This document shows, one piece after another, positions 1 to 64,000 of a DNA stretch of 64,000 nt; within the stretch, counting starts at the first letter, position 1, and each line of letters begins with the position of its first letter. Origin of the DNA: Caldisericia bacterium (GTDB taxonomy: Bacteria > Caldisericota > Caldisericia > UBA6126); NCBI GenBank assembly GCA_035363255.1, contig DAOSES010000006.1, forward strand, positions 25,544-89,543, given 5' to 3'. The translations under genes and the position numbers were made by a program. Below the pieces are notes generated by a model, which saw nothing but the letters and a program-made list of their open reading frames with translations, searched no databases and was not told the origin of the DNA.

Positions 1-2
1 GT

Positions 3-1250
3 GTGAACAATGGAGAAACCTGGTCCAAGATGGGTCCAGGAACAATTGATCAACCTGTGGGAAACATAAACTCTATCGCTATCAATCCGAAAGATCCCTC
101 TCAGATTTTTGTTGCCACCAATGCAAGCGGAATTTATAAGTCAAGCGATGGCTCAGATACCTGGATCAGCTCAAGTCTTGGACTAAGCAATCAACATGTA
201 ACCACTATCTTGTATCATCCCGATAAAAGCAGTACTTTATACGCAAGTACTTTTGGAAGCGGTGTTTTTCGATCCACAGACAGCGGAACATCTTGGCAAG
301 AAATGAACCAAGGCTTAACTAACAAAACTGTCTATTCTATCTTTGTCGAAAACAACCGTCCCGATGTCTTGTATGCCTCAACTGATGCTGGTCTTTTTCG
401 AACATTACCAGGCTCTACTCAATGGGAACTTTTTGGAAATGGATTAGAAGGAGTTCCTGTGCGGGATGTCTTCGTCGATACAAAAAAGAATATTAACGTT
501 GCAGGCTCTTATGGGAATGGATGCTTTCTTTTGCACCAAATGCCCCCACCTCCTCAACTTCTCGAACCAAAAAACAACAGCGAAACAATATCTCTTCGTC
601 CAACCATGATTTGGAAAGAACCTCTTTATTATCTTGAACCTGTTTTTTATACCATCCAAGTGTCTGATAAAGAGAATTTTAGTGAAATTCGCTATGAGCA
701 TAAAGGAATTTCTGGAGACCAGTTTATTATCCCCAGAGACTTACTTCAAAAACATCGAAGCTACTATTGGCGAGTAAGATCCGAAATTGCCTCAGGGGGT
801 GGAAGATGGAGCGAAAAGTTTCAATTGCACCTTGTCACTGTGATAGTTTTGCGCATCAATCAAGCTATGATGAAGGTGGATAATAGCGATAGAGAAGTGG
901 ATCCCGGAAGAGGAACTGCACCCCTCATACGAAACAATAGGACTTTTCTCCCCATACGATCAGTTATAGAAAGTGTTGGAGGTAGCATTGAATGGGAAGA
1001 AAGCACTCGCACCGTTAGCATTAAACTAGCTCAAAATAGCATCGACTTGATCATTGATAGCGCTGAAGCAAAAGTAAATGGCAAAACACAACTTATCGAT
1101 TCTGCCGATCCCAAAGTGAGTCCCTTTATTCAAAATGGTCGCACGATGTTGCCATTACGTTTTGTTGGTGAATCTACCAACATGAGAGTGGAATGGCAAG
1201 CAGAAACACAAACTATCAGTCTTGTTTATCCGAATATTAAGCATGGCTAA
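3..1250 (+). CDS. 5'-truncated secreted cell-surface protein. It has BNR/Asp-box repeats, an FN3-like segment, and C-terminal copper-amine-oxidase-N-terminal-like (Cu_amine_oxidN1) anchoring repeats.
   Basis: ORF runs to the window edge. Repeated SxDxGxTW motifs (SSDGSDTW, STDSGTSW). The C-terminus carries GRTMLPLRFV and NNRTFLPIRSV motifs typical of the Cu amine oxidase N-like stalk domain. Confidence 0.75.
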   Translation: MNNGETWSKMGPGTIDQPVGNINSIAINPKDPSQIFVATNASGIYKSSDGSDTWISSSLGLSNQHVTTILYHPDKSSTLYASTFGSGVFRSTDSGTSWQEMNQGLTNKTVYSIFVENNRPDVLYASTDAGLFRTLPGSTQWELFGNGLEGVPVRDVFVDTKKNINVAGSYGNGCFLLHQMPPPPQLLEPKNNSETISLRPTMIWKEPLYYLEPVFYTIQVSDKENFSEIRYEHKGISGDQFIIPRDLLQKHRSYYWRVRSEIASGGGRWSEKFQLHLVTVIVLRINQAMMKVDNSDREVDPGRGTAPLIRNNRTFLPIRSVIESVGGSIEWEESTRTVSIKLAQNSIDLIIDSAEAKVNGKTQLIDSADPKVSPFIQNGRTMLPLRFVGESTNMRVEWQAETQTISLVYPNIKHG

Positions 1251-1953
1251 ACTACAACTAACTAAAGAAGAAAGAAACAAACTTATTGTAGATCATCTTT
1301 GGATTGTAGATTATTTGGCACATAAATTTTCTGATGGAAAAAATATTGCCTTAGAAGACTTGAGGTCAGTAGGTGGAATAGGTTTAGTTAAAGCAGCAGA
1401 CAATTATGAGGACAACATGGGTACAAGCTTTTCCACCTATGCTACTTTAATTGTGCAAGGGGAAATACGACATTATCTACGAGACAGAGCTGATATATTG
1501 CGTATTCCTCGAAAATATGTTGATAATTATAAAATTATTCAAGAAACAATACAGGAATCACTTAATCAAACCAAACAAGCACCAAGCCTCGAAGAAATCC
1601 ATCTAAAAACAGGACTAGAAAAAAAAGAAATTGTCGAATCTCTTGAAGCTGCTCATGCCAAGTTTCCTTTGTCTTTGGATGAACCTTTAAACCAAGATGG
1701 AGAAAAGCTGAAAGTTTATGATACTGTGCCTACTCAGGGTGATGATCCTGCCACAATGATCCAGCGGATTACCATCAATACAGCCTTGCAAAAACTGGAA
1801 CCCACTGAACGAAAAAGTATAGTACTAAAATATCAGTATGATTTAACTTATGAAGAAATTGCAGAAAAGTTGGGACTAAAAACTGGTAAAGTAGTTAGAT
1901 CGATACAAACTGGACTAAAGAAACTTAAAAAGTATCTCATTGAGGGAGAATAA
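1243..1953 (+). CDS. Sigma-70 family alternative sigma factor, group 3 (FliA/SigF/WhiG-like).
   Basis: Region 2 (TYATLIVQGEIRHYLRD) and region 4 helix-turn-helix motifs of alternative sigma factors. Start is ambiguous: TTG at 1222 or ATG at 1243. Confidence 0.75.
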   Translation: MAKLQLTKEERNKLIVDHLWIVDYLAHKFSDGKNIALEDLRSVGGIGLVKAADNYEDNMGTSFSTYATLIVQGEIRHYLRDRADILRIPRKYVDNYKIIQETIQESLNQTKQAPSLEEIHLKTGLEKKEIVESLEAAHAKFPLSLDEPLNQDGEKLKVYDTVPTQGDDPATMIQRITINTALQKLEPTERKSIVLKYQYDLTYEEIAEKLGLKTGKVVRSIQTGLKKLKKYLIEGE

Positions 1954-1989
1954 GGAGATGTTTCACGTGAAACATCTCCTTATTCTCCC
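1944..1989. terminator. 46-nt perfect palindrome (23+23, centre CACGTG) spanning both stop codons of the convergent sigma-factor and mnmG genes. Putative bidirectional terminator or RNA stem.
   Basis: gggagaataaggagatgtttcac|gtgaaacatctccttattctccc is its own reverse complement. TAA at 1951-1953 and TTA (complement TAA) at 1980-1982 both lie inside it. Confidence 0.7.
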
Positions 1990-3851
1990 TGCTCAGGTTT
2001 CCTGATATACCCTATCAAAGCTAAAATATCTGCGGGAGTTACTCCAGATAATCTTGTGGCTTCTTGTATCGTATCTGGTAGTTCTTCACTAAGAATTTTC
2101 CTTGCTTCTTTTGACAAAAAAACCAATGAATGGTATGGAATACTTTTACTGAGAGTGTAGCTAGCCATACGTTGCATCGTTTTCATTTCATTGTGTTCTC
2201 GCAAAATGTATCCTTCGTATTTTGCTTCAATCTCCAGCTCTTCTTTAACTTCCTCAGATAGCTCAGAAAAAGCTGTCGAAAGCTGTTCAATTTGAGACAA
2301 TGAATAATCAGTACGCTTTAAAAGTTGGAACAAGCTGGTATTTTTGTTAATTTCTGAAAAACCAAGGGTGCACAATAATTCAAGGTTTTCTTTACTTGGG
2401 GACAGAGTACTTTCTTGAAGAATATCTTTTCCCTTTTGTAGTTCGTTCATTTTTTGTGTAAATAGCTCAAAATGTTGATCGGTCACCAAGCCCAACTCTC
2501 TTCCTAAAGGGCTTAGACGCTGATCCGCATTATCTGCTCTGTTGAGCAAACGATACTCTACATGAGCTGGACTTATACGATAGGGCTCATCTAGTCGGCG
2601 ATTAATCATATCATCGATCATTACTCCAATATAGGATTCATATCGATGGAGTATCAATGGTTCCTTTTCTTTTACTTTTAAAACTGCGTTAATTCCAGCA
2701 AGTAGTCCTTGAGCTGCTGCTTCATCGTAGCCCGTGGTACCATTGAGCTGTCCTGCACAAAATAAAGCACTAATCTTTTTTGATTCCAAGTTCAAAGCGA
2801 GTTCTGAGGGATCCACAAAATCATATGCAATTGCATAAGCAGGGCGCATGATCCGAGCATTTTCAAGACCAGGCAAACTATGTAGTATTTCTTCCTGGCA
2901 ATGGGGGTAAACACTCATATTTAAGCCTGCGGCATACAACTCGTTGCTGTGAAAACCTTCCTGTTCGAGAAAAAAATTATGACGCATTCTATCGGGGTAC
3001 CATTTCACTTTTTCTTCGATTGATGGACAAGTACGGGGACCAACTTTAACCATTTGACCAGTGGAAGAAGGTTGATATTGTAGGTGTTTTTTGGTAATTT
3101 CAATCGTTTTTTCGTTGGTCCAGCCTAAATATGCGGGTAGTTGAGGATGATATATCTTGCGAGGAGAACGAAAAGAAAACTGAATCATACCCAAGTATCC
3201 ATCTTGACGATTCAACTGTGAAAAATCAACGCTTCTCTTATCGATTCTGGGAGTCGTACCCGTATTAAATCGTCTTATACTAAGACCTGCTTCAGCCAAG
3301 CTTTCAGATAAGCTTTTTGCTGACAATTCCGTACTGCGTCCCCCGTCATAAGCTGTAAAACCACAATGAATTCGTCCTTTGAGATATGTTCCAGTGGTAA
3401 GAATTACTGCACGAGCATGATATTCTTCGTCAAAAATATCTTTTACTCCGATACAGCGGTGGTTTTCGATGAGGATGGAATTGACCATGGTTTGATGTAA
3501 ATCAAGTAGGCTTTGATTTTCCAAAGTTTCTTTCATAGCTTGACTATACATCCACTTATCACATTGAACTCTTTTGGAACGCAGAGCCAAGCCTTTAGAA
3601 GTGTTTAATATTTGAATTTGAGATAAAGCTTTTTCTGCGTTAACAGCTATTTCTCCTCCTAAAGCATCAACTTCAGCAATAATCTGAGATTTACCTGAAC
3701 CTCCAATTGCTGGATTGCACGGCATCCAAGCAATAGTATCAAGATTTATAGTTAAGAGAAGAGTTTTGCATCCCATACGAGCAGAGGCTAATGCTGCTTC
3801 ACAACCCGCATGCCCAGCTCCAACCACAATGATATCGTATTGCTTAAACAT
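1980..3851 (-). CDS. mnmG: tRNA uridine-5-carboxymethylaminomethyl(34) synthesis enzyme MnmG (GidA).
   Basis: N-terminus MFKQYDIIVVGAGHAGCEAALASARMG (FAD fold) and the family length. Start taken at the internal ATG (3849-3851), not at the ORF-track start 3917. Confidence 0.93.
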   Translation of the reverse strand: MFKQYDIIVVGAGHAGCEAALASARMGCKTLLLTINLDTIAWMPCNPAIGGSGKSQIIAEVDALGGEIAVNAEKALSQIQILNTSKGLALRSKRVQCDKWMYSQAMKETLENQSLLDLHQTMVNSILIENHRCIGVKDIFDEEYHARAVILTTGTYLKGRIHCGFTAYDGGRSTELSAKSLSESLAEAGLSIRRFNTGTTPRIDKRSVDFSQLNRQDGYLGMIQFSFRSPRKIYHPQLPAYLGWTNEKTIEITKKHLQYQPSSTGQMVKVGPRTCPSIEEKVKWYPDRMRHNFFLEQEGFHSNELYAAGLNMSVYPHCQEEILHSLPGLENARIMRPAYAIAYDFVDPSELALNLESKKISALFCAGQLNGTTGYDEAAAQGLLAGINAVLKVKEKEPLILHRYESYIGVMIDDMINRRLDEPYRISPAHVEYRLLNRADNADQRLSPLGRELGLVTDQHFELFTQKMNELQKGKDILQESTLSPSKENLELLCTLGFSEINKNTSLFQLLKRTDYSLSQIEQLSTAFSELSEEVKEELEIEAKYEGYILREHNEMKTMQRMASYTLSKSIPYHSLVFLSKEARKILSEELPDTIQEATRLSGVTPADILALIGYIRKPEQGE

Positions 3852-4761
3852 GTGGAGTTTCCTTGTGGAGATAAACATTTCTGCAGGGGAAGGAGATGTC
3901 AATCTGTTCAAGATCAAATCTTTGCTTTAAAGTTTTTACCAACTCATGGCGAACGGGAAAAGAATCCATATAGTCTGAAAGTTTGATGCCAATGGAAAAT
4001 TCAATGTTTGAATCTCCAAAAGCTTTAAAGCGTACGGAAGGAATATGTTCATTGAAAGGAGATGCTTGCTGTTTTTGAATATTGGTGGCAATTTCTCGGA
4101 TGATGTTTTCAGCATGGTCAAGCTTACTATGATATGAGATTCCGGCTGAAAAAAAATAAATAAAGGCTTTTTCTGGGCGATGGAAATTTGTCACAATACT
4201 TTTCAACACAGTGGTATTCGGTATGAGAACCACGTTGTTGCTAAAGGTTTTGATGTGGGTGCTTCGCCAGGTAATGTCTGTGATGGTCCCCTGTAATTCA
4301 TTGATTTCCACAAAATCCCCCAATTGGATCATGGGATCGCTGATCAGTTGAAGACCAGCAAAAAAATCTGACAAGGATGATTGCATTGCTAACCCGATGG
4401 CTAGACTTGTTACTCCAAACGCTGTCAAAATGGGAGTGATATTCATATCAAGCTGAAGCAGGATCATTTTAATGGCAAGGATGTAGATAAGAATGTCACT
4501 TACTCGAATAAGCATATTGGGAGCTTTAGCAAATTCTTTTTTTATTTTCCATCGCGAATGAATGGAATAGGTAACAAGTTGAGAGCATAAAACTGCAATT
4601 CCAATAATTAAACCAATAACCCAGGTATCATTTACCCACTCCAAGTGGATATCTATCCAGGCAAAGTAATGTGCAACTGGATACAAAACGATCCAAACAA
4701 AAAGGTATATTAGCACCCGTCTGATTTTTTGGAGTATTTTATTTAAGTTGTGAATTTTCAT
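3844..4761 (-). CDS. MscS-family small-conductance mechanosensitive channel.
   Basis: Multiple N-terminal TM helices followed by an MscS beta-domain motif (GTITDITWRSTHIKTFSNNVVLIPN). Confidence 0.8.
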   Translation of the reverse strand: MKIHNLNKILQKIRRVLIYLFVWIVLYPVAHYFAWIDIHLEWVNDTWVIGLIIGIAVLCSQLVTYSIHSRWKIKKEFAKAPNMLIRVSDILIYILAIKMILLQLDMNITPILTAFGVTSLAIGLAMQSSLSDFFAGLQLISDPMIQLGDFVEINELQGTITDITWRSTHIKTFSNNVVLIPNTTVLKSIVTNFHRPEKAFIYFFSAGISYHSKLDHAENIIREIATNIQKQQASPFNEHIPSVRFKAFGDSNIEFSIGIKLSDYMDSFPVRHELVKTLKQRFDLEQIDISFPCRNVYLHKETPHV

Positions 4762-6284
4762 TGAAACGTGTCCTCGCTTTCTGTTGTAAGATGGTTAATA
4801 TCCTTAATCCATTTACCATTAAACATGATTAATTCAGGGACAAGGGCAGGTAAACGGGAGGAAGGAATCGAAAATAAATCTTCTTTCAAAAAGAACATAT
4901 CAGCATAATTTCCAAGCTTTATCGCACCTTGAAACATCTGAGCTGATATACACTCCGCTCCAGCATGAGTATAACAATAAAAGGCCTTTTTTCGACTCAT
5001 AAAAGTTTCAGATGCTTGGATGTTTTTAAATGGATTAATGTCTTCAATTGGCGAATCTGTGGAAAGGGATACTTTAAGATTTTGATCGATCATCGCTTTA
5101 AAGGGATATGCTAATTTGTGAAAGCGTTGCTCAGAAAGACGTTTGATTGCCATTTCTTTGTCAGCATGATAAAAAATGCTTTGAATCGATAAATACAAAG
5201 ACAATTTGTTAATCAGATCAAGCTGTTGGGAGGATGCCATTTGCACATGGATCAAACGATGTTTCAGGTTTAGGTTGTTGATCTTACTGTTTTTAAAACT
5301 TTCAAGATAAACTTCTAATGCCTCATCGCCAATTACATGAAAAGCAGTCGACCATCCGCAGCGCTCTGATCTGTGCAAGATATCTTGTAATTCGTTCGAG
5401 GAATAGTATAAAACTCCTTTAGTCTTGGGTTCATCAGCATAAGGAGAGCTTAGGTAGGCACTTCTCCCCCCCAGAGAGCCATCCAATATGAATTTGAATG
5501 AGGAAAGGGATAGAAAGGGGGTACTTCGATAATAAAATGAGAGAGTATCGGGATTCATAATTTCTTGGTAGGAAAAGGGTGGAGAAAGATTAAGGTGTTC
5601 ATAAATACGCAAATCAGTTTGAGCATCCAAAAGAGATAGTAAGTGCTGTGCGCTTGATGTATTCCAGTCATCGGTATGAACTGATGAGATCCCATAGCTT
5701 TTACAAAGATTTGTAGCTTGCTCCAGACAATCTTGCAAATGCTTTTTGCTATACTTGATACAAGCTCTTGCAAAATCTAAAACTCTTTCTTTGATGACTC
5801 CTTCTTCCAAATTGCTTTCATCTACTTGATGAAACTTTTCCAACTTAAATAGCTCAATGGCTTTGGTATTTACATAGCCAATATGTCCACATTTTCCAAT
5901 CAGTAAAACAGGTCGTTGTGCTTCCAGTTTATCCAAACACAAACGATTCATCGTATATGGTAGCGAGTCAGGGATCCAACCGCGCAAACAAAGCGTTTCT
6001 TCATCAAGTTTTTTGAAGATTTCTTTTAGCTCCTCCATGCTACTCACAAGCTCCAGGGAGGGCTCGATAAGCTTTCTTCCAGTGCCGATCAAATGGCAAT
6101 GCGACTCGATAAAAGATGGATAAGCAAAATAAGCACTAAGGTCGATCCAAGGTTCTGCTTCTTGTTCGTTCAGATGTGAGTCTATTGCCTTGATCATGCT
6201 TTGCTCTATGCGAAGATCACAGCGCTTGAAGCTTTCTTCCAGAGGATCGTATATATTCACTTGTTTTATCAACATATGGCTCAT
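4758..6284 (-). CDS. Amidohydrolase-family metal-dependent hydrolase (TIM-barrel).
   Basis: Metal-ligand motif SHCHL near the N-terminus and HVIGDEA later. Start placed at MSHMLIKQ; the upstream extension of the ORF track lacks an RBS and reads as nonsense. Confidence 0.7.
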   Translation of the reverse strand: MSHMLIKQVNIYDPLEESFKRCDLRIEQSMIKAIDSHLNEQEAEPWIDLSAYFAYPSFIESHCHLIGTGRKLIEPSLELVSSMEELKEIFKKLDEETLCLRGWIPDSLPYTMNRLCLDKLEAQRPVLLIGKCGHIGYVNTKAIELFKLEKFHQVDESNLEEGVIKERVLDFARACIKYSKKHLQDCLEQATNLCKSYGISSVHTDDWNTSSAQHLLSLLDAQTDLRIYEHLNLSPPFSYQEIMNPDTLSFYYRSTPFLSLSSFKFILDGSLGGRSAYLSSPYADEPKTKGVLYYSSNELQDILHRSERCGWSTAFHVIGDEALEVYLESFKNSKINNLNLKHRLIHVQMASSQQLDLINKLSLYLSIQSIFYHADKEMAIKRLSEQRFHKLAYPFKAMIDQNLKVSLSTDSPIEDINPFKNIQASETFMSRKKAFYCYTHAGAECISAQMFQGAIKLGNYADMFFLKEDLFSIPSSRLPALVPELIMFNGKWIKDINHLTTESEDTFQ

Positions 6285-6417
6285 CCTGTATAAAAAATTT
6301 ATCTCATAAGCTATGGCTAATATTTTACAATTATCTGCTAATAAACTAAAATGAATATGCAAATAGGACGCAAAGTGTGAGTTTTTTTTCACAAGAATGC
6401 AGTAAAGCGAGGACACG

Positions 6418-7170
6418 ATGAAAGAATATGCTGAGTTGCTGAAAGAGTTTCTTAGTCTCGATACCGAACCAGTAGGAGTTAAACTTTTCAAAGACCGTAG
6501 CGAATGGAAGGGTTCACTCATCAAAACCAAAACCAATTTATGTCAAATGGTATCGATGAGTCGTTATCAGGGAAGCACTTGTGCACAGGTGGCTGAAGGA
6601 ATGATATGTGTTCTTGGTGCTTGTTGTTTAGGTTTAATCAAAACACCTACTCGATTTATCAATGGAGAAGCAGTGGTAGGAAAATACACTATCGATGCTG
6701 AAGTTGGCAAAAAATTCATCGAAAACACCTATATGCTGGGCAATCAAGGCAAATTGTATGACTTGGTTCTCACCGCTCCCCTAAAAACAATTGATGACCC
6801 TGATATCGTTGTGATATATACCAATCCTGCCCAAATACTTCCATTGGTGCATGCCTACATCTACGACACAGGAAACAAAATCGCTGCAGATACTGTTGCA
6901 GAAGCAGCTCTATGTGCTAGTCTTGCCTTTGCACATGGCGAGGACGCACCCATCATTGGTTTCCCTTGTGCCGGGGATAGACGCTTTGCTGGAACTCAAC
7001 ACCACGAGCTTCTTTTTGCCTTGCCTTCAAAACAGCTACCTCATTTGATCGAAAACCTTAAAATTAAACGTCAAGCCAACCCAAGGCTGTATCCTGTAGC
7101 TCCATCAATGCAATGGGTGCCCATGATGCCCCCAGCTTATACCCTAAGTGACGATGATTTGGTGGATTGA
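6418..7170 (+). CDS. Conserved hypothetical protein, possibly DUF169 family.
   Basis: 250 aa soluble protein. The N-terminus (MKEYAELLKEFLSLDTEPVGVKLF) resembles DUF169 proteins. Assignment is from memory only. Confidence 0.45.
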   Translation: MKEYAELLKEFLSLDTEPVGVKLFKDRSEWKGSLIKTKTNLCQMVSMSRYQGSTCAQVAEGMICVLGACCLGLIKTPTRFINGEAVVGKYTIDAEVGKKFIENTYMLGNQGKLYDLVLTAPLKTIDDPDIVVIYTNPAQILPLVHAYIYDTGNKIAADTVAEAALCASLAFAHGEDAPIIGFPCAGDRRFAGTQHHELLFALPSKQLPHLIENLKIKRQANPRLYPVAPSMQWVPMMPPAYTLSDDDLVD

Positions 7171-7768
7171 TTTTTTTAGTAATTTTCTGCTCTGTTTGTT
7201 TTTTTTGTATTTAATTTTACGCCCCTTGATTTTAAGAAAACCCTTTGTTTTGAGCAGTGCAGTTTACTGCTCTATGATCATGTTGGGTCTCTTGATTTTG
7301 TCGCTAAATGATTACATGGTTTTAAGCTCAGGTTCATGGAATAATGCATTTACTCATTGGAGAGGTTTTTTGTTTGTGCTAGGTTTTCCTTTATACCTAT
7401 TTTTAATACCACGAATCCGAAGAGAATTTTATGTATTCCATGTTTCTGAAAGTGTATTTAGGGAAAAAACTATAGCTTATCTGCGCCAAGCAAAAATACC
7501 ATACACCATCGATCCAGACAAATTAAGCATCAGATCGGAAAGTGACAACACTTTTGTTAGTTTTTATAATCCAACGATGCGATATGCTGTTTGGGTGTTC
7601 AATTCTTGCGATCTTGACCTTGTCAATGCAAGAAAACAACTTAAATATGAGCTATCCAAGGAAAAGCCTTATACTGGTTTTTCATGGCATGTGGTTTCAT
7701 TTTTCCTTATTTTCAGTATTCTACTTTTAAGAATGACGATGATGATTGTTCAGAAGGTAAACAGCTAA
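7148..7768 (+). CDS. Hypothetical integral membrane protein.
   Basis: Several hydrophobic helices. Start overlaps the stop of the upstream gene. Confidence 0.55.
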   Translation: MTMIWWIDFFSNFLLCLFFLYLILRPLILRKPFVLSSAVYCSMIMLGLLILSLNDYMVLSSGSWNNAFTHWRGFLFVLGFPLYLFLIPRIRREFYVFHVSESVFREKTIAYLRQAKIPYTIDPDKLSIRSESDNTFVSFYNPTMRYAVWVFNSCDLDLVNARKQLKYELSKEKPYTGFSWHVVSFFLIFSILLLRMTMMIVQKVNS

Positions 7769-7769
7769 G

Positions 7770-8216
7770 ATGAAAGATATTTTCAGCAATCCATGGCTTC
7801 TTGTGGCTTTGGCAAGTGGAATTATTGCTCAAGGGCTAAAAGTACCTATTCATTATATTCGAAAAAAAGAATGGGATATCAGTCTTTTTTTTAGCAATGG
7901 AGGCTTTCCGAGTTCACACACAGCCACCGTTCTTGCCCTAATTACCCGAGTAGGAAGAGATTTTGGTTTTGGTTCTCCTTTTTTTGCTATTAGTGCTGTT
8001 TTTGGAACTATCGTGATTTTCGATGCTACCGGAGTAAGGCAAGAAGTCGGCAGACATTCGAAAACCCTCAATGATATTCTTGAAATGTTAAAGCTGAGAG
8101 AAACACTCAATTTTGAAATTCTTGAGGAGTTGGTGGGACACACTGTTTTAGAGGTAATTGCGGGATTTTTTCTTGGAATCGGACTGGCTTTTCTTTCCTA
8201 TATGGTGTTTCCATAA
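7770..8216 (+). CDS. Divergent PAP2 / acid-phosphatase-vanadium-haloperoxidase-related membrane protein (DUF212).
   Basis: KVPIHYIRKKEWD...GGFPSSHTATVLAL motif characteristic of the DUF212 family. Confidence 0.75.
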   Translation: MKDIFSNPWLLVALASGIIAQGLKVPIHYIRKKEWDISLFFSNGGFPSSHTATVLALITRVGRDFGFGSPFFAISAVFGTIVIFDATGVRQEVGRHSKTLNDILEMLKLRETLNFEILEELVGHTVLEVIAGFFLGIGLAFLSYMVFP

Positions 8217-8219
8217 GGC

Positions 8220-8660
8220 TTACTGTTCGGGCAAGCCAATAAGGTGTAAAAAACCAAGACTTGCCAAAGTAACGATGATACCTGCAAGACAAACTCCAAG
8301 TAGAATCATGAGCAAGGCTGTGCCTTTGGATAATCTTAAAATCCAAGCTAAAAGCGAACCAGTCCAGGCACCTGTTCCTGGAAGGGGAATGGCTACTAAT
8401 AGAAGCAAACCCATATATCCAAAACGAGATATCCATGAGGCTTTTTGCATGGGCTTAGAGGTAAAGAGCTTCCACTTTCGTAAAAAAGGCAATCGATCAA
8501 ATCCATATAAAATAATTAGGGGTGGTATCATATTCCCCAATAATGATAGTACAAATACGATCAACCAGTGCATACGATGAAGACCTATTCCAAAGGGAAT
8601 AGAAACTCGTAATTCCCCAACAGGTGTCATCGCCAATAAAAAGATCGTTACTGCATCCAT
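8220..8660 (-). CDS. Putative small multidrug export protein family (COG2426) membrane protein.
   Basis: 146 aa, 4 TM helices, PVGELRVSIPFGIG...PLPGTGAWTG motifs. Confidence 0.65.
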   Translation of the reverse strand: MDAVTIFLLAMTPVGELRVSIPFGIGLHRMHWLIVFVLSLLGNMIPPLIILYGFDRLPFLRKWKLFTSKPMQKASWISRFGYMGLLLLVAIPLPGTGAWTGSLLAWILRLSKGTALLMILLGVCLAGIIVTLASLGFLHLIGLPEQ

Positions 8661-8766
8661 AGTTACTCAAGATAATACAAATTTTGCTAAATAATGCAAA
8701 TCAGCAAAGGCTCGTTTCTATGCGGACGTTGTGTTTCAGCTTTTTTTTGTTATAAAACCTAGCAGG

Positions 8767-10380
8767 ATGGAATATTTTATGAATGAGTTTGTACTTTTGT
8801 TTACTATTTTATTTGTTGGATATAGTATTGGAAAGTGGTCTTTTAAGGGTATCTCTCTCGGAAGCACTGCAATATTAATTATCTCCTTATTGTTTGGCTA
8901 TTTTGGCTTTACGCTTTCCCATGAAATCATGGAACTTGGTTTGATTTTGTTTGTCTATTCCGTTGGCATCAGCGTTGGTGCAAGATTTTTCAGATCGTTT
9001 CGCAAAGAAGGATGGAAATACGTATTACTCGGGATTGCAGGTCCAAGTTTTGGCGCCCTGAGCGTATTTCTTCTTGCAGGTTTTTTTCATCTTCCGTTTG
9101 ATCTTGCCACAGGCCTCTATACTGGATCATTAACCAACACCCCTGCCCTTGCAGGTGTTCTTGATACCTTGACTCGAACCTCTCCTGACAAAATGGCAAA
9201 CGTTTCAAGCGCTTATGGAATAGCTTATCCTTTTGCTATGATAAGCCTTGTATTAATGAATCAGGTACTACCTCGCTTCAAAGGAGTTAACCTCAAAAAG
9301 GAAGAAGAAAACTTTAACAAAAGCGAGGAAGCATGGAGTTGTCCCCTAAGCATCCAACAATATAAAATCACCAATCCAGCTTGTTGGGGGAAAAGCATTG
9401 CTGAGATCAATCCCAACAGGATGATTTCAGCCAATTTTTCATGTGTTATCCGAAAAAAAACCATCATTCCCGCTAATTCAAACTTACATCTTGAAGAGGG
9501 CGATATTGCGCGAGTGGTTGGATCAGAAGAAGAGCTTAACAAAATGGGACTTCTTTTAGGGCAACAACACACTATGGAAGAGTTTACGTCCAAAGATTAC
9601 AATTTTATTGATGTTAAGATTCTAAACAAAAAATATACAGGCAAAAAAATTCAGGATATCCCCCTTTGGTCCAAGTATGAAGTTGTAATAACCCGAGTCC
9701 GGAGGAGTGATGTTGAGTGGTCCCCCAAGGGATCTCTTGTGCTGGAATGGGGCGATAGTCTTCGTATAGCCGGTATGGAACAAAACTTAAAACCCCTTGC
9801 CAAGGAAATCCAGGGCGATCTTAAACAATTGGAAGAAACCAACCTTATTCCATATTTTGCAGGATTATTGCTTGGAATTGCATTAGGATCCATTCGAGTC
9901 CCTCTGGGTTCGCAACTTCATTTGAGCCTCGGAAGTGCTGGGGGTGCTTTTTTGGTCAGCTTAATGCTTGGGCATATTGGCAGAATACGGTCCATTCCTT
10001 TCTATGTTCCCCCTGCTGTTAAGCATTTTTCAAGAGAATTCGGACTCTTACTTTTTTTAGCTGGAGCTGGTACCATGGCAGGATCCAGGATCATGCCCAT
10101 ACTGAAAAGTCAAGGTATATCCTTGTTGTTGCTTGGAGCTTTACTGACTATCATGGTAGTCTCAGTCAGTTTTATCCTTGCTCGTAAAGTGTTTAAACTC
10201 AACATATCAGCAACGATGGGTGCACTAAGTGCAATCATGACCAATCCACCTGCTTTGTCTTCTGCTCAAGCAAAAACAGATTCAGTCGAACCTTTACTGA
10301 ACTATGCAAGCATTTACCCCATAGCTTTAATAAGCAAAATTGTCTTAGCTCAAGTGTTGATTTTTTTGTTAGGGAAATAA
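8767..10380 (+). CDS. AAE-family (AspT/YidE/YbjL-type) duplicated transporter with central TrkA-C (RCK_C) domains.
   Basis: Two homologous membrane halves separated by two soluble segments of roughly 80 aa (IARVVGSEEELNKMG; LRIAGMEQNLKPL). Start may be 8731, 8767 or 8779. Confidence 0.75.
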   Translation: MEYFMNEFVLLFTILFVGYSIGKWSFKGISLGSTAILIISLLFGYFGFTLSHEIMELGLILFVYSVGISVGARFFRSFRKEGWKYVLLGIAGPSFGALSVFLLAGFFHLPFDLATGLYTGSLTNTPALAGVLDTLTRTSPDKMANVSSAYGIAYPFAMISLVLMNQVLPRFKGVNLKKEEENFNKSEEAWSCPLSIQQYKITNPACWGKSIAEINPNRMISANFSCVIRKKTIIPANSNLHLEEGDIARVVGSEEELNKMGLLLGQQHTMEEFTSKDYNFIDVKILNKKYTGKKIQDIPLWSKYEVVITRVRRSDVEWSPKGSLVLEWGDSLRIAGMEQNLKPLAKEIQGDLKQLEETNLIPYFAGLLLGIALGSIRVPLGSQLHLSLGSAGGAFLVSLMLGHIGRIRSIPFYVPPAVKHFSREFGLLLFLAGAGTMAGSRIMPILKSQGISLLLLGALLTIMVVSVSFILARKVFKLNISATMGALSAIMTNPPALSSAQAKTDSVEPLLNYASIYPIALISKIVLAQVLIFLLGK

Positions 10381-10382
10381 AA

Positions 10383-10410
10383 AACCCCCTCAGCTTTCAC
10401 TGTGGGGGTT
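10383..10410. terminator. Bidirectional rho-independent terminator between the transporter (+) and the RRM gene (-).
   Basis: aaccccc-tcagctttcactgt-gggggtt: a 7-bp GC-rich stem with an A-run upstream and T-run downstream. Confidence 0.7.
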
Positions 10411-10429
10411 TGAAGTCAAAAAGAAAAAA

Positions 10430-10726
10430 CTACCAGACTTTACGATTGGTGCGTTCGCCGGTGCGTGGACGATTTGCGCCTTCGGTGCGTGGACGGGCAG
10501 CAGCAACGTTAAGATTGCGTCCGCCAAAGTCTTTGCCGTTGGTGGCTTGGATGGCAGCTTCAGCCTGAGCGTTGTCAGGCATTTCAACAAAACCAAAACC
10601 ACGAGAACGATTGGTAAATTTGTCTTTGATGATGTTTAAGGTGGTGATTTCGCCGTACTGACTAAAAAGGTCTCTGAGTTCTTCTTCGGTAGTGTCATAA
10701 GACAGATTGCTTACATAAATATTCAT
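10430..10726 (-). CDS. RRM-type RNA-binding protein (glycine/arginine-rich C-terminal tail).
   Basis: RNP2 (IYVSNL) and RNP1 (RGFGFVEM) motifs. 98 aa. Confidence 0.9.
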   Translation of the reverse strand: MNIYVSNLSYDTTEEELRDLFSQYGEITTLNIIKDKFTNRSRGFGFVEMPDNAQAEAAIQATNGKDFGGRNLNVAAARPRTEGANRPRTGERTNRKVW

Positions 10727-10732
10727 GTTTCC

Positions 10733-10774
10733 TCCAACATGTAATCAAATTATCACTAGGCCGAACATGTTGGA
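10733..10774 (-). promoter_or_regulatory. 10-bp inverted repeat in the 5' leader of the RRM gene that can pair with the Shine-Dalgarno region.
   Basis: tccaacatgt (10733-10742) and acatgttgga (10765-10774) are perfect reverse complements. In the mRNA the 3' arm (GUUGGA) lies within 2 nt of the GGAGG Shine-Dalgarno site. Confidence 0.45.
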
Positions 10775-10928
10775 CACCAAAAAACTCGCACCAACAAGCC
10801 GCACGCTAATAACAATCCATATTATGATGGTTCATACCTAAAATGCAAGACTAAATAATACTTTTTTTCGTTATTTTTTTGAAATGTAAATTTTTCAATT
10901 TAGGTATCTTTTTTTTTCATACTTGGGG

Positions 10929-10934
10929 TATACT
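10929..10934 (+). promoter_or_regulatory. Candidate -10 box (TATACT) for the acidic-protein gene; the -35 is weak.
   Basis: gggGTATACT lies about 37 nt upstream of ATG 10972. RBS AGGAG at 10961-10965. Confidence 0.35.
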
Positions 10935-10971
10935 GATTAAAAGAAAAAACTGACACAAAAAAGGAGACGAT

Positions 10972-11382
10972 ATGAAGCGATTGACGAGTTATGAAGAAAT
11001 CAGAGAAGCTTTAAGCGAAATGGACAAAGAGTCAAGCTCCGACGAAATGGATGCAGTAATGGAAGCTGTGCACGAGCAAATCGAAAATCCTGTAGCGTCC
11101 ACCTTAAAAAATTATATGGATGCTGTGTATGACGTGATCGACGAACAAGCTCCCGATTGGGTGGATTACATCGACTTTGCTCTTTACCTATCCGATATTG
11201 CCAACGAAGAAGAAGACTATTTCCAAGTATATCAAACCGATTCTGGCTATTGTGTAGTTTACGAGGATATGGACGAAGACGAAGAAGATGACGACGACGA
11301 CGAAGAAGAATGGGACGAAGACGAAGAAGACGATGAAGAAGCATGTTGCGATGAATGCAACTGCAATGGAGCTTGCGGATAG
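10972..11382 (+). CDS. Small, extremely acidic protein with a Cys-rich C-terminal tail (ACCDECNCNGACG).
   Basis: Strong RBS (AGGAG, 6 nt spacer). About 40 % D/E in the last 50 residues, then 5 Cys in 12 aa. No recognisable family. Confidence 0.6.
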   Translation: MKRLTSYEEIREALSEMDKESSSDEMDAVMEAVHEQIENPVASTLKNYMDAVYDVIDEQAPDWVDYIDFALYLSDIANEEEDYFQVYQTDSGYCVVYEDMDEDEEDDDDDEEEWDEDEEDDEEACCDECNCNGACG

Positions 11383-11397
11383 TATCATTCTGATCCC

Positions 11398-12591
11398 ATG
11401 AGCAGTGATTCCTTCAATGCCCCGGTAGGGTATATTCAGAGCCTCCGGGGTATTGCTCTTTTATCTGTGCTTGGCATCCATACTCTCAGTTTTTTTTCTG
11501 AAGCCAAACTGAGCTACCCCTTAATCAGAGTCTTAGTGTATCTTTTGCTCGTATTCATTGTTGCAGTTCCACTCTTTGTTTGGATATCAGGATTTGTATT
11601 AGCGTTGCGTTATTTTTCACAGCTGGATGTCAAAGCTTTTTTTCGTCGCAGATTCAGCACTATCATACCTTCCTATTTGATGTTTTCTGTAATTTACACC
11701 GTTTTTTCAGCGTTTGACCCACAGAGTTACACTTGGAGCTTTCCAAATCTTCAAACTTTCCTGGTATTGTTGTTCACTGGTTCATCCTACAGTCATTTGT
11801 GGTTTATTCTTTTGCTTATTCAGTTTTACTTACTTTTTCCCCTCCTATGTAATGCAAAGGTGAAAGCATCGCTTTTGAAGCATAGTATGGCTTGGATTGC
11901 AGGCGCTTTTATCCTACAAACTTTATGGCAGTTGTTTGTTCCAATCTTAGCGTCAAGCCTGTTTTTTGGCAGCACCTATGGCAAGCCAATCATCCTGCTG
12001 ATATCTCGTTCTTTTCCAGCATATTTGGGCTTTTTTATTTGTGGAATGGTGATGGGAGCCAGCTACAAGAAGCAGGATCAGCCAAGAAATTACCCCAAGA
12101 TCATAACATGGCTTCTGGCATTGCTTGTATTCACGGGTTTATTTCTGATATGCATGCAATGGTTACAGGGGATTCACCAGTATGGGTCAATATATGCCAC
12201 TACTGAATCTCACCGATGGATAGAAAAAGTCCTTTTCCCCATAGTATATCTTTCCATGATACTTCTTTGTCTCAGGCTTGCAGTTTCAAATCCAACGAAA
12301 GGAAAACTTAACGCAATACTCCATTTTTTAGGAGATCGCTCCTTTGGGGTTTACCTTCTTCATGCTGGAGTGCTGATATCTTTAGCACATCTTCTGAAAA
12401 TGATGGGAATCACTACCAGGCAAAGCCTGTTCTACGTACTTCTTTTTTCTGGCACCTTGAGTTTCAGCCTTCTACTTGAAGAAGTAATGGCACGGATACC
12501 CTTGCTATCGTGGATGATTGGAAGAAAAGTTAAAAATCCTTCCCCTTTTCCAACTCTTTTTCCCAAATCTGACCCGAAGTCTTGTGAGTGA
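11398..12591 (+). CDS. Acyltransferase-3 family (OatA-like) integral membrane O-acyltransferase.
   Basis: About 10 TM helices and an LRGIALLSVLGIHT motif near the N-terminus. Confidence 0.8.
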   Translation: MSSDSFNAPVGYIQSLRGIALLSVLGIHTLSFFSEAKLSYPLIRVLVYLLLVFIVAVPLFVWISGFVLALRYFSQLDVKAFFRRRFSTIIPSYLMFSVIYTVFSAFDPQSYTWSFPNLQTFLVLLFTGSSYSHLWFILLLIQFYLLFPLLCNAKVKASLLKHSMAWIAGAFILQTLWQLFVPILASSLFFGSTYGKPIILLISRSFPAYLGFFICGMVMGASYKKQDQPRNYPKIITWLLALLVFTGLFLICMQWLQGIHQYGSIYATTESHRWIEKVLFPIVYLSMILLCLRLAVSNPTKGKLNAILHFLGDRSFGVYLLHAGVLISLAHLLKMMGITTRQSLFYVLLFSGTLSFSLLLEEVMARIPLLSWMIGRKVKNPSPFPTLFPKSDPKSCE

Positions 12592-12994
12592 TGCGAAGCA
12601 TTACTTTTTGGTAAGAGTCCAAAACAGGAAATTTTATCAAAAACGCTCTTTGACCGGCACTATCAGAGGTTTCTTCTGTGCTGGGATAAAGGAGGCTTGC
12701 ATTCGATGTTTCATCCAGTGATATCAGTGTAAATGAATAGCTGGATATAAGATCTGCATTCATAGGTCTGATTTTGCATATTGCTTGATCTTTTTCTGTA
12801 GTCAGCTCAAGATACTCAAATTCCAAGGGAGCAAAAGCACCCAAACTGCCACATCCACCCTTACCGCCACCTTCACCGTTACCACCCCCACAAGCTTCAT
12901 CGTTGCAGGCTAAGTTTTGATTTGAGCAGGCAAAATGGAAAGACAGCAAAACGAGCAAAATCATCGAGACATATAGTTTAACAACTTTTTTCAT
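12530..12994 (-). CDS. Hypothetical secreted or lipoprotein with a Gly/Cys-rich N-terminal region.
   Basis: Signal peptide MKKVVKLYVSMILLVLLSFHFAC. ATG overlaps the bioY stop (ATGA). Its 3' end overlaps the acyltransferase 3' end by 62 nt. Confidence 0.55.
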   Translation of the reverse strand: MKKVVKLYVSMILLVLLSFHFACSNQNLACNDEACGGGNGEGGGKGGCGSLGAFAPLEFEYLELTTEKDQAICKIRPMNADLISSYSFTLISLDETSNASLLYPSTEETSDSAGQRAFLIKFPVLDSYQKVMLRITHKTSGQIWEKELEKGKDF

Positions 12995-13593
12995 TCATGA
13001 TCTCCTTCATCGAGGGAACATTCCATCGTTAAGACTTTTTTATACTTTAACAACAACAAACGAACCAATAATATTTTCAATATATCCAAGGGGAGATAGG
13101 GCACAAAGCCAAGCAATAAAGCTTTTGAAAAAGAAATCTGAGTGAGGATGGCTAAATAGGAAACCCCACAAGCGTAAATAATCAACAAACCCATGATAAG
13201 CGAAAACAGCATGTTTCTTTTGCTTAGTGCTCCCATTAGGGGCATGGCTATTAAAAAACCAAAAAGGTAGCCACCGGTGGGTCCAACGAGCATATGCAAG
13301 CCTCCATGCATCCCAGAAAACACAGGCAAGCCTATAGATCCCATCAAAAGATACAAAAGGATAGCGGCAAAAGCTCCAGAACTACCGAGAATAAAGGGGC
13401 AAAGCAAAACAATGAGCAATTGAAAGGTAAGCGGAACAGGGCTAAAAGGCAGAGGGATAGTTATCCACGCCCCAATAATCATTAATGACACTAACAATGA
13501 GATTTGCAGCCAGCGACGAAGAGAAAAAAAACTATAATTGCTGCAGTTTTCAGATCCTGTGTCGGTATCAGGCTGTGAAGGCTGGGATAACAT
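12991..13593 (-). CDS. bioY: BioY biotin transporter, ECF S-component.
   Basis: BioY signature LHMLVGPTGGYLFGF; 5-6 TM helices. Confidence 0.85.
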   Translation of the reverse strand: MLSQPSQPDTDTGSENCSNYSFFSLRRWLQISLLVSLMIIGAWITIPLPFSPVPLTFQLLIVLLCPFILGSSGAFAAILLYLLMGSIGLPVFSGMHGGLHMLVGPTGGYLFGFLIAMPLMGALSKRNMLFSLIMGLLIIYACGVSYLAILTQISFSKALLLGFVPYLPLDILKILLVRLLLLKYKKVLTMECSLDEGDHE

Positions 13594-14767
13594 GAAGTTC
13601 CTCTGTTAATTCATAATGGAGTTGCATAGGGATAAAGCCCTTGCTATGGGCCAAACGTGCCTCATCATCATCTTTAACGCGGCGTATTTTATCTTGCTGA
13701 TCTTTCAAACCTAACTCATCCACAAAAGCATCAATCATGCCAGCAGGGCAGGCATAGACAAAGAGATGACCTTCCACAGTGGCAAAAATGGGATTAAACT
13801 CGATACAGGGAATTCCCAGACGATCTGATATTTTTAACATCCCTGCTTCCCGAAGTTTTTTAACAAAAAGCTGACGTGCAGGCAATGATCTTGAAAGAAC
13901 CTTGCTGATTTCTTCAAACAAAAGCGGAACAGTAGCGGTTTGCAAAGTACGGGTAACATCCAGTCTAAACCACCAGAGATCGTAGCTCAACAAAGCATCG
14001 CGCTTAGCCACCTTGCTCATTTTACCCACATACATGTTGCGAACATATAATTCATTGGGATAATCAAAGATACAAGAAGGCTTGCTCGGGCTGCCTGGTT
14101 GATCTTCATAATGTTCTTCTGCAATGGTGGTACCTTCCAATAGGGGGTTCCAAAAACGTACTAAAGGAAGCAAATCGATTCGATTGAGTGGTGAAGATTT
14201 AATACGAATTTTAGTACCTTCTATGGTGCTGTTGGTTTTTCCTAAAACAACAAAAAAAGTTCCTTGTCGAGTTTCAGGTGATAGCACTATATGGTAGGCA
14301 TCGTTACGAGCAAAAAGTGTTACGGGGATTTGATGAGCTACCAGATGAGTAGCAGCAAGTTTCAATCCTTCACCATAATAGCCACGCATCCAACTTTCTT
14401 TGGTGACGCCACCCATTCGAAAAGCGTCCAGCGTAATCCCTCGACCATTATCTTCAATCCAAAGCGTGTTCCCTTCCTGCCGAGTTTGAGCTGATGGCTT
14501 TCCAGAAACCAGTTCTGTTTCATCCAGAGCATTTTGTATAAACTCTCTCATGGCAATCATGTGAGAAAATTCTCTTCTCAAGACGTACTCAGGGGAAAAA
14601 CCCAGAGGTAATATTCCATGAAAAGTAAGGTCGGGATTGTTTTCACAGAGTCTTTCCCACGAAGAGGCAGAAAAAACTCCTTTCTCAAGGGCTTCTTCTT
14701 TGGTCATCGCCAAAGCAGCTAAAGTTTCAGGGATTTGAAAAGCTTCAACAAATTCTTTTCTGTTCAT
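13568..14767 (-). CDS. Orphan GHKL-superfamily (MutL/MORC-like Bergerat-fold) ATPase, function unknown.
   Basis: Motif I EFIQNALDE, motif II IEDNGRGI and motif III GYYGEGLKLAA, with MutL-like spacing. No histidine-kinase H-box, no TM segment, and the protein is only 399 aa. Confidence 0.6.
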   Translation of the reverse strand: MNRKEFVEAFQIPETLAALAMTKEEALEKGVFSASSWERLCENNPDLTFHGILPLGFSPEYVLRREFSHMIAMREFIQNALDETELVSGKPSAQTRQEGNTLWIEDNGRGITLDAFRMGGVTKESWMRGYYGEGLKLAATHLVAHQIPVTLFARNDAYHIVLSPETRQGTFFVVLGKTNSTIEGTKIRIKSSPLNRIDLLPLVRFWNPLLEGTTIAEEHYEDQPGSPSKPSCIFDYPNELYVRNMYVGKMSKVAKRDALLSYDLWWFRLDVTRTLQTATVPLLFEEISKVLSRSLPARQLFVKKLREAGMLKISDRLGIPCIEFNPIFATVEGHLFVYACPAGMIDAFVDELGLKDQQDKIRRVKDDDEARLAHSKGFIPMQLHYELTEELHVIPAFTA

Positions 14768-14778
14768 TTCCTATCCTT

Positions 14779-15672
14779 TCAAAGCACTATGCTTTTTTTT
14801 ATGTATTGGGCACTCGGACTGACAGCCAAACCGCCCATGGAGGTTTCTTTCAAGGAGCAGGGCATTAAATTGCCAATTTGCGCCATAGCATCAATCACCT
14901 CATCCAGAGGAATCAGGGTGGGGATTCCAGCCAATGCCATTTCAGCACAAGCCAGAGCATTGCTAGCCCCCATCACATTGCGCTTAACGCAGGGTAGCTC
15001 AACTCTTCCAGCTACCGGGTCGCATACCAGGCCCAGGATATTTTTTAACGCAAAAGCTGCAGCACTTTCCACCATGGAAGGTTCGCCTCCCATCAAATAT
15101 ACCAAAGCACCAGCACTCATAGCACTCGCAGAACCAACTTCAGCTTGACATCCATGGGTAGATCCCGATAACGAAGCTCGAAGGGCTATGATTTCTCCAA
15201 TTCCTCCTGCCACAAATAATGATTTTACCAATTCTTCGTCTGTTTTGCCATGGTTTTCTGCAATCGTTATCAAGACCCCAGGCATAACTCCACAAGCGCC
15301 AGCCGTAGGTGCTGCAACGATACGACCCATACATGCGTTTAGCTCCGAAACCGCTAAAACTCGACTTATCATGAGAGAGAAGTTTTTGCTTAGCAATGAA
15401 GCACCTTTTTGAGTAAATTGTTTCATGTGAAACGCTCCACCCTTTATTAATCCGCTTTTTGTCCGATTAGGCTCTTGTAGTCCTCTTTCGATGGATTCTC
15501 TCATAATGGTTAGATGATGATGCATTTTCCCTATCAATTTTGCTTCTGATATTTCAGTATTTTTGGCTTCGTAGCTCAGAAAAAAGTCGTAAAGATCAGG
15601 CAATGCCAAATCTTTCATTTGTTTGATAACATCAGCCCAGGCTTTGATGCGGATGCGTTTTGGTAAAGTCAT
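14779..15672 (-). CDS. sdaAA: L-serine dehydratase (Fe-S dependent), alpha subunit.
   Basis: AAPTAGACGVMPGVL and SLSGSTHGCQAEVGSASAM motifs. ATG overlaps the beta-subunit stop (TAATG). Confidence 0.9.
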   Translation of the reverse strand: MTLPKRIRIKAWADVIKQMKDLALPDLYDFFLSYEAKNTEISEAKLIGKMHHHLTIMRESIERGLQEPNRTKSGLIKGGAFHMKQFTQKGASLLSKNFSLMISRVLAVSELNACMGRIVAAPTAGACGVMPGVLITIAENHGKTDEELVKSLFVAGGIGEIIALRASLSGSTHGCQAEVGSASAMSAGALVYLMGGEPSMVESAAAFALKNILGLVCDPVAGRVELPCVKRNVMGASNALACAEMALAGIPTLIPLDEVIDAMAQIGNLMPCSLKETSMGGLAVSPSAQYIKKSIVL

Positions 15673-16343
15673 TATATGTCTTCTTTCCAACGAGGGACAG
15701 CTACAGCAGTATAAATGCCCTCTTTGTTTTTCAGAATTTCCATAAGGGTTTCAGGAACAGGAGTATCCAGTTTGAGTACTGCCAGAGCTCGTTCTTCAAT
15801 AGCATCTCGCGAAATCTGCATGTAAGCTATATTGATAGTATTTTTAGCCAGCAAATCGCCCACAAAAGCCACCATTCCGCAAGTGTCACGATACTCCAAT
15901 ATCAGAAGGTCGTGCTTACCCGAAAACTCGACCTTGTTATGGTTGATGTCCACAATTTTTGCATGCCCTCCGCCGATGGATATTCCACTGATGGTAAAAG
16001 GGTTTTGCTGATGCTGTTGGATCGTGATGGTGACGTAATTTGGATGTTTTTCAGGATCTTCCAAAAAAGTAAAATTAACTTCTATGCCCTCTTTTTTAGC
16101 TATTTCAAGGGCATTAGGGATGCGTTCGTCATCCATGGAAAAACCAAGCAAACCCCCTACCAAGGCATGCTGAGTGCCATGACCAGGGCCAGTATCTGCA
16201 AACGAATTGTACAGGCATATGCTTACTTTGTTAAATGGCTGGTGATAGACATTTCGAGCCAAAAGACCTATTTTGGCAGCTCCAGCCGTATGCGAGCTCG
16301 AAGGACCAATCATGACCGGGCCAATTACATCAAAAATCGACAT
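15672..16343 (-). CDS. sdaAB: L-serine dehydratase, beta subunit.
   Basis: N-terminus MSIFDVIGPVMIGPSSSHTAGAAKIG. C-terminal ACT-like domain. Confidence 0.9.
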   Translation of the reverse strand: MSIFDVIGPVMIGPSSSHTAGAAKIGLLARNVYHQPFNKVSICLYNSFADTGPGHGTQHALVGGLLGFSMDDERIPNALEIAKKEGIEVNFTFLEDPEKHPNYVTITIQQHQQNPFTISGISIGGGHAKIVDINHNKVEFSGKHDLLILEYRDTCGMVAFVGDLLAKNTINIAYMQISRDAIEERALAVLKLDTPVPETLMEILKNKEGIYTAVAVPRWKEDI

Positions 16344-17222
16344 TTATACTGCCCTTCCTTTTTCAAAGCTATGTTTTTCCAACATATGCCGAATCGCATG
16401 AGCTACGCCCCCCTCATTATTACTCGTACTGATAAAACACGCCAAGGCCTTAACTTGTTCCAGCGCATTGGCAACAGCAACAGGATAGCCTGCAGTCCTC
16501 ATGGCGTCAAGATCGTTGTAGTTGTCGCCAATAAAGAGCACAGACTGAATGGGAATTTCAAGGTAGGTACAAAGGTGGTGAAGCGATTGGCTTTTGGAAA
16601 CCTCAGGACCCATAAGCTCCATAAAAGTCTCTCCCTGCCATTCAAAGCTTTTTATAATACTAAACTCTTTGCCAAAGGCAGTATGGGTTTCAGCGATAAG
16701 CTGATGCATTTTTTCTTCAGAACCCAGAAGAATCAATTCGCTGATTTCTCCCTCCACAAAAACTTCGCTATCACACTGAAGAGAAAAATTGATTCCGTGC
16801 TTTTCCAAGTAGGGAAGATAAATCCCTTGGTAGGGTTTGTTGAGCCAAAGACAAGCATCTTCTAACCACCCCCTGGATATTACACAATGTAGATCGTGTT
16901 CCTCGGCTTTCCTATACACAAAATGGGCTATCTCAACGTTCAAAGCAATGCTTTGGAGGATGGTACGGCTTTTTGGACATAGCATCAAGGCTCCATTTTG
17001 AAGCATCAAGGGGGCATGGCTGTTAAAATGTTCCAGAAAAGGCAAGGCCGACACAAAGGACCTGCCAGTAGAGATGGTATATGGGATATCCTGCTCTTCC
17101 AAGAGCTTTAGAGCCAGGAGGTTTTCCTCGGGGATGCTTTTGTTATCATGCAAAAAGGTGCCATCCAGGTCAATCACGACCAACTTGATGGGATGAGGGC
17201 AACCATTCATGAGCTTAGCCAT
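16344..17222 (-). CDS. Cof-type HAD-IIB family phosphatase/hydrolase.
   Basis: HAD motif I VVIDLDGTFL, plus FIGDNYNDLDAM (motif IV). Confidence 0.8.
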   Translation of the reverse strand: MAKLMNGCPHPIKLVVIDLDGTFLHDNKSIPEENLLALKLLEEQDIPYTISTGRSFVSALPFLEHFNSHAPLMLQNGALMLCPKSRTILQSIALNVEIAHFVYRKAEEHDLHCVISRGWLEDACLWLNKPYQGIYLPYLEKHGINFSLQCDSEVFVEGEISELILLGSEEKMHQLIAETHTAFGKEFSIIKSFEWQGETFMELMGPEVSKSQSLHHLCTYLEIPIQSVLFIGDNYNDLDAMRTAGYPVAVANALEQVKALACFISTSNNEGGVAHAIRHMLEKHSFEKGRAV

Positions 17223-17856
17223 GAGCCACCGCAGTCATATATACCGGAAGTTCAGGAAAAGTTTTGTTGATTGCTTTTTTGCAGGCATGAAGAGTACTGC
17301 CCGATGTAAAGACATCATCGAGCAACAATACCGATGCTGGCTGAAAGGAGGAGAAAAGGGGAGCTTTTGCAGTAAAAGATAAAGAGGGATTTTTCATACG
17401 CTCCTGAGTTCTTAAGCCTTTTTGCTCTCGATCCTGCAGGCTGAAATCCTTATATAGAAGCTTTGAATATAGAGGCAAACCCGAGCAGACATGAAAACTT
17501 TGAGCAAGCAGTTCGACGGGTTGATATTTTCGACGAAACAATCGGTGCACCGAGCTGGGAACAGGCACAATAATGCTTTTCTGCCAGGGGTAATAGGCTT
17601 GAATGGTTTTCCAGAGTTCCTGTGCAAAAAAACGGGAAAGATGAAACGCCTTGCGATATTTGAACTTCAACATCAAATCCCGGGTCAGATCTACATAGTG
17701 AAAAGCAAACATGACCCAATCGCCCATAGGAGTTTGGCGAAGCGGAAGGATACAACGCGCTTTGTCCAGTTGGTCCGAGCAAGTAGGACAAGCTTGATAG
17801 GCTCGAGAGGTTTCGTTGAGGCAAATCGGACAAAGAGGGCTCATTTCAGCGAACAA
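17215..17856 (-). CDS. ComF-family protein: N-terminal double zinc ribbon plus phosphoribosyltransferase domain.
   Basis: CPICLN...CPTC zinc ribbon and PRTase motif LLLDDVFTSGSTL. Confidence 0.8.
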   Translation of the reverse strand: MFAEMSPLCPICLNETSRAYQACPTCSDQLDKARCILPLRQTPMGDWVMFAFHYVDLTRDLMLKFKYRKAFHLSRFFAQELWKTIQAYYPWQKSIIVPVPSSVHRLFRRKYQPVELLAQSFHVCSGLPLYSKLLYKDFSLQDREQKGLRTQERMKNPSLSFTAKAPLFSSFQPASVLLLDDVFTSGSTLHACKKAINKTFPELPVYMTAVAHG

Positions 17857-20768
17857 ACAAAATCCTCCAGGTCCTTTTGATTGAGACTATTTCTTTCTTC
17901 CAGCTCCTTCAATGCACTTTGATACGAAACCGGGCTTTGGGCATAGGTCGAAAAAGCTTGAAGCTGAGTGTTCATTTCATCCTCCGTAGCACCTTTTCGC
18001 CAGGCATGGCTCAAAGATAGTTGCTCGCAGAGGGCAGCCACCTTGGGGTCATAAATAATGGGCAAAATCGGCTTGCTCAGGCGGGAGAGAAAAACCAGAA
18101 AATGCAAACGCATCCCCACGCCAAAGCTGGCTCGAGACAAAAGAGAAAACATCTCTTCTGGCAAAAGGAAGGTATCTACCAGGTAGGCAGGCTGTTTCAT
18201 CAGCTCCATGACCTTGCGGGAAAAACGACTGTCGTAGGTGCCATAAAAGGGCGTAAAAACACAGGGTTTTCCGCTCAGTTGGCTCAATTCGTCCAGACAA
18301 CGTGCAAAAGTTTCTATTTTGCTGGAAGTTTCCCGGCTGGGTCCCAGCGACACGGCAATAAAGTCCTGATAGGCGGGATAGGGATCCTGCACTTTCTGTG
18401 CCTGGTATGAAAAAATAGGATCCACCGTGAGTTGGCTTTTGCGAATTCCCCAGGAATGTAATAGATCTTGAGAATGCTGATCTCGCACGCTGATTTTGCT
18501 GGCTCGTGCCAGGATTAGTTTGGATAAACCACGATTTAAAGGCGAATGCAGGGGGCCAATCCCATTAGCATATACAAAAACACGCTTGCCCATCAGACGG
18601 GATAAAGCGATGATTCCAAGATAATACCAGGGGCTTTTGAGACTCGTCACATCCTGGATCAGACCTCCCCCGCCACTGATAATGCCATCTGCCCGAGAGA
18701 GCTCCTTCCAAAGAGAGCCCAGGGCAAAACGCTGGCTGGAATAGACTTCGGCAAGGGTGGTGGTCATGTGGGGGTTGATCGAAAGCACTGAGATTTGAAA
18801 GGTTTCGGCATGGGACAAGGAGTGCAAGTCTTTGATCAGGGTTTGAAGGATAGTTTCGTCGCCGATGTTTCCATAGCCATAATAGCCCGATATCAAGATC
18901 CTACGAAGGGGTGAACGAAGAGCTTTTTTCATCCTCAGCAAGTCGGGCACTGTTTTCAGAAAACGACGCAAGCGAAGGCGAGGTTGGCTCAGAATGCGGT
19001 AGAGCCATTCGAGGTTGAGCTTCAAAGCCCATCCTGGGGCGCGCTTCATTTGACCCGCCCACAAGTCGAGACTTCCGCCCACTCCCATAGCCACTTTCAC
19101 TTTTAAGCTTTGTTTGTGGCGATGGATCAAGCAATCTTGCTTGCCAGCTCCCATGCCTACCAGAAGGAGGTCGGCTTTGCTGGCGTTGATGCTTTGGATG
19201 ATCCCCGATTCTTCAGCTTCATCAAAGAAACCATGATGCGTTCCGGCAATAAGCAGGCGAGGGAAGCGTTCTAATAGGTTTTTTCTTAGCAAGTCGAGGC
19301 TGGCTTCACTGGTGCCCAGAAAAAAGATCTTCCACTGCTGAATTTCAGCACGCTTTAAAAGCTCTTCTCCCAGCTCTACTCCAGCAACCTTTTCGCTGAT
19401 GTATTCCCCCATCCATCGGGCAAGCTTCAAAATGCTTATTCCATCAGGCACCACCAAGTCAGCTTCCTCGATGCTTTGCCTGAAAGAGGCTTCTTTCTGA
19501 GCACGAGAGATCATCTCCAGATTGATAGTGATGATTTGATGACAGCTTTGACCCTGCATCCATTGGTCAATTCGGGGCAAAAGGTCTTTCATGGAAAGAT
19601 TATCCACTGGAAGACCCTTCATAAATATGCGATCTTTTTTAAGTTTTCGATACAAAAGGGCAGTTTTTTCCACCATGCGATCCTGGGTAAAAAAGCGACG
19701 CACCATTTGCGCTCCATTTTCGGCTAGAGCTTTGCGTTGATCAGGATTTTGGCTCAGAGCTATGATCGCCTTAACCAGCTCCTCCTGTTGGGAAAGAATG
19801 CGTCCGTTGTAGCGGTCCAGCAAGAGCTCCTGGATGCCTCCCACTTTTTTTGAAACCACCACCCGTTTGGCATTCATACATTCGAGCAGAGCTATTCCGA
19901 GAGCCTCCGATTTGGGCGAAAACAGCATCAAGTCGCAGGCAAAGATATAGGGGCGAGGATTTTTTTGAAAACCCACCCAGCGCAGGTGATCGGCTATGCC
20001 AAGGTCTTGAGCAAGCTTTTTCAAACTGGTTTCCTCTTGGCCTCCTCCAATAATCAGCAGGTATAAAGCTTGCTTGGATTGCTTCAAGCAGGCAGAGAAA
20101 ATTCGTAGCATTTCGTCGTAGCCCTTCACCTTGACCAAACGCCCCAAAGAGCCAAGCACAAAGGCATCCTGAGGGAGCTTCCACTCCTTGCGAATCGTTT
20201 CTCGAGAAGCCTTTTCGTAGGCTTCATCCGGGGCAAGAAAGTCCACCCCATTTTTGATGATAGTGATTTTGTCGCGATCAATGCCACGACGTTCCAATTG
20301 GGTGGCTATTTCATACGAAACCGCAATAAAATGATTGCTTCGGTGCAGGCTCAACTGGTCGATCAGGGTAAAGAGGAGCCCCACCAGGATATTTTGATAG
20401 TCATAAAAGGGATGACTATGATAGGTGGTGATCAAAGGCAGAGAGGAACGGTAAAAAGCCAGACGACCATACATATTGGCTTTCAAGCCATGGGTGTGGA
20501 TAATGTCGAGACGATGTTCTCCGGCCCAGGCATGGATGGCCTTGAATATGCGAGGGTCGGCTTTAGACCTCAGAGGATAAGCAGTAAAATGCACCCCTTC
20601 AAGCTTTTCGACCGAGTGGGACAGCGCACCTTCGCCCAAAGAAAAAAAGTAGCAAGCAATGCCTTGATCCGCCAAGCGTGAAAGGAGGGCCAAAATATGC
20701 GTCCGAGCTCCTCCAGCATCGCCACCATCTGCAACAAAGCCAATTCGTCTTACCACTCGTTCATTCAT
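17841..20768 (-). CDS. Tri-domain cell-wall glycan enzyme: GT4 glycosyltransferase, WecB/TagA/CpsF (GT26) glycosyltransferase, and polysaccharide pyruvyl transferase (CsaB-like).
   Basis: An N-terminal segment of about 390 aa with GT-B fold motifs. The middle has VVPDGISILKLARWMG...VGMGAGKQD (WecB/TagA family). The C-terminus has ISGYYGYGNIGDE...MRLHFLVF (PS_pyruv_trans). Start is ATG 20766-20768 (975 aa) or GTG 20786 (981 aa). Confidence 0.75.
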   Translation of the reverse strand: MNERVVRRIGFVADGGDAGGARTHILALLSRLADQGIACYFFSLGEGALSHSVEKLEGVHFTAYPLRSKADPRIFKAIHAWAGEHRLDIIHTHGLKANMYGRLAFYRSSLPLITTYHSHPFYDYQNILVGLLFTLIDQLSLHRSNHFIAVSYEIATQLERRGIDRDKITIIKNGVDFLAPDEAYEKASRETIRKEWKLPQDAFVLGSLGRLVKVKGYDEMLRIFSACLKQSKQALYLLIIGGGQEETSLKKLAQDLGIADHLRWVGFQKNPRPYIFACDLMLFSPKSEALGIALLECMNAKRVVVSKKVGGIQELLLDRYNGRILSQQEELVKAIIALSQNPDQRKALAENGAQMVRRFFTQDRMVEKTALLYRKLKKDRIFMKGLPVDNLSMKDLLPRIDQWMQGQSCHQIITINLEMISRAQKEASFRQSIEEADLVVPDGISILKLARWMGEYISEKVAGVELGEELLKRAEIQQWKIFFLGTSEASLDLLRKNLLERFPRLLIAGTHHGFFDEAEESGIIQSINASKADLLLVGMGAGKQDCLIHRHKQSLKVKVAMGVGGSLDLWAGQMKRAPGWALKLNLEWLYRILSQPRLRLRRFLKTVPDLLRMKKALRSPLRRILISGYYGYGNIGDETILQTLIKDLHSLSHAETFQISVLSINPHMTTTLAEVYSSQRFALGSLWKELSRADGIISGGGGLIQDVTSLKSPWYYLGIIALSRLMGKRVFVYANGIGPLHSPLNRGLSKLILARASKISVRDQHSQDLLHSWGIRKSQLTVDPIFSYQAQKVQDPYPAYQDFIAVSLGPSRETSSKIETFARCLDELSQLSGKPCVFTPFYGTYDSRFSRKVMELMKQPAYLVDTFLLPEEMFSLLSRASFGVGMRLHFLVFLSRLSKPILPIIYDPKVAALCEQLSLSHAWRKGATEDEMNTQLQAFSTYAQSPVSYQSALKELEERNSLNQKDLEDFVCSLK

Positions 20769-20840
20769 ACCCCAAAAGTATAGCACAGCATAGCGTAAAA
20801 AAGCACAAACAAACTATTGTTATAGATACATTGATTCATA

Positions 20841-21206
20841 GGGACGGGGGTGTTGACTCAATGACACCAATGACGTTAAACACTCTTGAATACAGCATAA
20901 AGAACAAAAGCAAAGATACTCGCAAGCACCGAAAATCTATAATTTTACGATAGGTATGTTTTGAAGCAATAGCCAGTAAAGCTTTATGAATAAAGAAATT
21001 ATATGTGATATGACAGTTTTTGAGAAAACTTAAAAAAATAAAAACTTATAAAAAGCACCATAAAGATTGATTAAAAGTGATTCTGTGGTTTACCTACACA
21101 ATTATCCCTGCTTTACTTACTTGGTCCCAGAAAAGATTAAAAACCTTACTATGACTATATTTAAATGAGTGAAAAGTGAGTCAACACCCCCGTCCCTCTG
21201 ACTCAA
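20841..21206. mobile_element. MITE-like non-autonomous element, copy A (about 366 bp). It has perfect 20-bp terminal inverted repeats (GGGACGGGGGTGTTGACTCA), an AT-rich interior and no ORF.
   Basis: Left TIR 20841-20860. Right TIR 21177-21196 is the exact reverse complement, followed by a conserved tctgactcaa that closes a 7-bp hairpin (tgagtca/tgactca). Confidence 0.8.
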
Positions 21207-21250
21207 TTTATAATCAAACAGGCAGAGCTCCTCGCAGATGAGCTGAATGA

Positions 21251-21278
21251 TTGAAGATTACTAAATACGACCTATAAT
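21251..21278 (+). promoter_or_regulatory. Near-consensus sigma-70-type promoter (TTGAAG-16-TATAAT) for the wHTH regulator gene, about 45 nt downstream of MITE copy A.
   Basis: -35 TTGAAG at 21251-21256; -10 TATAAT at 21273-21278. RBS GGAGG at 21300-21304; ATG at 21310. Confidence 0.6.
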
Positions 21279-21309
21279 ATATATCATATGAACTATGATG
21301 GAGGTCAAT

Positions 21310-21636
21310 ATGCTGGCAAAACTCCTTGGAGGGGAAACAGCAGAGAAGGTTTTAATCTACATGACGGTGTATGAAGAAGGATACGCAAGACAAATAAGCC
21401 GTCTTTTTGGTGTTGCCTTCGACCCTGTCAATAAACAGCTGAAAAAGTTGGAAGATGCTGGGATTTTGGTGGGTATAATGAAAGGGCGCACCAAGATGTT
21501 TTCCTGGAATCCACGATATCCCTTTTTAGCGGAGTTGAAGGCTTTATTTAAAAAAGCCTATGAATATCTTCCAGAAGAGGATAAAGAAAAGTATTACCGA
21601 CAAAGGACTCGCCCAAGAAAAAGCGACAAAAGGTAA
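21310..21636 (+). CDS. Small winged-helix (MarR/ArsR/PadR-like) DNA-binding regulator with a basic C-terminal tail.
   Basis: AEKVLIYMTVYEEGYARQISRLFGVAFDPVNKQLKKLEDAGIL is a wHTH pattern. Strong RBS 5 nt upstream of ATG 21310. The ORF-track start at 21295 is less likely. Confidence 0.6.
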   Translation: MLAKLLGGETAEKVLIYMTVYEEGYARQISRLFGVAFDPVNKQLKKLEDAGILVGIMKGRTKMFSWNPRYPFLAELKALFKKAYEYLPEEDKEKYYRQRTRPRKSDKR

Positions 21637-21821
21637 TGTGTCCACAGTCCTTAGAACAGGCTATTTTGGTTAGCCTGAATCATGCCATTTCCTATCAAGT
21701 GGTTCATGAATGGGCTATCGAGGAAAGATCAGAAGACAAGTACGATGAGTATTTAAGACAACTAAAACAAAGAAGGAGAGCTATATGCCAAAAATACTCA
21801 AGTTTCGCCATAAGCTTCTAG
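21636..21821 (+). CDS. 61-aa hypothetical protein translationally coupled to the regulator (TAATG overlap).
   Basis: Its ATG overlaps the regulator's stop. Its 3' end overlaps the start of the next gene. No known family. Confidence 0.35.
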   Translation: MCPQSLEQAILVSLNHAISYQVVHEWAIEERSEDKYDEYLRQLKQRRRAICQKYSSFAISF

Positions 21822-22621
21822 TCCTTGCTTTGACAGGATTAGTTTTTTTGTTGAGCTTCTTTTTTTTCACTCGCTCAAACAATTCTTCTCCAGATGAAAT
21901 CATATTTCCCACAGGGTATATTCGAGCCGAAAACCATGCAGATTATGGATCTTATCTAATGTTTATTGAACACCCCGATTTTAACTATATTGCTGGGCAT
22001 CCAAATCCCATGTTCCCCCAGGAAGTAAACGCTTACCTTGAAAAAATGCATCAACTGATGCCATTGTTTAATCAATACTCGCTTAAAAAACAAGGTAGAG
22101 TATTTCCAGTGGTCTCCGAGGGAAAAGAAATGATCCTTGTGGCGTATTATGAGCCATTTGATGCAAGCTTAACCTTAGTTGATACTTCCCTCAAGGTATT
22201 GGATACCAAGCAAATCTATGAACCCCATTTTCAATACTTTGTTAGTGCAAACTTTCGAGATAGGCTTTGGATTAAAGGTGCTGATGGGGGAAACCAAGCT
22301 TACTTTGAAATGGTTGAGATTAGGATTTTAAACAATAAAATCGTTCCCCGTAAAATCAGTTGGGGGGATCGGTATTTTGAGGATACCTACAAAATCATCC
22401 ATCCTTCTACTAATCCTGAGATGAGGATACACCAAAGAAAAGAAGATTTTGGGTATTATCGTTATTGGTTTTTCATGATAATATTCACTTTCCCAATTTA
22501 TATCATTGCTTTTTTTAATGCATATCGAGTCCTTGTTTTGTCTATTTTGTTAGCTCTGGCTTTGTTTATACTTTGGAAGCTATTTATCAAAGACAGACTC
22601 GGTAAGCGGAAGAAAGAATAA
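21785..22621 (+). CDS. Hypothetical bitopic or polytopic membrane protein: N-terminal TM, extracytoplasmic domain of about 200 aa, two C-terminal TM helices.
   Basis: Hydrophobic LLVLALTGLVFLLSFFFF at the N-terminus and FFMIIFTFPIYIIAFF...LVLSILLALALFILW at the C-terminus. Confidence 0.55.
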   Translation: MPKILKFRHKLLVLALTGLVFLLSFFFFTRSNNSSPDEIIFPTGYIRAENHADYGSYLMFIEHPDFNYIAGHPNPMFPQEVNAYLEKMHQLMPLFNQYSLKKQGRVFPVVSEGKEMILVAYYEPFDASLTLVDTSLKVLDTKQIYEPHFQYFVSANFRDRLWIKGADGGNQAYFEMVEIRILNNKIVPRKISWGDRYFEDTYKIIHPSTNPEMRIHQRKEDFGYYRYWFFMIIFTFPIYIIAFFNAYRVLVLSILLALALFILWKLFIKDRLGKRKKE

Positions 22622-22624
22622 AAA

Positions 22625-22647
22625 AGAGGGAGCCTTTAAGCCCCCTC
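22625..22647 (-). terminator. Rho-independent terminator downstream of the PQQ-propeller gene (minus strand); it is also placed after the plus-strand membrane-protein gene.
   Basis: Minus strand reads gaggg-ggcttaaaggct-ccctc followed by TTTTT. Confidence 0.5.
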
Positions 22648-22675
22648 AGAAGGTGAAACGGTAATTTAAGTTTAC

Positions 22676-23917
22676 TTATTTAAGCAACTTGATTGCATAG
22701 ATCTGATCCTCGGTGCTAAAACAAACCAAGTTTTGATCAACAGCAATTGAAGTAATTTCACCAAGAGCATTATATTTCCATAGTGTTTTTCCAGATTTCG
22801 CCTCAAGACAATAGAGGGAATCTTCAGTGTTGAAAAAAACATGGTCGTTATTAGCGCTGAGATTAAAAATGATCTCATCAAAAGTTTGTTCCCATTGCTT
22901 CTTGCCATTTTGTGGATCCACTGCGAAAAGCTTAGCTTTTATCTCCTTGGTCGAGGAGCTCAATATATCATAAGTGCTTATCAAAACGTGATTGCCAGAT
23001 AATATGGGTCCGTGGTTCGATGTTCCCGTAGCTGTGAATTCCCATAGCTTTTTTTGGTTAGCCAGATTCAAGGCCAGTAAAGTAGTTTCAACTTTTTTTT
23101 CCTCGATAGAGGCATTCTGGGGCGTATTCGGATTAATTGCTCGAGAAAAGGAGTAAAAGGCTGTTTTGTTGTGGATGAGGGGGTGGCTCCAAATGTGTTG
23201 ATCTTCTTGTTCGGAAGGTGTCTCATTATGGAACCTGACTTTCTGACCTGTAGCAGTATCAAGAGCAATAAGCGAATCAAAGCTTTCATTGTTGAGGTAT
23301 AAGTTGCCTTCATCGAAACCTAAGCCATCAATCAAAAAAGGAAAATCCTGGGTATGAATATGATTTTTTAAGTCCAAACTCCATAGTTTTGACCCATTGC
23401 TAATATCAATGGCATGAATAACCCCATTGTCACTGGCATAATAGAGAGTATTCTGATCGATCAGGGGAACGCATGTAAACTTAGATGATGATGCGGCAGG
23501 ATATTTCCATAATAGTTTTCCTGAGGTTGAATCTAAAGCATATAAATAAGCATCACTGCATGCAAAATATACAACTTTGTCCGAAACAGCAGTGCTTGCA
23601 TTTATATAGTCAAACTTACCTGAAAAGCGCATCGCAAAACCCTCGGATTTGTAGTCCCAAAGAAGGCTTCCCTTTGTTTTGTCAATCGCGCTAAAAGTAC
23701 CATCTTGAGTGGACAAAAAGAGATTGTCTTTGCCAAGAACGAGCATGTTGTTGTGTCTTATGGGAAGATCTATCTTCGAAAATACCCACAGAATCGAAGG
23801 TAGATATGGTGTTTTTTCATACATGCTCAAGTTTGGGTCAATTGGTGATTCAATCTTTTTTGCGCATCCAACAGGTATCAGAAGGATTACCAGTAAGGAC
23901 AAAAGAACTGTTTTCAT
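22676..23917 (-). CDS. PQQ-like beta-propeller repeat lipoprotein (BamB-like fold).
   Basis: Signal peptide plus lipobox MKTVLLSLLVILLIPVGC. Repeated PQQ-type motifs (AIDKTKGSLLWDY; YALDSTSGKLLWKY; HAIDISNGSKLWS; ALDTATGQKV). Confidence 0.75.
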   Translation of the reverse strand: MKTVLLSLLVILLIPVGCAKKIESPIDPNLSMYEKTPYLPSILWVFSKIDLPIRHNNMLVLGKDNLFLSTQDGTFSAIDKTKGSLLWDYKSEGFAMRFSGKFDYINASTAVSDKVVYFACSDAYLYALDSTSGKLLWKYPAASSSKFTCVPLIDQNTLYYASDNGVIHAIDISNGSKLWSLDLKNHIHTQDFPFLIDGLGFDEGNLYLNNESFDSLIALDTATGQKVRFHNETPSEQEDQHIWSHPLIHNKTAFYSFSRAINPNTPQNASIEEKKVETTLLALNLANQKKLWEFTATGTSNHGPILSGNHVLISTYDILSSSTKEIKAKLFAVDPQNGKKQWEQTFDEIIFNLSANNDHVFFNTEDSLYCLEAKSGKTLWKYNALGEITSIAVDQNLVCFSTEDQIYAIKLLK

Positions 23918-24072
23918 TTTTTTGTTACCATCTTTAGATAGCTCCAGCATTCCCACACCCCCAACCTTCCTCCTTATTGTTTGCATTTATTTTATTACTT
24001 CTTTTACTTGATACAAGCTTTAGAGTGTACGATAATCCAAGGATGAATGTAAGAAATTTTATCTGATACACA

Positions 24073-24440
24073 GGGACGGGGGTGTTGACTCAATGATACC
24101 AATGGCATTAAACTCTCATGAATACTCCATAAAGAACAAAAGCTAAAATACTCGCAAGCACCGAAAATCTATAATTTTAAGATAGGCATGTTTCGAAGCA
24201 ATAGCTAATAAAGCTCCATGAATAAAGATAATACACGTGATATGACTGTTTTTGAAAAAACATAGAAAAAATAAATAATTATAAAAAAGTACAACAAAAC
24301 CACTTGAGAACTAATTCTGCGGTGCACTGAAATATTTGCCTAGCTTTAAGTTATTAAATCCATGAGAAGATTAAAAGCCTTACTATGACTATATTTGATT
24401 GAGTGAAAAGTGAGTCAACACCCCCGTCCCTCTGACTCAA
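24073..24440. mobile_element. MITE-like element, copy B (about 368 bp). Same orientation and the same perfect 20-bp TIRs as copy A; the interior has diverged.
   Basis: Left TIR 24073-24092; right TIR 24411-24430 plus tctgactcaa. The first 200 bp or so are about 85 % identical to copy A; the centre is divergent. Confidence 0.8.
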
Positions 24441-24463
24441 GGTAAAGTAAGACATTTATTTCC

Positions 24464-24491
24464 TTGATAAGCATGTGATGTAGCATACAAT
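24464..24491 (+). promoter_or_regulatory. Sigma-70-type promoter (TTGATA-16-TACAAT) for the LamG-domain gene, about 25 nt downstream of MITE copy B.
   Basis: -35 at 24464-24469; -10 at 24486-24491; ATG at 24498. Confidence 0.55.
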
Positions 24492-24497
24492 ATAGTC

Positions 24498-27080
24498 ATG
24501 AAGCCCCAAATTAGAAGAACTATTTGGATCATAGGCAGTAGTGTGCTGGTTTTCACATTAATGACTGTTATGTCCTGGTTTTTATTGCCAAAGTCTGTTA
24601 CAGAGCCTCCGAAGGATGTCATCAAGAAGAAGGAACCAGTTTTAGCAGAGCCGAACTTAAAAAACAATACTATTGTCTACTCAGAACACGATCAGCCAAA
24701 GTTAGAGCGAATATTTTCCAACACCAAATTGGTAGCATACGATTTTCCTCAAGCTCCTGCAACGATTCATGCTCCTTCCGATAGGGGTCAAAAATCCGAC
24801 CAACTTATCATCAGCGACCATTTGTATCGCAAAAAAATTGTTTTGAAAACCACAGGAAGCCCTAACCCGATGAAAAATTTCCCGATTTGTATCGACCTGG
24901 ACACCCAGCAATGGATTGAAGAGGCCAAGCTGTCTATGATCAGCGAAAACCTATACTTTACCGACGAAGATGGCATCACCCTGCTTCCCTTTCATATTGC
25001 ACATGGCTATGGAAACGAGGCTACCCGTATATGGCTGATTATTCCTGAGCTTCCAGCATGGACAACGCAAAAGGAAATTTATTGTTACTATAGCAGGTCT
25101 TCGGATTATCCAGGTTTTAAACAAATTCCAGGCTTCCCACTCCAGGAAAGCTATTACGGCTGGTATGTCTTAGACGAGTTAAAAGATAAGCATGTGGTGG
25201 ATTTGTCGGGAAACATGAATCCTGCGGAACTGATTATTTCTTCGTATGAATCGGGCTGGTGGGGGCACAACTTTTCCGAGAATGAATCCTATATCTTTTT
25301 CAATGATTGGCGAAAATGGTATGAGCATGAAAGAAACAAGGGAGTTTATCTTACGTTGCCTGGAAAAAACCTTCAAGCACTATCCCAAAAAGGTGCTGTG
25401 GAATTCTGGTTCAAGCCTTATTATATCACTGAGCCCATCATCCAGCATTTTATGACCGATACAGGTCAGCATATCATGATAGGTATGCTTCCCGATCGAT
25501 CCATCTTTCTCCAGTTGGGATCCCGTCAAAACCGAATCATATGGAATACTTTTATTCACCAGGGCAATTGGTATCATCTCCAGCTCAGTTGGGATTTTGC
25601 AAAAAAGCAGGCAAAGCTTTACCTTTACGGAAAAGAAGTGCCTGTAAGATCTGGGCTTTCTTCTTTTTCCTGGAACCCTCCGACAGTATTAGGAGATCTG
25701 CATTTTGGGGGCTACTATGTAGAAAGTTCAAGTTATGGTTTTTCGGGTTTCATGGAAGGATTTCGTCTCCACAAAGCACCCTTGTCTCCCGAGCAGGCCA
25801 ATCAAAACCACAAATACAACCATTTTCGCTATTATTTTCCTACCCATACCATGGAAAAAGAAGAAATTGCTCAGAGCAACAAAGAAGACCAGCTTTCTCT
25901 CGATTTTACTACGAGCAATACTCTCCCCGTGAATGAAAAGATTTCGATCAATACCATCTATGCCATGCCCATTCATTACAGCGATGCTTGGAGTGGAAAA
26001 GTTTACACTGGCAAAGAGGATTTGGTCAACATTATTCAAAATCCTGACGAATACCAGGAAGTATTTGGTATGAGCTCTCATTTCTATTCCTATGTGGGCA
26101 CGGAGGTCAGCATTCAAGAAAGTTTTCTTTTGGAATACATTGCTTTGAAAATTAATGAGCCCAAGCTTATTGAGGATATCAAGATCAGTTTTTCCTGGCT
26201 GGTGGATTGTAAGCACCCATATTACCCCTACCTTTATAGTTCCTTGTCTTGGACGGATAAAGCTCTTGCCTGGCTTTTCCCTCCTGCAAATGCCTGTGGT
26301 CCTTTTTATTCGTATAAGCTGTTGGGGGAAGCCAAGTTGAAGCTGGTGGGCATTGTGAATGGAGTTTGCTGGTATAAGCCGGAAAAACCTTTATATGTAA
26401 ATCCCCTGGCTACAATTATGCAATTGGAATACTTACCCTCCAAAGAAAAAGGAGAGCTCCATATCAAAATGGAAGACTTAATTTTTCTGGACAGTGCCAA
26501 GCAATTCCATCGATCCAAACTACATCGATCCAAACCTGAGCTTTTGTTTGAATATGAGCGAATTGATGAAGAAATCTATCATCATTTTAATTCTGAGTAT
26601 ATTGCCAAGCAGATGCCTATGGAGAAAGGATCTGTGGAGTTGACCACCAATGAGCAGAATGAACTGGTTTTAATGTTGCGCAATATTGGAACGGATCCAA
26701 TTCAGTTAAACGTGAAAAGTAGATATTATTTTCAAGAAAACCTCTTTACTCACTTGTTGATTTCAACAGAGGATCAGCAAACAATACTCGAAATTAGTTT
26801 GTTAGATTTTTACCAGTATCTGAATGATGCTCCTATCCCTGTGGGACATTACCTCTACATACCCCTTCTCTTTGAAGATGAAAGTAAAAACTATGGCGAC
26901 TTAAAAGTGACGCTTCTGCGAAAAAAAGGTTATCTTGATGATTTTGACCAACAGACAAAAATCATTTCCTGGGCATTAGACAACAAGCCTTTCGAATTTC
27001 GTTCCATCAACGAGGAAGGGATGATTTGGAAGGAAGTCCACAAAGACAGCCAGGGTCGTTTGCGCATAGGAGGAGACTAA
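24498..27080 (+). CDS. Membrane-anchored (signal-anchor) protein with a LamG/concanavalin-A-like jelly-roll domain; 860 aa.
   Basis: N-terminal TM IWIIGSSVLVFTLMTVMSWFLL. The central region (WYHLQLSWD...KLYLYGKEV...GFMEGFRLHKAPLSPEQ) matches the LamG pattern. Stop overlaps the next start (TAATGA). Confidence 0.6.
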   Translation: MKPQIRRTIWIIGSSVLVFTLMTVMSWFLLPKSVTEPPKDVIKKKEPVLAEPNLKNNTIVYSEHDQPKLERIFSNTKLVAYDFPQAPATIHAPSDRGQKSDQLIISDHLYRKKIVLKTTGSPNPMKNFPICIDLDTQQWIEEAKLSMISENLYFTDEDGITLLPFHIAHGYGNEATRIWLIIPELPAWTTQKEIYCYYSRSSDYPGFKQIPGFPLQESYYGWYVLDELKDKHVVDLSGNMNPAELIISSYESGWWGHNFSENESYIFFNDWRKWYEHERNKGVYLTLPGKNLQALSQKGAVEFWFKPYYITEPIIQHFMTDTGQHIMIGMLPDRSIFLQLGSRQNRIIWNTFIHQGNWYHLQLSWDFAKKQAKLYLYGKEVPVRSGLSSFSWNPPTVLGDLHFGGYYVESSSYGFSGFMEGFRLHKAPLSPEQANQNHKYNHFRYYFPTHTMEKEEIAQSNKEDQLSLDFTTSNTLPVNEKISINTIYAMPIHYSDAWSGKVYTGKEDLVNIIQNPDEYQEVFGMSSHFYSYVGTEVSIQESFLLEYIALKINEPKLIEDIKISFSWLVDCKHPYYPYLYSSLSWTDKALAWLFPPANACGPFYSYKLLGEAKLKLVGIVNGVCWYKPEKPLYVNPLATIMQLEYLPSKEKGELHIKMEDLIFLDSAKQFHRSKLHRSKPELLFEYERIDEEIYHHFNSEYIAKQMPMEKGSVELTTNEQNELVLMLRNIGTDPIQLNVKSRYYFQENLFTHLLISTEDQQTILEISLLDFYQYLNDAPIPVGHYLYIPLLFEDESKNYGDLKVTLLRKKGYLDDFDQQTKIISWALDNKPFEFRSINEEGMIWKEVHKDSQGRLRIGGD

Positions 27081-30000
27081 TGAAAAGTTTTGGAAAAGCT
27101 GTTTCCAGACTCTTATCCTGGATTATCGTAGCCTTGCTCTCGTTGGGGCTAGCCCTGCCTTTCGGTCCCAGGCCTGTGAAAGCTCAAAGCAGCACTCTGG
27201 CAGACCTATACCTTGATTTGCCTTTCAACTACCGTATGGAAGCCTTCAAGCCCAAGTTTAACCTTGAAGACTACCAGCTCTTTGAAAAGTTTTTTTTACA
27301 TGCGAGTTTGTTTGAAAACCGATATATTCTCAAACGTTCCTATTTTGCCAATTACAGCAAATCTTTTACCTTGATAGACAAGCGTAGTAATGATTTTTAT
27401 ACCCTCCATCTACAGATTTTAAGCTACCTGGTCTTGGAAGATAAGGATAAGATTGAATCGGGGATTCCTTTTTATTTGTCTTTTATCCAAAACTCCCAAG
27501 GGCAAGCTCTGGCCTTTATCCATCGTTCGGAAATGTATGATTTCCCCTTGTATGGCGTGCTTTGTGAAAGCGATGGAAGTTTGATCAAGGAGTGGGAGCT
27601 GTCAAAAAAACCCAATTTAAGTACGTATTCCTATTTTACTCTCTATCAAGAGCTAGCTTCAGATTTGACAAATTCTGGTATGCAGGCCTTTAACAAACCG
27701 CTCAGTGCTTTGTTTTCTGCTTGGATGTGGGGCACTTATCTGAGTGAGCAGAATATACAGACTTCCAACCCCAATCCCTATACCTGGGACTTGCTCGGAG
27801 TTCCCAAAGAGCGAGATGATTTGATGGCTTATTGCTCCGAACAATATCTCATGGAGGAAACCGTGTATTCCTGGAACGAGGATGATTCTCTGCAAGCACT
27901 ACAATGTATTCAAATCCTTTTTCAGGATAGGCGGGAGCTTAGCCAAACTACTTTCACATTTGATCGATCGTATCTTGTGCATCACCCCAATGAAACTATG
28001 GTTTATCTTCCCCTGCTTCAGGTAGTGACGCGTCAAGGTAAAGGCTCCAGTGGAGCCGCTCTATCTGGACTGAAAGATGCTCAAGGCAGGTGGAATTTTT
28101 GGATTCAAGGTAATTTTTACTTTTCAGATCAGACTTATCTGAGATCCCCATCTCTTTATCATACCTTGTTTTCTGGCTATCCTGCTTCTGATAGTTCTTA
28201 TGTGCATTATCTTACGACTCTTGGACTTGCTCTCTATCAGCAAATAGATTCTTCTTGTCTTCCTATGATAGTTTTGTCCCATGCGATTGCGCTATATGAA
28301 GCCAATACTTATAAGAATACAGCGCATACAGCTGATCTTGCGCTAGAAGAACAAACCATGGCTCCTGTTCCCCGAGGAAAACACGCTCATTTGTATCCTG
28401 ATGCTGAAGTTTTTGCAAAGCAGTTTGCTGAAAATACCGAAGTTCAGTCTGACACTCTGGAATATTCCAAAGAGGACTTGGATCAATTAGTACATTTATT
28501 CTTAAACTCAGTTAACAAGCAAGATAATGAGCTTGCATCCTATGATTTTACTCTTCACAAATCGTTTCGCCTTCTCGACCAGAAAACTAAGCAAAGCTAT
28601 CGCTTTTTGCCCAGTTTTAACCTTACGGTCAAGTTTAAAAACCATTCAAGCTTTCCTTTTTTCTCAAATTCTGCCCTTCAATTGCCCGATAAGACCTGGC
28701 TGATTTACACTGGTTATGGTAGCCTCTGTTTCAAGAGTGGTTTTGTAAGTGATTTAGCTTCATGGCCATCCATGAGTATGTATTTAAGCGAGATATATCT
28801 CTCCTACCTACTTCATTATAGTTACCTGCTTCGAAAGCCAATCACCAACGAAGAGCTGAGAGATTTTACTTTCCTCTTTGGGGCAATGTCATGGAGTAAG
28901 TTTGATCAATTGACGAGAGTCATGCCTTATCCAAGCCTAAAAAAGACAACATTATCTTCCGCCAACATGGTGGTAACTGCCAAACCCCGTAAGGTGCAAA
29001 GAGGTGCGAATTATTATATCGACATGCGACTCACTAAAAACCTGGAAAAGAGTGAATGGATCAAGATAAAGTTTCCCAAAGCTTGCGTTTTCCCCTCTCA
29101 AGAGGGCACCAAACCACCAGGAGACCATCTTCCCGAATACATGGAACTCGACTACGAAAACAACATTATAACACTTACCCTTATGAAAAAACTCTTCATA
29201 AAAGAATATGAGGATGGTTGGATACGTATTACTATTCCTGATGTTTATGGCTTCAAAAATCCTCATTTGAGTGGAGCTTATTATTTTGAGTTTTCTACCT
29301 CTGCTGAGATCGAGTGGCAAAAGTCAGACTCAGTCTTGTTTGTGGAAAGCCGTATAGGAGTGCCTGAAGGTATTCCTGAAGTTAACACTGTTCCAAGTAT
29401 CGCAGGGCAAAATGCAAGCTATACGATAGCCTTTAATGTTGGTGAGGGTGGATGGCTTAAACAAAATGAAGCCCTTATAAGGCTCAGATTTCCCAAAGAT
29501 ACGGCATTTTCCATCAATCAGATCCCTGGCGAAATGATTTTAGTTAATGGAGTCCCTTTATCTGTTCGCCCCTCTCCCAGAGGGCAAAACCTTATTTTCA
29601 ACACTCCCGTGGAAGTCGAAGATTCTGAGAGAGTGGTGATCCAGATTGATGCTAAAGCGGGAATTATCAACCCTGCGCAAGCGGGAGACTATACTATTGA
29701 AGTATCCACCCTGCCTGCAGACCCTGAGTGGGTAGCTTCCAAAGCTTTTACGATTAGTCAATCATTCGCTATGGAAGTCAAACCGAGAAAAATAGGGAGC
29801 TCTGCAAGCTATAATTTCACTTTTGAAATAGAAAAAACTCTGGAAAGCTCGGATTGGATTAAACTTGGCTTCCCTCAAGGTACCATCATTGATCCTCCCA
29901 TCCCCGAGCAAGAGCCCGAAAGGACGCTACGTTTAAAAAGATTCAATGAGATTATTGTTATTGGACTTTCTCCTTGTGGTCCTTGTCCAACTCTTCCCAA

Positions 30001-32158
30001 GATCGAGTATTATCCCGATGGCTCCATGAAAAGCATCCAGGTATATACGCCCATTAAAATAGATCCAAGTCTGCCAGGATACAATATTATAAACATAGTT
30101 TGCCCTGAGGAATGCGGATTTAAAACTCCCGCAAAGGAAGGGTTTTATGAGTATAGGGTTTCCACCCAAAGGGAGACCAAAGAAATCAGCACAAGCTTTG
30201 AAATTGTTCAAAGCCAGATAGGTGTTCCGACAGGGGTGCCTCAGGTGATGGTCGATCCTCCGAGCGTGGATGCTCAAGCAGGATACAAGGTCAATTTTAA
30301 TGTAGGTCGAGGGGGATGGTTAAAGGCTCATCGTGATTTTATCCGTTTACGCTTTCCCAAAGGCACTCTTTGGGCTGTTTCTCCCGACAAATTCAAGCCC
30401 GAGTGGATCAAAATCAACGGCAAACCCTTATCCGCCAAAGCAAATCTGAGCTCTGAAACCCTTAGCCTGTTGGTGCCCATGGATATTGAAGATTCGGAGC
30501 GGGTGTTGGTGGAAATCAGCGAAGCTCTTGGCATAACAAACCCTCCCATAGCCGGGGAATATCAAGTGGAAGTAGCTACCTCAGCAGATGCCTGGGCAAA
30601 GTCTGAAGTCTACACGATTACAGGAGAATTGGAGGAAGACAGAATAAAGATAGTGAGTTTTATGATTGATCCTCACCCTCCCTATGCTCATGTCATTAGT
30701 GACTATCAAATTAGAATTCGTTTCAGCGATACCTTGCCCCCCAAAGAAGGCGATCAAGTTCAAATTGATTTGGGCCATCAGGGTTTATTTCTCACCAAAA
30801 CCATTTCAGATCCAAAAGATATGAAGGGGCTTTCTTTGCTTTTGAGGAAAATTCCAAATCCTGACCCTGGGGAATACACTTTGAAGGTTACCCTTCTGGA
30901 AGAGAGCGCAAGCTATACTTATCGAATATTGCATCCAATTCCTACGAGCCGTATTATTCTCGAAGGAGGGAAAAAAGGTAAGAACAATTGGTGGCTTGAG
31001 CCTCCGAAGATTTCATTCGAAGTATCCGATCCTGAGGCTAAAGTGGTTTTCTGGTGGAACGATGATAAGCCAAAGCCAACCAACGTTTCTTATCAAACGC
31101 AATATCCCTTGCCCCGCGTGTTGGATGGGGGTCAATTCAAAGCCAAGCTATGGTATTATGCTTACACCGAATATGGAGAAGAGGAACCCAAGTTTGAAGA
31201 AATCTGGGTGGATACGGTTTTGCCCGAAATAGTTATCGAACAACCTTCAAGCCAAAACGTACTTACTCGAGAGAAAGAGCTTGAAATCAGTGGGCGTGAC
31301 ACCTTAGTTAAAATCTCAATCTATGGAAAAGAGGTTTTAATATACGACACCCACCTTCTCAAGATTAATGGAGTGCTTGTGGATAGAGACCCAAAAGATG
31401 GGAGCTTCTCGCATCAGCTCCTTCTCGAAGAAGGCGCAAACCTGATCCTCATTGAAGCGGAAGACGAGGCTGGCAATCGATTGACCAGAGAATACAAGGT
31501 AGAGCTGGATACCACTCCTCCTGATATTCAGATAGAGTCTCCAAAAGCTATGCAAACGGTAGTCAACCGTGAAAAGAAAGTGCTCATCAAAGGGCGTTTG
31601 GACGACCCCGGAGCAGAGCTGTTAATTCAGGGAAAGATCGTTGATATAGCCGAGGATGGGCAATTTGAGCATGCTTATATTGTCTCAACAGGGCTCAACA
31701 CAATTTCATTAATGGCAAGCGATAAGGTGGGTAACATTCAGAAAAAAGAGCTTCAATTCTGGTTTGGACATACCATTCTCATGCAAATAGGCAACAAAGA
31801 AGCCAGCAACAACGGAATTAAACAGCAACTCCTACTGGCTCCCTTTATTCAAAATGGACGCACCCTGGTGCCTTTTCGATTTATCGGAGAAGAGCTGGGA
31901 GCTAGAATCGATTTTACGTTCCATCCAACAAGCAGATTGGTTCATACAGTGTCCTACCAACTGGAAGAAGACCTGATTGTACTCACCATCGGAAGCAAGA
32001 CTGCTCAGGTGAATGGAGAAGCTGTTGGTCTGGATGTTGCACCTCAGATTATCCAAGGCACTACCGTGGTGCCCATCCGCTTTATCGCAGAAAACCTGGG
32101 TTGTGAAGTGCTTTGGTCGGTACCCGAGCAAAGGATTAGTATCAGCTATCCTAGATAG
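27079..32158 (+). CDS. Giant secreted surface protein (about 1693 aa). It carries Ig-like repeats, a C-terminal [AED(E/D)AGN...LDTxPP] module, and two Cu-amine-oxidase-N-like anchoring domains.
   Basis: Signal peptide MKSFGKAVSRLLSWIIVALLSLGLALPFGPRPVKAQS. Three diverged repeats of about 120 aa (NFNVG(R/E)GGWLK...RLRFPK). C-terminal GRTLVPFRFI and GTTVVPIRFIAENLG motifs. Confidence 0.75.
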
Positions 32159-32753
32159 ACATCATTGATTCATTTATTATAGGCATAAGGCTATTCCAGG
32201 CGAAAATTATCAGCGCAATCGTAAAAACAATACCTAGCACTTGGAGAATAAAAAAGACCATGCCTACCATGTTCCAGTTTCTTTCTCCCTGTTCGAACGA
32301 CTCATAATCCTTCCATTCGCAACGGTTCCAGGAAAGACGACGACAGTGAAAACATTGGAATAGCTTGACAGCAAAAAAGATTAGCAGTATGACCACTAAA
32401 CCAATCAGGATCATAGGAAAAAAAGAACCAAATAAAGAGCTGAAATCTGGGGTAAAATCCATGGTATCCATGGAGTTCAGACTGCTAAACATTCCAGTAA
32501 ACATGTTGATAAGAAAACCTATATACATGAAGTAAAACACAAAGAGATAAAGATAAGAACTAGCCAGTTCCATCACATAAAAATCCCAGAGATTGTGAAA
32601 AAAGTGATACAGATTGTAGGGGACAAAAGGCCCAAAAGAAAACGAGTTGATAAATTGAAGCTTATCTTCCACCTGATCCAGCTCTTTGATTTCTCTTAAA
32701 GAAAACCATTTAAAGGTAGTGCGTTCCAGATTCTTGAATTTCATTAGATCCAT
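32151..32753 (-). CDS. Hypothetical polytopic membrane protein, last gene of the YtrA-like ABC operon.
   Basis: 200 aa with 5 TM helices; co-directional and tightly spaced with the permease genes. Confidence 0.5.
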   Translation of the reverse strand: MDLMKFKNLERTTFKWFSLREIKELDQVEDKLQFINSFSFGPFVPYNLYHFFHNLWDFYVMELASSYLYLFVFYFMYIGFLINMFTGMFSSLNSMDTMDFTPDFSSLFGSFFPMILIGLVVILLIFFAVKLFQCFHCRRLSWNRCEWKDYESFEQGERNWNMVGMVFFILQVLGIVFTIALIIFAWNSLMPIINESMMSI

Positions 32754-32762
32754 GAGAACCTC

Positions 32763-33551
32763 CTAAGTAAAATCTATTTTGTTATCAATTTGCAGTAACA
32801 TTGGTAGGCATAAGAGAGTTGTCCAACCAATTAACAGAGCCACTGAGTTAAAAAAAATCAAGATATTTGTTTGATCAATAAATGCTTTTTTTATGGTGAA
32901 ATAGGGCATAAACATGATCACATCAATAAAATTGTTGTAGATAAACACAAATACTATTGCCGCAAGGACATAAAAGAGATAGTGCGACAGGAGTTTTTTG
33001 AGTTTGTTTTGTTGACTCAAAGAGATGAAGGTAAAGAAAAAAATGCCCACCGCATTGAGGAAATTTAGGCTGAGTATCATGAGTATGTGAAAATAGAAAG
33101 AAACAGAAACATAGGTCATGATTAAGCTATGAGCTGAAGGGTAGTCTTGACTAACTGGAGAAATATAGATTTTTAACAAAATCAGAGAAACAAGATATTG
33201 AAAAGTGCTATAAAAAAAGAGCTCGAGATTAAAACCAATCAGTTTAACTAATAAAACTTGTTTGCTTCTCACTGGCAAAGGACGGAAAAAAGAAAAATTT
33301 TTCAAACGGTAAATATCGTAGCTGGCAAAAAGAGCTAAAAATGTCAGAGGAAGGATATAAAGTAAACCGATCTTTGTAGTAAGAAAGCTGATATACAATT
33401 CAGTACGAAAGAAAATATCAAAGTGTTTGCAAACGGGAAGGAGGTTGAAGTAAACAAACTGAATGTTGTAAATCATCAAGAAAGGAAAAACTATGACAGA
33501 GCGCCTCAAGCGCAGTTTGAAGTCATGTTTTAGTAGTTTTGATGTGTTCAA
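32763..33551 (-). CDS. ABC-2-type membrane permease (paralogue 2 of a tandem pair).
   Basis: 262 aa with 6 TM helices; about 30 % identical to the adjacent 262-aa gene. Confidence 0.6.
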   Translation of the reverse strand: MNTSKLLKHDFKLRLRRSVIVFPFLMIYNIQFVYFNLLPVCKHFDIFFRTELYISFLTTKIGLLYILPLTFLALFASYDIYRLKNFSFFRPLPVRSKQVLLVKLIGFNLELFFYSTFQYLVSLILLKIYISPVSQDYPSAHSLIMTYVSVSFYFHILMILSLNFLNAVGIFFFTFISLSQQNKLKKLLSHYLFYVLAAIVFVFIYNNFIDVIMFMPYFTIKKAFIDQTNILIFFNSVALLIGWTTLLCLPMLLQIDNKIDFT

Positions 33552-33563
33552 TTTGTGTCCCTA

Positions 33564-34352
33564 TCAGATAAAGTCAAGTCTCTTATCGACCAACACCATG
33601 AACGGAATACTAAAAAACAAAGACCCTCCAATCAAAAATAATGCGATATAAATAGCATTGATGGGGCTTACACTCTCAATGTAGTTTTTGTAAAAAGTAC
33701 TTGAAATGAAGGAAACCATGTTGTTGAAGATATGGTTAAAAAAAAGAAGACACAGAATGGCTATACTCGTGTGAATTAGGTAAAAACCGATTTTTGATGA
33801 AGACTTGATATGATTGTTGAAAGAGAAGTAGGAATAAAAAAACAATACGATGGCATTGATCATGTTGATCGCTAAAAGGGTCAGACAATGAAACAACAAG
33901 GAAGAGGATACAAATGTTTTAAATAGGGCATGACTTTCAGGATAAGATATACTTTGAGGCAGGATGAAAGCATAAAAAAACACTAAACTTATCAGGTATT
34001 GAAGAGTGCCAAAGAAAAAAAACTCCGCATTAGCTCCTATCAGCTTTGCCCAAAGGATTCGAGTACTGGAATGGGGAATTTGTCGAAAAAACGCATAGCT
34101 TGGCAGATGATAAATGTCAACAAAAGCAAAAAAAGCTAAAATTGCTAAAGGAAGAAAGTAAACAAAACTTAGCTCGTTGATTAAGAGAGACACCCCTTCG
34201 TTTCGAGCAAAAGTGCTTGTAAGAAGCTGAGAGGCAGGAATGTAGTGAAAAAGCAATACTAGTAAGTTGTAAACAAGAACACCCGAAAGCCCTATATTTA
34301 ATCTATGAATACGCTTTCTATATTCGTATTTGATCAAGCTTAGAATGAACAT
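33564..34352 (-). CDS. ABC-2-type membrane permease (paralogue 1).
   Basis: 262 aa with 6 TM helices; placed immediately after the ABC ATPase gene. Confidence 0.6.
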   Translation of the reverse strand: MFILSLIKYEYRKRIHRLNIGLSGVLVYNLLVLLFHYIPASQLLTSTFARNEGVSLLINELSFVYFLPLAILAFFAFVDIYHLPSYAFFRQIPHSSTRILWAKLIGANAEFFFFGTLQYLISLVFFYAFILPQSISYPESHALFKTFVSSSLLFHCLTLLAINMINAIVLFFYSYFSFNNHIKSSSKIGFYLIHTSIAILCLLFFNHIFNNMVSFISSTFYKNYIESVSPINAIYIALFLIGGSLFFSIPFMVLVDKRLDFI

Positions 34353-35040
34353 ATTTTTCCCAGTATAGGTTTACAATGGACATATTTCGCTCTATGCGTA
34401 AATCTTCAGCGTTGGCTGTGAGTTCAATATGGCCTTGCCTGATAAAAATCACATCACTTAAAATATGTTCAATTTCCTCGACATGATGTGTTGAAATCAT
34501 CATGGCGCAATTATCGTGAAATGCATTGAGGATCTCAGTTAAAAACATATTGCGTGTGACGATGTCCATAGCTTCCAAGGGCTCATCCAGAAGATATATC
34601 GAAGCTCCTACTCGACATAAAACTAAGATTAGTTTTAATGATGAGATGTTTCCGCTGGAAAGTTTGGAAACCATGATTTTGGGGCTAAGATCAAATTGCC
34701 TTAATAGTTTGTTGCAATAAGCCAAATCAAAATCGGGAAAAAAATCCTTGTAAAAATCTACTGCATCAATCACCCTCATCCAGCGAGGAAAGGGATTCCC
34801 CTGTATGAAGCCAGCTATCTGCTTCATTGAAGAGTGATTTAATGGAGCTCTTTGATACAAAATTTGACCCATGCTGGGCTGTGTGTAACGCAACAGAAGC
34901 TTGAAGAGAGATGTCTTCCCGCTACCGTTGGGCCCCAACAAACCAAGCAAGGACCCTGGAAAAATAGTTAAATTTATATCTGTTAAAGCGTATTGAGTGG
35001 AGTACTTTTTATATACTTTTTTTAGCTCAATCGCGCCCAT
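34318..35040 (-). CDS. ABC transporter ATP-binding protein.
   Basis: Walker A GPNGSGKTS, signature LSSGN, Walker B IYLLDEP, H-loop. Confidence 0.85.
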   Translation of the reverse strand: MGAIELKKVYKKYSTQYALTDINLTIFPGSLLGLLGPNGSGKTSLFKLLLRYTQPSMGQILYQRAPLNHSSMKQIAGFIQGNPFPRWMRVIDAVDFYKDFFPDFDLAYCNKLLRQFDLSPKIMVSKLSSGNISSLKLILVLCRVGASIYLLDEPLEAMDIVTRNMFLTEILNAFHDNCAMMISTHHVEEIEHILSDVIFIRQGHIELTANAEDLRIERNMSIVNLYWEKYVHSKLDQIRI

Positions 35041-35407
35041 GCAGATCATCCCACTGATCTGAATATGGCTTAATAATGGTGATGAGTTCTGATTTTGAAA
35101 TACCAAGGCTTCTGAGTTCCTGGAAAAATTCGCTCAGTTTTTCTTTGTAGGCATCTTCTTTGAGGCGGTTGATAAGGTTTTTGTCGTCAGTAACATAATA
35201 ACCTACTCCACGAGCTGGAATTAAAAGCCTGTCACGTACAAGTTCAAACATAACGCGCTGAATAGTGCTGTTGGTAACGTTGTATTCGGCGGCAAGGGCT
35301 CTTACGGAAGGAGTCATGGATCCTGCTCGGTATTCTTTGCGTAAAATTTTGTACTTAATTTGATCTAAGATCTGCAAATAGATTGGCACCTTTGTGTTAA
35401 AATGCAT
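35027..35407 (-). CDS. GntR-family transcriptional regulator, short YtrA-like subtype.
   Basis: 126 aa. GntR wHTH pattern: PIYLQILDQIKYKILRKEYRAGSMTPSVRALAAEYNVTNSTIQRV. Confidence 0.8.
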   Translation of the reverse strand: MHFNTKVPIYLQILDQIKYKILRKEYRAGSMTPSVRALAAEYNVTNSTIQRVMFELVRDRLLIPARGVGYYVTDDKNLINRLKEDAYKEKLSEFFQELRSLGISKSELITIIKPYSDQWDDLHGRD

Positions 35408-35523
35408 TTTATCACCCTTTTCTTATGTTATCATAATTTTAAACTAATAATATTATAGTTAATTCATTCGTCAATACTTTCTTTAGAGTTTTTCTTAAGA
35501 ATTACCTATTTTAATTTGCCTTG

Positions 35524-35532
35524 TGGTATAAT
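35524..35532 (+). promoter_or_regulatory. Extended -10 promoter element (TGgTATAAT) for the nitronate-monooxygenase-family gene.
   Basis: tggtataat at 35524-35532, about 40 nt upstream of ATG 35573, in the divergent intergenic region shared with the GntR operon. Confidence 0.5.
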
Positions 35533-35572
35533 ACAGAAAAATTGTTTTCTCTTAATTGAGCAAGGATGCATC

Positions 35573-36667
35573 ATGAAGAATCTGAAGTTTCCAGCCCTTA
35601 GAATTGGGGATTTACTGGCATCTCTTCCCATTATACAGGGGGGCATGGGAGTTGGAATATCCTTATCGGGTCTGTCCTCTGCAGTTGCAAACCAAGGAGG
35701 TATTGGTGTTATTGCAGTTGCAGGAATTGGTATGGCTGAACCCGATTTTTTCAAAAACTATATGCAAGCAAATATTAGGGCTTTGCGTGAAGAAATACAA
35801 AAAGCAAGATCCATGACTAAAGGGATTATTGGTGTCAATATCATGGTTGCGCTTTCCAATTTTGGAGATTATGTAGCCACAGCCATACAGGAAGGGGTAG
35901 ATATCATTTTTGCAGGAGCAGGGCTACCTCTCAATCTTCCCTCCTACCTCAGTAACAATGTTAAAACCAAGCTTGTACCCATTATATCAAGCGCAAAAGC
36001 AGCTAACCTTCTCACACGCCGATGGCACGAGAAATACAACTATGTACCTGATGCACTTGTGGTGGAAGGTCCGAAGGCTGGAGGCCACCTTGGTTTTAAA
36101 CCTGAACAGATCACAGACCCTTCCTTCCAACTGGAATGTTTGCTTACTGAAGTGATTAATGAAACTCAACATCTTGAAAAAAAGTATGGCAAAGCTATAC
36201 CCGTTATCGCGGCAGGTGGAGTTTATACAGGAGCAGATATCCGTAAATACCTTGAGCTGGGTGCAGCTGGAGTTCAAATGGCAACGCGCTTTGTAGCTAC
36301 CGATGAATGTGATGCTGATGAGGCTTTCAAACAAACCTATCTAAGCTCTCAGGAAAAAGATATAACAATTATTAAGAGTCCAGTAGGTCTTCCTGGAAGG
36401 GCTATCAAGAACTCATTTTTGTGTGAAGTCGAAGCAGGAGAAAAAAAACCATTTTCTTGCCCATTTCACTGCATTATCACTTGTGATTACAAGAATGCTC
36501 CGTATTGCATAGCCTCTGCGCTCATCCATGCAAAAAAAGGAGATTTTTCTCAAGGCTTTGCTTTTTCTGGTTCCAATGCTTGGAGGTCTAAAAAAATTAT
36601 TCCTGTGAAAGAGCTGATAAAAAATCTTCGTACAGAATACGAGGATAGCGCTAAGGAAACAACATAA
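35573..36667 (+). CDS. Nitronate monooxygenase (2-nitropropane dioxygenase) family FMN oxidoreductase, possibly FabK-like enoyl-ACP reductase II.
   Basis: PIIQGGMGVGIS FMN-binding signature; TIM-barrel length. Start at ATG 35573 (RBS AAGGA). Confidence 0.75.
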   Translation: MKNLKFPALRIGDLLASLPIIQGGMGVGISLSGLSSAVANQGGIGVIAVAGIGMAEPDFFKNYMQANIRALREEIQKARSMTKGIIGVNIMVALSNFGDYVATAIQEGVDIIFAGAGLPLNLPSYLSNNVKTKLVPIISSAKAANLLTRRWHEKYNYVPDALVVEGPKAGGHLGFKPEQITDPSFQLECLLTEVINETQHLEKKYGKAIPVIAAGGVYTGADIRKYLELGAAGVQMATRFVATDECDADEAFKQTYLSSQEKDITIIKSPVGLPGRAIKNSFLCEVEAGEKKPFSCPFHCIITCDYKNAPYCIASALIHAKKGDFSQGFAFSGSNAWRSKKIIPVKELIKNLRTEYEDSAKETT

Positions 36668-36781
36668 AAATAACACTTAAGAGATACCTATCACGTTATA
36701 CCAAATTTATGATATTATATAGAGTAAAAATATGAAAATAAGCATAGTTGAGCTTGATATACAGCTCGGGAGGAAGAGTCA

Positions 36782-37549
36782 TTGAATCCGAAGAATTTAG
36801 TTGAAGCAAAAAAGGTGGTCAAAGGCCTCTTAAAGAACGAGCTTCGAGAAACCCATCTACGTTCAAACAATATCGATACCAATTCAGCAATTTTGCAATC
36901 AGATAAGATTTTTTGTCTGGTTCAATATATGGATAAAATCCATGACGACCTAAATCACATCTTGCCTGAAACAGCTACAAAGATAAATTGGAATAGCTAT
37001 GTACTTCTCGAAAAAACAGTCTTTGAATCCTACGCTGAACAGCTTGAAAATATAAAAAAAGAGCGTCCTGCCAAGGGGACGGTAGTTTTTGTATTACGAT
37101 CTGGCGAAGTCTATATGATTTCTCCCTATGCTCTGATGGATTTTTTAGATGAATACCCTCTATTGGTAAATATTGAAAAAGTGGAATACTTTTCTTTTCC
37201 CACAATTTTCCTCCAGGTGCCTGATGGAGCGCCTCGATCAGAAGAAGAGCTTGAAGCACAGCATCGTATTGCTTTAATCTCTCAAATCAACAGCCTTAAA
37301 CCCGCAGAAGTTGAAGATTACGAATTAGACGACGAAGACCTTGACGAGTATGAAAGAGATTTTTATGCCTCCTTTTTCTCTGATAGGTCCAGAAAAGGCT
37401 TTTCGCCTGATCTTAGATCCAAATATTCTGAGCTTGCTGACGATGATATTCGAAATATTACTATCCATCTCCTCTACGAGATGTCTAAAAATCTTACTGA
37501 GATCCGAAAAGAACTAAAAAGCATAAAAAAAATCATTAACGGTCGATAA
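36782..37549 (+). CDS. Hypothetical protein with an acidic C-terminal region.
   Basis: TTG start with strong RBS GGGAGGAAG. No recognised motifs. Confidence 0.5.
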   Translation: MNPKNLVEAKKVVKGLLKNELRETHLRSNNIDTNSAILQSDKIFCLVQYMDKIHDDLNHILPETATKINWNSYVLLEKTVFESYAEQLENIKKERPAKGTVVFVLRSGEVYMISPYALMDFLDEYPLLVNIEKVEYFSFPTIFLQVPDGAPRSEEELEAQHRIALISQINSLKPAEVEDYELDDEDLDEYERDFYASFFSDRSRKGFSPDLRSKYSELADDDIRNITIHLLYEMSKNLTEIRKELKSIKKIINGR

Positions 37550-37554
37550 GTGCA

Positions 37555-38136
37555 GTGTTCGTAATAGCAGGCTTAGGCAATCCAGGAGCTGAATACGATC
37601 TAACTCGTCACAATGTTGGATACATGGTGCTCGATCGGTTTGCTGCAATCTACAACACCCGAATTCGTACCGTTCAATGCCAGGCACTAACTGCCAATAT
37701 ACAGCCCAAAGAAGGCGAAGCTTTTTTACTTGCCAAACCCTACACCTTTATGAACTTATCTGGCGATTCGATCGCTCCATTGCTAAAAAAACTGCAGATA
37801 CCCTCAGAAAAATTGATAGTCATTCACGATGATTTAGATCTTGATTGTGGAATTGTTAGGATCAAGACGGATGGAAGTACAGCGGGGCACAAGGGTTTAA
37901 AGTCAATCGCTGAGCGACTAGGCACCACGAATTTTATCAGAATTCGAGTAGGAATAAGTCGTCCATATGAAAAAGAAGATGTAGTAGAGTATGTGCTTTC
38001 AAAGTTTCGTTCGGGCGAAAGAGCTTTGCTGGATGAAGCTCTGGACACTGCTTGCAAGATGGTACTGGACTATATGAACAAAGGTTTTGCCTATACAGCT
38101 AATAAATTTCATCGAAAAAACTCCACTGAAGTATGA
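37555..38136 (+). CDS. pth: Peptidyl-tRNA hydrolase.
   Basis: VIAGLGNPGAEYDLTRHNVGYMVLD signature; GTG start. Confidence 0.9.
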   Translation: MFVIAGLGNPGAEYDLTRHNVGYMVLDRFAAIYNTRIRTVQCQALTANIQPKEGEAFLLAKPYTFMNLSGDSIAPLLKKLQIPSEKLIVIHDDLDLDCGIVRIKTDGSTAGHKGLKSIAERLGTTNFIRIRVGISRPYEKEDVVEYVLSKFRSGERALLDEALDTACKMVLDYMNKGFAYTANKFHRKNSTEV

Positions 38137-41100
38137 ACTGGCCTTCATTTACTCGTCTTTTTCAAGCATATCCTCCCTTTTCTCTTGATCCTGCAATATT
38201 TGAAAAGGATCGATATCATTTCTCGATATATAATGCTGTTGGAGCTGCAGCTTCTCTTGCGGTAGCTGAAATTATATACAAAAATCCTGGAAAGCTACTG
38301 ATTACAGCCAAAAGTGAAACCCAGCTTGAGCATATTTTAGAAGACCTATACGCTCTTCTTGAACCCGAACAATCATCCCGTCTGGTGCTATTTCCTGACA
38401 CTGCTGTATTGCCCTACGAAAAAATCTCCCCTTCCATAGAGCAAATTGGGGAACAGATTCAGGTCTTAAACCTTTTACAGGAAGATCATGTTATTGTTCT
38501 TGCTCCTTATTATGCTTTATTCAATCCAGTATTAGACCCCATCGATCTTCAATCTCATGCTATCCACTTGAAGCTTGAACAGACCCTAAGAGTGGAGGAG
38601 CTCCTCACCACCCTCATTCCCTGGGGATATCATCATGAGCTGAGTGTTGAGCGAGTGGGTGATCTGAAAGTCAAAGGTGGGATTGTGGACATCTTTTCTC
38701 CCAGTGCAAAGTATCCGGTTCGAATTGAATGGGTAGGAAAGACAATATCAAGCATGCGCTTCTTTGATCCTATCACTCAGCTCAGTGTAGAAAAGATATC
38801 ACACTACAAGATTCTTCCTGTGACTCATGTGATAGCTAATGAAGAGCAATTTAAAAAAACCGCTCAAGCTATTCGACAATGGATGGGTCAAAAAAGACTC
38901 CCTATATCAGGACCTATTGTGGAAGATCTTGAAAAACTAGAACAGGGCATCTTGTTTTCTGGCATCGAACACTATCTCCCCTTTTTGCGCACAAGAGAGT
39001 GTACGTTGATTGATTATTTTGACGATTCAAGTCCTATTGTTTGGCTTCAAAAGGAAGAATTCTCTCATTCTATGGAGTGTTTAACCCAGGAAATTTCTGA
39101 AATCAGGTCGGTCGAGAAAGAAAAGAAAGAAATCCTACCCTTTCCATTTGAAGCGTTTATTGAAGAGAACAAACAAAAGTTGATACTAAAACCTCGCCAA
39201 TGGGAGCTTGAAGCTCTACCTTTAGCTGTTTCTACTTCAAGTCATTATGCCTTACCTGTCAGATATATGGACACCATCGTTCAGAAAGATTTAAAAACAA
39301 CTGTCGATCAGCATCTATCTCGTCAAGGTCACCTTATGATAGCCAGCAAGCAAAAGAAGCGAGTCTTGGAGATCTTGTCCAGCCTTGGAGTTGACTTGCT
39401 TAATCCTGATCTAATTATCCATGATGCCCACTTATCTAGAGGCTTTTCAGCTCCCGAGTTGAAAACAGCTCTCCTGACCGACCTGGAACTTTTTGGCTGG
39501 AAACGACCCCATAAAACACATAAACGTTTTAAGGAAGGTATCCCGATTAAGTCGGTGGACGACTTAAAACTTGGAGATATTTTGTCCCACTATTCCTATG
39601 GTATCGGTATTTATCGTGGCCTAACTGTAGTCAAAGACGCTGAAGGCAAGCAAAAAGAGTTTTTATTGATGGAATATGCCAAGGGTGATAAGCTATATAT
39701 CCCACCCGAGCGTATTCATATGGTGAACAAATATATTGGAGATCCCGAAAATACCCCCCTCAATTCGCTTGGGAGTGCCGATTGGGAAAGAGCAAGAAGC
39801 AAGGCAAAAAAAGGAGCAGAAGAGCTTGCGCAGGAGTTGTTAGAGCTTTATGCAAAAAGAGAAGTATCCAAGGGAATCCGGTTTGCAAGCGATACTCCAT
39901 GGCAAGAAGAAATGGAAGCACTTTTCCCCTACGAAGAAACCATTGATCAAATGCAGGCAATACATGATGTTAAACAGGATATGGAAGCTCCGCAGATCAT
40001 GGACAGGATAGTCACAGGTGATGTAGGATATGGCAAGACAGAAGTAGCTATTAGAGCGGCTTTCAAAGCTATCATGGATGGCTTCCAGGTGGCTATGGTA
40101 GTGCCAACCACCATTTTAGCCAATCAGCATTACGAGAATTTTAAAGAACGATATGCTCCTTATCCTATTAAAGTGGCTTGTCTGTCTCGACTAGTTTCGT
40201 CAAAAAAACAAAAAGAAATCCTGGCAGGGCTCGAAAAAGCTTCGGTAGAAATGGTGATTGGAACACATCGCATGTTTTCCAAGGATATAGCTTTCAAAAA
40301 TCTTGGTCTTCTTATCATCGATGAAGAGCACAAGTTTGGAGTTAAGCACAAAGAGCAAATCCGGAAAATCAAAGAAAATGTGGATGTTTTAACTTTATCG
40401 GCCACTCCCATTCCCCGCACTTTATCAATGAGTATGAGTGGGATCAAAGAGATATCACGTATTGATACTCCTCCCGAAGGACGTAAACCAGTAAAAACTT
40501 ATGTTATGCCATATGACGAAGAATTGCTACAACAAGCCATTCGCTTTGAGTTGGCAAGAAATGGTCAAGTATATTATGTTCACAACCGAATACAGGATAT
40601 TCTCAGAATACGAGATAATCTTTTAAAGATTCTCCCCGAAATCAAAATCGGTGTAGCCCATGGTCAAATGAAAGGGGACACTATTGATGGGGTGATTACT
40701 GATTTTTTAACAGGCAAGCTCAATGTATTGCTTTGCACCACCATCATCGAATCAGGCATCGATATAGCTACGGTTAATACTTTAATCGTAGATGACTCCG
40801 AGTTTCTTGGACTTGCCCAAATGTACCAACTCAGAGGAAGAGTGGGTAGATCTCATCGAAGAGCGTATGCTTATTTCTTTTATGACCCCAAACGAGCAAC
40901 CCAGTTTAAAGCGGAAGCCCGGCTTGATGCTATCCGAGAATATGTAGAATTAGGATCTGGACTCAAAATCGCCTTCAGAGATATGGAAATTCGAGGAGCA
41001 GGAAATTTTCTTGGACCTGAACAGCATGGTCACATTCGCTCAGTGGGATATCATATGTATATCCAGCTTTTAAAAGAAGCCATCGAGGATCTTCGCTTTA

Positions 41101-41549
41101 AGAAAGGCATTGGCCCCGAACCAATTGATCTGCCTGAGTTTCCTCTATCAGGGTATATCCCTGACTCCTTTATGAAGGATGAAGGAGAACGACTCGCAAT
41201 TTATCAAGAGTTGGTTACCATAAAAAAACGAGATCAACTTAACCGCTTAGTAAAAGATCTTCAAGATCAATATGGGGTTTTTCCCAGCGAAATGGAAGAG
41301 TTTGTTCATAATCTTGATTTAAGAATTCAAGCATACGAAAAAGGGCTGAGTTCAGTACAAATTGAAGACATCTTCATTCATTTCAACTTTGATTATCAGC
41401 ACCATCGTTTTAAAATGGAAGCAAAAAGTCTTTCGCAACTGGTTGCACAATTTGGTAACCATATCCGATTCAAACCAGAAGCAATCATGATCCGAAAAAG
41501 TAAAACCGATTTGATGCAAGTGATTGAGGGGGTTCTGAAATGTCTTTAA
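38133..41549 (+). CDS. mfd: Transcription-repair coupling factor Mfd.
   Basis: 1138 aa. Superfamily-2 helicase motifs (GDVGYGKTEVA, IIDEEHKFGV), TRCF/CarD-like domain. ATG overlaps the pth stop. Confidence 0.92.
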   Translation: MNWPSFTRLFQAYPPFSLDPAIFEKDRYHFSIYNAVGAAASLAVAEIIYKNPGKLLITAKSETQLEHILEDLYALLEPEQSSRLVLFPDTAVLPYEKISPSIEQIGEQIQVLNLLQEDHVIVLAPYYALFNPVLDPIDLQSHAIHLKLEQTLRVEELLTTLIPWGYHHELSVERVGDLKVKGGIVDIFSPSAKYPVRIEWVGKTISSMRFFDPITQLSVEKISHYKILPVTHVIANEEQFKKTAQAIRQWMGQKRLPISGPIVEDLEKLEQGILFSGIEHYLPFLRTRECTLIDYFDDSSPIVWLQKEEFSHSMECLTQEISEIRSVEKEKKEILPFPFEAFIEENKQKLILKPRQWELEALPLAVSTSSHYALPVRYMDTIVQKDLKTTVDQHLSRQGHLMIASKQKKRVLEILSSLGVDLLNPDLIIHDAHLSRGFSAPELKTALLTDLELFGWKRPHKTHKRFKEGIPIKSVDDLKLGDILSHYSYGIGIYRGLTVVKDAEGKQKEFLLMEYAKGDKLYIPPERIHMVNKYIGDPENTPLNSLGSADWERARSKAKKGAEELAQELLELYAKREVSKGIRFASDTPWQEEMEALFPYEETIDQMQAIHDVKQDMEAPQIMDRIVTGDVGYGKTEVAIRAAFKAIMDGFQVAMVVPTTILANQHYENFKERYAPYPIKVACLSRLVSSKKQKEILAGLEKASVEMVIGTHRMFSKDIAFKNLGLLIIDEEHKFGVKHKEQIRKIKENVDVLTLSATPIPRTLSMSMSGIKEISRIDTPPEGRKPVKTYVMPYDEELLQQAIRFELARNGQVYYVHNRIQDILRIRDNLLKILPEIKIGVAHGQMKGDTIDGVITDFLTGKLNVLLCTTIIESGIDIATVNTLIVDDSEFLGLAQMYQLRGRVGRSHRRAYAYFFYDPKRATQFKAEARLDAIREYVELGSGLKIAFRDMEIRGAGNFLGPEQHGHIRSVGYHMYIQLLKEAIEDLRFKKGIGPEPIDLPEFPLSGYIPDSFMKDEGERLAIYQELVTIKKRDQLNRLVKDLQDQYGVFPSEMEEFVHNLDLRIQAYEKGLSSVQIEDIFIHFNFDYQHHRFKMEAKSLSQLVAQFGNHIRFKPEAIMIRKSKTDLMQVIEGVLKCL

Positions 41550-42745
41550 CCATGAACTGGATCATGGATGAGGTCCTGGCAATTGGTCCTTATCCTACGC
41601 AGAGTGATATTGAGTATCTCCATCAGCAGGGATTTAGAATGCTTATACGTTTTACAGAAGAAACGAAAAGTACCTATCATCTTCCTGAAGAATGGTTTAA
41701 AGGATTGCATTTGCCAATAGCGGATTATGGCTTGCCAACAGTTGAGCAGGTGTCTCAGCTTGTAAGACATGTCCACTTTTATCAGCAACAGGGTGTAAAA
41801 GTCTATATGCATTGTAGAGCTGGTTATGGGAGGGCAGGCACTACAGCCGCTCTTGTTTTGGTTTCTTACGGGGAAGCTCCACAGCGTGCAATCCGGATAG
41901 TTAGATCAAGACGGCCAGGTACCATCGAAACCGAGGCGCAACAGGCCATGATTCTTAGTTCGGATGAATGGATGAAAGCTATTATGAATGCTGATGACTT
42001 GCAATGGTTCAAGTCATGCAAAATGATTGAAGTTTTGCGAGAAAAATGTCCCTGGGACCAGGAGCAAACCCATGAAACACTGGTGGAGTCCTTAATGGAT
42101 GAGGCTTATGAAGTAGTGGAAGCAATTAGAAGCAAAGATATGCAACAACTCAAAGAGGAGTTGGGGGATTTGATGATACAGCCCTTGATACAAGCCCAGA
42201 TTGCAAAAGAAGAGGGTAATTTTACCATCAACGATGCGATGGATGTGATGTTAGAGAAGCTTAAACGAAGACATCCACATGTCTTTGGATCCATTGTTCA
42301 GCAAACTCCCAAGGGAGTGGTGCATCAGTGGTCAGACATCAAAAAAACGGAAAATGGAGAAAAAAAGACCTATCCCTCGCCTTTAAAAGAGATCATGGAT
42401 ATATCGTTGGAAGCGTCTGCTGATGGATTTGAATGGGAAAAAGCAGAAGAGGTATTAGACAAAATTGGTGAAGAATTGGACGAAACAAGACATGCCTTAA
42501 GCGACGGTGATCAACGATCAGTAGAAAATGAGCTGGGAGACTTGCTTTTTGCAGTTTTTAATGCCATCCGTTACTTAAAAATCGATCCCATCAAAGTCAT
42601 GGAAAGAGGGAGAAGGAAGTTTGAGATTCGTTATCGTACTGCTCAAAAAATGATGCAGGAAGATGGCTTAGACTCGCGTAAACTTTCCTCCCTTGAGCTT
42701 AATAATTATTGGGAAAAAGCTAAAAAGTTTAATTCTCCTGTTTAA
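41540..42745 (+). CDS. Fusion protein: N-terminal dual-specificity/Tyr protein phosphatase domain plus C-terminal MazG nucleoside triphosphate pyrophosphohydrolase.
   Basis: CX5R P-loop VYMHCRAGYGRAGT in the first 150 aa or so. Two MazG EExx(E/D) helices (EELGDLMIQ; ELGDLLFAV) in the C-terminal 250 aa. Confidence 0.75.
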   Translation: MSLTMNWIMDEVLAIGPYPTQSDIEYLHQQGFRMLIRFTEETKSTYHLPEEWFKGLHLPIADYGLPTVEQVSQLVRHVHFYQQQGVKVYMHCRAGYGRAGTTAALVLVSYGEAPQRAIRIVRSRRPGTIETEAQQAMILSSDEWMKAIMNADDLQWFKSCKMIEVLREKCPWDQEQTHETLVESLMDEAYEVVEAIRSKDMQQLKEELGDLMIQPLIQAQIAKEEGNFTINDAMDVMLEKLKRRHPHVFGSIVQQTPKGVVHQWSDIKKTENGEKKTYPSPLKEIMDISLEASADGFEWEKAEEVLDKIGEELDETRHALSDGDQRSVENELGDLLFAVFNAIRYLKIDPIKVMERGRRKFEIRYRTAQKMMQEDGLDSRKLSSLELNNYWEKAKKFNSPV

Positions 42746-43343
42746 ATTGCATACGAAAGACATAGACATGTTGGTTTTTCATCAGTTTGTTCCAGGCGAT
42801 GGGATCTTGCAGAAAGACAGCTTCCTCAATTGCTTCCGGGGAGGATGGGTTGCGAGTTAACACAAAGAGCATCATGGCCTGATTTAATACTACTGCTTGC
42901 TCGGGACTGCTTTTCCATCCGGTAGCTCCACTGGGATCTGCGAGGTTGATGTTGCGAGTCATGCGATGTTTGCCAGTGATAGAGACAGTCCAAAGCTCAT
43001 CAGTTGAGCCAGGGATGGAAGCAATTTGAGTTAAAAGGAGTTTTGTGCTGCGTTTTCGGTCTTTCATGCTGAAACCGCTATTAAACTGTTTTTCAATAAA
43101 TTTGCCGTTGTAGTAATAATCCACCCAAAATTCAGCCCATTGAATATCTTTGGATAAATCCATTCGAAAAGCAGCCTGTCTGCTAACACCTATGTCAAGC
43201 AAAAGGGAAGCTTCGTTGGCATTAAGCTGAATGGGTACAAGTTTGTTGGTGTCTGCTTTGGAAGCACAGTGTAGATTGTTCAAGGCAAAGAAAGCAATAA
43301 AAAGTAAGGATAGGGAAAGTTGTACTAATTTAGTTCGTTTCAT
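42729..43343 (-). CDS. Hypothetical lipoprotein.
   Basis: Signal peptide plus lipobox LLFIAFFALNNLHC. 3' end overlaps the mazG fusion by 17 nt. Confidence 0.5.
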   Translation of the reverse strand: MKRTKLVQLSLSLLFIAFFALNNLHCASKADTNKLVPIQLNANEASLLLDIGVSRQAAFRMDLSKDIQWAEFWVDYYYNGKFIEKQFNSGFSMKDRKRSTKLLLTQIASIPGSTDELWTVSITGKHRMTRNINLADPSGATGWKSSPEQAVVLNQAMMLFVLTRNPSSPEAIEEAVFLQDPIAWNKLMKNQHVYVFRMQFKQEN

Positions 43344-43492
43344 TCAAATATACCTCTCCTATGCTTCGTATTTTAAAAGGTATTATACCTTAGCCGAAAA
43401 AAAAGCATAGCTTATTCAGCTCAACAAACTTTTTCAAGAGCAAGTTTCCTGTTATAATTAACGTTTAGCTTGAATAGCAGAAGGAGCATTCA

Positions 43493-45106
43493 ATGAAAAA
43501 ATGGGTGATATATCTGTTACCGTTGCTTTTAGTGATCTGTTCAATAGGCGCGCTGTTTTTTACAAAACACCGGATTGAGCAATTTGTGGCAATGTCGCGA
43601 CAGATGCCAATACCTATGGATGTAGAGGATTTGGTTAAAGAGGAATCATTTAATCGGCCCTTACCTATCGATCCAATATACCCAAAAGTAGCTCTCTTGC
43701 TATTGAATGGGATGCCAGAAGAAGTATATGAACTAGTCAAACAAGCCCAAGCAGAGCAAAATGATACTCAGATGAAGTTTTCAAGCACCTTTCTTGCCTG
43801 GGAAACTATGCATGATCTTGACTTTAACTATCAAACCCTTCAAGCTGGGTTAAATCCTCTCCGTGCAGATGCTTTTTTGAAAATTGCATCCAGAGAGTCA
43901 GACGCTTTGCTCAAGATAGTTCAGGATTATGGATTCAAAGCCTACACTACCGACGTTCTTCAAGAGCTATCCTATCCTGAAAAGGATTGGAACGATGCTT
44001 CTTTGATTGTATTAAATGCCAGCAACGACTCCTGGTCTTCAGCTTCTTTTAATGCTCAAGAGATGGCCGACCAAATCGTCGAATTGATCCAGAAAACCGA
44101 TCCAGGAACCTTGTTAGTTATAAGCTCTCTGATTCCAAACCCTCGATTACCTATCTCTTTTAAGCCTCGATATCATTACACAGTTCCCCTAGCCTTTATT
44201 GGCTCCAAAGTTGATCCATCCATTGAACTTCCACTGATGAATGTTCAAGAACTTACTGCCACTATATCCTATGCCCTTGGTTTGCCCTCACCTACTGGTT
44301 GTATGGCAGTGCCATGCTTTACCCTTTTTCCTCAAGAGGATAAGGAGCTATTAAATCGTATGCTTTTCTCAGGACACAACTATCTTAGCAATGCCTTATA
44401 TGGTCTGAGCGACTTTGGTCTCGATGAAGCCATTTCAACCGGTTACTTTTTTCAATATTCTGACAAATTGGAATATGCCAAAAGCACTGACTACAAGCAA
44501 ATGTTGTCTGCAATCCAGCAAATGGATCAAGATTACCGTGAGTTTCTTGACAACGAAAACCAAAAAGCCAATATGATTCCAACGATTGTATCAGTTATTT
44601 TGTTGGCACTGCTCTTGATTGCCTGGTTGTTACTATTGCCCTATTTTTATCGCGGGATCTTGTTTGGTTTGCTTTGGATTGCCTTATGGCTTGTATTTTT
44701 CCATGGAGTATTTCGTTTGCCTATTCAATTGCCCTCCTTACACCAATTTTCCTGGGTTTGGATCCTTTCAGCTCATCTTTGGCCTTTGATTTTATCCACT
44801 CTGGTGCTGGGAACGGGCATGACGCTTATTGCTGGTTTTTGGCTCGACTTACAGCTCAAGGATCTTTTTGTAGATTTTCAGTCTGCGGCTGGTACTTTCC
44901 TTGTTTTTCTCCTTGCGCAGGGTGCCTTTTTTTCAATTCGTGATGGTTTTGTAATTGGCCGAATCATTCCAGCTTTTTTTACTCAAGCCTTAATGTTTCG
45001 AAATCTTGCTCATATCATCTTGCTTCCCTTATTCTTTGGTTTAATGCTTTTATTAGCATCCTCCATCTATGGGATATCTTTAAAAATAGCCCAAAAAAGA
45101 GGGTGA
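43493..45106 (+). CDS. Hypothetical membrane protein: N-terminal TM, extracytoplasmic domain of about 330 aa, C-terminal bundle of about 6 TM helices.
   Basis: Strong RBS AAGGAG. Hydrophobicity pattern; no known catalytic motif recognised. Confidence 0.55.
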   Translation: MKKWVIYLLPLLLVICSIGALFFTKHRIEQFVAMSRQMPIPMDVEDLVKEESFNRPLPIDPIYPKVALLLLNGMPEEVYELVKQAQAEQNDTQMKFSSTFLAWETMHDLDFNYQTLQAGLNPLRADAFLKIASRESDALLKIVQDYGFKAYTTDVLQELSYPEKDWNDASLIVLNASNDSWSSASFNAQEMADQIVELIQKTDPGTLLVISSLIPNPRLPISFKPRYHYTVPLAFIGSKVDPSIELPLMNVQELTATISYALGLPSPTGCMAVPCFTLFPQEDKELLNRMLFSGHNYLSNALYGLSDFGLDEAISTGYFFQYSDKLEYAKSTDYKQMLSAIQQMDQDYREFLDNENQKANMIPTIVSVILLALLLIAWLLLLPYFYRGILFGLLWIALWLVFFHGVFRLPIQLPSLHQFSWVWILSAHLWPLILSTLVLGTGMTLIAGFWLDLQLKDLFVDFQSAAGTFLVFLLAQGAFFSIRDGFVIGRIIPAFFTQALMFRNLAHIILLPLFFGLMLLLASSIYGISLKIAQKRG

Positions 45107-45119
45107 ATCGGAGGTCAAA

Positions 45120-48100
45120 ATGCTTAAACGCCTTATCATTGCTGTTCTGATCAGTCTGATGATGATGGCATGGGCTTTTCCCTTTGAGATCCATACTAGC
45201 AATGCTCGAGATTTGCGAATGGACTTCAGGACTGATCCTGAACGTTTTGTGCTTGAAGATTCTTATCTTCATCTTTATGTTACCTGCAACGATGCATCCT
45301 GGCTCACCATCGAACTACTCATGGGTCAACAAACGATATTATGGCAAGAGCATATCGAAGTATCAGCTCAAGTGGAAAAATACCTTCAAATTCCAGTAGT
45401 TTATCCTTTGCTTGAAGATTTTGAAGTTCGTATCCTTGCACAAGCTCAAAACAGCACTTCCAAAGCTCAAAATCAGCGAAAATTTGTTATTCAAAGAAAA
45501 CAGCAAGGTTCTTTAAGCCTCCAGGGAAGAATCACACAGTGTTCTCCATTTCAACCTTTGGGTTTGGAAGGTGCATTGATTGAAATTATCAGTGGCCCGT
45601 CTGCTGGAAAAGAACTGACTGAAGATGAGGGCTATTTTGTTTTTAAACAGCTTCCTCCTGGTACCTACAAGGTGCGAGTAAGTCATCCCTGCTCATCTGA
45701 TGCTCTCGAAAAGATAATATTTCTTGATGAAAAAACTTCTTTCCAGGAATGGTGCCTTCAAACCTACCGGATACCCGACATGGATTTATGGCTCAACAAG
45801 CCTTCAGGGAGTGTTTTTGAAGTGGGCGAAACCATGACGGTTTTTTTACGTTCCTCTGTTTCAATGAAAGCTGATGTAATGATTACAGATTCTCGTGAGA
45901 CCAAACCACTATTTCGGGGCTTACACCTTCAACAAGACCAGATACAACGGTTTTTTTGGCGACCTACACCAGCACAACGCTTGGGCAAGGTCGAGTTGGC
46001 CTTGGTTCCTGCTGAAGAACAGCTCTGCGGTGAGGCTCGTTACCAATTTCAACTCATATCCAACATGCAAACTGGAGTCATCGGAGGTAGAGTACGATTG
46101 GGTGGCAAGGCGATGCAAGGAGTTAAAGTATATTTACCCTTGCAATCTACAGCCCCAGCTTTTACTGACGAACGAGGCTTTTTTGAAATACCCGATGTTC
46201 CTGCTGGAATCCACGTTGTTCGTGTAATGACCAGCGAAGACATGTATGCAGACAAGCATGGGGTTGAAGTTAGCAAAGGCAAAATCACTGAAGGAGTGGA
46301 AATTGATCTTCCTAATGAAAACATTAATTTTGTATTGGATCCACCTCAAATCTTTGCCACCACCCATGAACGCAGGGAAAAACAAGTCCCATTATTAATA
46401 TCACTCGACGAAGGAAGCATTAACAATCTTCAAGTTAAAATAGTGGAAGGACCCTCTGAGTTATCTGTTTTCCCCTCTTCTCTGCCTTCCTTATTGCGCG
46501 AGAAACGACGTGTTTGGCTCGTAATACCTGAAAACTGCCCTGTAGGAGATCATTCTGTCACAGTGCGTATTGGCAACAACCTTCACTCGGTTGAATGGAA
46601 GGGACTTATCCAGGTCACTGGTCTGTCTCGAGGCACTTTTGATGCTTCGATTGCACCACTCAAGAAGACAGTCATACAGGGTGAAGAAGCTATTTTTGAG
46701 GTGAAAGTTGAGAAATTCACCAATTTTAATGCCAAAGTATCAATCAAAGCTGAAACGCTTCCTCCTTATTCCGAATTTCAAGCAGAGGAAGCCAAAACAG
46801 CCCCCGCAAGTATTCAGTTTAAAGTACGAACCAGTTTAAACACTCCCCCAGCACAATATAGTGTATGGATCAAAGCTGAAGGAGATCAGCTCAGTTCCTG
46901 GTATTCCTGCCAACTTGAAGTGTTAAAAACTGGAGGCACTCTTGCAAGTGTACCTGATAGCACCTGGAATCCCATCGTTTCCGCAGGGCAACACGTGCAA
47001 TCCACTATCTCCTTATGGAGCCCCAAAGGAGAAACACGCCAGGTTCGCATCCAATTGGCATATGGACCCACCTGGCTCAGATTTGAAAATCGCAACATAG
47101 GAACTGTGGGTGAGAGTCCTATCGAGGTTCCGTTGATAGTTCAACCCGATAATCAAGTGGTTTCTGGAGCATATAACTATTCAATAAATCTGATCTATGG
47201 AGAGCGAAGTGAGGGTTTCTTCAAACTGGAAGGTCAGATCTATGTCCAACAAAATGAACTCGATACCCCCACCAACCTAAGAGCAAGATATATCAGAGAA
47301 AAAGGTAGCATTACTCTTACCTGGGGTCCCCCTGCAGAAGCGGCAGATCAGGTCGTAGGATACAACTTGTATCGATCATTACGATATCCCACCCTTGAGC
47401 ATGCTGTGCCTCTCAACTACAGCTTGATCACAGATCGTACCTACGTAGATGATGACTTTTTAGTAGGAAAATCTTACTGGTATGTAGTTCGAGCAGTAAG
47501 AAGCGATGGTAGTTTGAGTCCTCGATCCAACACAGCCGAAATTCGGATCAATCCTTCTTTTGTTTTTTCAATGAAATCTTCTTTCAGCAAAGGGGAAAAA
47601 GCTGTCTGTTTTGTGGGCGAACAAATAGGACTCACCTTAAAACCTTCTCATTCAGCTTCAGTGGAAGTTTGGATCAAGCAGAATGAAAGTTCCGTTTTAG
47701 TGTTGAGCCAGTCCTTAATTGGCAAAGCTCTGCAAGATTTATACTTTATTACTCCAGACCTGGAGGGAGAAGCGCTCATAGAAGTGAAAGCAGTAAAAGA
47801 GGATGGACAGCAGTCAATTTCCCAGCATTCCATTAACATCAAAAAAAATAGGAAGGGAAACATACAAGTCAAAGGAAAGCTCTTTAATTCCCTCTATCAA
47901 AGACCCATATCTCATGCGCGTATTTGGGTGTGGGATGGATTTAGCAGAGCTGAAAGTTACACGGATGCAGAGGGTCATTTTGTCTTAAAGGATCTGGAAG
48001 AAGGAATGTATCGATGGATGGTGGAGTATGCAGGCACCAAAGCTCTCACTGAAGCTCGATATGTCAGCGCAAATCAAAATGAACCATTGGAACTTGATCT

Positions 48101-50669
48101 TCCCTTATCATGGACTCCCCCCTTTTATGCCTGGCAGAAACCTGGCACTGAAAAGGATTCTTACCATCCAGGAGCTTCAATAGAGCTTGCAGTTTTTCCT
48201 TCGATGGATACTCAGCTTAGCATTTCAATTGAAACACAGGGTAAAGCGCGAAGATTGCTGATCGACAAAAATTTCACTGCATCAGTGATGCAAGCAGAAA
48301 CAATCCTCATCCCAGAAGATCTCCCCCCTGGAACTGCCTATTGCTTGATTGAATCAAGCCAACCTCAGGGTTTGGTAAGGATCCCTTTGCTCGTTCAAGA
48401 ACAAAGACATGAATGGCAGGGACAAGTGGTGGATCCTTTTGGAAATTTGCTGATGGGGGTTGACATTAAAGATGGGGAAGGAAAAGAGAGCATAGCAAAA
48501 ACCAATGAATGGGGTTATTTTGCTTTAGACCAAGCAGATTCAGCAATCAGCTTTCATCAACAAGCCTATGCTCCAGTATTTCTAAAAAAATCAGAAAATA
48601 CCTCTATGCAAGTGGTCCAATTAAGTTATGAGCTGGAGGATTCGGATATTACAATGCAAGATATTACCGTCTCAGATGATTTTACAGAGTTTGAATGGAT
48701 GATTCCATTGCGATCGGGATGGATTCCAGCAGTGGAGTTTTCCATATATTCAGGCATCAAAGAAGAAGTTGGGGAGGGTGAGGAAGCTCCAGAAGAAAAG
48801 CCATGGAAAAGCTGGCCAAAAAGAGACTTGTTTCCTGGCCATTGTTATCGTTTGCATATTGATGGAGTCCCTCTATCTTCAGACACGCGCCTGGAATGGA
48901 AACACTCTGATCAACGACATTCGGTTCCGATTGTTAAAGGCTTGCCCTATCGATGGCATGTAGAAAGTTTACCGCCTATACCCATAGTGGATGCTGGCAA
49001 AGAGCTTGTGCTTGAGTTGGACTTATATACTCATGGATATTACAAGAAGATTGTATATCTTGAAGTGGCAAGTGAAAATCCTGAAATCAAGGCTTGGCTG
49101 CTTCCTGAGCGTTTTGTATCAGGACAATTGCTAAGACTTATGCTTGACATACCTAGCCATGTTCCTGAAGGTACTTATCTGTTTTACCTCAGCATGAAAC
49201 TTGACGATCACAAAGATATCCGACCCTTACGAGTATCGATTCGTCAACCGCGAGCAGTTGAAACCAAGAACTTGAGCTGGCAGCCCACCTTATATGAAAA
49301 TCAAGCTATTGAGCAAAGGTTTTTCTTTAAAGATGGAATAGAAGAGCCTCAAAAATTCCCTGCACTTCCTGATGGAGTCAAGGTTCAATATTTGCCCTCT
49401 GAGCTACTTGTTCAGCTACAAAGCCCGAAACCTATTCCTAGCTTTTCATTGCCAGTGCACCATGCTGGAAATAAGCTTGCAGAAATTCAAGTTAATCCGC
49501 TGGTGCTTCCAAAAAAACAAATCACTGTGCCTGAGCTAACCTCCACTAGCGAAAGAGAAGGCGTGATGCTTCATTTGAATCCGCTTAGTGCAGGAACTTA
49601 TTATCAAATCTTTCGATCTCAAGCCCAAGAGAGCAAGATACCTCAACATTTTGATTGGCGCAGCACAGCAAATTATCTTGATACGAGTGTCAAAGAGCGA
49701 GAAACTTATCATTATCGTGCTTTAGTCACCGACGGACAACTTGAAGCGGTTTGGACTGAAACAACCACTCTCATTTACCGGCAGTTGTTTATTGTCATCC
49801 ATATTAATGATGGGCTTATCAGCAATCGAAAACAAATTGACTTGAAGGGGTCTGTGTCCATTGGTGCACGTTTATTCATCAACGACGAGTCCATCACCCT
49901 CGGTAGAAATGGAGTATTTGAAAAAACTTATTCCCTCAAGGAAGGACCCAATCGCTTTATTTTCAGAGCTGAGGATGATGCTGGGAATGTACTTGAAGAG
50001 CATCGTACGATATATCTTGATACTGAGCCTCCTCAGATTGAGTTGATTTCTCCCGATCAAAACATTACCCACACCCTTCAAAACAACCTGCAAATGAAAG
50101 TAAGATGTGAAGCAAAGGCTTATTTGGCTGTTAACGGAAACAAGCTTGATCTTGATGAGTCAGGGGTAGCCACATTTTCAACAAGCTTAGCTTTTGGTAG
50201 AAATGATTTTCAGTGGTTTGCTACCGACAGGGCGGGAAACCAAACCAAGCTAAACACCTGGGTATATAGATATAAGGCACAAACCCTGCTCAAGCTTCAA
50301 ATTGCCAATCGAACAGCATATATTGGCGAAAAAGCTATAATTCTTGATGCTCCTCCCCAGATTGTGAGTGGTAGAACCCTGGTTCCTTTAAGATTTATAG
50401 CTGAAGCTATGGGGAGCAAAGTGGAGTGGATTGCTTCGAGCAAGGAGATAATTCTTCGTTTGGGCGATAAAACCATCAAACTTCAAGTCGGGCTGAAAGA
50501 AGCCTTGATAAATAATCAAGATAAAGTTATCCTTGATGTTCCTCCAATGATAATGGAAGGACGAACTATGGTTCCCTTGCGTTTTGTTGCGGAGGTCTTG
50601 AATAGTAAGGTTGACTGGTTGCCTCAAACCAAAGAAATACATGTATTGGTGTGGGTTTGGGAAGCATAA
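45120..50669 (+). CDS. Giant secreted surface protein (1849 aa). It has carboxypeptidase-regulatory-like/Cna-B-like beta-sandwich domains, FN3, a C-terminal [AEDDAGN...LDTEPP] module, and two Cu-amine-oxidase-N-like anchoring domains.
   Basis: Signal peptide LIIAVLISLMMMAWA. Motifs GYFVFKQLPPGTYKVRV and GFFEIPDVPAGIHVVRV. C-terminal GRTLVPLRFIAEAMG and GRTMVPLRFVAEVLN. Confidence 0.75.
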   Translation: MLKRLIIAVLISLMMMAWAFPFEIHTSNARDLRMDFRTDPERFVLEDSYLHLYVTCNDASWLTIELLMGQQTILWQEHIEVSAQVEKYLQIPVVYPLLEDFEVRILAQAQNSTSKAQNQRKFVIQRKQQGSLSLQGRITQCSPFQPLGLEGALIEIISGPSAGKELTEDEGYFVFKQLPPGTYKVRVSHPCSSDALEKIIFLDEKTSFQEWCLQTYRIPDMDLWLNKPSGSVFEVGETMTVFLRSSVSMKADVMITDSRETKPLFRGLHLQQDQIQRFFWRPTPAQRLGKVELALVPAEEQLCGEARYQFQLISNMQTGVIGGRVRLGGKAMQGVKVYLPLQSTAPAFTDERGFFEIPDVPAGIHVVRVMTSEDMYADKHGVEVSKGKITEGVEIDLPNENINFVLDPPQIFATTHERREKQVPLLISLDEGSINNLQVKIVEGPSELSVFPSSLPSLLREKRRVWLVIPENCPVGDHSVTVRIGNNLHSVEWKGLIQVTGLSRGTFDASIAPLKKTVIQGEEAIFEVKVEKFTNFNAKVSIKAETLPPYSEFQAEEAKTAPASIQFKVRTSLNTPPAQYSVWIKAEGDQLSSWYSCQLEVLKTGGTLASVPDSTWNPIVSAGQHVQSTISLWSPKGETRQVRIQLAYGPTWLRFENRNIGTVGESPIEVPLIVQPDNQVVSGAYNYSINLIYGERSEGFFKLEGQIYVQQNELDTPTNLRARYIREKGSITLTWGPPAEAADQVVGYNLYRSLRYPTLEHAVPLNYSLITDRTYVDDDFLVGKSYWYVVRAVRSDGSLSPRSNTAEIRINPSFVFSMKSSFSKGEKAVCFVGEQIGLTLKPSHSASVEVWIKQNESSVLVLSQSLIGKALQDLYFITPDLEGEALIEVKAVKEDGQQSISQHSINIKKNRKGNIQVKGKLFNSLYQRPISHARIWVWDGFSRAESYTDAEGHFVLKDLEEGMYRWMVEYAGTKALTEARYVSANQNEPLELDLPLSWTPPFYAWQKPGTEKDSYHPGASIELAVFPSMDTQLSISIETQGKARRLLIDKNFTASVMQAETILIPEDLPPGTAYCLIESSQPQGLVRIPLLVQEQRHEWQGQVVDPFGNLLMGVDIKDGEGKESIAKTNEWGYFALDQADSAISFHQQAYAPVFLKKSENTSMQVVQLSYELEDSDITMQDITVSDDFTEFEWMIPLRSGWIPAVEFSIYSGIKEEVGEGEEAPEEKPWKSWPKRDLFPGHCYRLHIDGVPLSSDTRLEWKHSDQRHSVPIVKGLPYRWHVESLPPIPIVDAGKELVLELDLYTHGYYKKIVYLEVASENPEIKAWLLPERFVSGQLLRLMLDIPSHVPEGTYLFYLSMKLDDHKDIRPLRVSIRQPRAVETKNLSWQPTLYENQAIEQRFFFKDGIEEPQKFPALPDGVKVQYLPSELLVQLQSPKPIPSFSLPVHHAGNKLAEIQVNPLVLPKKQITVPELTSTSEREGVMLHLNPLSAGTYYQIFRSQAQESKIPQHFDWRSTANYLDTSVKERETYHYRALVTDGQLEAVWTETTTLIYRQLFIVIHINDGLISNRKQIDLKGSVSIGARLFINDESITLGRNGVFEKTYSLKEGPNRFIFRAEDDAGNVLEEHRTIYLDTEPPQIELISPDQNITHTLQNNLQMKVRCEAKAYLAVNGNKLDLDESGVATFSTSLAFGRNDFQWFATDRAGNQTKLNTWVYRYKAQTLLKLQIANRTAYIGEKAIILDAPPQIVSGRTLVPLRFIAEAMGSKVEWIASSKEIILRLGDKTIKLQVGLKEALINNQDKVILDVPPMIMEGRTMVPLRFVAEVLNSKVDWLPQTKEIHVLVWVWEA

Positions 50670-50694
50670 GTAAGGACACAAATTGGAGGATGCG

Positions 50695-51126
50695 ATGAAA
50701 GCTAAAAAAATTAATCCTGACCGTTGGGTAATTCGACTTGAAAAAGGCGAAGAAATCGTGCAGACCTTGAAGGCTTTTTGTCAGAAGAATCACTTGACCG
50801 GAGGATCAATATCGGGTATTGGAGCTAGCAATTCAATTACTATCGGACTATTTGAATGTGAAAATAAACAATATCAATCCCTCGAATTGGTAGGCGATTT
50901 TGAAATAACAAGTCTTTTAGGAAATCTATCCACCTTCAAAGGAGAGGTTTATCTTCACCTACATGCCACGATTGCAGACAAAAATCAAAGGGTCTTTGGA
51001 GGCCATTTAAACCAAGCCATCATCAGCGCTACAGCAGAAATTGTTCTGCAAGAAATGCCAGGGTTTGGAGATCGCTATTTTGACGATGAAATAGGTTTAA
51101 ACCTGTTAGATTTACCTGATGCATAA
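50695..51126 (+). CDS. PPC/DUF296-domain protein.
   Basis: GGSISGIGASNSITIG...LHLHATIAD pattern of the PPC domain. ATG 50695 with RBS GGAGG; the ORF-track start 50683 is a TTG codon. Confidence 0.55.
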   Translation: MKAKKINPDRWVIRLEKGEEIVQTLKAFCQKNHLTGGSISGIGASNSITIGLFECENKQYQSLELVGDFEITSLLGNLSTFKGEVYLHLHATIADKNQRVFGGHLNQAIISATAEIVLQEMPGFGDRYFDDEIGLNLLDLPDA

Positions 51127-51207
51127 ATCTCAATAATTTTGAACGTTTCCTTGACAGCTAAAGTATGTTTAAAGCATAAAATGAATTTGGATGGAGGTTG
51201 CAACTAA

Positions 51208-52356
51208 ATGGCACAAGAAGTTAATCGGAGATATTTCACGTCTGAATCTGTCACAGAAGGACACCCAGACAAAGTGTGTGACCAAATCTCAGATGCTATA
51301 CTGGATGAAATTCTTGCCAATGATCCCCAGGGAAGAGTGGCTTGCGAAGTGGTTGTCACAACGGGACTCGTGATGGTGATGGGTGAAATCACCACTTCAT
51401 GCTATGTCGATATTCCCAAAATCACCCGTCAAACCATCTCAGAAATCGGATATCACAATCAAAATTGTGGTTTTGATTCTGAAACCTGTGGGGTAATCAA
51501 TACGGTAAAAGAACAATCTCCCGACATATCCTGTGGAGTGGATACTGGTGGAGCAGGAGACCAGGGCATGATGTTTGGATATGCTTGCAATGAAACTCCT
51601 GAGTTTATGCCTCTGCCTATTTCTTTGGCTCATCAACTGGCCCATCGGCTGGCAGAAGTTCGTAAATCAGGATTGTTGCCTTATCTTCGACCCGATGGGA
51701 AAACCCAGGTAACGGTGGAATATGATGAGAATCAGCAAGCGCTTCGAGTGGATACCGTTTTGATTTCCACCCAGCATACTCCCAATGTTTCCCAAGCTAC
51801 TATCGCCAGAGACTTAAAAGAACACGTTATACTGCCTGTGATTCCTGCCTCCCTTCTGGATGAAAATACCCGCTATCTCACCAATCCTACTGGAATATTT
51901 TGTATTGGGGGCCCCGAAGCTGACTCAGGTTTAACTGGTCGTAAGATAATTGTAGACACCTATGGAGGCTATTCCCGTCATGGTGGGGGGTCCTTTTCCG
52001 GCAAAGATCCCACCAAGGTGGATCGTTCTGCGGCATATGCCACCCGTCATGCAGCTAAAAATATTGTAGCTGCTGGTCTTGCTGATCGTTGTGAATTGCA
52101 ATTGGCTTATGCCATAGGGGTAGCCGAACCTATTTCAGTCTATATTGATACTTTCGGAACTCATAAAATTCCAATGGAAGAGCTCTACCGCAAAGTACTC
52201 AAAACCTTCAACTTTCAACCCAGGTCCATTATTGAGTATTTTGGACTGCGTAGACCGATCTACCGAAAAATAGCAGCCTATGGGCATTTTGGTCGCACAG
52301 ACCTGGATCTCCCCTGGGAAAAACTCGATAAAGTGGAGGCATTAAAAAATGCTTGA
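51208..52356 (+). CDS. metK: S-adenosylmethionine synthetase.
   Basis: [24 protein letters not shown] and [19 protein letters not shown] motifs; RBS GGAGG. Confidence 0.95.
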
Positions 52357-52897
52357 ACGCCAAGAAGCACTGACTTTTCTTCGTCAGCATATTCACAAGG
52401 AAAACCTGGTCAAACATATGCTGGCCACTGAAGTTTGCATGCGCAAATTGGCTGAAACTCGCAAGGAAGACCAGGAATCCTGGGCTTTGGCAGGGCTTTT
52501 ACACGATATAGACTACGAATTGACTGCAGAAAACCCTCAGAAACACGGAATCATATCGATGGACATGCTTGCTGGCTCCGACCTTAGCCCCGAGATCCTT
52601 GATGCCATCAAATCACATTCAGGGCATTGCGAACGAAGCACTCCCATGGCTAAGGCTCTTTATGCCATCGATCCTTTGACAGGTTTGATTGTAGCCTCTG
52701 CCTTGATGACACCCATGCGTAAGCTTTCTGCCTTAAATACTGAAACTGTTATGAAGCGCTACAAAGAAAAACGCTTCGCTGCTGGAGCTTGCAGAGATCA
52801 GATAGCATCATGTACTGAGTTGGGTTTAACTTTGGATGTGTTTGTAGGATTATGCGTTGAGGCGATGCAGAATGCTTCCGATGAATTGGGGCTCTGA
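52349..52897 (+). CDS. HD-domain phosphohydrolase.
   Basis: H...HD motif (HMLATEV...AGLLHDID). Start overlaps the metK stop. Confidence 0.7.
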
Positions 52898-53502
52898 TGA
52901 GACCTGATTTCATTATGTCTCTGCTTATAAATATTCCTGCTGTTTTGGTTGCCATCACCGTCCATGAGTTTTCTCATGCGCTGGCGGCTTATAAAATGGG
53001 GGATACCACTGCCGCCGACCAAGGGCGCTTGAGCCTAAATCCATTGGATCACTTGGATCCTATCGGCACCCTAATGCTTGTAATATTTCGATTTGGTTGG
53101 GCTAAGCCTGTGCCTATCAACCCTTATCGGTTCAAGAACTATAAAAAGGGAGTGATTATCGTTTCCCTTGCGGGGCCTGCTTCCAATTTAATTATGGCTA
53201 TGGCAGGTGCTATTCTGGCTCGTTTCATTATTCCTATGGGTATCTATGTTTTGAGCCAGTTTATCTACACTTTTATTTTTATCAACATCGTATTGGCTAT
53301 ATTTAATCTCTTACCTATTCCTCCCCTCGATGGATCCAGGCTGATTACCGTTATGATTCCCCCCAAATACAATCATATTGCTATCTTTCTGGAACGGTAC
53401 GGATTTCTTATTCTTGTGGTCATTTTATTTGGATTCCCAGGGATATTCAGTGCAGTGGTTCAGCCTATTGCGAACTATCTTTTGAACCTTTTTCTTTTCT
53501 AA
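52897..53502 (+). CDS. Site-2-protease-family (M50) zinc metalloprotease, small membrane-embedded form.
   Basis: HEFSHA (HExxH) within TM1; LDGS-type motif in a later TM helix. Confidence 0.7.
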   Translation: MRPDFIMSLLINIPAVLVAITVHEFSHALAAYKMGDTTAADQGRLSLNPLDHLDPIGTLMLVIFRFGWAKPVPINPYRFKNYKKGVIIVSLAGPASNLIMAMAGAILARFIIPMGIYVLSQFIYTFIFINIVLAIFNLLPIPPLDGSRLITVMIPPKYNHIAIFLERYGFLILVVILFGFPGIFSAVVQPIANYLLNLFLF

Positions 53503-53505
53503 GCT

Positions 53506-54105
53506 ATGTTTTATTACTTTGCTTTGTATGTGGTTCGAGCCCTCTTATGGCTCCGATGCAGTATCAAAGTAGAGGGACTGGAAAACTTACCTCTGCAGGG
53601 AGGAGGCTTTCTCCTTGCTAATCATGCCACAGTGCTTGATCCAGTGATCATTGGTTCTGTAATCACCAAACGTAAAATTCGATTTATGGCAAAAAAAGAA
53701 CTATTCAATTCCTGGGGTATGAGAACCCTGATATCTCATCTTGGAGCTTTCCCAGTAGATCGAGCATCCACCGATCGTGCTTTTATCCACCAGGTGACCC
53801 AATATCTGAGTCAAAATCAGGAATTGATTTTGATTTTCGGTGAAGGCACTCGAAACCGTACCCAAGAGCTTGCTTTGCTTCCTCTCAAATCAGGTTTCGC
53901 TTTTTTAGCCAAACGATCCTCAGTTCCAGTGATACCTCTTTATGTGAGTGGAGTTCGATCGCTTTTCAAACCAATCTTTCGACCCAGAGTGCAGGTATCA
54001 TTTGGTGAAGCCATGTATATCAATGAAATTCGAAGTGCGGTTCAAATCATGCAAGAAACCATGGAAAGCCTGGCATGGAAGCACAAGCAGGAACAAGCAC
54101 AGTAA
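53506..54105 (+). CDS. plsC: 1-acyl-sn-glycerol-3-phosphate acyltransferase (PlsC family).
   Basis: NHATVLD (HX4D) and FGEGTR motifs. Confidence 0.8.
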   Translation: MFYYFALYVVRALLWLRCSIKVEGLENLPLQGGGFLLANHATVLDPVIIGSVITKRKIRFMAKKELFNSWGMRTLISHLGAFPVDRASTDRAFIHQVTQYLSQNQELILIFGEGTRNRTQELALLPLKSGFAFLAKRSSVPVIPLYVSGVRSLFKPIFRPRVQVSFGEAMYINEIRSAVQIMQETMESLAWKHKQEQAQ

Positions 54106-54162
54106 ACGAGAGCTGAAGGTGATTTTGTGGTAAGCTTTAAAAAAGGGTATAATTAAACTGAT

Positions 54163-55773
54163 ATGGATAGGATTTCGGATATTTTTGCAGAAGATATAGC
54201 ACTTTTCCTGCAAGTATTTCCCTTGGAGCTCAGAAAGAGTATTCAAGAAGCAGGAGATTTGAACGACCTTATTGAAGTGATTCTGGACGTTGGAAGACTT
54301 CCAGAAGCACGGTTTTATCATGCTGTAAAAGCCTTATCCAGCAAAAAACTTGAAAAAGCAGATCTAAACCTCATCTTGGAGCAATTTGATCATTTTGACC
54401 ATGACAATCGTGCGGGAATTGATCGCACCCTTCATCGTATATCAGCCATACGTAACCGGCATGAAGAAATTGTGGGTCTCACCTGTCGAGTTGGCAGGGC
54501 TATTTTTGGTACAGTTGACATTGTCAAGGATATGGTAGAATCTGGTAAAAACATTCTACTCCTTGGCAAACCTGGGATAGGCAAAACCACACTATTGCGC
54601 GAAAGTGCTCGAGTATTAAGCAAAGAATTATCCAAGCGAGTGGTTATTGTTGATACCTCCAATGAAATTGCAGGGGATGGCGATACTCCTCATCCCGCTG
54701 TGGGACTTTCCCGTAGAATGCAGGTTCCTCCTCGCCGCGAGCAATATCAAGTCATGATCGAAGCCGTAGAAAATCACACTCCCGAAGTCATTATCATCGA
54801 CGAAATCAGCACTTCCGAAGAAACTTCCGCTTGCCGTACTATCGCTGAGCGTGGAGTCCAACTTATCGCTACTGCCCATGGCAACACACTCGAGAATGTT
54901 CTTTTCAATCCCACCATTAGTGATTTAGTGGGAGGGATCACCAGTGTGATTTTAAGTGATGAAGAAGCTGCAAGACGTGGAACCCAAAAAACAGTACTTG
55001 AGCGAACTTCCCAGCCCACTTTCAATGTGTTGATCGAAATTCATGGACGCGAAGAGTTTGCAATATATAAAGATGTACAGAGCACGGTGGATCGCTACTT
55101 AAGAGGTTTTCCAGTTGCTCCTGAAGTAAGAAAACGCAGTAATGACGGAGCAAGCTATGTGGTCGATAATCCAAGCACTGAACGCATTGATCTACAACAA
55201 GAAAACTCCCTGTCTGACCAACACTTTCTCCAACGAAAAGGATCCAAAATATCCGAAGATCCCTTACTCAGCATTTCCCAACGAAAGCAGGTTCGAATTT
55301 TCCCTTTTGGGATTAGTGCCCACTATTTAAATCGAGCCCTAAAAGGGGCTCGTTTTGATGGAGTAATGGTAAAGCGCTTGCAAGATGCCAGTTTGATTTT
55401 AACAACCGAAACCTTTCGAAAAAAGAATTCAGATGCTTTGCGCATGGGCGAAAACATGAACATCCCCATCTATTCTATCTATTCCAATACCCTCAGCGAA
55501 GTGAAAAAATTTGTTTCGCAATACCGGAGCCATGAAAAGCAAGCAGTATTCAGCCTGGAACGTATTGAAAAACTCATTGAGCAAGTATTCATTACCGAAA
55601 CCCCAGTTAGTTTGCCTGCAGCAGACTCCAAAATTCGAAAGCTTGAACATCAACTAGCAGCCCGATTTGGCTTGAATTCAGAAAGTTATGGAGAGGAGCC
55701 TTCACGTTTTGTGGTGGTGTATCCTCCTGGTAAAGATGAAAAGGAGTGGTCAAATGAAGACGAAATTAATTAA
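54163..55773 (+). CDS. SpoIIIAA-like / Ycf45-like AAA+ ATPase with a long C-terminal extension.
   Basis: N-terminal EVILDVGRLPEARF, Walker A GKPGIGKTT, Walker B VIIIDEIS, then a C-terminal region of about 250 aa. Confidence 0.65.
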   Translation: MDRISDIFAEDIALFLQVFPLELRKSIQEAGDLNDLIEVILDVGRLPEARFYHAVKALSSKKLEKADLNLILEQFDHFDHDNRAGIDRTLHRISAIRNRHEEIVGLTCRVGRAIFGTVDIVKDMVESGKNILLLGKPGIGKTTLLRESARVLSKELSKRVVIVDTSNEIAGDGDTPHPAVGLSRRMQVPPRREQYQVMIEAVENHTPEVIIIDEISTSEETSACRTIAERGVQLIATAHGNTLENVLFNPTISDLVGGITSVILSDEEAARRGTQKTVLERTSQPTFNVLIEIHGREEFAIYKDVQSTVDRYLRGFPVAPEVRKRSNDGASYVVDNPSTERIDLQQENSLSDQHFLQRKGSKISEDPLLSISQRKQVRIFPFGISAHYLNRALKGARFDGVMVKRLQDASLILTTETFRKKNSDALRMGENMNIPIYSIYSNTLSEVKKFVSQYRSHEKQAVFSLERIEKLIEQVFITETPVSLPAADSKIRKLEHQLAARFGLNSESYGEEPSRFVVVYPPGKDEKEWSNEDEIN

Positions 55774-56992
55774 GTGGACTCATTGGCTCGTGGTCATGTT
55801 CATGGTATTATCACTTATTAGCGTCAATCAAGGATGTCGACGAGGCATCAAAGATTCAGAAACAGCTCTAATTGGAGTGATTACCGATGTTCAAAACCAG
55901 GTGCCAGTTGGAAAAGTACAGATTGAAATACGCAATACAAGCAATGGAAAAACCTTTAAAGGCACAAGTGATCAACAGGGAAGATTCAAAATCTTTTCCG
56001 AAGCTGGCTATTACGAGCTTAAAGCAGAACATCCCAAGTTTCATGCTTATCAACGCAGTATTGTCCTTGGAAAAGGCACTAATCAAGAAGATTTCTATAT
56101 GTCACCCATGCTCGAAAAACCAGGCAGCTTCGAAGGTGAGATTATAGCTGAAGATACCAAAAAACCTCTTGAAAACGTTACCGTTCAGATTGGCACAAAC
56201 CTTGCCAAGACCGATGCCAAGGGTCGTTTTAAATTTGATTCCCTACCTTTGGGGTCTTATCCAGTGTGGGCAACTATTCCAGGATATCAGGCTGTAAATG
56301 AAACTGTCACTATCGTCCGTGGTGTCAATAAAGTCAAATACACCTTAAAGCGTTTAAACTTGTCAGACGTTACCAAACCCGCTGAGCCTTTACCCCGCAA
56401 TCCTGTCTATGTGATCGATCCCACGTTCTTGGGTGATTTCCGAGCTCATTCTGTCAGGATTATCAAACCATTGAATGAACGACATGAGTACAAGCTAATC
56501 TCTGAAAGCAGACATCGTAGATACTTAAATTATGATGAACAAGTAGATAAGGGAGAAGTGCTTTATGTGGATGATGCCATCTATGTGAAATTTTTAGACA
56601 AATGGCAAGAACCAAAACAAATCAATACTTCCAGTAGGCCTGATGCTTTTATTGCCGACGATATCCTCATGGTATCCCACTACTTCAACTTTACCGACAA
56701 GGATTTCGATATAAAAGAGCTTGGATCAGAAAAAATGAATGGCTACAACACCAAAAAGTATCAGTTATCTTCAAAAGCTACTGCTACCCCAGAAAAACAT
56801 ATCAATGTTCAACTTTGGATGATATTTGACGAATCCAACCCAAGAATACATCGAATGATTACTCGCATCAAAGGGCGAGTACCCGAACTGCTCAATATGG
56901 ACACTTGGGCAGAGATTGATACCAATATCACCCATATCAATCAAAGCAACAAAATTGAGATTCCAGCCATCCATAAAGCAGCCAGCTCATAA
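55754..56992 (+). CDS. Secreted protein or lipoprotein with two carboxypeptidase-regulatory-like (CarbopepD_reg) domains.
   Basis: Signal peptide [28 protein letters not shown]. Two GxVxD...P..A.V......TD..GRF motifs. Start at ATG 55754 with RBS AAGGAG. Confidence 0.65.
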
Positions 56993-57009
56993 AATTTTTA
57001 CGGAGGTGT

Positions 57010-57723
57010 ATGATGGATTTGACCACTTTATTCAAGCTGAGTTATGGATTATATATCGTAAACTCAGCGTATGAGCAAAAACGTAGTGGACAGGTAGTCA
57101 ACGTGGTTTTCCAGATTTCAGCCGAACCACCCACCATTGCCACCAGTATCAATCGCAACAATTTTACCCACGAATTGATTAGCCAAAGCAAACGATTCAC
57201 TGTCATGATACTTGAAAAAGATACTCCCCTTTCCCATATTGGCAGGTTTGGTTTCAAATCGGGCAGAGAATTGGATAAGTTCGACGGATTGGAACTGATG
57301 ACCGATAAGCTCAATGTTCCTATCATCAAAGATTATTGCGTGGGATATCTCGAAGTTGAGGTAGAAAAATCCATTGAAGTAGAAACCCACACCATTTTTA
57401 TCGGCAAATTGATCAGCGCAGAGCAGTTAAACAAAAAAGAACCCATGACTTATGCCTATTACCATGAAGTCAAACGAGGCACCACTCCTCCAACTGCCGC
57501 AACCTATCAAAAATCAGGCGAGGATAAAGCTTCATCAATACCACCCAAGGAGGGTAAAAACATGTCTAAGTATCGATGTGTGATTTGTAATTATGAGTAT
57601 GATCCTGAGGTTGGCGATCCCGATTCCGGCATTGCTCCTGGCACCCCTTTTGAGGAAATCCCAGAAGATTGGGTTTGTCCCATCTGCGGAGCTGGCAAGG
57701 ATCAATTCGAAAAGATTGCTTAA
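57010..57723 (+). CDS. High-molecular-weight rubredoxin (flavin-reductase-like domain fused to rubredoxin), Hrb-type NADH:FprA oxidoreductase partner.
   Basis: N-terminal flavin-reductase-like fold. C-terminal rubredoxin CVICNY...CPICG. Confidence 0.8.
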
Positions 57724-57795
57724 TTTCTATTGCTAAGGTCGGAAGCAAGCTCTTCCAGCCTTGTTTTGTCTAATCGTATCTGAGGAGGTAATATA

Positions 57796-58968
57796 ATGGC
57801 ATGCTTACGTCCAGTAGCGCATGATGTTTATTTTGTTGGAGCCATGGATTGGAACCGTCGTCTGTTTGATTCTTTGATTCCCCTGCCGGATGGTACTTCC
57901 TACAATGCTTACCTCGTCAAAGCTAGTGAAAAAACAGCCTTGATTGATACCGTCGATCCTGTGATGTGGGACTTGCTCGATACCTTGCTGGATAAAAGCT
58001 GTGCAGGATCCCTTGACTATATCATCATCCAACATTCCGAGCAGGACCATGCAGGCTCTTTGCCAAAGGTGCTTCAAAAGTTCCCCATGGCAAAAGTAGT
58101 ATGCAACAAAACCTGCAAAGACCTACTTATAACACACCTACACATTGCTGAAGACAAGTTTATGGTCATCGAAGATGGGCAAACCCTCTCCTTGGGCAAT
58201 CGTACCCTGCAATTCAAAAACACACCCTGGGTGCATTGGCCTGAGACCATGGTCAGCTTCCTTCAAGAAGACCGTATCCTCTTTTCCTGCGATTTCTTTG
58301 GATCCCATATGGCCTCGAGTGAGTTGTTTTACGAAACTGGGGATAGTAGTTTTTATGAACCTTGCAAACGCTACTTTGCAGAAATCATGCTTCCATTTCG
58401 TCGGATTATAGCCAAAAACATGGATATTGTCTCTCAGCTTGATCCGCTCATGATCGCTCCTTCCCATGGACCTATTTTCAAGGATCCGAGCATGGTGATG
58501 AAGGCTTATGCCAGATGGATCAACGATGAAACTGCCGATGAAGTGATCATAGCCTATGTTTCTATGCATGACAGCACCCGTTTAATGGCTGAAGCCCTGA
58601 CACAGCTCCTTTTAGATCGCCGGGTGAAAGTAAAAGTCTTTGATTTGGTGCATGCGGATCTTGGAAAAGTTGCCGAAGCCCTGGTGGATGCAAGAGTCTT
58701 GTTGCTTGGTTCTCCTACCGTGCTTGCTGGGGCTCATCCTGTAGCAGCCAATGCCGCCTTTTTAGTCAACGCTCTTCGTCCCAAAATACGCTACGCTGGC
58801 GTTTTTGGCTCTTACGGCTGGGGTGGAAAGATGGTAGAGCAGATCGCAGGAATGCTTTCAGGGCTCAAACTGGAACTACTCCCCACCGTATTAATCAAAG
58901 GCATGCCCCGAAAAGAAGACTACCAACAACTCCAAGTCCTTGCTGACCACATCGCCTCCCTCCCCTAA
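57796..58968 (+). CDS. Flavodiiron protein (FprA / rubredoxin:oxygen oxidoreductase-type NO/O2 reductase).
   Basis: Metallo-beta-lactamase-like di-iron motif HSEQDH; C-terminal flavodoxin-like domain. Strong RBS GAGGAGG. Confidence 0.85.
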   Translation: MACLRPVAHDVYFVGAMDWNRRLFDSLIPLPDGTSYNAYLVKASEKTALIDTVDPVMWDLLDTLLDKSCAGSLDYIIIQHSEQDHAGSLPKVLQKFPMAKVVCNKTCKDLLITHLHIAEDKFMVIEDGQTLSLGNRTLQFKNTPWVHWPETMVSFLQEDRILFSCDFFGSHMASSELFYETGDSSFYEPCKRYFAEIMLPFRRIIAKNMDIVSQLDPLMIAPSHGPIFKDPSMVMKAYARWINDETADEVIIAYVSMHDSTRLMAEALTQLLLDRRVKVKVFDLVHADLGKVAEALVDARVLLLGSPTVLAGAHPVAANAAFLVNALRPKIRYAGVFGSYGWGGKMVEQIAGMLSGLKLELLPTVLIKGMPRKEDYQQLQVLADHIASLP

Positions 58969-58992
58969 CAATTGGGGACGGTTCTTTTTTGT
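58969..58992. repeat. GGGACGGTTCT-box intergenic repeat, copy 1 (caattggggacggttcttttttgt), immediately after the fprA stop.
   Basis: 23 of 24 nt identical to the reverse complement of 63949-63975; the 11-mer core also occurs at 60040-60050. Confidence 0.6.
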
Positions 58993-59161
58993 CAATCGAA
59001 AACTAAAACGGCAAAGTTTTAAAGGCTAGTCTAAGCTCCATGAGCACTGATATATATAGTTATGCATGAAAATGTATAACTCTACTATATGTAAAATAGG
59101 AATTCCTTATTTGCTAAAATTATATGCAATAGTTTGATATTTCATATACGGAGGAAACCTC

Positions 59162-60040
59162 ATGAATAGAAACGAAATTCAAAATATCTCTTCAAGTCAA
59201 ACTCACTATATTATACGTCCAGTCGAGGAAAATGATTACTCCGATGTTGTAAAGATATCTAAGGATATCTGGGATGGCAATGACTACGTGCCAAAGATTT
59301 TTCATACTTGGCTGAATCAGGCAGGTCTTTTCATTGGCGCAGAAGATTTTTCAAGCAAAGAGCTTGTTGCAGTAAGTCATGTGGCACTATTACATGATGG
59401 TTCAGCTTGGTTGGGTGGTCTTCGTGTACGACCTGACCATCAAGGAAAAGGGATAAGCCACCTGATGATTAAGGCTCAACTTGAGTATGCCCTGGAAAGG
59501 CTTCACCAAGGATTAGTAAAGCGCATTGCTTGTGCCATCTTTACTAAAAATGAAGCTAGCAAACATTTATGCTTATCTTACGGTATGCAAATTAAACAAA
59601 GCTATCTGATTCTCAGTTGGAATGAGGATTGCAAGCCTCGACCTCTTCAAGTGGAACCCTGGGAGCCAAGCTGGGAAGAAATCGAAGCTTTGCCCTATTT
59701 TAGGGATAGCGAGGGACTTATTATTCAATACTTCAAAATGCAGAAAATCAGTCAAGCTTGGTGGGAGCAAGCGAAAAAGGATTTTCAGCTATTTAAGATC
59801 AATGGCACTCGGGGTTGGATTGAACAGAGCCAAGAACCTCACTGTATTGTGCTGGAACCCTCCGTTTCCTCTATTCACGACTGGTTGCAATTTGCCAGCG
59901 AACGTTTTGGAGAAGATGCAAATACGGTAATATTTCCTAAGCCCAGTCTGGTCGAGGAGTTAAAACAAAGCTCTATAGAAGCATGGTCAGAATGGGAGTC
60001 CGATTGCCTTTACTTTGTTTATGAACCTAAGAACAAGTAG
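59162..60040 (+). CDS. GNAT-family N-acetyltransferase-like protein.
   Basis: VRPDHQGKGISHLM matches GNAT motif A (Q/R-x-x-G-x-G/A). 292 aa, so probably two GNAT-like lobes. Confidence 0.55.
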   Translation: MNRNEIQNISSSQTHYIIRPVEENDYSDVVKISKDIWDGNDYVPKIFHTWLNQAGLFIGAEDFSSKELVAVSHVALLHDGSAWLGGLRVRPDHQGKGISHLMIKAQLEYALERLHQGLVKRIACAIFTKNEASKHLCLSYGMQIKQSYLILSWNEDCKPRPLQVEPWEPSWEEIEALPYFRDSEGLIIQYFKMQKISQAWWEQAKKDFQLFKINGTRGWIEQSQEPHCIVLEPSVSSIHDWLQFASERFGEDANTVIFPKPSLVEELKQSSIEAWSEWESDCLYFVYEPKNK

Positions 60041-60056
60041 GGACGGTTCTCATTTG
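60040..60056. repeat. GGGACGGTTCT-box, copy 2.
   Basis: gggacggttctcatttgt directly after the TAG stop of the GNAT gene. Confidence 0.5.
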
Positions 60057-60092
60057 TTGTTGAGTACCACAAACCTCGAATCGATGGGGCAT

Positions 60093-60119
60093 GTGCCAAA
60101 GGGATGGGGGTGTTGGCAC
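60093..60119. repeat. Hairpin with loop AGGGATGGGGGTG and a 7-bp stem (gtgccaa/ttggcac). It is related to the MITE terminal hairpin by loop identity and compensatory stem changes.
   Basis: The reverse complement of the MITE right-end hairpin is tgagtca-GAGGGACGGGGGTGt-tgactca; here it is gtgccaa-AGGGATGGGGGTG-ttggcac. Confidence 0.55.
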
Positions 60120-60120
60120 G

Positions 60121-60156
60121 TTAAAATGTCGCAAGTGCTGGATCCCCGTGTGACAT
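60121..60156 (-). terminator. Rho-independent terminator (repeat module copy 1) for the 722-aa beta-propeller gene.
   Basis: Minus strand reads atgtcaca-cggggatccagcact-tgcgacat + TTTT, abutting the stop codon. About 36 nt shared with 62355-62389. Confidence 0.65.
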
Positions 60157-62324
60157 TATTTTGCCTTTTTCCTTTTGGCAAATAGTATCCCCCAAATTCC
60201 CGCGAGGATCAATGCTGGAACAAGGAAAAACGGGATAGCCCAGGGGGAAGATGCACTTTGAATGGGGCTTGAAGCCTTACTCTCTGGTCGGGATATCTCT
60301 TCATTTATCTCACTTTCCAGCAATTGCACTTCCGTTTCGATTTCCTCCACTTGATTTTTTGCATCTGCATAAAACAAAGAAATCTGCCCTTCTGAGGATA
60401 TTTGGAATATCCCTCGGACACCTTGCTCAGTTAACGAAGAGAATAAGTAGGCTTGATCCTCGTGAGTGTAGATATCTTCGGTATACAAGGAGGTAACTTT
60501 GCTTTTATTGGTGCCATCCTTCCGGATTCTATAAACCTCTGTAGGCAAGCGATCAGGGATATAGTAGATCCAATTTTCACTCAGATTGTAAGTCCTTACA
60601 GGCTCTTCGATTAGGGATACTTCATGGGTGCGCTGGTAATCCATACGATACAGATGTTTTTCTTCATTTAAAAAGTAGAGGTGGACAGCATCAATGATCA
60701 AATCGCTTGCTTTACCCTCTCGCAAAACCTTGTAATCGCTTCCATCGATTCCTACTCGGATAACATTCCCATCCTCTGCTCGTGCATATATTAGATACTT
60801 TCCCTTTAAATTCAGACAATAACTATGATCTTTACTGATACCAAAACGCTCCCCAGTAACAAGATGTTGCTTGAAAAGCTGATAACCCTGAGCTTTAGTT
60901 GAAAAGTAAATCCAAGGATCCTGCACCAAATAAGAAGCAGGGAAATCCAGGATTTGCCTGGGCTTCGCGCTTTTCCATGGATCCAAAAAGAGGGTTCCAG
61001 AGTAGATGGAATCTCGATTGACATAATCCTGCCTATACAACAAACCTTGCGAAGTGTAGCGGATATCATACCAAAGAGCATCATCTTTGATAAGCTCTTC
61101 TTCATCAGTAATTAGGGACTTGTGGATGATCTTGCCACTGAATACTCCATCAGAATACAAAAAATACACCTGATTCTCATGGAAACTCATGTGCCCCCTT
61201 GAATTTCGGTAAGGGATGAGTGCTTGATTGTTTTCATCCAGTTCTTGGGTTTGCGTCTCTTGCGTTATAGGCTTGCTTTCGATTAAGGCATCAAAATTAC
61301 GATGACTTTTATCCATTGGATTAAAAATCTTCCAATTCCAGTTTTGTATATAGAAAACATGATTTTGAGCTATATGAATAGTTCCATCAGTATTGGAAGC
61401 CAAAAGCTCAAGATGCTTTCCATTTGAGTGTATCCGATACAATGTGAATGAATCTGTTGGGTAAGTATATTCAGGAAGATTTTGACCAGGAGTCTCTGTG
61501 ACTGAAAAATAAACCCAGGGATCAAGCACATTGATGGATTTGATGCCTTTGAGCTGACTTAGTCGGCTTTTCTTGCTTCCATCTTTTTTCATGCGATAGA
61601 GAGTGTTGTTTTCTTTTGAATGCAGATAATAGATCCAATCCCCTTCCACCAGAAGGAAGCTGGCAGGGTCAGGCCCAATCTGCTTTGCTTCTGTTCCGTC
61701 TCGCTTACAAAACATGATAAAAGCCTCATCGTCCTTGGCTTGGGTGAAGTAAAAGCCTTCCGGGGCAAGATTTAGCTGATGAAGCAATGAGGTATAGCTT
61801 TCAGTGGAGGGCTGGTTTGAGGAAGGGTAAACAGAATACACCGTTTTTTTCTCTGCAATGTTGCTTAAAGACCTTTTGATGATGCTAGTTGTGGATAGGG
61901 AATATATCCATTCACCGTCCCAATGGTAATCAAAGCTGGAGTAAATGGATAAATCATGTCCTTGATCCAGGTTGTTTAGATTTAAGTACTGAATACCGAC
62001 TTGCTCTCTAAACAGCAATTCATCGCCAATGATGTTAATATTATCAACTGTTCGACTTGATGACAAAGGGGTGTACTCCGATCCATCCAATTTTGATCGA
62101 AACAAGCTACAACCACGGGTGCAATTGGAAAAGTAGATGTATTCTCCTTGCGAAGCGAGAGAACCCCAGTTGTGTAGGTTGCCATTGGTGTTGCCAGTAA
62201 TAAAAGTGTTAGTAGCTTGGATTTGATGAATTCGAACTGGAATAACGTTTAAAATGAGAAATAAGGCAAACAAAAGTATTAAGCAAAACTGCTTATAAGG
62301 GTTTTTTTTTACTTTCATTGACAA
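60156..62324 (-). CDS. Large exported beta-propeller-like repeat protein with a C-terminal TM anchor (DUF5050-like 'x-Y-R-x-x-x-DGS' repeats).
   Basis: N-terminal signal/TM. Repeats LYRMKKDGSKK, LYRIHSNGKHL, VYRIRKDGTNK. C-terminal FFLVPALILAGIWGILFAKRKKAK. Confidence 0.6.
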   Translation of the reverse strand: MSMKVKKNPYKQFCLILLFALFLILNVIPVRIHQIQATNTFITGNTNGNLHNWGSLASQGEYIYFSNCTRGCSLFRSKLDGSEYTPLSSSRTVDNINIIGDELLFREQVGIQYLNLNNLDQGHDLSIYSSFDYHWDGEWIYSLSTTSIIKRSLSNIAEKKTVYSVYPSSNQPSTESYTSLLHQLNLAPEGFYFTQAKDDEAFIMFCKRDGTEAKQIGPDPASFLLVEGDWIYYLHSKENNTLYRMKKDGSKKSRLSQLKGIKSINVLDPWVYFSVTETPGQNLPEYTYPTDSFTLYRIHSNGKHLELLASNTDGTIHIAQNHVFYIQNWNWKIFNPMDKSHRNFDALIESKPITQETQTQELDENNQALIPYRNSRGHMSFHENQVYFLYSDGVFSGKIIHKSLITDEEELIKDDALWYDIRYTSQGLLYRQDYVNRDSIYSGTLFLDPWKSAKPRQILDFPASYLVQDPWIYFSTKAQGYQLFKQHLVTGERFGISKDHSYCLNLKGKYLIYARAEDGNVIRVGIDGSDYKVLREGKASDLIIDAVHLYFLNEEKHLYRMDYQRTHEVSLIEEPVRTYNLSENWIYYIPDRLPTEVYRIRKDGTNKSKVTSLYTEDIYTHEDQAYLFSSLTEQGVRGIFQISSEGQISLFYADAKNQVEEIETEVQLLESEINEEISRPESKASSPIQSASSPWAIPFFLVPALILAGIWGILFAKRKKAK

Positions 62325-62354
62325 CCTACCTCCTTATTATATGCTACCTGATTC

Positions 62355-62389
62355 CAAAATGTCGCAAGTGCTACGTCCCCGTGCGACAT
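62355..62389 (-). terminator. Rho-independent terminator (repeat module copy 2) for the 511-aa lipoprotein gene.
   Basis: Minus strand reads atgtcgca-cggggacgtagcact-tgcgacat + TTTT, 7 nt after the stop. Confidence 0.65.
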
Positions 62390-62396
62390 TAGTCCT

Positions 62397-63932
62397 TTAT
62401 GGTTCATATTGAAAGACTTCTCCTCTGTTGCTGAGGACAAGATGAGTGTGGTCCTTTCTGGGGATAACAAACAGATCGTATGGAGGGACAAAAAAACCAG
62501 GCTCATTGGATTCCATCTTTTCGAGAAGTTCGGGCTTATCTTCAAAGGAGGCGATAGGGATGAGTTTGCCAGTTTTGCTTATAGTTCGTAGTAAAATTTG
62601 CTGATGATTGGGCTGACGATAGCTTAGAAGAAAGACAAAAGAATCAAGGAGACGAACTTTCGTGTGCCAATCTTTTTCATGCTTCCAATGGTATTGCCAC
62701 TGGATTTTTTGATCTGCTTTGTTAACGGATGCAAGCCCCTGGTCAAAACTGATCAGAAAACGATCTTCAAGCATTTGCCACTCTTCTACCGTTTTCTCCT
62801 CATTTAAGCACAATTCACTTTTCAGCTTGCCTGATGTTTTATCAATCCCAAGCAAATAGGATCGCATAAAAGTCTTATCGGAAACCAAGGAAGAAGTTTG
62901 TTGCAGGATTAACCAGCAATGGAGTGAATCTGAAAACAGCTTGGGATGGAAAAAAGACCTTTCCTTGGTTTGATCCACCCATAAGTCTTGGGGCAATTCA
63001 AAACTCCACAACTTATCCAAAGTCCCCTTACCATCCCAGTGATAGCGATCAAGCACTAGCTTTCCCTGGTAGTGGCGATAGAAAAACAAGGCATCCCCCT
63101 CTTGGTGGAATAAATCATCAGCTTTCCAGAGAAGAGCTTCATAGTTTTCTGCTACATGGGCAGTGTTTGACAAGAAATCTGCATTGATCAGTTTGCCATC
63201 CAATCGGTTGAACACCCAATAAAACAAGGTGCTATGTTCTGTGACAAGGTTTTTTGCAGATGAAAGGTCCGAGGGAGCAATTACTTCAGCATCATAAGAA
63301 AACAAAAGAATTTGATCGTTGTTTTCGTAAATAAGTGGTAGAAACTCTGTATTAATAGCAAGTTTAGCTTTGGATTGTTCTACCAATGATATGGTCCAAC
63401 TTGTTTTATCAGTTAATGAAAAAAAAGACATTGTTTCGATGCTCTGTGTTCCGTTCAGAGTGATGTAGTAATCCTCAGCAATGCTTAAGCTATTCACACC
63501 AGAAGTTCCGAGGGTGCTTTCCGCAAGATTAGATTTGGAAAACAAGAGTAAAGTGGTTGTTTTTGAGGCAGAATAAAACCAATAATGTCTGTTCTCTCCT
63601 TCATAGCCTCCAAAATTATAGATTTTTTCACTTTTATCCACGATCTTGCCCGTTGAAGGATCAAAGCGGAAAATGAAGCTATTTCTTTCTACATCCTCAT
63701 TGCTTTTAATTAGCAAACCGCCATCCTTGCTATAGTGCAAATCACTCAGGATCGTGTCATTCAGGTCTGTTTTGAGCAAAGGATAAGGGTTTCTTTTTGC
63801 CTGTCTTGGAGGGATTTTCTGAGTTATTAAACGGGAAAAATCAGTGTAATAAGTGTTCGAGCTTTGGCAGGACAGCAAAGATAGGTTAAAAAGAGCTAAT
63901 AACGCAAGCAAAATCGCCTTTGAACCGATCAT
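62397..63932 (-). CDS. Hypothetical lipoprotein.
   Basis: Signal peptide plus lipobox MIGSKAILLALLALFNLSLLSC. No recognised motifs. Confidence 0.55.
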   Translation of the reverse strand: MIGSKAILLALLALFNLSLLSCQSSNTYYTDFSRLITQKIPPRQAKRNPYPLLKTDLNDTILSDLHYSKDGGLLIKSNEDVERNSFIFRFDPSTGKIVDKSEKIYNFGGYEGENRHYWFYSASKTTTLLLFSKSNLAESTLGTSGVNSLSIAEDYYITLNGTQSIETMSFFSLTDKTSWTISLVEQSKAKLAINTEFLPLIYENNDQILLFSYDAEVIAPSDLSSAKNLVTEHSTLFYWVFNRLDGKLINADFLSNTAHVAENYEALLWKADDLFHQEGDALFFYRHYQGKLVLDRYHWDGKGTLDKLWSFELPQDLWVDQTKERSFFHPKLFSDSLHCWLILQQTSSLVSDKTFMRSYLLGIDKTSGKLKSELCLNEEKTVEEWQMLEDRFLISFDQGLASVNKADQKIQWQYHWKHEKDWHTKVRLLDSFVFLLSYRQPNHQQILLRTISKTGKLIPIASFEDKPELLEKMESNEPGFFVPPYDLFVIPRKDHTHLVLSNRGEVFQYEP

Positions 63933-63948
63933 TTTCAGTCCTTCCCTA

Positions 63949-63975
63949 ACAAAAAAGAACCGTCCCCGATTGTTG
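63949..63975. repeat. GGGACGGTTCT-box, copy 3 (reverse orientation), in the 5' leader of the lipoprotein gene.
   Basis: Reverse complement reads aacaatcggggacggttcttttttgtt, followed by the RBS and ATG of 62397..63932. Confidence 0.55.
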
Positions 63976-64000
63976 GGGTTTTACCAGGTGATTTCAGGTA

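What the first reader, a model, noticed from the sequence alone, without database searches (positions are those of the whole stretch)
24498..32158. First membrane-protein + giant-surface-protein pair: LamG-domain anchor protein translationally coupled to a giant Cu-amine-oxidase-N-anchored protein.
An 860-aa signal-anchored LamG-domain protein overlaps the start of the 1693-aa secreted protein by TAATGA. The giant protein carries three diverged Ig-like repeats of about 120 aa and a C-terminal anchoring module. Stop/start overlap suggests stoichiometric co-expression of a membrane partner and a surface-layer or adhesin-type cargo. Together with the second pair and the truncated first ORF of the window, these define a non-SLH, non-LPXTG family of envelope proteins (Cu_amine_oxidN1 anchors). 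The family is poorly characterised functionally.
Basis: partly seen in the sequence, partly recalled or inferred. Interest (0 to 1): 0.55.

Follow-up and report, generated by a model that had tools for sequence, protein, structure and literature searches.

The report
Caldisericia wall-anchored surface protein with LamG neighbour
Two adjacent genes of an uncultivated Caldisericia bacterium encode a membrane-anchored lectin-like protein and a 188-kDa secreted surface protein; the large one is an enlarged copy of a roughly 1,000-residue protein family present across that phylum, and the pairing is a local feature of one small clade, not a general system.

Summary
The ORFs, the LamG domain, the TAATG stop/start overlap and the C-terminal Cu_amine_oxidN1 module are all real.

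- **Source.** The window comes from a Caldisericia MAG. NCBI calls gene 2 a "stalk domain-containing protein".
- **Repeats.** The large protein has four homologous repeats of 133-150 aa in A-B-A-B order, plus a degenerate fifth.
- **Family.** The repeat has no Pfam model of its own. It defines a family of 568 clusters, and 40 of 50 sampled members also end in Cu_amine_oxidN1.
- **Distribution.** Several Caldisericota MAGs carry two copies of about 1,000 aa each, in two conserved housekeeping contexts. None of 27 genome loci has a LamG neighbour.
- **LamG protein.** It occurs only in the window's close clade (77-95% identity), always next to the large gene. Two distant homologues exist, and one of them is coupled to a GH3 gene instead.
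- **Second pair.** Its membrane partner is unrelated. The two giants share only their C-terminal ~250 aa.
- **Overlap.** Stop/start overlap is routine here: 16 of 32 same-strand neighbour pairs overlap.

Best reading: a non-covalently wall-bound surface protein derived from the phylum's candidate S-layer or sheath family, with a clade-specific glycan-binding accessory protein. Interest is moderate to low.

The parts
24464..24491 (+). Sigma-70-like promoter match (TTGATA-16-TACAAT) ending 7 nt before the ATG of gene 1. If real, it implies a leaderless or near-leaderless mRNA.
   Evidence: The number of such matches in the region is not above the shuffle expectation, so this is weak. No Shine-Dalgarno is visible before 24498.
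24498..27080 (+). Gene 1: 860-aa type-II (signal-anchored) membrane protein. NCBI HOI24482.1, 'hypothetical protein'.
   Evidence: Full-length orthologues at 77-95% identity. dN/dS 0.17 against the 78%-identical orthologue.
24516..24590 (+). N-terminal transmembrane anchor (residues 7-31), preceded by K2, R6 and R7. No obvious signal-peptidase site.
   Evidence: Kyte-Doolittle scan; sequence.
24951..25100 (+). DUF2341-like segment (residues 152-201).
   Evidence: Pfam PF10102, 22.8 bits against a cut-off of 23.4. The 32%-identical homologue P0009 carries a precomputed PF10102 hit.
25344..25796 (+). Laminin_G_3 / concanavalin-A-like lectin domain (residues 283-433).
   Evidence: Pfam PF13385, E=2.5e-11. 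Profile hit to pentraxin PTX3 in the PDB, E=0.07. Foldseek on the low-confidence model recovers only LamG/pentraxin/BoNT-Hc jelly rolls.
25815..27077 (+). Orphan C-terminal region of gene 1 (residues 440-860), mostly beta strand in the model.
   Evidence: No Pfam, NCBIfam or PDB match. Conserved in P0009 at 30% identity. The AlphaFold2 model has low confidence.
27069..27082 (+). Gene junction: GGAGGA Shine-Dalgarno, TAA stop of gene 1 and ATG of gene 2 sharing one base (TAATG).
   Evidence: In the 77%-identical relatives the same two genes are separated by 25 nt carrying an AGGAGG.
27080..32158 (+). Gene 2: 1692-aa secreted surface protein. NCBI HOI24483.1, 'stalk domain-containing protein'. 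Mature form 188 kDa, pI 5.2.
27080..27184 (+). Sec-type signal peptide (residues 1-35, ...PVKA/QSS). No lipobox cysteine.
   Evidence: Sequence; hydrophobicity scan.
27185..28921 (+). Orphan N-terminal 'head' region (residues 36-614). Present in the window, P0010 (98%) and P0011 (80%). Absent from the 77%-identical relative P0012, which starts directly with repeat A1.
   Evidence: No Pfam, NCBIfam or PDB match. No homologue in any fetched locus. AlphaFold2 pLDDT 39.5.
28952..29350 (+). Repeat A1 (residues 625-757).
29351..29761 (+). Repeat B1 (residues 758-894).
   Evidence: 43% identical to B2.
29762..30211 (+). Repeat A2 (residues 895-1044). It carries the family-typical insertion with the invariant SPCxxC motif (GLSPCGPCPTLP).
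30212..30625 (+). Repeat B2 (residues 1045-1182).
30626..30934 (+). Degenerate fifth repeat (residues 1183-1285).
   Evidence: it keeps the ...NPxxGxY... signature. Aligns with the equivalent domain of P0034.
30935..31765 (+). Ig-like spacer region: one unassigned beta domain (1286-1378) and two Glucodextran_B domains (1379-1475 and 1476-1562).
   Evidence: Pfam PF09136, 64.1 bits, two stretches. The two copies are homologous, E=5e-10.
31766..32155 (+). C-terminal Cu_amine_oxidN1 ('stalk') module (residues 1563-1692) made of two half-repeats of about 60 aa. It is the putative wall-binding anchor.
   Evidence: Pfam PF07833, E=1.7e-27, two stretches. 34% identical to the C-terminus of the 1849-aa protein. 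The same module is found on unrelated Caldisericota surface proteins.

Best explanation
This is an operon-like two-gene unit in an uncultivated Caldisericia bacterium.

**Gene 2**
- It encodes a Sec-secreted, acidic, 188-kDa cell-surface protein.
- It is an enlarged paralogue of a ~1,000-aa family found throughout Caldisericota. Family architecture: signal peptide, tandem beta-rich repeats of about 140 aa (distantly DUF2808-like), Ig-like spacers, then a C-terminal Cu_amine_oxidN1 module.
- In this clade the A-B repeat pair was duplicated. In a sub-clade a 580-aa orphan head was added at the N-terminus.

**Inferred mechanism for gene 2**
- The C-terminal Cu_amine_oxidN1 module holds the protein non-covalently on the cell wall (peptidoglycan or a secondary wall polymer).
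- The Ig-like domains and repeats form an extended stalk or layer, and the N-terminal head points outward.

**Gene 1**
- It encodes a single-pass membrane protein whose ectodomain carries a DUF2341-like segment, a LamG/ConA-type lectin domain and an orphan 420-aa C-terminal region.
- It is most likely a glycan-binding accessory factor at the membrane-wall interface, co-transcribed with gene 2. It may help place or retain gene 2's product.
- It is specific to this clade and is not a general partner of the family.

**Shown versus inferred**
- Shown: gene structures, domains, repeat homology, family membership, phylogenetic distribution, conserved adjacency within the clade, and purifying selection.
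- Inferred: wall binding, orientation, glycan binding and any physical or functional link between the two proteins.
For: **Domains and junction**
-.

**Source organism**
- Caldisericia MAG.

**Repeat family**
- A profile of the four repeats finds 568 clusters at E<=1e-3 and 120 at E<=1e-30, with arrays of up to 19 copies.
- 40 of 50 sampled members also carry Cu_amine_oxidN1, 26 carry Glucodextran_B and 9 match DUF2808.

**Relationship to the ~1,000-aa proteins**
- The giant's last 798 aa align over most or all of their length with proteins of roughly 920-1015 aa from Caldisericota MAGs at 28-34% identity. The alignment with P0034 is 44-51% identical.
- P0034 comes from the same metagenome sample and the same HOI accession series as the window.

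**Genomic context of the family**
- 27 genome loci were recovered, nearly all from Caldisericota.
- They fall into two conserved housekeeping contexts, and several MAGs carry one copy of each: sucCD-ychF-amidohydrolase-REP-...-rpoB, and ftsW/rodA-REP-Memo-deacetylase-...-subtilase. ('REP' is this report's label for a gene or protein of the repeat family.) This suggests core, probably abundant, envelope proteins.

**Within-clade conservation of the pair**
- All five informative contigs of the 77-78% relatives keep LamG immediately followed by the large gene. This holds although the upstream flank differs: IS110 transposase plus an RHS toxin there, a PQQ propeller here.
- dN/dS is 0.17 and 0.19, with nearly equal dN of 0.133 and 0.142.

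**Literature**
- Syntrophomonas wolfei Swol_0133 has a C-terminal IPR012854 domain, is the most abundant membrane-fraction protein and is a predicted S-layer protein (PMC3582634).
- Cu_amine_oxidN1 is listed among the cell-wall-binding modules of Paenibacillus wall hydrolases (bioRxiv 10.64898/2026.09.23.753664).
- Caldisericum exile shows an outer-membrane-like envelope by electron microscopy but has no BamA (PMC4104836).
Against: - Nothing here shows wall binding, surface location, abundance or lattice formation.
- Both structure predictions failed (pLDDT 47.7 and 39.5). The head of gene 2 and the C-terminal region of gene 1 therefore remain without any functional clue.
- Adjacency is conserved only over a shallow evolutionary depth (77% identity or more). 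That could reflect recent common ancestry rather than selection for linkage.
- The distant LamG homologue sits next to a GH3 gene, not a repeat-family gene. The closest GTDB relatives of this paralogue type (L012 and L013, 52-54% identity in the A2 repeat) have no LamG gene upstream, though those contigs are short.
- Co-transcription is inferred from spacing only.
Confidence: 0.6

Rival explanations
1. A recurring family of 'membrane partner plus giant Cu_amine_oxidN1-anchored cargo' pairs, in which the stop/start overlap enforces stoichiometric co-expression and the membrane protein is needed to display the cargo.
For: - There are two such juxtapositions in one window (24498-32158 and 43493-50669).
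- The TAATG overlap has a good Shine-Dalgarno.
- Adjacency is retained in all close relatives despite a different upstream flank.
Against: - The two membrane proteins are unrelated in sequence and topology: one is single-pass with LamG, the other is polytopic with no Pfam hit.
- The giants share only the C-terminal ~250 aa.
- None of 27 genome loci, nor the four further contexts of family members, has a LamG homologue in the flanks fetched.
- No homologue of the second pair's membrane protein occurs in any fetched locus.
- In the 77% relatives the overlap is replaced by a 25-nt spacer.
- Overlaps are seen in 16 of 32 same-strand pairs of this window, including unrelated genes.
Confidence: 0.1
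2. Gene 2 is a fibrillar adhesin or displayed enzyme rather than a structural layer protein. The wall anchor and repeat stalk serve only to present the orphan 580-aa N-terminal head, which binds a substrate, a partner cell or a polymer. The LamG protein is an unrelated neighbour or a co-receptor.
For: - The anchor-stalk-head architecture fits.
- The head is a recent, clade-restricted addition at the end farthest from the anchor.
- The same metagenome, and probably the same MAG, also encodes a canonical 941-aa paralogue that could do the structural job.
- Other Cu_amine_oxidN1 proteins in the window carry binding-type or propeller domains: Sortilin/BNR and CarboxypepD_reg.
Against: - The head has no detectable similarity to any binding or catalytic family.
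- The sister lineage lacks the head entirely yet keeps the gene and its LamG neighbour.
- This rival differs from the best explanation only in emphasis.
Confidence: 0.2
3. The LamG/DUF2341 protein belongs to a type-IV-pilus-like apparatus as a PilY-like tip adhesin, as proposed for archaeal DUF2341 proteins. The large protein would be part of the same appendage.
For: DUF2341 proteins are encoded in archaeal type IV pilus loci, are proposed to be tip adhesins (PMC4858521), and are required for transformation in Methanococcus (PMC10133366).
Against: - The DUF2341 match is below the Pfam cut-off.
- The N-terminus is a plain signal anchor, not a class III prepilin signal.
- No pilin, prepilin peptidase, PilB/PilT ATPase or PilC gene is present among the window ORFs of at least 150 aa that were scanned.
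Confidence: 0.03
4. The two genes are functionally unrelated neighbours. The LamG protein acts in cell-wall glycan turnover or sensing, as hinted by its distant homologue being coupled to a NagZ-type GH3. It merely shares a transcript with a surface-protein gene.
For: - P0009 (32% identity over 84% of the length) overlaps a 370-aa GH3 gene by 11 nt.
- Unrelated genes commonly overlap in this genome.
Against: - The pair stays together across a flank rearrangement.
- The two genes evolve at nearly identical rates.
- Both products are extracytoplasmic.
Confidence: 0.2

Closest known systems
Swol_0133 of Syntrophomonas wolfei (predicted S-layer protein with a C-terminal copper-amine-oxidase-like domain, IPR012854)
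   Same: Secreted, acidic, large surface protein whose only recognisable module is a C-terminal Cu_amine_oxidN1-type domain. It has no SLH domain. It provides experimental precedent for high abundance in the envelope fraction (PMC3582634).
   Different: - It comes from a different phylum (Bacillota).
- It is 78 kDa, against 188 kDa here.
- No LamG neighbour is reported for it.
SLH-anchored S-layer and surface proteins of Bacillota (for example Bacillus anthracis Sap/EA1, Paenibacillus alvei SpaA)
   Same: The logic is the same: a Sec-secreted multidomain protein held non-covalently on the wall by a dedicated terminal module, with many different passenger proteins sharing the same anchor.
   Different: - The anchor here is Cu_amine_oxidN1, not SLH, and its ligand is unknown.
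- The anchor is C-terminal.
- A fused TagA/CsaB-like enzyme is encoded 3.7 kb away, but no link to this anchor is shown.
Caldisericota ~1,000-aa 'stalk domain-containing proteins' (for example HOI25757.1 = P0034)
   Same: The repeat types are the same, including the A-type domain with SPCxxC. The Ig/Glucodextran_B spacers and the C-terminal module are also shared. Identity is 44-51% over the shared ~800 aa.
   Different: - The window protein has an extra A-B repeat pair and a 580-aa orphan head.
- It lies in a different genomic context.
- It has the LamG gene upstream.
DUF2341-LamG ectodomain proteins (N-terminal appendages of ExbB/TolQ-like channel subunits; archaeal pilus-locus proteins)
   Same: They share the tandem DUF2341-like plus LamG/ConA-like beta-sandwich ectodomain (PMC12505986, PMC4858521).
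   Different: - There is no MotA/ExbB channel domain and only a single transmembrane helix.
- There are no pilus genes nearby.
- The additional 420-aa C-terminal region is seen only in the few homologues found.

Membership tests
Cu_amine_oxidN1 (PF07833) domain proteins | Match to the Pfam model above the gathering score | tested here: met
   95.9 bits against a cut-off of 24.2, residues about 1563-1692, two stretches.
Laminin_G_3 / ConA-like lectin superfamily (PF13385) | Match to the Pfam model above the gathering score | tested here: met
   44.4 bits against 27.6, residues 283-433. Foldseek on the (poor) model hits only LamG/pentraxin/BoNT-Hc jelly rolls.
DUF2341 (PF10102) | Match to the Pfam model above the gathering score | tested here: inconclusive
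   22.8 bits against a cut-off of 23.4. The 32%-identical homologue P0009 has a precomputed PF10102 hit.
Caldisericota ~1,000-aa repeat + Cu_amine_oxidN1 surface-protein family | Collinear alignment of repeats, Ig spacers and C-terminal module with family members | tested here: met
   Residues 895-1692 align with proteins of roughly 920-1015 aa from Caldisericota MAGs over most or all of their length, at 28-51% identity.
Caldisericota ~1,000-aa repeat + Cu_amine_oxidN1 surface-protein family | A-type first domain with the invariant SPCxxC...LP insertion | tested here: met
   Repeat A2 carries GLSPCGPCPTLP. The motif is invariant in 13 aligned members. A1 lacks it.
Caldisericota ~1,000-aa repeat + Cu_amine_oxidN1 surface-protein family | Conserved housekeeping context (type I near sucCD/ychF/rpoB, or type II near ftsW/rodA) | tested here: not met
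   The window gene lies between the LamG gene and a convergent ABC-transporter operon. It is therefore an extra paralogue, not an orthologue of either core copy.
DUF2808 (PF10989) | Match to the Pfam model | tested here: inconclusive
   The window protein gives no hit at E<=0.1. Nine of 50 family members do hit, best E=9e-13. The relationship is distant at most.
SLH-anchored surface proteins | SLH domain(s) | tested here: not met
   No SLH hit in either protein at E<=0.1.
Sortase (LPXTG) substrates | C-terminal LPXTG motif followed by a hydrophobic segment and a charged tail | tested here: not met
   The protein ends ...EQRISISYPR inside the Cu_amine_oxidN1 module. The only hydrophobic segment is the N-terminal signal peptide.
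S-layer proteins (functional class) | Forms a regular two-dimensional lattice and is a dominant envelope protein | not testable with these tools
   Only indirect support: acidic pI of 5.2, core-genome contexts of the paralogues, and the Swol_0133 precedent (PMC3582634).
Type IV pilus-like systems with DUF2341 tip adhesins | Class III signal peptide and/or linked pilin, ATPase and peptidase genes | tested here: not met
   The N-terminus MKPQIRRTIWIIGSS... is a plain signal anchor. None of the window ORFs scanned is a pilus gene.
Translationally coupled operon pair | Stop/start overlap conserved among orthologous pairs and rarer than the genome background | tested here: not met
   The overlap is replaced by a 25-nt spacer with its own AGGAGG in the 77% relatives. 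In the window, 16 of 32 same-strand pairs overlap.

The most novel reading that the evidence does not exclude
The repeat + Cu_amine_oxidN1 family, seen here in two conserved housekeeping contexts with several Caldisericota MAGs carrying one copy of each, is the building block of the unexplained 'outer-membrane-like' envelope seen by electron microscopy in Caldisericum exile, a phylum that lacks BamA and LPS genes. On this reading Cu_amine_oxidN1 is the phylum's generic wall anchor, playing the role SLH plays elsewhere. It might bind the pyruvylated wall polymer made by the fused GT4-TagA-CsaB enzyme encoded nearby. The LamG protein would be a membrane-side tether or assembly factor for a specialised, head-bearing member of that layer.
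Probability: 0.15. Interest if true: 0.7.

Novelty: new member of a known kind. Interest (0 to 1): 0.35.

Why it matters
Taken alone, the locus is an ordinary surface-protein operon of an uncultivated bacterium. Its value is as an entry point to two things.

- **An unmodelled repeat family.** It exposes a sizeable repeat-domain family with no Pfam model of its own: 568 clusters at 50% identity. Members occur in Caldisericota, at least one Bacillota genus and a Bathyarchaeia MAG. The repeat is usually combined with a Cu_amine_oxidN1 C-terminus.
- **Candidates for the Caldisericota envelope.** It gives concrete candidate proteins for the composition of the Caldisericota cell envelope, which is still unresolved. 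Electron microscopy shows an outer-membrane-like layer, yet the phylum has no BamA or LPS genes.

If Cu_amine_oxidN1 proves to be a general wall anchor with a defined ligand, that would add a fourth major non-covalent anchoring system beside SLH, CWB2 and LysM-type modules.

Tried and rejected
- **Structure prediction of the LamG protein.** AlphaFold2 with a 9-sequence alignment gave pLDDT 47.7. Foldseek against the PDB recovered only the LamG jelly roll, with TM-scores of 0.18 or less on the query. It says nothing about the C-terminal 420 aa.
- **Structure prediction of the giant's N-terminal 580 aa.** AlphaFold2 with 3 sequences gave pLDDT 39.5. The model is unusable, so no fold search was run.
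- **PDB sequence searches.** The giant gave nothing. The LamG profile gave only PTX3 at E=0.07.
- **NCBIfam.** Nothing meaningful.
- **Word-indexed homology searches.** They returned only 9, 1 and 2 proteins. The family became visible only with the HMM profile of the internal repeats.
- **First genome-contig scan with the LamG alignment.** No relatives found. The metagenome scan added only close relatives and one partial 35% hit.
- **Homology of the head or the LamG C-region to conserved neighbours of the Caldisericota family genes.** No hits.
- **Homologues of the second pair in the fetched loci.** I looked for the membrane protein and the N-terminal part of the second giant. None were found.
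- **Swol_0133 among family members of similar size.** Not found among the ten looked up, and its sequence could not be fetched.
- **Rfam and tRNA scans of the window.** Empty.
- **Type IV pilus reading of DUF2341.** Rejected for lack of any pilus genes or a prepilin signal.

Full report
**1. Observation**

The ORF list shows 24498-27080 (+, 860 aa, ATG start) and a long ORF ending at 32158. The junction reads ...GGAGGAGACTAATGAAAAG.... The TAA stop of gene 1 (27078-27080) shares its last base with the ATG of gene 2 (27080), and a GGAGGA Shine-Dalgarno lies 5 nt upstream. Gene 2 is therefore 27080-32158 and encodes 1692 aa.

Gene 1 has one hydrophobic segment, residues 7-31, after K2, R6 and R7, so it is a signal anchor. 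Gene 2 has a Sec-type signal peptide (...PVKA/QSS).

Pfam results:
- Gene 1: Laminin_G_3 at 283-433 (44.4 bits, cut-off 27.6) and DUF2341 at 152-201 (22.8 bits, just under the cut-off of 23.4).
- Gene 2: Cu_amine_oxidN1 at the C-terminus (95.9 bits) and Glucodextran_B in two stretches (64.1 bits).

**2. Corrections to the observation**

Segment-wise BLASTP and alignment show four homologous repeats of 133-150 aa in A-B-A-B order, not three of about 120 aa. They are A1 625-757, B1 758-894, A2 895-1044 and B2 1045-1182. B1 and B2 are 43% identical (E=1e-36). A1/A2 score E=9e-11 and A1/B2 E=5e-8. A degenerate fifth copy lies at 1183-1285.

After the repeats come an unassigned beta domain, two homologous Glucodextran_B domains (E=5e-10) and the ~130-aa Cu_amine_oxidN1 module. 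Residues 36-614 match nothing in Pfam, NCBIfam or the PDB.

The stop/start overlap is not remarkable in this genome. With longest-ORF starts, 16 of 32 same-strand neighbouring ORF pairs in the window overlap. These include pth/mfd (4 nt), mfd/mazG (10 nt) and the HD protein with an M50 peptidase (1 nt).

**3. Source**

Exact look-ups place the window in a Caldisericia MAG. Gene 1 is HOI24482.1, 'hypothetical protein', and gene 2 is HOI24483.1, 'stalk domain-containing protein'. Identical contigs occur in anaerobic metagenomes: ERZ1756056, JGI 3300009707 and several SRA runs.

What the literature says about this phylum:
- Caldiserica lacks LPS genes (PMC5007114).
- It is treated as monoderm (bioRxiv 10.1101/2021.05.31.446380; PMC12204202).
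- Caldisericum exile shows an outer-membrane-like envelope by electron microscopy but has no BamA and no predicted outer-membrane proteins (PMC4104836).

The composition of its outer layer is therefore an open question.

**4. What the large protein is**

Word-indexed searches found almost nothing. A profile of the four internal repeats, run against 1.84 billion cluster representatives, found 568 proteins at E<=1e-3 and 120 at E<=1e-30. Arrays reach 19 copies, in proteins of up to 4,669 aa.

Of 50 sampled members, 40 also carry Cu_amine_oxidN1, 26 carry Glucodextran_B and 9 match DUF2808 (best E=9e-13). The repeat has no Pfam model of its own and is at most distantly DUF2808-like.

Many members are 920-1,015 aa long and share one architecture: signal peptide, an A-type repeat with an invariant SPCxxC insertion, B-type repeats, Ig spacers, then Cu_amine_oxidN1.

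The window protein's last 798 aa align collinearly with these proteins:
- 44-51% identity to P0034 (941 aa);
- 28-34% identity to the Caldisericota MAG proteins.

P0034 is HOI25757.1. It comes from the same JGI sample and the same accession series as the window, so it is probably from the same MAG. I did not verify that.

A genome scan with the A-type motif returned 27 loci. Nearly all are Caldisericota MAGs, and several MAGs contribute two loci each. The loci fall into two conserved contexts:
- Type I: polysaccharide deacetylase, sucC, sucD, ychF, amidohydrolase, REP, a 455-475-aa protein, then rpoB.
- Type II: ftsW/rodA, REP, Memo, polysaccharide deacetylase, amino-acid kinase, S8 subtilase.

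Here 'REP' is my label for a gene or protein of this repeat family. Such core-genome positions fit constitutive, probably abundant, envelope proteins.

The repeat also occurs in a Caldalkalibacillus protein (WP_025027179.1) and in a Bathyarchaeia MAG.

The window gene lies in neither conserved context. It is an extra paralogue with a duplicated A-B unit. The 77%-identical relative P0012 (1,096 aa) has the duplication but starts directly with A1. The 580-aa head is present only in the window, P0010 (98%) and P0011 (80%).

**5. The LamG protein**

In 5.8 billion proteins it has only nine detectable relatives. Eight are 77-95% identical, and one (P0009) is 32% identical over 84% of the length. 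A metagenome scan added one partial 35% hit.

Within the close clade, every informative contig keeps the LamG gene immediately upstream of the large gene. This holds even though the upstream flank differs: an IS110 transposase and an RHS toxin cluster there, a PQQ beta-propeller gene here. In those relatives the overlap is replaced by a 25-nt spacer with its own AGGAGG.

Both genes are under purifying selection and diverge at nearly the same rate. Against L006, dN/dS is 0.17 for gene 1 and 0.19 for gene 2, with dN of 0.133 and 0.142.

Outside the clade the link disappears:
- None of the 27 genome loci, nor the four extra contexts of family members, has a LamG homologue in the flanks fetched (up to 10 kb; several contigs are shorter).
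- P0009 overlaps a 370-aa NagZ-type GH3 gene instead.

**6. The 'second pair'**

The 537-aa protein at 43493-45106 is polytopic and has no Pfam match. It is unrelated to the LamG protein (best E=3.4).

The 1849-aa protein shares only its last ~250 aa with gene 2, namely Glucodextran_B plus Cu_amine_oxidN1 at 34% identity. Otherwise it carries CarboxypepD_reg-type domains. The truncated first ORF combines a Sortilin/BNR propeller with the same C-terminal module.

In the Caldisericota MAG loci the same module sits on further unrelated proteins: a cohesin protein, an SBBP propeller protein, and five tandem genes in L040.

What unites these proteins is a shared C-terminal module, as SLH unites surface proteins in other phyla. 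It is not a two-gene system.

**7. Mechanism**

Shown: the domain order, family membership, distribution, within-clade linkage and purifying selection.

Inferred:
- The Cu_amine_oxidN1 module binds the wall non-covalently. Pfam notes that this domain occurs on wall hydrolases and amidases. It is listed among wall-binding modules in Paenibacillus (bioRxiv 10.64898/2026.09.23.753664). In Syntrophomonas wolfei the most abundant envelope protein, Swol_0133, carries only this domain (PMC3582634).
- Because the anchor is C-terminal, the repeats and the orphan head project outward.
- The LamG ectodomain of gene 1 binds a glycan at the membrane-wall interface and assists or retains gene 2's product.

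I put 0.6 on this overall picture. I put much less on any specific role for the LamG protein.

**8. Rivals**

- An adhesin or displayed-enzyme reading is compatible with the data and differs mainly in emphasis.
- A type-IV-pilus reading of DUF2341 (PMC4858521, PMC10133366) fails for lack of a prepilin signal and of any pilus gene among the window ORFs scanned.
- Mere neighbourhood of unrelated genes remains possible.

**9. What failed**

Both AlphaFold2 runs were of low confidence because the alignments are shallow. The fold search recovered only the LamG jelly roll. The head of gene 2 and the C-terminal 420 aa of gene 1 remain without any functional clue.

**10. Verdict**

The locus is real, its domains are correctly recognised and its source organism is now identified. 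It is a new member of a known kind: a non-covalently wall-anchored multidomain surface protein that NCBI already labels a 'stalk domain-containing protein'. It has a clade-specific neighbour of unknown role.

The more interesting result lies outside the finding. A sizeable repeat family with no Pfam model of its own occupies conserved core-genome positions in Caldisericota, a phylum whose outer envelope is not understood. Interest: 0.35.

Noticed in passing
window 17841-20786 (-): A 981-aa single polypeptide fuses GT4 (Glyco_transf_4 + Glycos_transf_1), WecG/TagA and a polysaccharide pyruvyl transferase (CsaB-like). This looks like the pathway for a pyruvylated secondary wall polymer in one protein. 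The local GC is 0.49, against about 0.41 for the window. It lies 3.7 kb from the pair, and the window's surface proteins carry Cu_amine_oxidN1 rather than SLH.
   Followed up: partly
L018 12842-14266; L042 8974-10341; L028 2623-3918: In type I Caldisericota loci the family gene is always followed by a secreted 455-475-aa protein. That protein has a thioredoxin-like GGWCGACP motif and a C-terminal dockerin (weak Pfam hit; DxDxNG-type repeats are visible in the sequence). Type II loci encode a cohesin + Glucodextran_B + Cu_amine_oxidN1 protein. This suggests cohesin-dockerin display on the wall, and possibly a thiol oxidoreductase acting on the invariant SPCxxC of the A-type repeat.
   Followed up: partly
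L040 76-14458 (JGI 3300045051): Five tandem genes (888-982 aa) all end in Cu_amine_oxidN1. Three of them are family members. The same sample holds the distant LamG homologue P0009.
   Followed up: no
L039 (JGI 3300009707, Ga0116195_1004226) 3002-5827: P0034 / HOI25757.1 is a canonical 941-aa family member. It comes from the same metagenome and accession series as the window, and lies after fur and a peroxiredoxin gene, with no LamG gene nearby.
   Followed up: yes
window 43493-45106 and 45120-50669 (+): The second 'pair'. A 537-aa polytopic membrane protein with no Pfam or NCBIfam match is followed, 13 nt downstream, by an 1849-aa protein with CarboxypepD_reg domains and the shared Glucodextran_B + Cu_amine_oxidN1 end. 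No homologues of either N-terminal part occur in any fetched locus.
   Followed up: partly
window 3-1250 (+): A truncated ORF combines a Sortilin/Vps10-type (BNR) propeller with Cu_amine_oxidN1. It is followed by a sigma-70 family gene at 1222-1953.
   Followed up: no
window 32151-35407 (-): A convergent operon comprises a GntR regulator, an ABC ATPase, two 262-aa permease-like membrane proteins and a 200-aa membrane protein. Its last gene overlaps the 3' end of gene 2 by 8 nt, and no terminator-like hairpin lies between them.
   Followed up: no
L005 86-9806 / L006: In the 77% relatives the LamG-giant pair sits just downstream of an IS110 transposase, an RHS/YD-repeat toxin cluster and an IS21 element. 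The pair therefore lies in a rearranged, mobile-element-rich region there.
   Followed up: no
window 60156-62324 (-) and 22676-23986 (-): Two further secreted or anchored beta-propeller proteins are present: DUF5050 (722 aa) and PQQ_2/BamB-like (436 aa). The window is rich in envelope proteins.
   Followed up: no
P0088 (MEM3581405.1) and P0242 (WP_025027179.1): The ~140-aa repeat is not confined to Caldisericota. It occurs in a Bathyarchaeia MAG protein and in a Caldalkalibacillus 'copper amine oxidase N-terminal domain-containing protein'.
   Followed up: partly

Follow-up and report, generated by a model that had tools for sequence, protein, structure and literature searches.

What does a cysteine phosphatase do on a MazG housecleaning enzyme encoded directly behind mfd? 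The question is raised by a gene in a 64,000-nucleotide stretch of Caldisericia bacterium DNA (contig DAOSES010000006.1; the whole stretch is referred to below as the window), which encodes both kinds of domain in one polypeptide. To our knowledge, few physiological substrates have been established for the small protein-tyrosine phosphatases (PTPs) of bacteria and archaea, nor is it known what the additional N-terminal domains of MazG/YabN proteins linked to mfd do; the PTP-MazG protein is a compact test case for both. As a conserved fusion, it is a 'Rosetta stone' suggesting that a small Cys-phosphatase and a MazG housecleaning enzyme cooperate in at least one bacterial phylum.

One gene for two enzyme-type domains

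The gene (41540..42745, + strand) is a single 401-aa ORF with no internal stop, and the domain searches agree with the earlier note in reading it as an intact fusion of a CX5R domain to MazG. Its start, an ATG at 41540, overlaps with the mfd stop codon (41547-41549) and is preceded, at a distance of 7 nt and within the mfd 3' end, by a Shine-Dalgarno-like GAGGGGG (41526..41532, + strand); Met1 is invariant in 27 homologues. The encoded protein matches public cluster P0001 at 100%, and HOI24493.1 from a Caldisericia bacterium belongs to the 90% cluster of P0001. In the AF2 model of the whole fusion (pLDDT 88.6, pTM 0.71), helices 132-148 and 151-169 occupy the domain junction, over which pLDDT is 92-96, and the segment between the domains (aa 141-160; 41960..42019, + strand) is predicted to be helical. 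The model depicts one polypeptide in which two enzyme-type domains are joined by a continuous helical connector that is confidently predicted to be rigid.

A frameshift separating the two domains was named at the outset as one finding that would undo this reading, and an assembly or frameshift artefact joining two genes is one alternative to consider. Its likelihood is next to negligible, since the same single ORF of 394-413 aa is found across many independent assemblies, the fusion architecture recurs on dozens of independent contigs (NCBI, JGI, ENA and Logan assemblies), the junction is gap-free in every homologue of the 27-sequence alignment and the junction helix is conserved. The artefact was thus ruled out: the gene is real and is conserved among Caldisericota.

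The phosphatase half and its predicted active site

Pfam, PDB sequence matches and Foldseek all point to a Cys-based PTP/DSP domain of the VHZ/archaeal-PTP type at the N-terminus (aa 5-140; 41552..41959, + strand). The best Pfam match is PTP-SAK PF22784 (aa 5-137; E=2.6e-20, 73 bits), with Tc-R-P (E=1.9e-15) and DSPc (E=7.8e-12) also found and PF22741 matching the same domain with 39 bits. PDB sequence matches are 25xa (1e-21), ShufPTP (1.5e-18), Tk-PTP (7e-17) and VHZ (4e-10). Against small PTPs, Foldseek gives target TM values of 0.74-0.83 (ShufPTP 0.83, Tk-PTP 0.82, VHZ 4erc 0.80 with an rmsd of 2.4 Å), and the rmsd of 2.3-2.8 Å to 4erc, 9e9m and 5z5a places the domain within the PTP alpha/beta fold. 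Used alone as a homology query, the PTP domain retrieved six weak standalone DSPs within the limits of the word index. It had also been considered that the CX5R region might align to a non-catalytic rhodanese-like fold. This was ruled out by the PTP fold and by the fact that the N-terminal matches are all PTP/DSP, with no rhodanese family among the Pfam matches or among the best 50 fold matches listed.

The elements of a working active site are all recognizable. In the D-loop PIADYGLP (41714..41737, + strand), Asp62 (nt 41723-41725) of the PIADYG segment aligns with PIPDF of Tk-PTP/ShufPTP and with IPDF (D65) of VHZ, and this general-acid position is occupied by Asp, or in two cases by Glu, in 29/29 intact family members. 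The P-loop HCRAGYGRAGT (residues 91-101; 41810..41842, + strand), with its putative nucleophile Cys92 and with Arg98, conforms to HCX5R(S/T), and C92, G95 and R98 do not vary in any of the 27 sequences of the alignment; the canonical Cys-phosphatase P-loop recognized in the earlier note is thus upheld by the Pfam, PDB and Foldseek results. The motif RPGTIETEAQ (41912..41941, + strand), which includes Glu130 and Gln134 and is nearly invariant in the same alignment, is shared with VHZ and Tk-PTP and aligns with RPGSIETYEQ and RPGAVETQEQ. Across 27 fusion proteins with identities as low as 32%, the catalytic residues do not vary, and the Caldisericia core clade keeps Asp62, His91, Cys92, Gly95, Arg98, Thr101, Glu130 and Gln134 down to ~43% identity. 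Judged by these alignments, the N-terminal ~140 aa is a VHZ/Tk-PTP-type cysteine phosphatase with Cys92, Arg98, Asp62 and IET..Q intact, and we consider the two-domain architecture and the predicted catalytic competence almost certain.

Less obvious is what such a domain would act on. Its closest characterized relatives, Tk-PTP, SsoPTP and VHZ, have been assayed as protein or aryl-phosphate phosphatases, and the PTP half may likewise be a conventional protein phosphatase (for pTyr, possibly pSer/pThr), fused to MazG for co-regulation or targeting without any shared small-molecule substrate. Candidate substrates would be proteins unrelated to nucleotides or a pathway partner such as Mfd, RNA polymerase, Era or MazG itself. 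This is consistent with the best sequence and fold matches, all of them small PTPs of the protein type (25xa, ShufPTP, Tk-PTP, VHZ/DUSP23, PRLs and SsoPTP), with the general-acid Asp and IET..Q being kept as in such enzymes, and with the finding that no RNA 5'-triphosphatase-, pyrophosphatase- or phosphoinositide-type PTP occurs among the 59 PDB sequence matches at E<=0.01. The conserved residues of the PTP half are the generic ones of the family and include no nucleotide-specific mark. However, there is no protein kinase gene among the annotated window proteins, the connector is predicted to be rigid and helical, and an independent enzyme that had lost catalysis would be expected to be deleted, yet it remains fused in the 19/60 orthologues in which this has happened (see below). 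On balance, a conventional protein phosphatase seems somewhat unlikely.

The earlier note had a different idea, namely that a triphosphate or (p)ppGpp-like substrate could be processed sequentially by the two domains, which would require the PTP half to attack phosphoanhydrides directly, be it in NTP, NDP, (p)ppGpp or MazG-released PPi. PTP-fold enzymes hydrolysing 5'-triphosphates or inositol pyrophosphates do exist (BVP, PIR1/DUSP11 and Siw14/PFA-DSPs), and PFA-DSP1 is a fold match, albeit a weak one, to a degenerate homologue of the window domain. However, enzymes of the BVP/PIR1/Siw14 type are typically devoid of the general-acid Asp and have basic P-loops, whereas here Asp62 is conserved and P-loop positions 93 and 96 are variable, without a consistent basic residue. 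Triphosphatase- or pyrophosphatase-type PTP families were not found among the 59 PDB sequence matches either, so that the domain was not assigned to the BVP/PIR1 or PFA-DSP/Siw14 groups. The sequential scheme is further weakened by the 19/60 dead PTP sites, and direct attack on phosphoanhydrides is very unlikely.

The MazG half

The rest of the protein comprises two MazG halves, at aa 161-250 (42020..42289, + strand) and aa 290-396 (42407..42727, + strand). Pfam MazG PF03819 is matched in two stretches (E=4.4e-35; 120.2 bits vs a cut-off of 22), one at 176-249 and the other in half 2, where there is also a PRA-PH match (300-355). Both curated NCBIfam models are passed, PRK09562 NTP pyrophosphohydrolase with 226.9 bits vs a cut-off of 208 (aa 161-396) and TIGR00444 mazG with 205 vs 148.3, and aa 161-396 align end to end with E. 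coli MazG (3cra; E=2e-40). The two acidic MazG helices noticed in the original reading of the sequence are D187-E188-x-x-E191 (nt 42098-42121) in half 1, accompanied by E207/D210 (nt 42155-42169), and E311-E312-x-x-E315 (nt 42470-42484) in half 2, accompanied by E331/D334 (nt 42530-42541), all on the + strand; the half-2 sites align with EEIDE and EEEMGDLLFA of E. coli MazG. E188, E191, E207, D210, E311, E312, E315, E331 and D334 are invariant in the 27 aligned sequences and in 60/60 fusion-type proteins. From residue 132 on only helices are predicted by AF2, and the top Foldseek match is 3cra_A (E=1.7e-10), with a modest target TM of 0.56 and an rmsd of 6.9 Å over 257 columns. By homology, the C-terminal ~240 aa make up an orthologue of the tandem (d)NTP pyrophosphohydrolase MazG that is linked to mfd, and every predicted metal-binding acidic residue of both halves is in place.

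The pth-mfd-fusion locus

Upstream of the fusion lie mfd, encoding the transcription-repair coupling factor (38133..41549, + strand; Pfam UvrB_inter, CarD_TRCF_RID, DEAD, Helicase_C and TRCF), and pth, encoding peptidyl-tRNA hydrolase (37555..38136, + strand; Pept_tRNA_hydro, 7.7e-62), which overlaps the mfd start by 4 nt. A 255-aa ORF without Pfam or PADLOC match (36782..37549, + strand) probably opens the + strand cluster to which they belong, and a counterpart with 48% identity is present upstream of pth in locus L004. The pth-mfd-mazG neighbourhood, asserted to be conserved from the window alone, is found in 12/12 Caldisericota loci and in more distant fusion lineages, and in all related loci checked the mfd stop and the fusion start overlap or abut. 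Because start and stop codons overlap, the fusion is likely to be transcribed together with pth and mfd and to be translationally coupled to mfd. The tie of the PTP and MazG arrangement to mfd is not rigid, since a split form (P0153) is not linked to it. A promoter and terminator scan of 36400-43600 gave the counts expected from shuffled sequence, and neither Rfam families nor tRNA genes were found in the window. A role in defence was dropped because the PADLOC library has no match for the fusion or its unannotated neighbours.

Distribution and decay of the phosphatase site

How widespread the architecture is had been posed as a question for a survey, and the answer is that it is recurrent: 12 GTDB species representatives carry the fusion, all effectively Caldisericota. 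In a single MazG-motif scan of genome contigs, no match was labelled as the cultured species Caldisericum exile. Among 60 fusion-type proteins, the PTP site is intact in 29, reduced to CX5R only in 12 and without both Cys and Arg in 19, while the MazG motifs are unchanged in all 60, whatever the state of the PTP site. By hhalign (probability 99.2%, E=3.9e-19), the degenerate N-termini are genuine homologues of the PTP domain, and in structural comparison, too, PTPs remain their best matches, if weak ones. Since the MazG motifs never change while the PTP site is often incomplete, the MazG half appears to be the constant enzyme and the PTP-fold half an accessory module in which catalysis is kept only in some lineages. 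With Cys and Arg lost in 19/60 and MazG untouched, MazG catalysis need not be paired with PTP catalysis; the MazG half probably works without it, as so many orthologues have lost it. Comparison of these sequences indicates that the fusion predates the Caldisericia core clade and goes back to the ancestor of a broader group, within which the PTP site has repeatedly decayed although the domain itself and the MazG site persist. With a MazG core that stays the same and PTP domains that range from intact through half-decayed to dead, these proteins amount to a natural comparative experiment on the origin of pseudo-enzymes.

These findings raise the possibility that the PTP-fold domain is mainly non-catalytic in vivo, as a structural or oligomerization element, an allosteric site for a phospho-ligand or product, or a redox switch tuning MazG through a low-pKa Cys92, in which case the intact Caldisericia site would serve binding or sensing rather than turnover. 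In accord with this scenario, pseudo-phosphatase orthologues are common and homologous to the intact domain, CX5R-only intermediates exist, and evolution has been faster in the PTP half than in the MazG half with its constant motifs (37-67% vs 50-71% identity). However, the Caldisericia core clade has kept, to ~43% identity, the whole catalytic apparatus beyond the Cys. Moreover, dN/dS for the closest pair (window vs P0002), to which this measure was restricted as more distant pairs are saturated, is 0.128 in the PTP half and 0.086 in the MazG half. Both halves are thus under purifying selection, and the pattern in the PTP half (dN/dS 0.13) is that of a working enzyme, which makes a mainly non-catalytic role unlikely.

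Proposed function of the fusion

The retention of dead copies suggests that the PTP domain is integrated with MazG as an accessory module, physically so, rather than being an independent enzyme that rides along, and integration of the two domains, whether physical or functional, is probable. The best explanation overall, which we advance tentatively and with slightly less than even confidence, is a MazG housecleaning enzyme with an integrated PTP domain that acts on a nucleotide-derived phosphomonoester. The MazG core would convert (non-canonical) (d)NTPs to (d)NMP and PPi, in a housecleaning role like that of mycobacterial MazG. In the Caldisericia lineage of the window the PTP domain would be active and would remove a terminal monoester phosphate via a Cys92 thiophosphate intermediate. 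Its substrate may be the NMP/dNMP product or a 3'/5'-phosphorylated nucleotide; a phosphomonoester would be preferred to a triphosphate or other phosphoanhydride because the general-acid Asp is conserved and the domain is an ordinary VHZ/Tk-PTP-like member. In favour of a nucleotide, the N-terminal modules with which this tandem MazG is otherwise combined are of nucleotide type (NUDIX in P0205; full or half TP-methylase). Nevertheless, the identity of the substrate as a nucleotide monoester is a guess that we rate as possible but doubtful. Besides proteins, the substrates described for members of the rhodanese-phosphatase superfamily include sugar or sugar-alcohol phosphates (PMC9503650).

With such a substrate, clean-up would be a two-step and irreversible process. 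In the most explicit version, the PTP half would be a nucleotide phosphomonoesterase working in tandem (NTP to NMP and PPi, then to nucleoside and Pi), made in a fixed ratio with Mfd through translational coupling, and the pseudo-phosphatases would be product-binding relics. Although this version is improbable, it would, if true, extend small PTPs of the VHZ/archaeal type to a new class of substrate and define a new, irreversible form of nucleotide-pool sanitation tied to transcription-coupled repair, in which a damaged (d)NTP could not be re-phosphorylated.

Comparison with known systems

The two parts are well known, but their combination seems undescribed: a literature search on MazG-phosphatase fusions, beyond whose reach lay the main survey of the rhodanese-phosphatase superfamily, found no description. 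Tk-PTP (5z5a), SsoPTP (2i6i), ShufPTP (9e9l), human VHZ/DUSP23 (4erc) and 25xa have the same ~150-aa fold as the window domain and share with it the D-loop Asp, a HCxxGxGR(S/A/T)GT P-loop, which is near-identical in the 'DSP family protein' 25xa (HCRAGYGRTGT), and the RPGxIETxxQ motif, yet all are standalone single-domain proteins, with no nucleotide hydrolase attached. That bacterial DSP-type domains can be joined to nucleotide-metabolizing enzymes has precedents, although with different fusion partners, in PF22741 ('DSP-PTPase fused to NAD+ kinase') and PF22784 ('PTP-SAK'), families reportedly defined by Burroughs and Aravind in 2023.

E. coli MazG (3cra/3crc; PRK09562/TIGR00444) has the same tandem MazG, both acidic clusters and the same fold, but no extra N-terminal domain, and its gene belongs to the relA-mazEF-mazG region instead of following mfd. 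M. tuberculosis MazG (Rv1021; Rv1019-mfd-mazG operon) is, like the fusion, encoded directly downstream of mfd, with which it is co-transcribed (10.1101/2020.02.10.941963), and acts as a housecleaning enzyme against oxidized dNTPs, mycobacterial MazG cleaning up 5-OH-dCTP (PMC3855555). However, it has no PTP domain and a different architecture, its structure (7yh5) matching only aa 159-249 of the window protein. NUDIX-MazG (P0205) and half-TP_methylase-MazG proteins (P0169, P0203 and P0276) are laid out in the same way, with tandem MazG behind an alpha/beta module at the N-terminus, although their N-terminal folds and chemistries are unlike those of a PTP.

The MazG relatives said in the earlier note to carry a tetrapyrrole-methylase domain instead are indeed found, as ~485-aa PF00590+PF03819 proteins in other phyla. 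Bacillus-type YabN (NF052436) shares the C-terminal tandem MazG and, in Bacillota, the general pth-mfd neighbourhood, but its N-terminal domain is TP_methylase and mfd lies ~3.3 kb upstream of its MazG domain (six loci), with other genes between, in contrast to the direct overlap in the window. In a neighbour-joining tree of PTP-fused and methylase-fused MazG domains, the deep nodes are without resolution and the outgroups interleave. The window protein has no PF00590 match and matches NF052436 only at model positions 233-486, the MazG part, with a score of 217.7 vs a cut-off of 525, which leaves it outside YabN. Public annotations name such proteins only 'NTP pyrophosphohydrolase' or, in JGI, 'tetrapyrrole methylase family protein / MazG'; given that there is no PF00590 and that the NF052436 match is limited to the MazG part, the latter name is, on domain content, wrong for the PTP-MazG architecture.

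Domain architecture of the fusion protein

The ORF at 41540-42745 (+) encodes 401 aa without internal stops, and the proposal of the earlier note that it unites a DSP-type phosphatase and MazG in one protein is borne out by Pfam, NCBIfam, PDB and Foldseek matches. In Pfam, the protein matches MazG in two stretches (PF03819, E=4.4e-35), and residues 5-140 match PTP-SAK (2.6e-20), Tc-R-P (1.9e-15), DSPc (7.8e-12) and PTP-NADK (6.4e-10). PTP-SAK, PTP-NADK and Tc-R-P are families reportedly defined in a 2023 survey. Residues 161-396 score above the NCBIfam cut-offs for PRK09562 (226.9 vs 208) and TIGR00444 (205 vs 148.3), but the match to the YabN model is confined to its MazG part (217.7 vs a cut-off of 525) and, since the methylase domain is absent, the protein is not a YabN. 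PDB matches are E. coli MazG (3cra, E=2e-40) for the C-terminal part and, for the N-terminal part, a standalone ‘DSP family protein’ (25xa, 1e-21), ShufPTP, Tk-PTP and VHZ/DUSP23. The P-loop of 25xa (HCRAGYGRTGT) is near-identical to that of the fusion.

From an alignment of the family, AlphaFold2 gives a confident model (pLDDT 88.6, pTM 0.71). In Foldseek, its N-terminal domain superposes on VHZ, ShufPTP, Tk-PTP and SsoPTP (target TM 0.74-0.83) and the remainder on MazG. Residue alignments, for which the PDB match 4erc is the independent VHZ anchor, identify D62 as the general-acid Asp, C92 as the nucleophile, R98 as the P-loop Arg and E130 as the IET Glu. Sequence and predicted fold thus indicate a genuine PTP fold, and the rhodanese-like alternative is ruled out by the PTP family matches and superpositions. 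All the sequence and fold criteria applied place the protein in both the tandem MazG family and the VHZ/archaeal small-PTP family.

Among 5.8 billion protein clusters searched, 27 share this ~400-aa architecture, at identities between 100% and 32%; they derive from NCBI, JGI, ENA and Logan assemblies. In their alignment the junction is gap-free, which together with the variety of assemblies excludes an assembly or frameshift artefact. C92, G95 and R98 do not vary, nor do any of the nine acidic residues of MazG (E188, E191, E207, D210, E311, E312, E315, E331 and D334). Both halves are under selection: in the sole non-saturated pair (window vs the related cluster P0002, dS 0.3-0.6), dN/dS is 0.128 (PTP half) and 0.086 (MazG half).

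Distribution and gene neighbourhood

The PTP-MazG architecture is rare and restricted to a narrow lineage: when 1.84 billion representatives were searched exhaustively with HMMs, only ~7 PTP-positive fusions emerged, plus four with an unrecognised N-terminus. The full-length fusion occurs in 12 GTDB species representatives, 10 of which carry a Caldisericota, Caldisericia or Caldiserica label. The other two are assigned to Actinomycetota (JAQVHC010000132.1) and Calditrichota (DAIMET010000019.1). Their DNA shares 99.1% and 95.4% identity with the Caldisericia contigs L004 and L005, so that these labels look erroneous and probably stem from misbinning or mislabelling of public MAGs. The best identity of these 12 to the window is only 69%, which indicates that the window species is absent from GTDB representatives; the 90% cluster of the window protein contains HOI24493.1, ‘nucleoside triphosphate pyrophosphohydrolase [Caldisericia bacterium]’. 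Names in public databases pass over the PTP domain or take it for a methylase. At NCBI, PTP-MazG proteins are merely nucleoside triphosphate pyrophosphohydrolases, and in JGI/IMG several (P0003, P0004, P0019, P0148 and others) are called ‘tetrapyrrole methylase family protein / MazG family protein’ with PF00590 absent.

The conserved pth-mfd-mazG neighbourhood, also put forward in the earlier note, was found in all 12 loci, where the start of the fusion overlaps the end of mfd, and in more distant fusion lineages as (glmU-prs-L25-)pth-mfd-fusion. MazG lies ~3.3 kb downstream of pth-mfd in Bacillota-labelled loci and is unlinked to pth-mfd in those of Bacteroidota. In M. tuberculosis, mfd and mazG are co-transcribed (10.1101/2020.02.10.941963). 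In the window, pth (37555-38136) overlaps the start of mfd (38133-41549), whose TAA stop in turn overlaps the fusion ATG, with a Shine-Dalgarno-like GAGGGGG 7 nt upstream of this ATG. The fusion closes a densely packed plus-strand cluster, since a convergent 204-aa ORF overlaps its 3' end; this packing suggests co-transcription with the cluster and translational coupling to mfd. Directly upstream of pth, a 255-aa acidic ORF (36782-37549, +) with no Pfam or PADLOC match occupies the slot of ribosomal protein L25 in related non-Caldisericia loci; its counterpart in one Caldisericia locus (L004) is 48% identical.

Decay of the phosphatase site

A profile built from divergent forms recovered further relatives of ~375-405 aa, one labelled Coprothermobacterota. 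The PTP apparatus is complete in 29 of 60 fusion-type proteins (the Caldisericia core plus P0149, P0151 and P0153). Another 12 (HCYAGLERSPTM or HCKDGLLRSP) retain CX5R, but their D-loop is altered and the IET..Q motif missing, and in 19 both Cys and Arg are gone; the MazG motifs are unaltered in all 60. The degenerate N-termini are true PTP homologues, aligning with the PTP domain over 140 columns in hhalign (probability 99.2%, E=3.9e-19). For P0155, one of these, a model of lower confidence (pLDDT 72) still has PTPs as its best N-terminal matches, though these fall short of significance. An NJ tree based on the MazG part, unreliable in its deep nodes, shows a uniformly intact Caldisericia core, whereas CX5R-only and dead forms interleave in the other two clusters, pointing to repeated loss of the site. 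This series of intact, CX5R-only and dead PTPs on a constant MazG is new here. In the P0153 lineage (23 members of identical length), a 278-aa ORF with the PTP and first MazG half (142-978 in locus L089) overlaps a 128-aa ORF with the second half (948-1334), next to RNase HII and with mfd absent; either a true split or a frameshift that has been conserved could account for this.

The same tandem MazG is also joined to a full TP_methylase (~485 aa), half a TP_methylase (~375-400 aa) or NUDIX (P0205). The representative library holds many ~375-400-aa MazG proteins with only the first half of TP_methylase, ~125/212 positions (P0169, P0203, P0241 and P0276). N-terminal partners of tandem MazG may thus often be truncated or non-catalytic, paralleling the pseudo-phosphatase series.

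Possible function

The MazG half has all the residues that Mg-dependent hydrolysis of (d)NTP to (d)NMP and PPi would require. By analogy with the mfd-linked mycobacterial MazG, which sanitises the nucleotide pool (PMC3855555), it probably does likewise. Judged by its conserved residues and fold, the PTP half has all that a two-step Cys-thiophosphate mechanism would require, with Asp62 as predicted general acid. Conservation of Asp62 would favour a phosphomonoester with a poor leaving group (protein pTyr/pSer/pThr, sugar or nucleoside phosphate) rather than a phosphoanhydride. RNA triphosphatases and pyrophosphatases of the PTP fold usually do without a general acid, which argues against PTP attack on a triphosphate or (p)ppGpp, as suggested in the earlier note. 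Ranked first, tentatively, is a nucleotide-derived monoester, which would be hydrolysed in a second, irreversible clean-up step; a protein substrate is somewhat less probable. In many orthologues a catalytically dead PTP is kept on a constant MazG, which shows that MazG functions without PTP catalysis. Together with the rigid helical junction of the model, this suggests that the N-terminal domain forms a unit with MazG and is no independent passenger. A mainly regulatory or structural PTP domain ranks third and is unlikely, below both the protein and the nucleotide-derived monoester.

No paper on a fusion of MazG with a dual-specificity or tyrosine phosphatase was found in the literature searched. 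An earlier mention is possible; we regard this pairing of two well-known domains as undescribed, limited to one phylum and instructive about evolution.

Other observations

A second phosphatase-labelled module, unrelated to that of the fusion, lies ~11 kb away in a 536-aa protein (54163-55773, +) combining a SpoIIIAA-like AAA ATPase, the Pfam ‘PTPase’ module PF25516 and an R3H nucleic-acid-binding domain; the three-module protein recurs near the fusion locus of a distant relative (L081, 15549-17036). A 981-aa triple fusion of GT4 glycosyltransferase, WecG/TagA glycosyltransferase and polysaccharide pyruvyl transferase (17841-20786, -) falls in the sole GC-rich stretch of the window (0.49 vs ~0.40). 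Three very large predicted surface proteins on the plus strand terminate in copper-amine-oxidase N-terminal-like domains: 3-1250 (cut by the window edge), 27026-32158 (1710 aa) and 45120-50669 (1849 aa). The 1849-aa protein and the preceding 537-aa membrane protein are syntenic with the fusion locus in two representatives (L001 and L002) and inverted, upstream of pth, in eight others (L005-L012). The only eukaryotic matches among the best 150 of the exhaustive search are abalone proteins of 500-736 aa (P0234, P0319 and P0320, from Haliotis asinina / H. rubra) with tandem bacterial-type PTP-SAK-like domains, four copies in P0234 (603 aa).

Follow-up and report, generated by a model that had tools for sequence, protein, structure and literature searches.

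Introduction

LtaS, EptA (MCR-1), BcsG and PbgA (YejM) are built from five N-terminal transmembrane (TM) helices followed by a C-terminal domain with the fold of the alkaline phosphatase (AP) superfamily, and their nucleophile is a Thr or a Ser. The eukaryotic GPI ethanolamine-phosphate transferases (PIG-N/Mcd4, PIG-O/Gpi13 and PIG-G/Gpi7) still possess the motifs for metal binding and for the nucleophile, and their TM helices are far more numerous. A different kind of arrangement is found in archaeal S-layers, for which a very large secreted envelope protein, SlaA, is encoded beside a smaller membrane-anchored partner, SlaB, in the same operon. SlaB is a single-pass stalk protein, and its gene follows that of SlaA.

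The surface proteins of Firmicutes include several that carry the Cu_amine_oxidN1 domain (PF07833), e.g., OlpC of C. thermocellum, ScaG of A. cellulolyticus and Swol_0133 of S. wolfei, the last of which is abundant, resembles S-layer proteins and carries PF07833 at the C-terminal end (PMC3582634). The domain is regarded as a module associated with the wall or surface, with wall binding stated at the level of annotation (PMC4137172; bioRxiv 10.64898/2026.09.23.753664; PMC3413522), and in PaSOD it acts as a dimerisation domain (PMC10432803). With regard to the Caldisericota, an outer-membrane-like layer has been seen by electron microscopy in Caldisericum exile, which nevertheless lacks BamA and other recognisable outer-membrane proteins (PMC4104836, citing Mori et al. 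2009). A literature search on Caldisericota surface proteins yielded nothing specific.

Here, two adjacent genes from a Caldisericia bacterium are described, which encode a 537-aa membrane protein and a secreted protein of 1849 aa (the giant). They are located in a stretch of 64,000 nucleotides, which is called the window. In contrast to LtaS, EptA, BcsG and PbgA, the membrane protein begins with a signal anchor, which is followed by the AP-like domain, a stalk and five TM helices. Its nucleophile position is occupied by an invariant Asp, and the His ligands as well as the Asp-His pair are absent. The resemblance to SlaA and SlaB is an analogy without homology; unlike SlaB, the partner is polytopic, is encoded first and has an AP-like fold, and the formation of a lattice by the giant is hypothetical. 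The tail of the giant likewise contains two copies of PF07833, but two Ig-like domains of the Glucodextran_B type precede them, so that a cassette of four domains results.

Results

Organization of the gene pair

The preliminary description of this DNA had placed the membrane protein gene immediately upstream of the giant gene, and both open reading frames were confirmed (Table 1). The promoter-like site upstream of the pair had the top score in the region with 10/12 matches, but it is only a match to the consensus, and overall the promoter and terminator scans found no more sites than in shuffled sequence. The terminator scan revealed no terminator-like site on the + strand between the giant gene and the PCC/DUF296 gene, which adjoins the giant in 11 of 16 distinct loci and is possibly co-transcribed with it.

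Table 1. Features of the two gene pairs, with positions in the window and residues of the respective protein.
Feature	Position	Strand	Residues	Remarks
First partner, 860 aa	24498–27080	+		single N-terminal TM helix, DUF2341 and Laminin_G_3
First giant, 1692 aa	27080–32158	+		body unrelated to the 1849-aa protein; cassette at aa ~1440–1692
Promoter-like site upstream of the pair	43431–43458	+		TTTTCA, 16 nt, TG-TATAAT (extended -10)
Membrane protein, 537 aa	43493–45106	+		open reading frame present at exactly these positions
AP-superfamily-fold domain of the membrane protein			~55–280	extracytoplasmic, after an N-in signal anchor
Three-helix stalk of the membrane protein			283–359	precedes the five TM helices
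Intergenic junction, 13 nt	45107–45119	+		GGAGG ribosome-binding site before the ATG of the giant
Giant, 1849 aa	45120–50669	+		secreted, multiple β-sandwich domains; open reading frame confirmed
C-terminal cassette of the giant	49806–50666	+	~1563–1849	two Ig-like Glucodextran_B-type and two Cu_amine_oxidN1 domains
PCC/DUF296 gene	50683–51126	+		starts 13 nt past the end of the giant

Conservation of the pair in the Caldisericota

When the membrane protein was searched for exhaustively with a profile, only 10 clusters were found, and at every locus retrieved for them an orthologue of the giant was encoded next door. A metagenome scan that was seeded with the N-terminus of the giant added eight further loci, all with the membrane protein gene directly upstream. 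Altogether 16 distinct loci with the pair were recovered, and the loci that bear a taxon name all belong to the Caldisericota. The membrane protein family was never seen with any passenger other than the giant. Where the membrane proteins share 21–27% identity, the N-termini of the giants share 35–38%, and such a partner is missing from other proteins with the cassette (see below). The membrane partner thus goes with the N-terminal body of the giant and not with its C-terminal cassette.

The pair was found in at least four genomic contexts. A pth-mfd-mazG block lies on the same strand as the pair in the window and in loci L001, L003, L004 and L006, it is inverted in L010, L011, L016 and L020–22, and it is absent from L007, L015, L017 and L018. 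Since a large part of the surrounding DNA is likewise syntenic in this phylum, some of the adjacency may reflect an inherited order of genes. It might even be argued that the two genes are functionally independent and have stayed together only because the lineage is small and rearranges slowly, so that gene order is kept, and this is in line with the restriction of the taxon-named loci to one phylum and with the synteny of the flanking pth-mfd-mazG and PCC-metK-HD-M50 genes in most loci. However, breakpoints occur on both sides of the pair and never inside it, the two genes abut in 16/16 loci with junctions between -23 and +20 nt in 15 of them (several overlap), and independent searches with the two families led to an identical, very narrow distribution. 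Independence of the two genes is therefore improbable. The start is ambiguous in locus L020, where the first ATG gives a junction of -80 and an internal MKK start would give one of about -20.

The membrane protein has a permuted alkaline phosphatase fold

Hydropathy analysis and an AlphaFold model gave one N-terminal TM helix (residues ~5–24), a ~330-aa ectodomain and, towards the C-terminus, five further TM helices (361–380, 386–406, 421–450, 455–484 and 495–536); the first two elements had been recognized before, while about six C-terminal helices had been assumed. With six close homologues the model reached a pLDDT of 49.5, and it became usable once distant members were added. The MKK at the N-terminus and the KxxQKRG at the C-terminus indicate that both ends are inside and the large domain is outside. 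The ectodomain has the core α/β fold of the AP superfamily, and the protein does not have the N-terminal five-TM, C-terminal AP fold arrangement of the LtaS, EptA and PbgA type.

The family did not reach the gathering thresholds of Phosphodiest, Sulfatase, Metalloenzyme, PglZ and DUF2207, and at E values of up to 10 no Pfam model of the AP superfamily was matched in the 12 members scanned, except for one SGSH_C match with an E value of 0.028. An NCBIfam scan of the 537-aa protein gave no matches, a profile of 12 family members revealed no new members in a word-indexed database, and the lone match in a PDB sequence search was a weak one to PafA (E 0.09). The GPI ethanolamine-phosphate transferases showed no sequence similarity, and none of them was represented by a solved structure among the matches. 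The family is an uncatalogued one with a permuted, membrane-anchored alkaline phosphatase fold. A kinship with DUF2207 was rejected, because the DUF2207_C score of 16.1 bits was below the cut-off of 33 and the fold is AP-like. GT-C glycosyltransferase and sortase/exosortase-like roles of the TM domain were also rejected, because the fold and the number of TM helices do not match and invariant catalytic residues are missing.

Catalytic positions of the membrane protein

The catalytic positions were compared in 16 sequences of the family. Competent members of the AP superfamily have a Ser, Thr or formylglycine nucleophile at the N-terminal end of the helix that follows strand β2 and bind metal via an Asp at the end of β1, an Asp...His, an Asp-His pair and a C-terminal His; this nucleophile and these ligands were not found. 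The β1 Asp position (residue 72) is occupied by N, D, E or T, the strand that should carry "DHG" reads ISSL, GALN, TSPL or CYFP, and none of the 16 ectodomains contains a conserved His. In the weak alignment with PafA, His is aligned with Lys or Ser. The nucleophile position is taken by an invariant Asp108 in the motif P-I-x-D-x(9)-L-S-G, which we take to correspond to the NPP motif P-T-x-T-x-P-x-H-x(4)-T-G; the mapping is based on the motif, the secondary structure and an equal spacing of 36 residues from the β1 position, and not on a structural alignment. Asp137 is also invariant. Judged from these residues, the ectodomain is degenerate and probably non-catalytic.

Asp108 and Asp137 could nevertheless form an unconventional rather than a dead active site, as they are invariant in 16 sequences that are otherwise only about 21–27% identical. 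In that case the protein would be an active enzyme with a non-canonical site, in which Asp108 acts as nucleophile or metal ligand together with Asp137 and polar residues at positions 72 and 175. Its role would be either to modify the giant or to link the giant, or else a polymer of the wall, to a lipid or another polymer through phospho-transfer, like LtaS, EptA/EptC/PptA, BcsG and the eukaryotic GPI ethanolamine-phosphate transferases. The fold is that of a superfamily of phospho- and sulfo-transferring enzymes, the tight operon includes a candidate secreted substrate, and the order of a TM helix, an AP-like domain and multiple TM helices is that of GPI ethanolamine-phosphate transferases of the PIG-N/O type. 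Yet the His ligands of the bimetallic site and the Asp-His pair are all missing, the β1 Asp is not conserved, the TM region contains no invariant charged or catalytic residue in the 16 sequences, and no Pfam or NCBIfam enzyme family was matched at even a weak score. In addition, no member of the AP superfamily is known to use Asp as a nucleophile. An active enzyme is therefore regarded as unlikely.

A further possibility is that the membrane protein is a sensor of envelope lipids or polymers similar to PbgA/YejM, which would regulate envelope synthesis and would not handle the giant. The protein contains no cytoplasmic domain and hence has no signalling output, and no partner regulator was seen in the loci. 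Compared with PbgA, its domains stand in a permuted order, and the strict linkage to one secreted protein would be left unexplained. A sensor function is thus improbable.

The giant is a collinear orthologue in all genomes that carry it

The N-terminus of the giant resembles a signal peptide. The Pfam analysis revealed CarboxypepD_reg domains at residues ~137–215, 321–396 and 917–994, Glucodextran_B at 1563–1634 and two Cu_amine_oxidN1 copies at ~1725–1841 (154.8 bits, cut-off 24.2), while SLH domains were not matched. The CarboxypepD_reg-like domains had been predicted in the preliminary description. The FN3 domain that it also listed is a weak, subthreshold match (~729–807, E 0.0035), and its "Cna-B" corresponds to a weak SpaA/SdrD_B match that overlaps CarboxypepD_reg. 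No PDB match was found by sequence search with the 1849-aa giant or with the other giant protein of the window (1692 aa), and for the 1849-aa protein the uncharacterised N-terminal body, an array of 1550 aa, has relatives in neither PDB nor NCBIfam.

Wherever it occurs, the giant is a single collinear orthologue whose length hardly varies (1825–1867 aa in the 12 complete copies), and 175 residues are invariant in 14 complete or near-complete copies. In averages over 14 aligned copies, including that of the window, the N-terminal ~800 aa are kept best, with 43–61% identity to the window residue per 100 aa, while residues 800–1500 are most variable (29–40%) and the C-terminal part with the cassette is again conserved (42–55%). 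The reading as a fibrillar adhesin, for which an array of near-identical tandem stalk domains in varying copy number would be expected, was rejected, as neither tandem repeats in the DNA nor internal protein repeats at E values of up to 1e-3 were present and the complete copies are collinear and similar in length. The "passenger" of an autotransporter or two-partner system was also discarded, because a β-barrel or a TpsB-like gene was not found.

The cassette is generic and the two pairs in the window are of different kinds

The cassette was shared with the first giant, which most likely starts at the ATG at 27080 and overlaps the upstream stop codon in TAATG. The two cassettes were identical at 84 of 248 positions (34%, E 4e-29), and the first giant also contains two Cu_amine_oxidN1 copies (95.9 bits). 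The similarity begins at the Ig-like domain with AEDDAGN/AEDEAGN and therefore reaches beyond the Cu_amine_oxidN1 repeats; nothing outside the cassette could be aligned. Both results agree with the preliminary description, in which the C-termini had been called paralogous and the N-terminal regions unrelated.

A query with 290 aa of the cassette gave 1811 matches with many different N-terminal parts. Many of these were Caldisericia "stalk domain-containing" proteins of 300–500 aa, which consist of PF09136 and PF07833 and cover 95–98% of the query. PF07833 alone was found fused to amidase, S41 peptidase, GH18, nuclease, solute-binding, LamG and cohesin domains. The two cassettes of the window are not each other's closest relatives, as identities of 36–41% to other proteins exceed the 34% between them. 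The cassette is thus a generic, modular surface-targeting tail.

It had been proposed that both pairs belong to a general display system, in which different passengers can be exchanged on one shared C-terminal scaffold and each giant has its own upstream membrane protein. The modular cassette common to both giants fits this proposal, as does the translational coupling of both giants to an upstream gene for a protein with at least one TM helix. However, the 860-aa and the 537-aa proteins differ in topology and show no kinship in either sequence or domains, the former being a single-pass LamG/DUF2341 protein and not polytopic. Five other genes with the cassette or PF07833 were seen, and in the three with a readable upstream side (L013, 405 aa; L014, 496 aa; L007, 518 aa) a PHP protein, a SpoIID protein or nothing preceded the gene, so that a polytopic partner was absent. 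The first pair is missing from the equivalent position in L001, whereas the second is universal, and the 537-aa family keeps to a single, collinear giant, so that the term "swappable passenger" does not apply to this giant. The preliminary description had itself named two outcomes that would together refute its proposal: a similarity confined to the Cu_amine_oxidN1 repeats, which was not observed, and upstream membrane partners that do not recur, which was. The modular use of the cassette stands; a general display system is already largely refuted and hardly credible.

Discussion

The reading that we favour, albeit tentatively and with somewhat less than an even chance, is that the 537-aa protein is a dedicated, probably non-catalytic membrane partner of a lineage-specific envelope protein. 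The two genes would form a lineage-specific bicistronic unit, and the giant, a chain of β-sandwich domains of about 1850 aa, would be exported by Sec. The generic cassette may hold it at the surface by binding to the wall or surface and/or by dimerisation. The membrane protein with its six TM helices would interact physically with the giant and would dock, position or assemble its N-terminal ~800 aa at the cytoplasmic membrane. In this arrangement, the giant would be held close to the cell at either end, leaving its fast-evolving middle (residues 800–1500) exposed.

As an outer layer has been seen in the Caldisericota and BamA has not been recognized, the pair is a concrete candidate, open to test, for an envelope component that is specific to this lineage. 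What is new is the partner, which has lost the metal site, carries an invariant Asp in place of the nucleophile and, in all loci recovered, shares an operon with a single envelope protein of about 1850 aa. It would be another pseudoenzyme of the AP superfamily that has been recruited to envelope biogenesis. It is tempting to speculate that the pair is the core of the "outer-membrane-like envelope" of the Caldisericota, i.e., that the giant forms a proteinaceous outer sheath, which its cassette would attach to the wall and a catalytically dead, permuted LtaS/PbgA-like protein would tie to the cytoplasmic membrane. This is quite unlikely, but if true it would be a new way to build and tether an outer cell layer.

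The cassette itself is ordinary, and it adds the use of Cu_amine_oxidN1 by Caldisericia where Firmicutes often use SLH. This includes a cohesin protein of Caldisericia that has the same cassette and adjoins a dockerin protein, in parallel to OlpC and ScaG (PMC3413522). The codon bias of the giant was unremarkable (ENC 51.9) and gave no sign of a very abundant structural protein, codon bias and composition being uninformative as proxies of its expression level, while an acidic pI of 5.6 and a small share of Cys would suit an S-layer protein.

Conservation of the gene pair

Both ORFs of the pair, encoding the 537-aa membrane protein and the 1849-aa giant protein, were found where the preliminary description had placed them (see table). 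A GGAGG site precedes the second start, 13 nt separate the two ORFs, and the number of promoter-like sites in the region did not exceed that in shuffled sequence. The surroundings are chromosomal housekeeping genes, with NMO, pth, mfd and a PTPase-MazG fusion upstream, and a PCC/DUF296 gene, metK, an HD protein and an M50 peptidase downstream. The PCC/DUF296 gene adjoins the giant gene in 11 of 16 distinct loci, and the two may share one transcript. The fusion gene (41540-42745, + strand) overlaps the end of mfd, joins a dual-specificity protein phosphatase domain to a tandem MazG pyrophosphohydrolase, and is kept in most related loci. Another ORF (55688-56992, + strand) codes for a protein of 434 aa in which CarboxypepD_reg occurs twice; because it overlaps the end of an R3H/SpoIIIAA-like gene by about 86 nt, its start probably lies further downstream.

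Positions of the two gene pairs and associated features in the window
Feature	Position	Strand	Remark
860-aa protein, first pair	24498-27080
1692-aa giant, first pair	27080-32158		counted from the ATG overlapping the upstream stop in TAATG
Promoter-like site	43431-43458		extended -10, best of the region, directly 5′ of the 537-aa gene
537-aa membrane protein	43493-45106	+	coordinates as in the preliminary description
1849-aa giant	45120-50669	+	coordinates as in the preliminary description
PCC/DUF296 gene	50683-51126	+	13 nt 3′ of the giant

Only six relatives of the 537-aa protein with at least 43% identity were found in an index of 5.8 billion proteins, and an exhaustive HMM search retrieved only 10 clusters among 1.84 billion cluster representatives. 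Where sources are named, they are MAGs of Caldisericota, Caldiserica or Caldisericia. In every locus retrieved for this family, an orthologue of the giant lies immediately 3′ of the membrane gene. A metagenome scan seeded with the N-terminal 520 aa of the giant yielded eight further loci, and in all eight the membrane gene directly precedes that of the giant. The partner is linked to the N-terminal body of the giant. The junction ranged from -23 to +20 nt in 15 of 16 distinct loci; in locus L020 it was -80 from the first ATG and about -20 from an internal MKK start. That two independent genes are simply kept together by synteny is quite improbable. The pth-mfd-mazG block has the orientation of the pair in some loci and is inverted in others, it is absent in three (L015, L017 and L018), and in locus L007 a histidine kinase is encoded upstream of the pair.

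The giant has a signal-peptide-like N-terminus. Of the Cna-B/CarbopepD_reg-like and FN3 domains proposed for it, the former were recovered by Pfam as three CarboxypepD_reg domains, while FN3 stayed below threshold. Pfam also detected Glucodextran_B-type Ig-like domains, one clear and one weak, and two Cu_amine_oxidN1 (PF07833) domains, the types that form the C-terminal cassette. The orthologues are collinear, with lengths of 1825-1867 aa in 12 complete copies, and neither tandem nor internal repeats were found in the giant. Therefore, it is one ancient orthologous protein, and the suggested scaffold with exchangeable passengers does not describe it. A total of 175 residues do not vary among the 14 copies that are complete or nearly so; conservation is highest at aa 100-800, lowest at 800-1500, and high again in the cassette. 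Cys191, Cys303 and His189 are invariant, and Cys141 and Cys212 occur in 10 of 14 orthologues; this cluster in and around the first CarboxypepD_reg domain (aa 141-303, window 45120-46100) could be a disulfide or metal site. In L007, the most divergent context, the giant orthologue (11631-12479) ends after 282 aa, and because the contig has many split genes this reflects either an assembly rich in frameshifts or decay of the locus.

A generic cassette at the C-terminus

A BLASTP alignment of the two giants of the window gave 34% identity over 248 aa (E 4e-29). It starts in the Ig-like domain at the AEDDAGN/AEDEAGN motif, and thus the similarity extends beyond the PF07833 repeats. Nothing else aligned, so that the C-termini are related and the N-terminal regions unrelated, as had been proposed. 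With the last 290 aa as query 1811 proteins were found, many of them of only 300-500 aa, with PF09136 and PF07833 spanning 95-98% of the cassette; several are named 'stalk domain-containing protein [Caldisericia bacterium]'. The identity of these short proteins to the query, 36-41%, is higher than that between the two giants. Domains found fused to PF07833 alone include amidase_3, S41 peptidase, GH18, nuclease, solute-binding, LamG and cytochrome c, among others. A local HMM detected the complete cassette in all 12 complete giant orthologues, and the first 198 and 224 of 289 positions in the L010 and L021 copies, which are truncated by an early stop or the end of a contig. It also revealed a third PF07833 protein (3-1250, + strand; Sortilin/BNR-like plus Cu_amine_oxidN1), cut by the window edge.

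The cassette is generic, and neither it nor modular surface anchoring as a principle is new. PF07833 has been described as part of cell-wall hydrolases and as a predicted wall-binding module (PMC4137172; bioRxiv 10.64898/2026.09.23.753664); it is the C-terminal domain in an S-layer-like protein (PMC3582634) and, in one solved case, a dimerisation domain (PMC10432803). On L014, a 2.2-Mb Caldisericia contig, the gene for a 496-aa protein with cohesin, Glucodextran_B and Cu_amine_oxidN1 domains precedes that for a dockerin-bearing PQQ-propeller protein of 1731 aa (6001-12702). This is a putative cohesin-dockerin surface system outside Firmicutes, anchored via the same cassette, and OlpC of C. thermocellum and ScaG of A. 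cellulolyticus are arranged likewise (PMC3413522).

A dedicated membrane partner had been envisaged for each cassette protein. The 860-aa protein of the first pair is single-pass, carries DUF2341 and Laminin_G_3 domains and is unrelated to the 537-aa protein, and therefore does not deserve this label. None of three other cassette- or PF07833-bearing genes with a readable upstream side, a count that leaves out the 3-1250 protein and an L014 Beta_helix protein, has a polytopic protein there; the place is taken by a PHP or a SpoIID protein or is empty. With a generic cassette, unrelated partners and one collinear giant, a general display system is hardly credible.

A degenerate fold in the membrane protein

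Hydropathy and a structure model agreed with the proposed N-terminal membrane segment, a signal anchor, and ectodomain of about 330 aa, and yielded five C-terminal TM helices instead of about six. The large domain was placed outside because conserved basic residues lie at both termini. No Pfam or NCBIfam family matched. AlphaFold with 12 sequences gave a pLDDT of 81 and a pTM of 0.78, and Foldseek agreed weakly with an alkaline phosphatase (AP)-like fold; the sole echo in sequence was a C-terminal 'ATLxxxLGLPxP' segment matching PafA (E 0.09). AP catalytic positions were mapped by motif and secondary-structure correspondence onto a 16-sequence alignment, with the use of NPP residue numbers. 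The β1 Asp ligand position is N/D/E/T, the 'DHG' strand reads SSL/ALN/SPL, and no His is conserved. At the nucleophile (Thr/Ser/FGly) position at a helix N-terminus, Asp108 is invariant; a conceivable but rather unlikely reading is an enzyme of an unconventional Asp-based kind, by which the giant or a wall polymer would be modified or attached. The TM region conserves Trp, Gly, Pro and Thr, and no charged residues are conserved there. The order of anchor, AP-like domain, helical stalk and five TM helices is permuted in comparison to LtaS, EptA and PbgA, and resembles that of eukaryotic GPI-EtNP transferases; a PbgA-like sensor is very unlikely.

Tentatively, we favour a dedicated, probably non-catalytic membrane partner of the giant. 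Its role would be docking or assembly of the giant's conserved N-terminal region; the cassette would hold the other end at the wall, and the variable middle would be left exposed. As far as the libraries searched show, neither the partner family with its permuted and degenerate AP-fold architecture nor the obligatory link between this family and an 1850-aa protein specific to Caldisericota has been described; the pair is a real, tidy conserved module in an obscure phylum. An outer-membrane-like layer lacking BamA has been reported for C. exile (PMC4104836), which makes the pair a candidate for one of the components of that layer, a speculation with a low probability.

Surroundings of the first pair

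The first pair is missing at the equivalent position in locus L001, where NMO and the glycosyltransferase gene are direct neighbours. This glycosyltransferase gene (17841-20786 of the window, - strand; GC about 0.49, background about 0.40) is conserved there and encodes a 981-aa protein in which three parts are fused, GT4 glycosyltransferase, WecG/TagA and CsaB-like polysaccharide pyruvyl transferase; this suggests that a pyruvylated secondary wall polymer is made. Such a polymer is the classical SLH ligand, and an SLH protein is encoded in locus L011. Between the first giant and NMO (32763-35407, - strand) a GntR regulator and an ABC ATPase are encoded together with two polytopic membrane proteins of 262 aa in tandem, an arrangement found in locus L004 and absent in L001. 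A stand-alone ORF of about 300 aa in locus L003 (1120-2055) is 71% identical to parts of the N-terminal body of the first giant; it matches 42% of the query via several segments, which hints at repeated domains in that giant.
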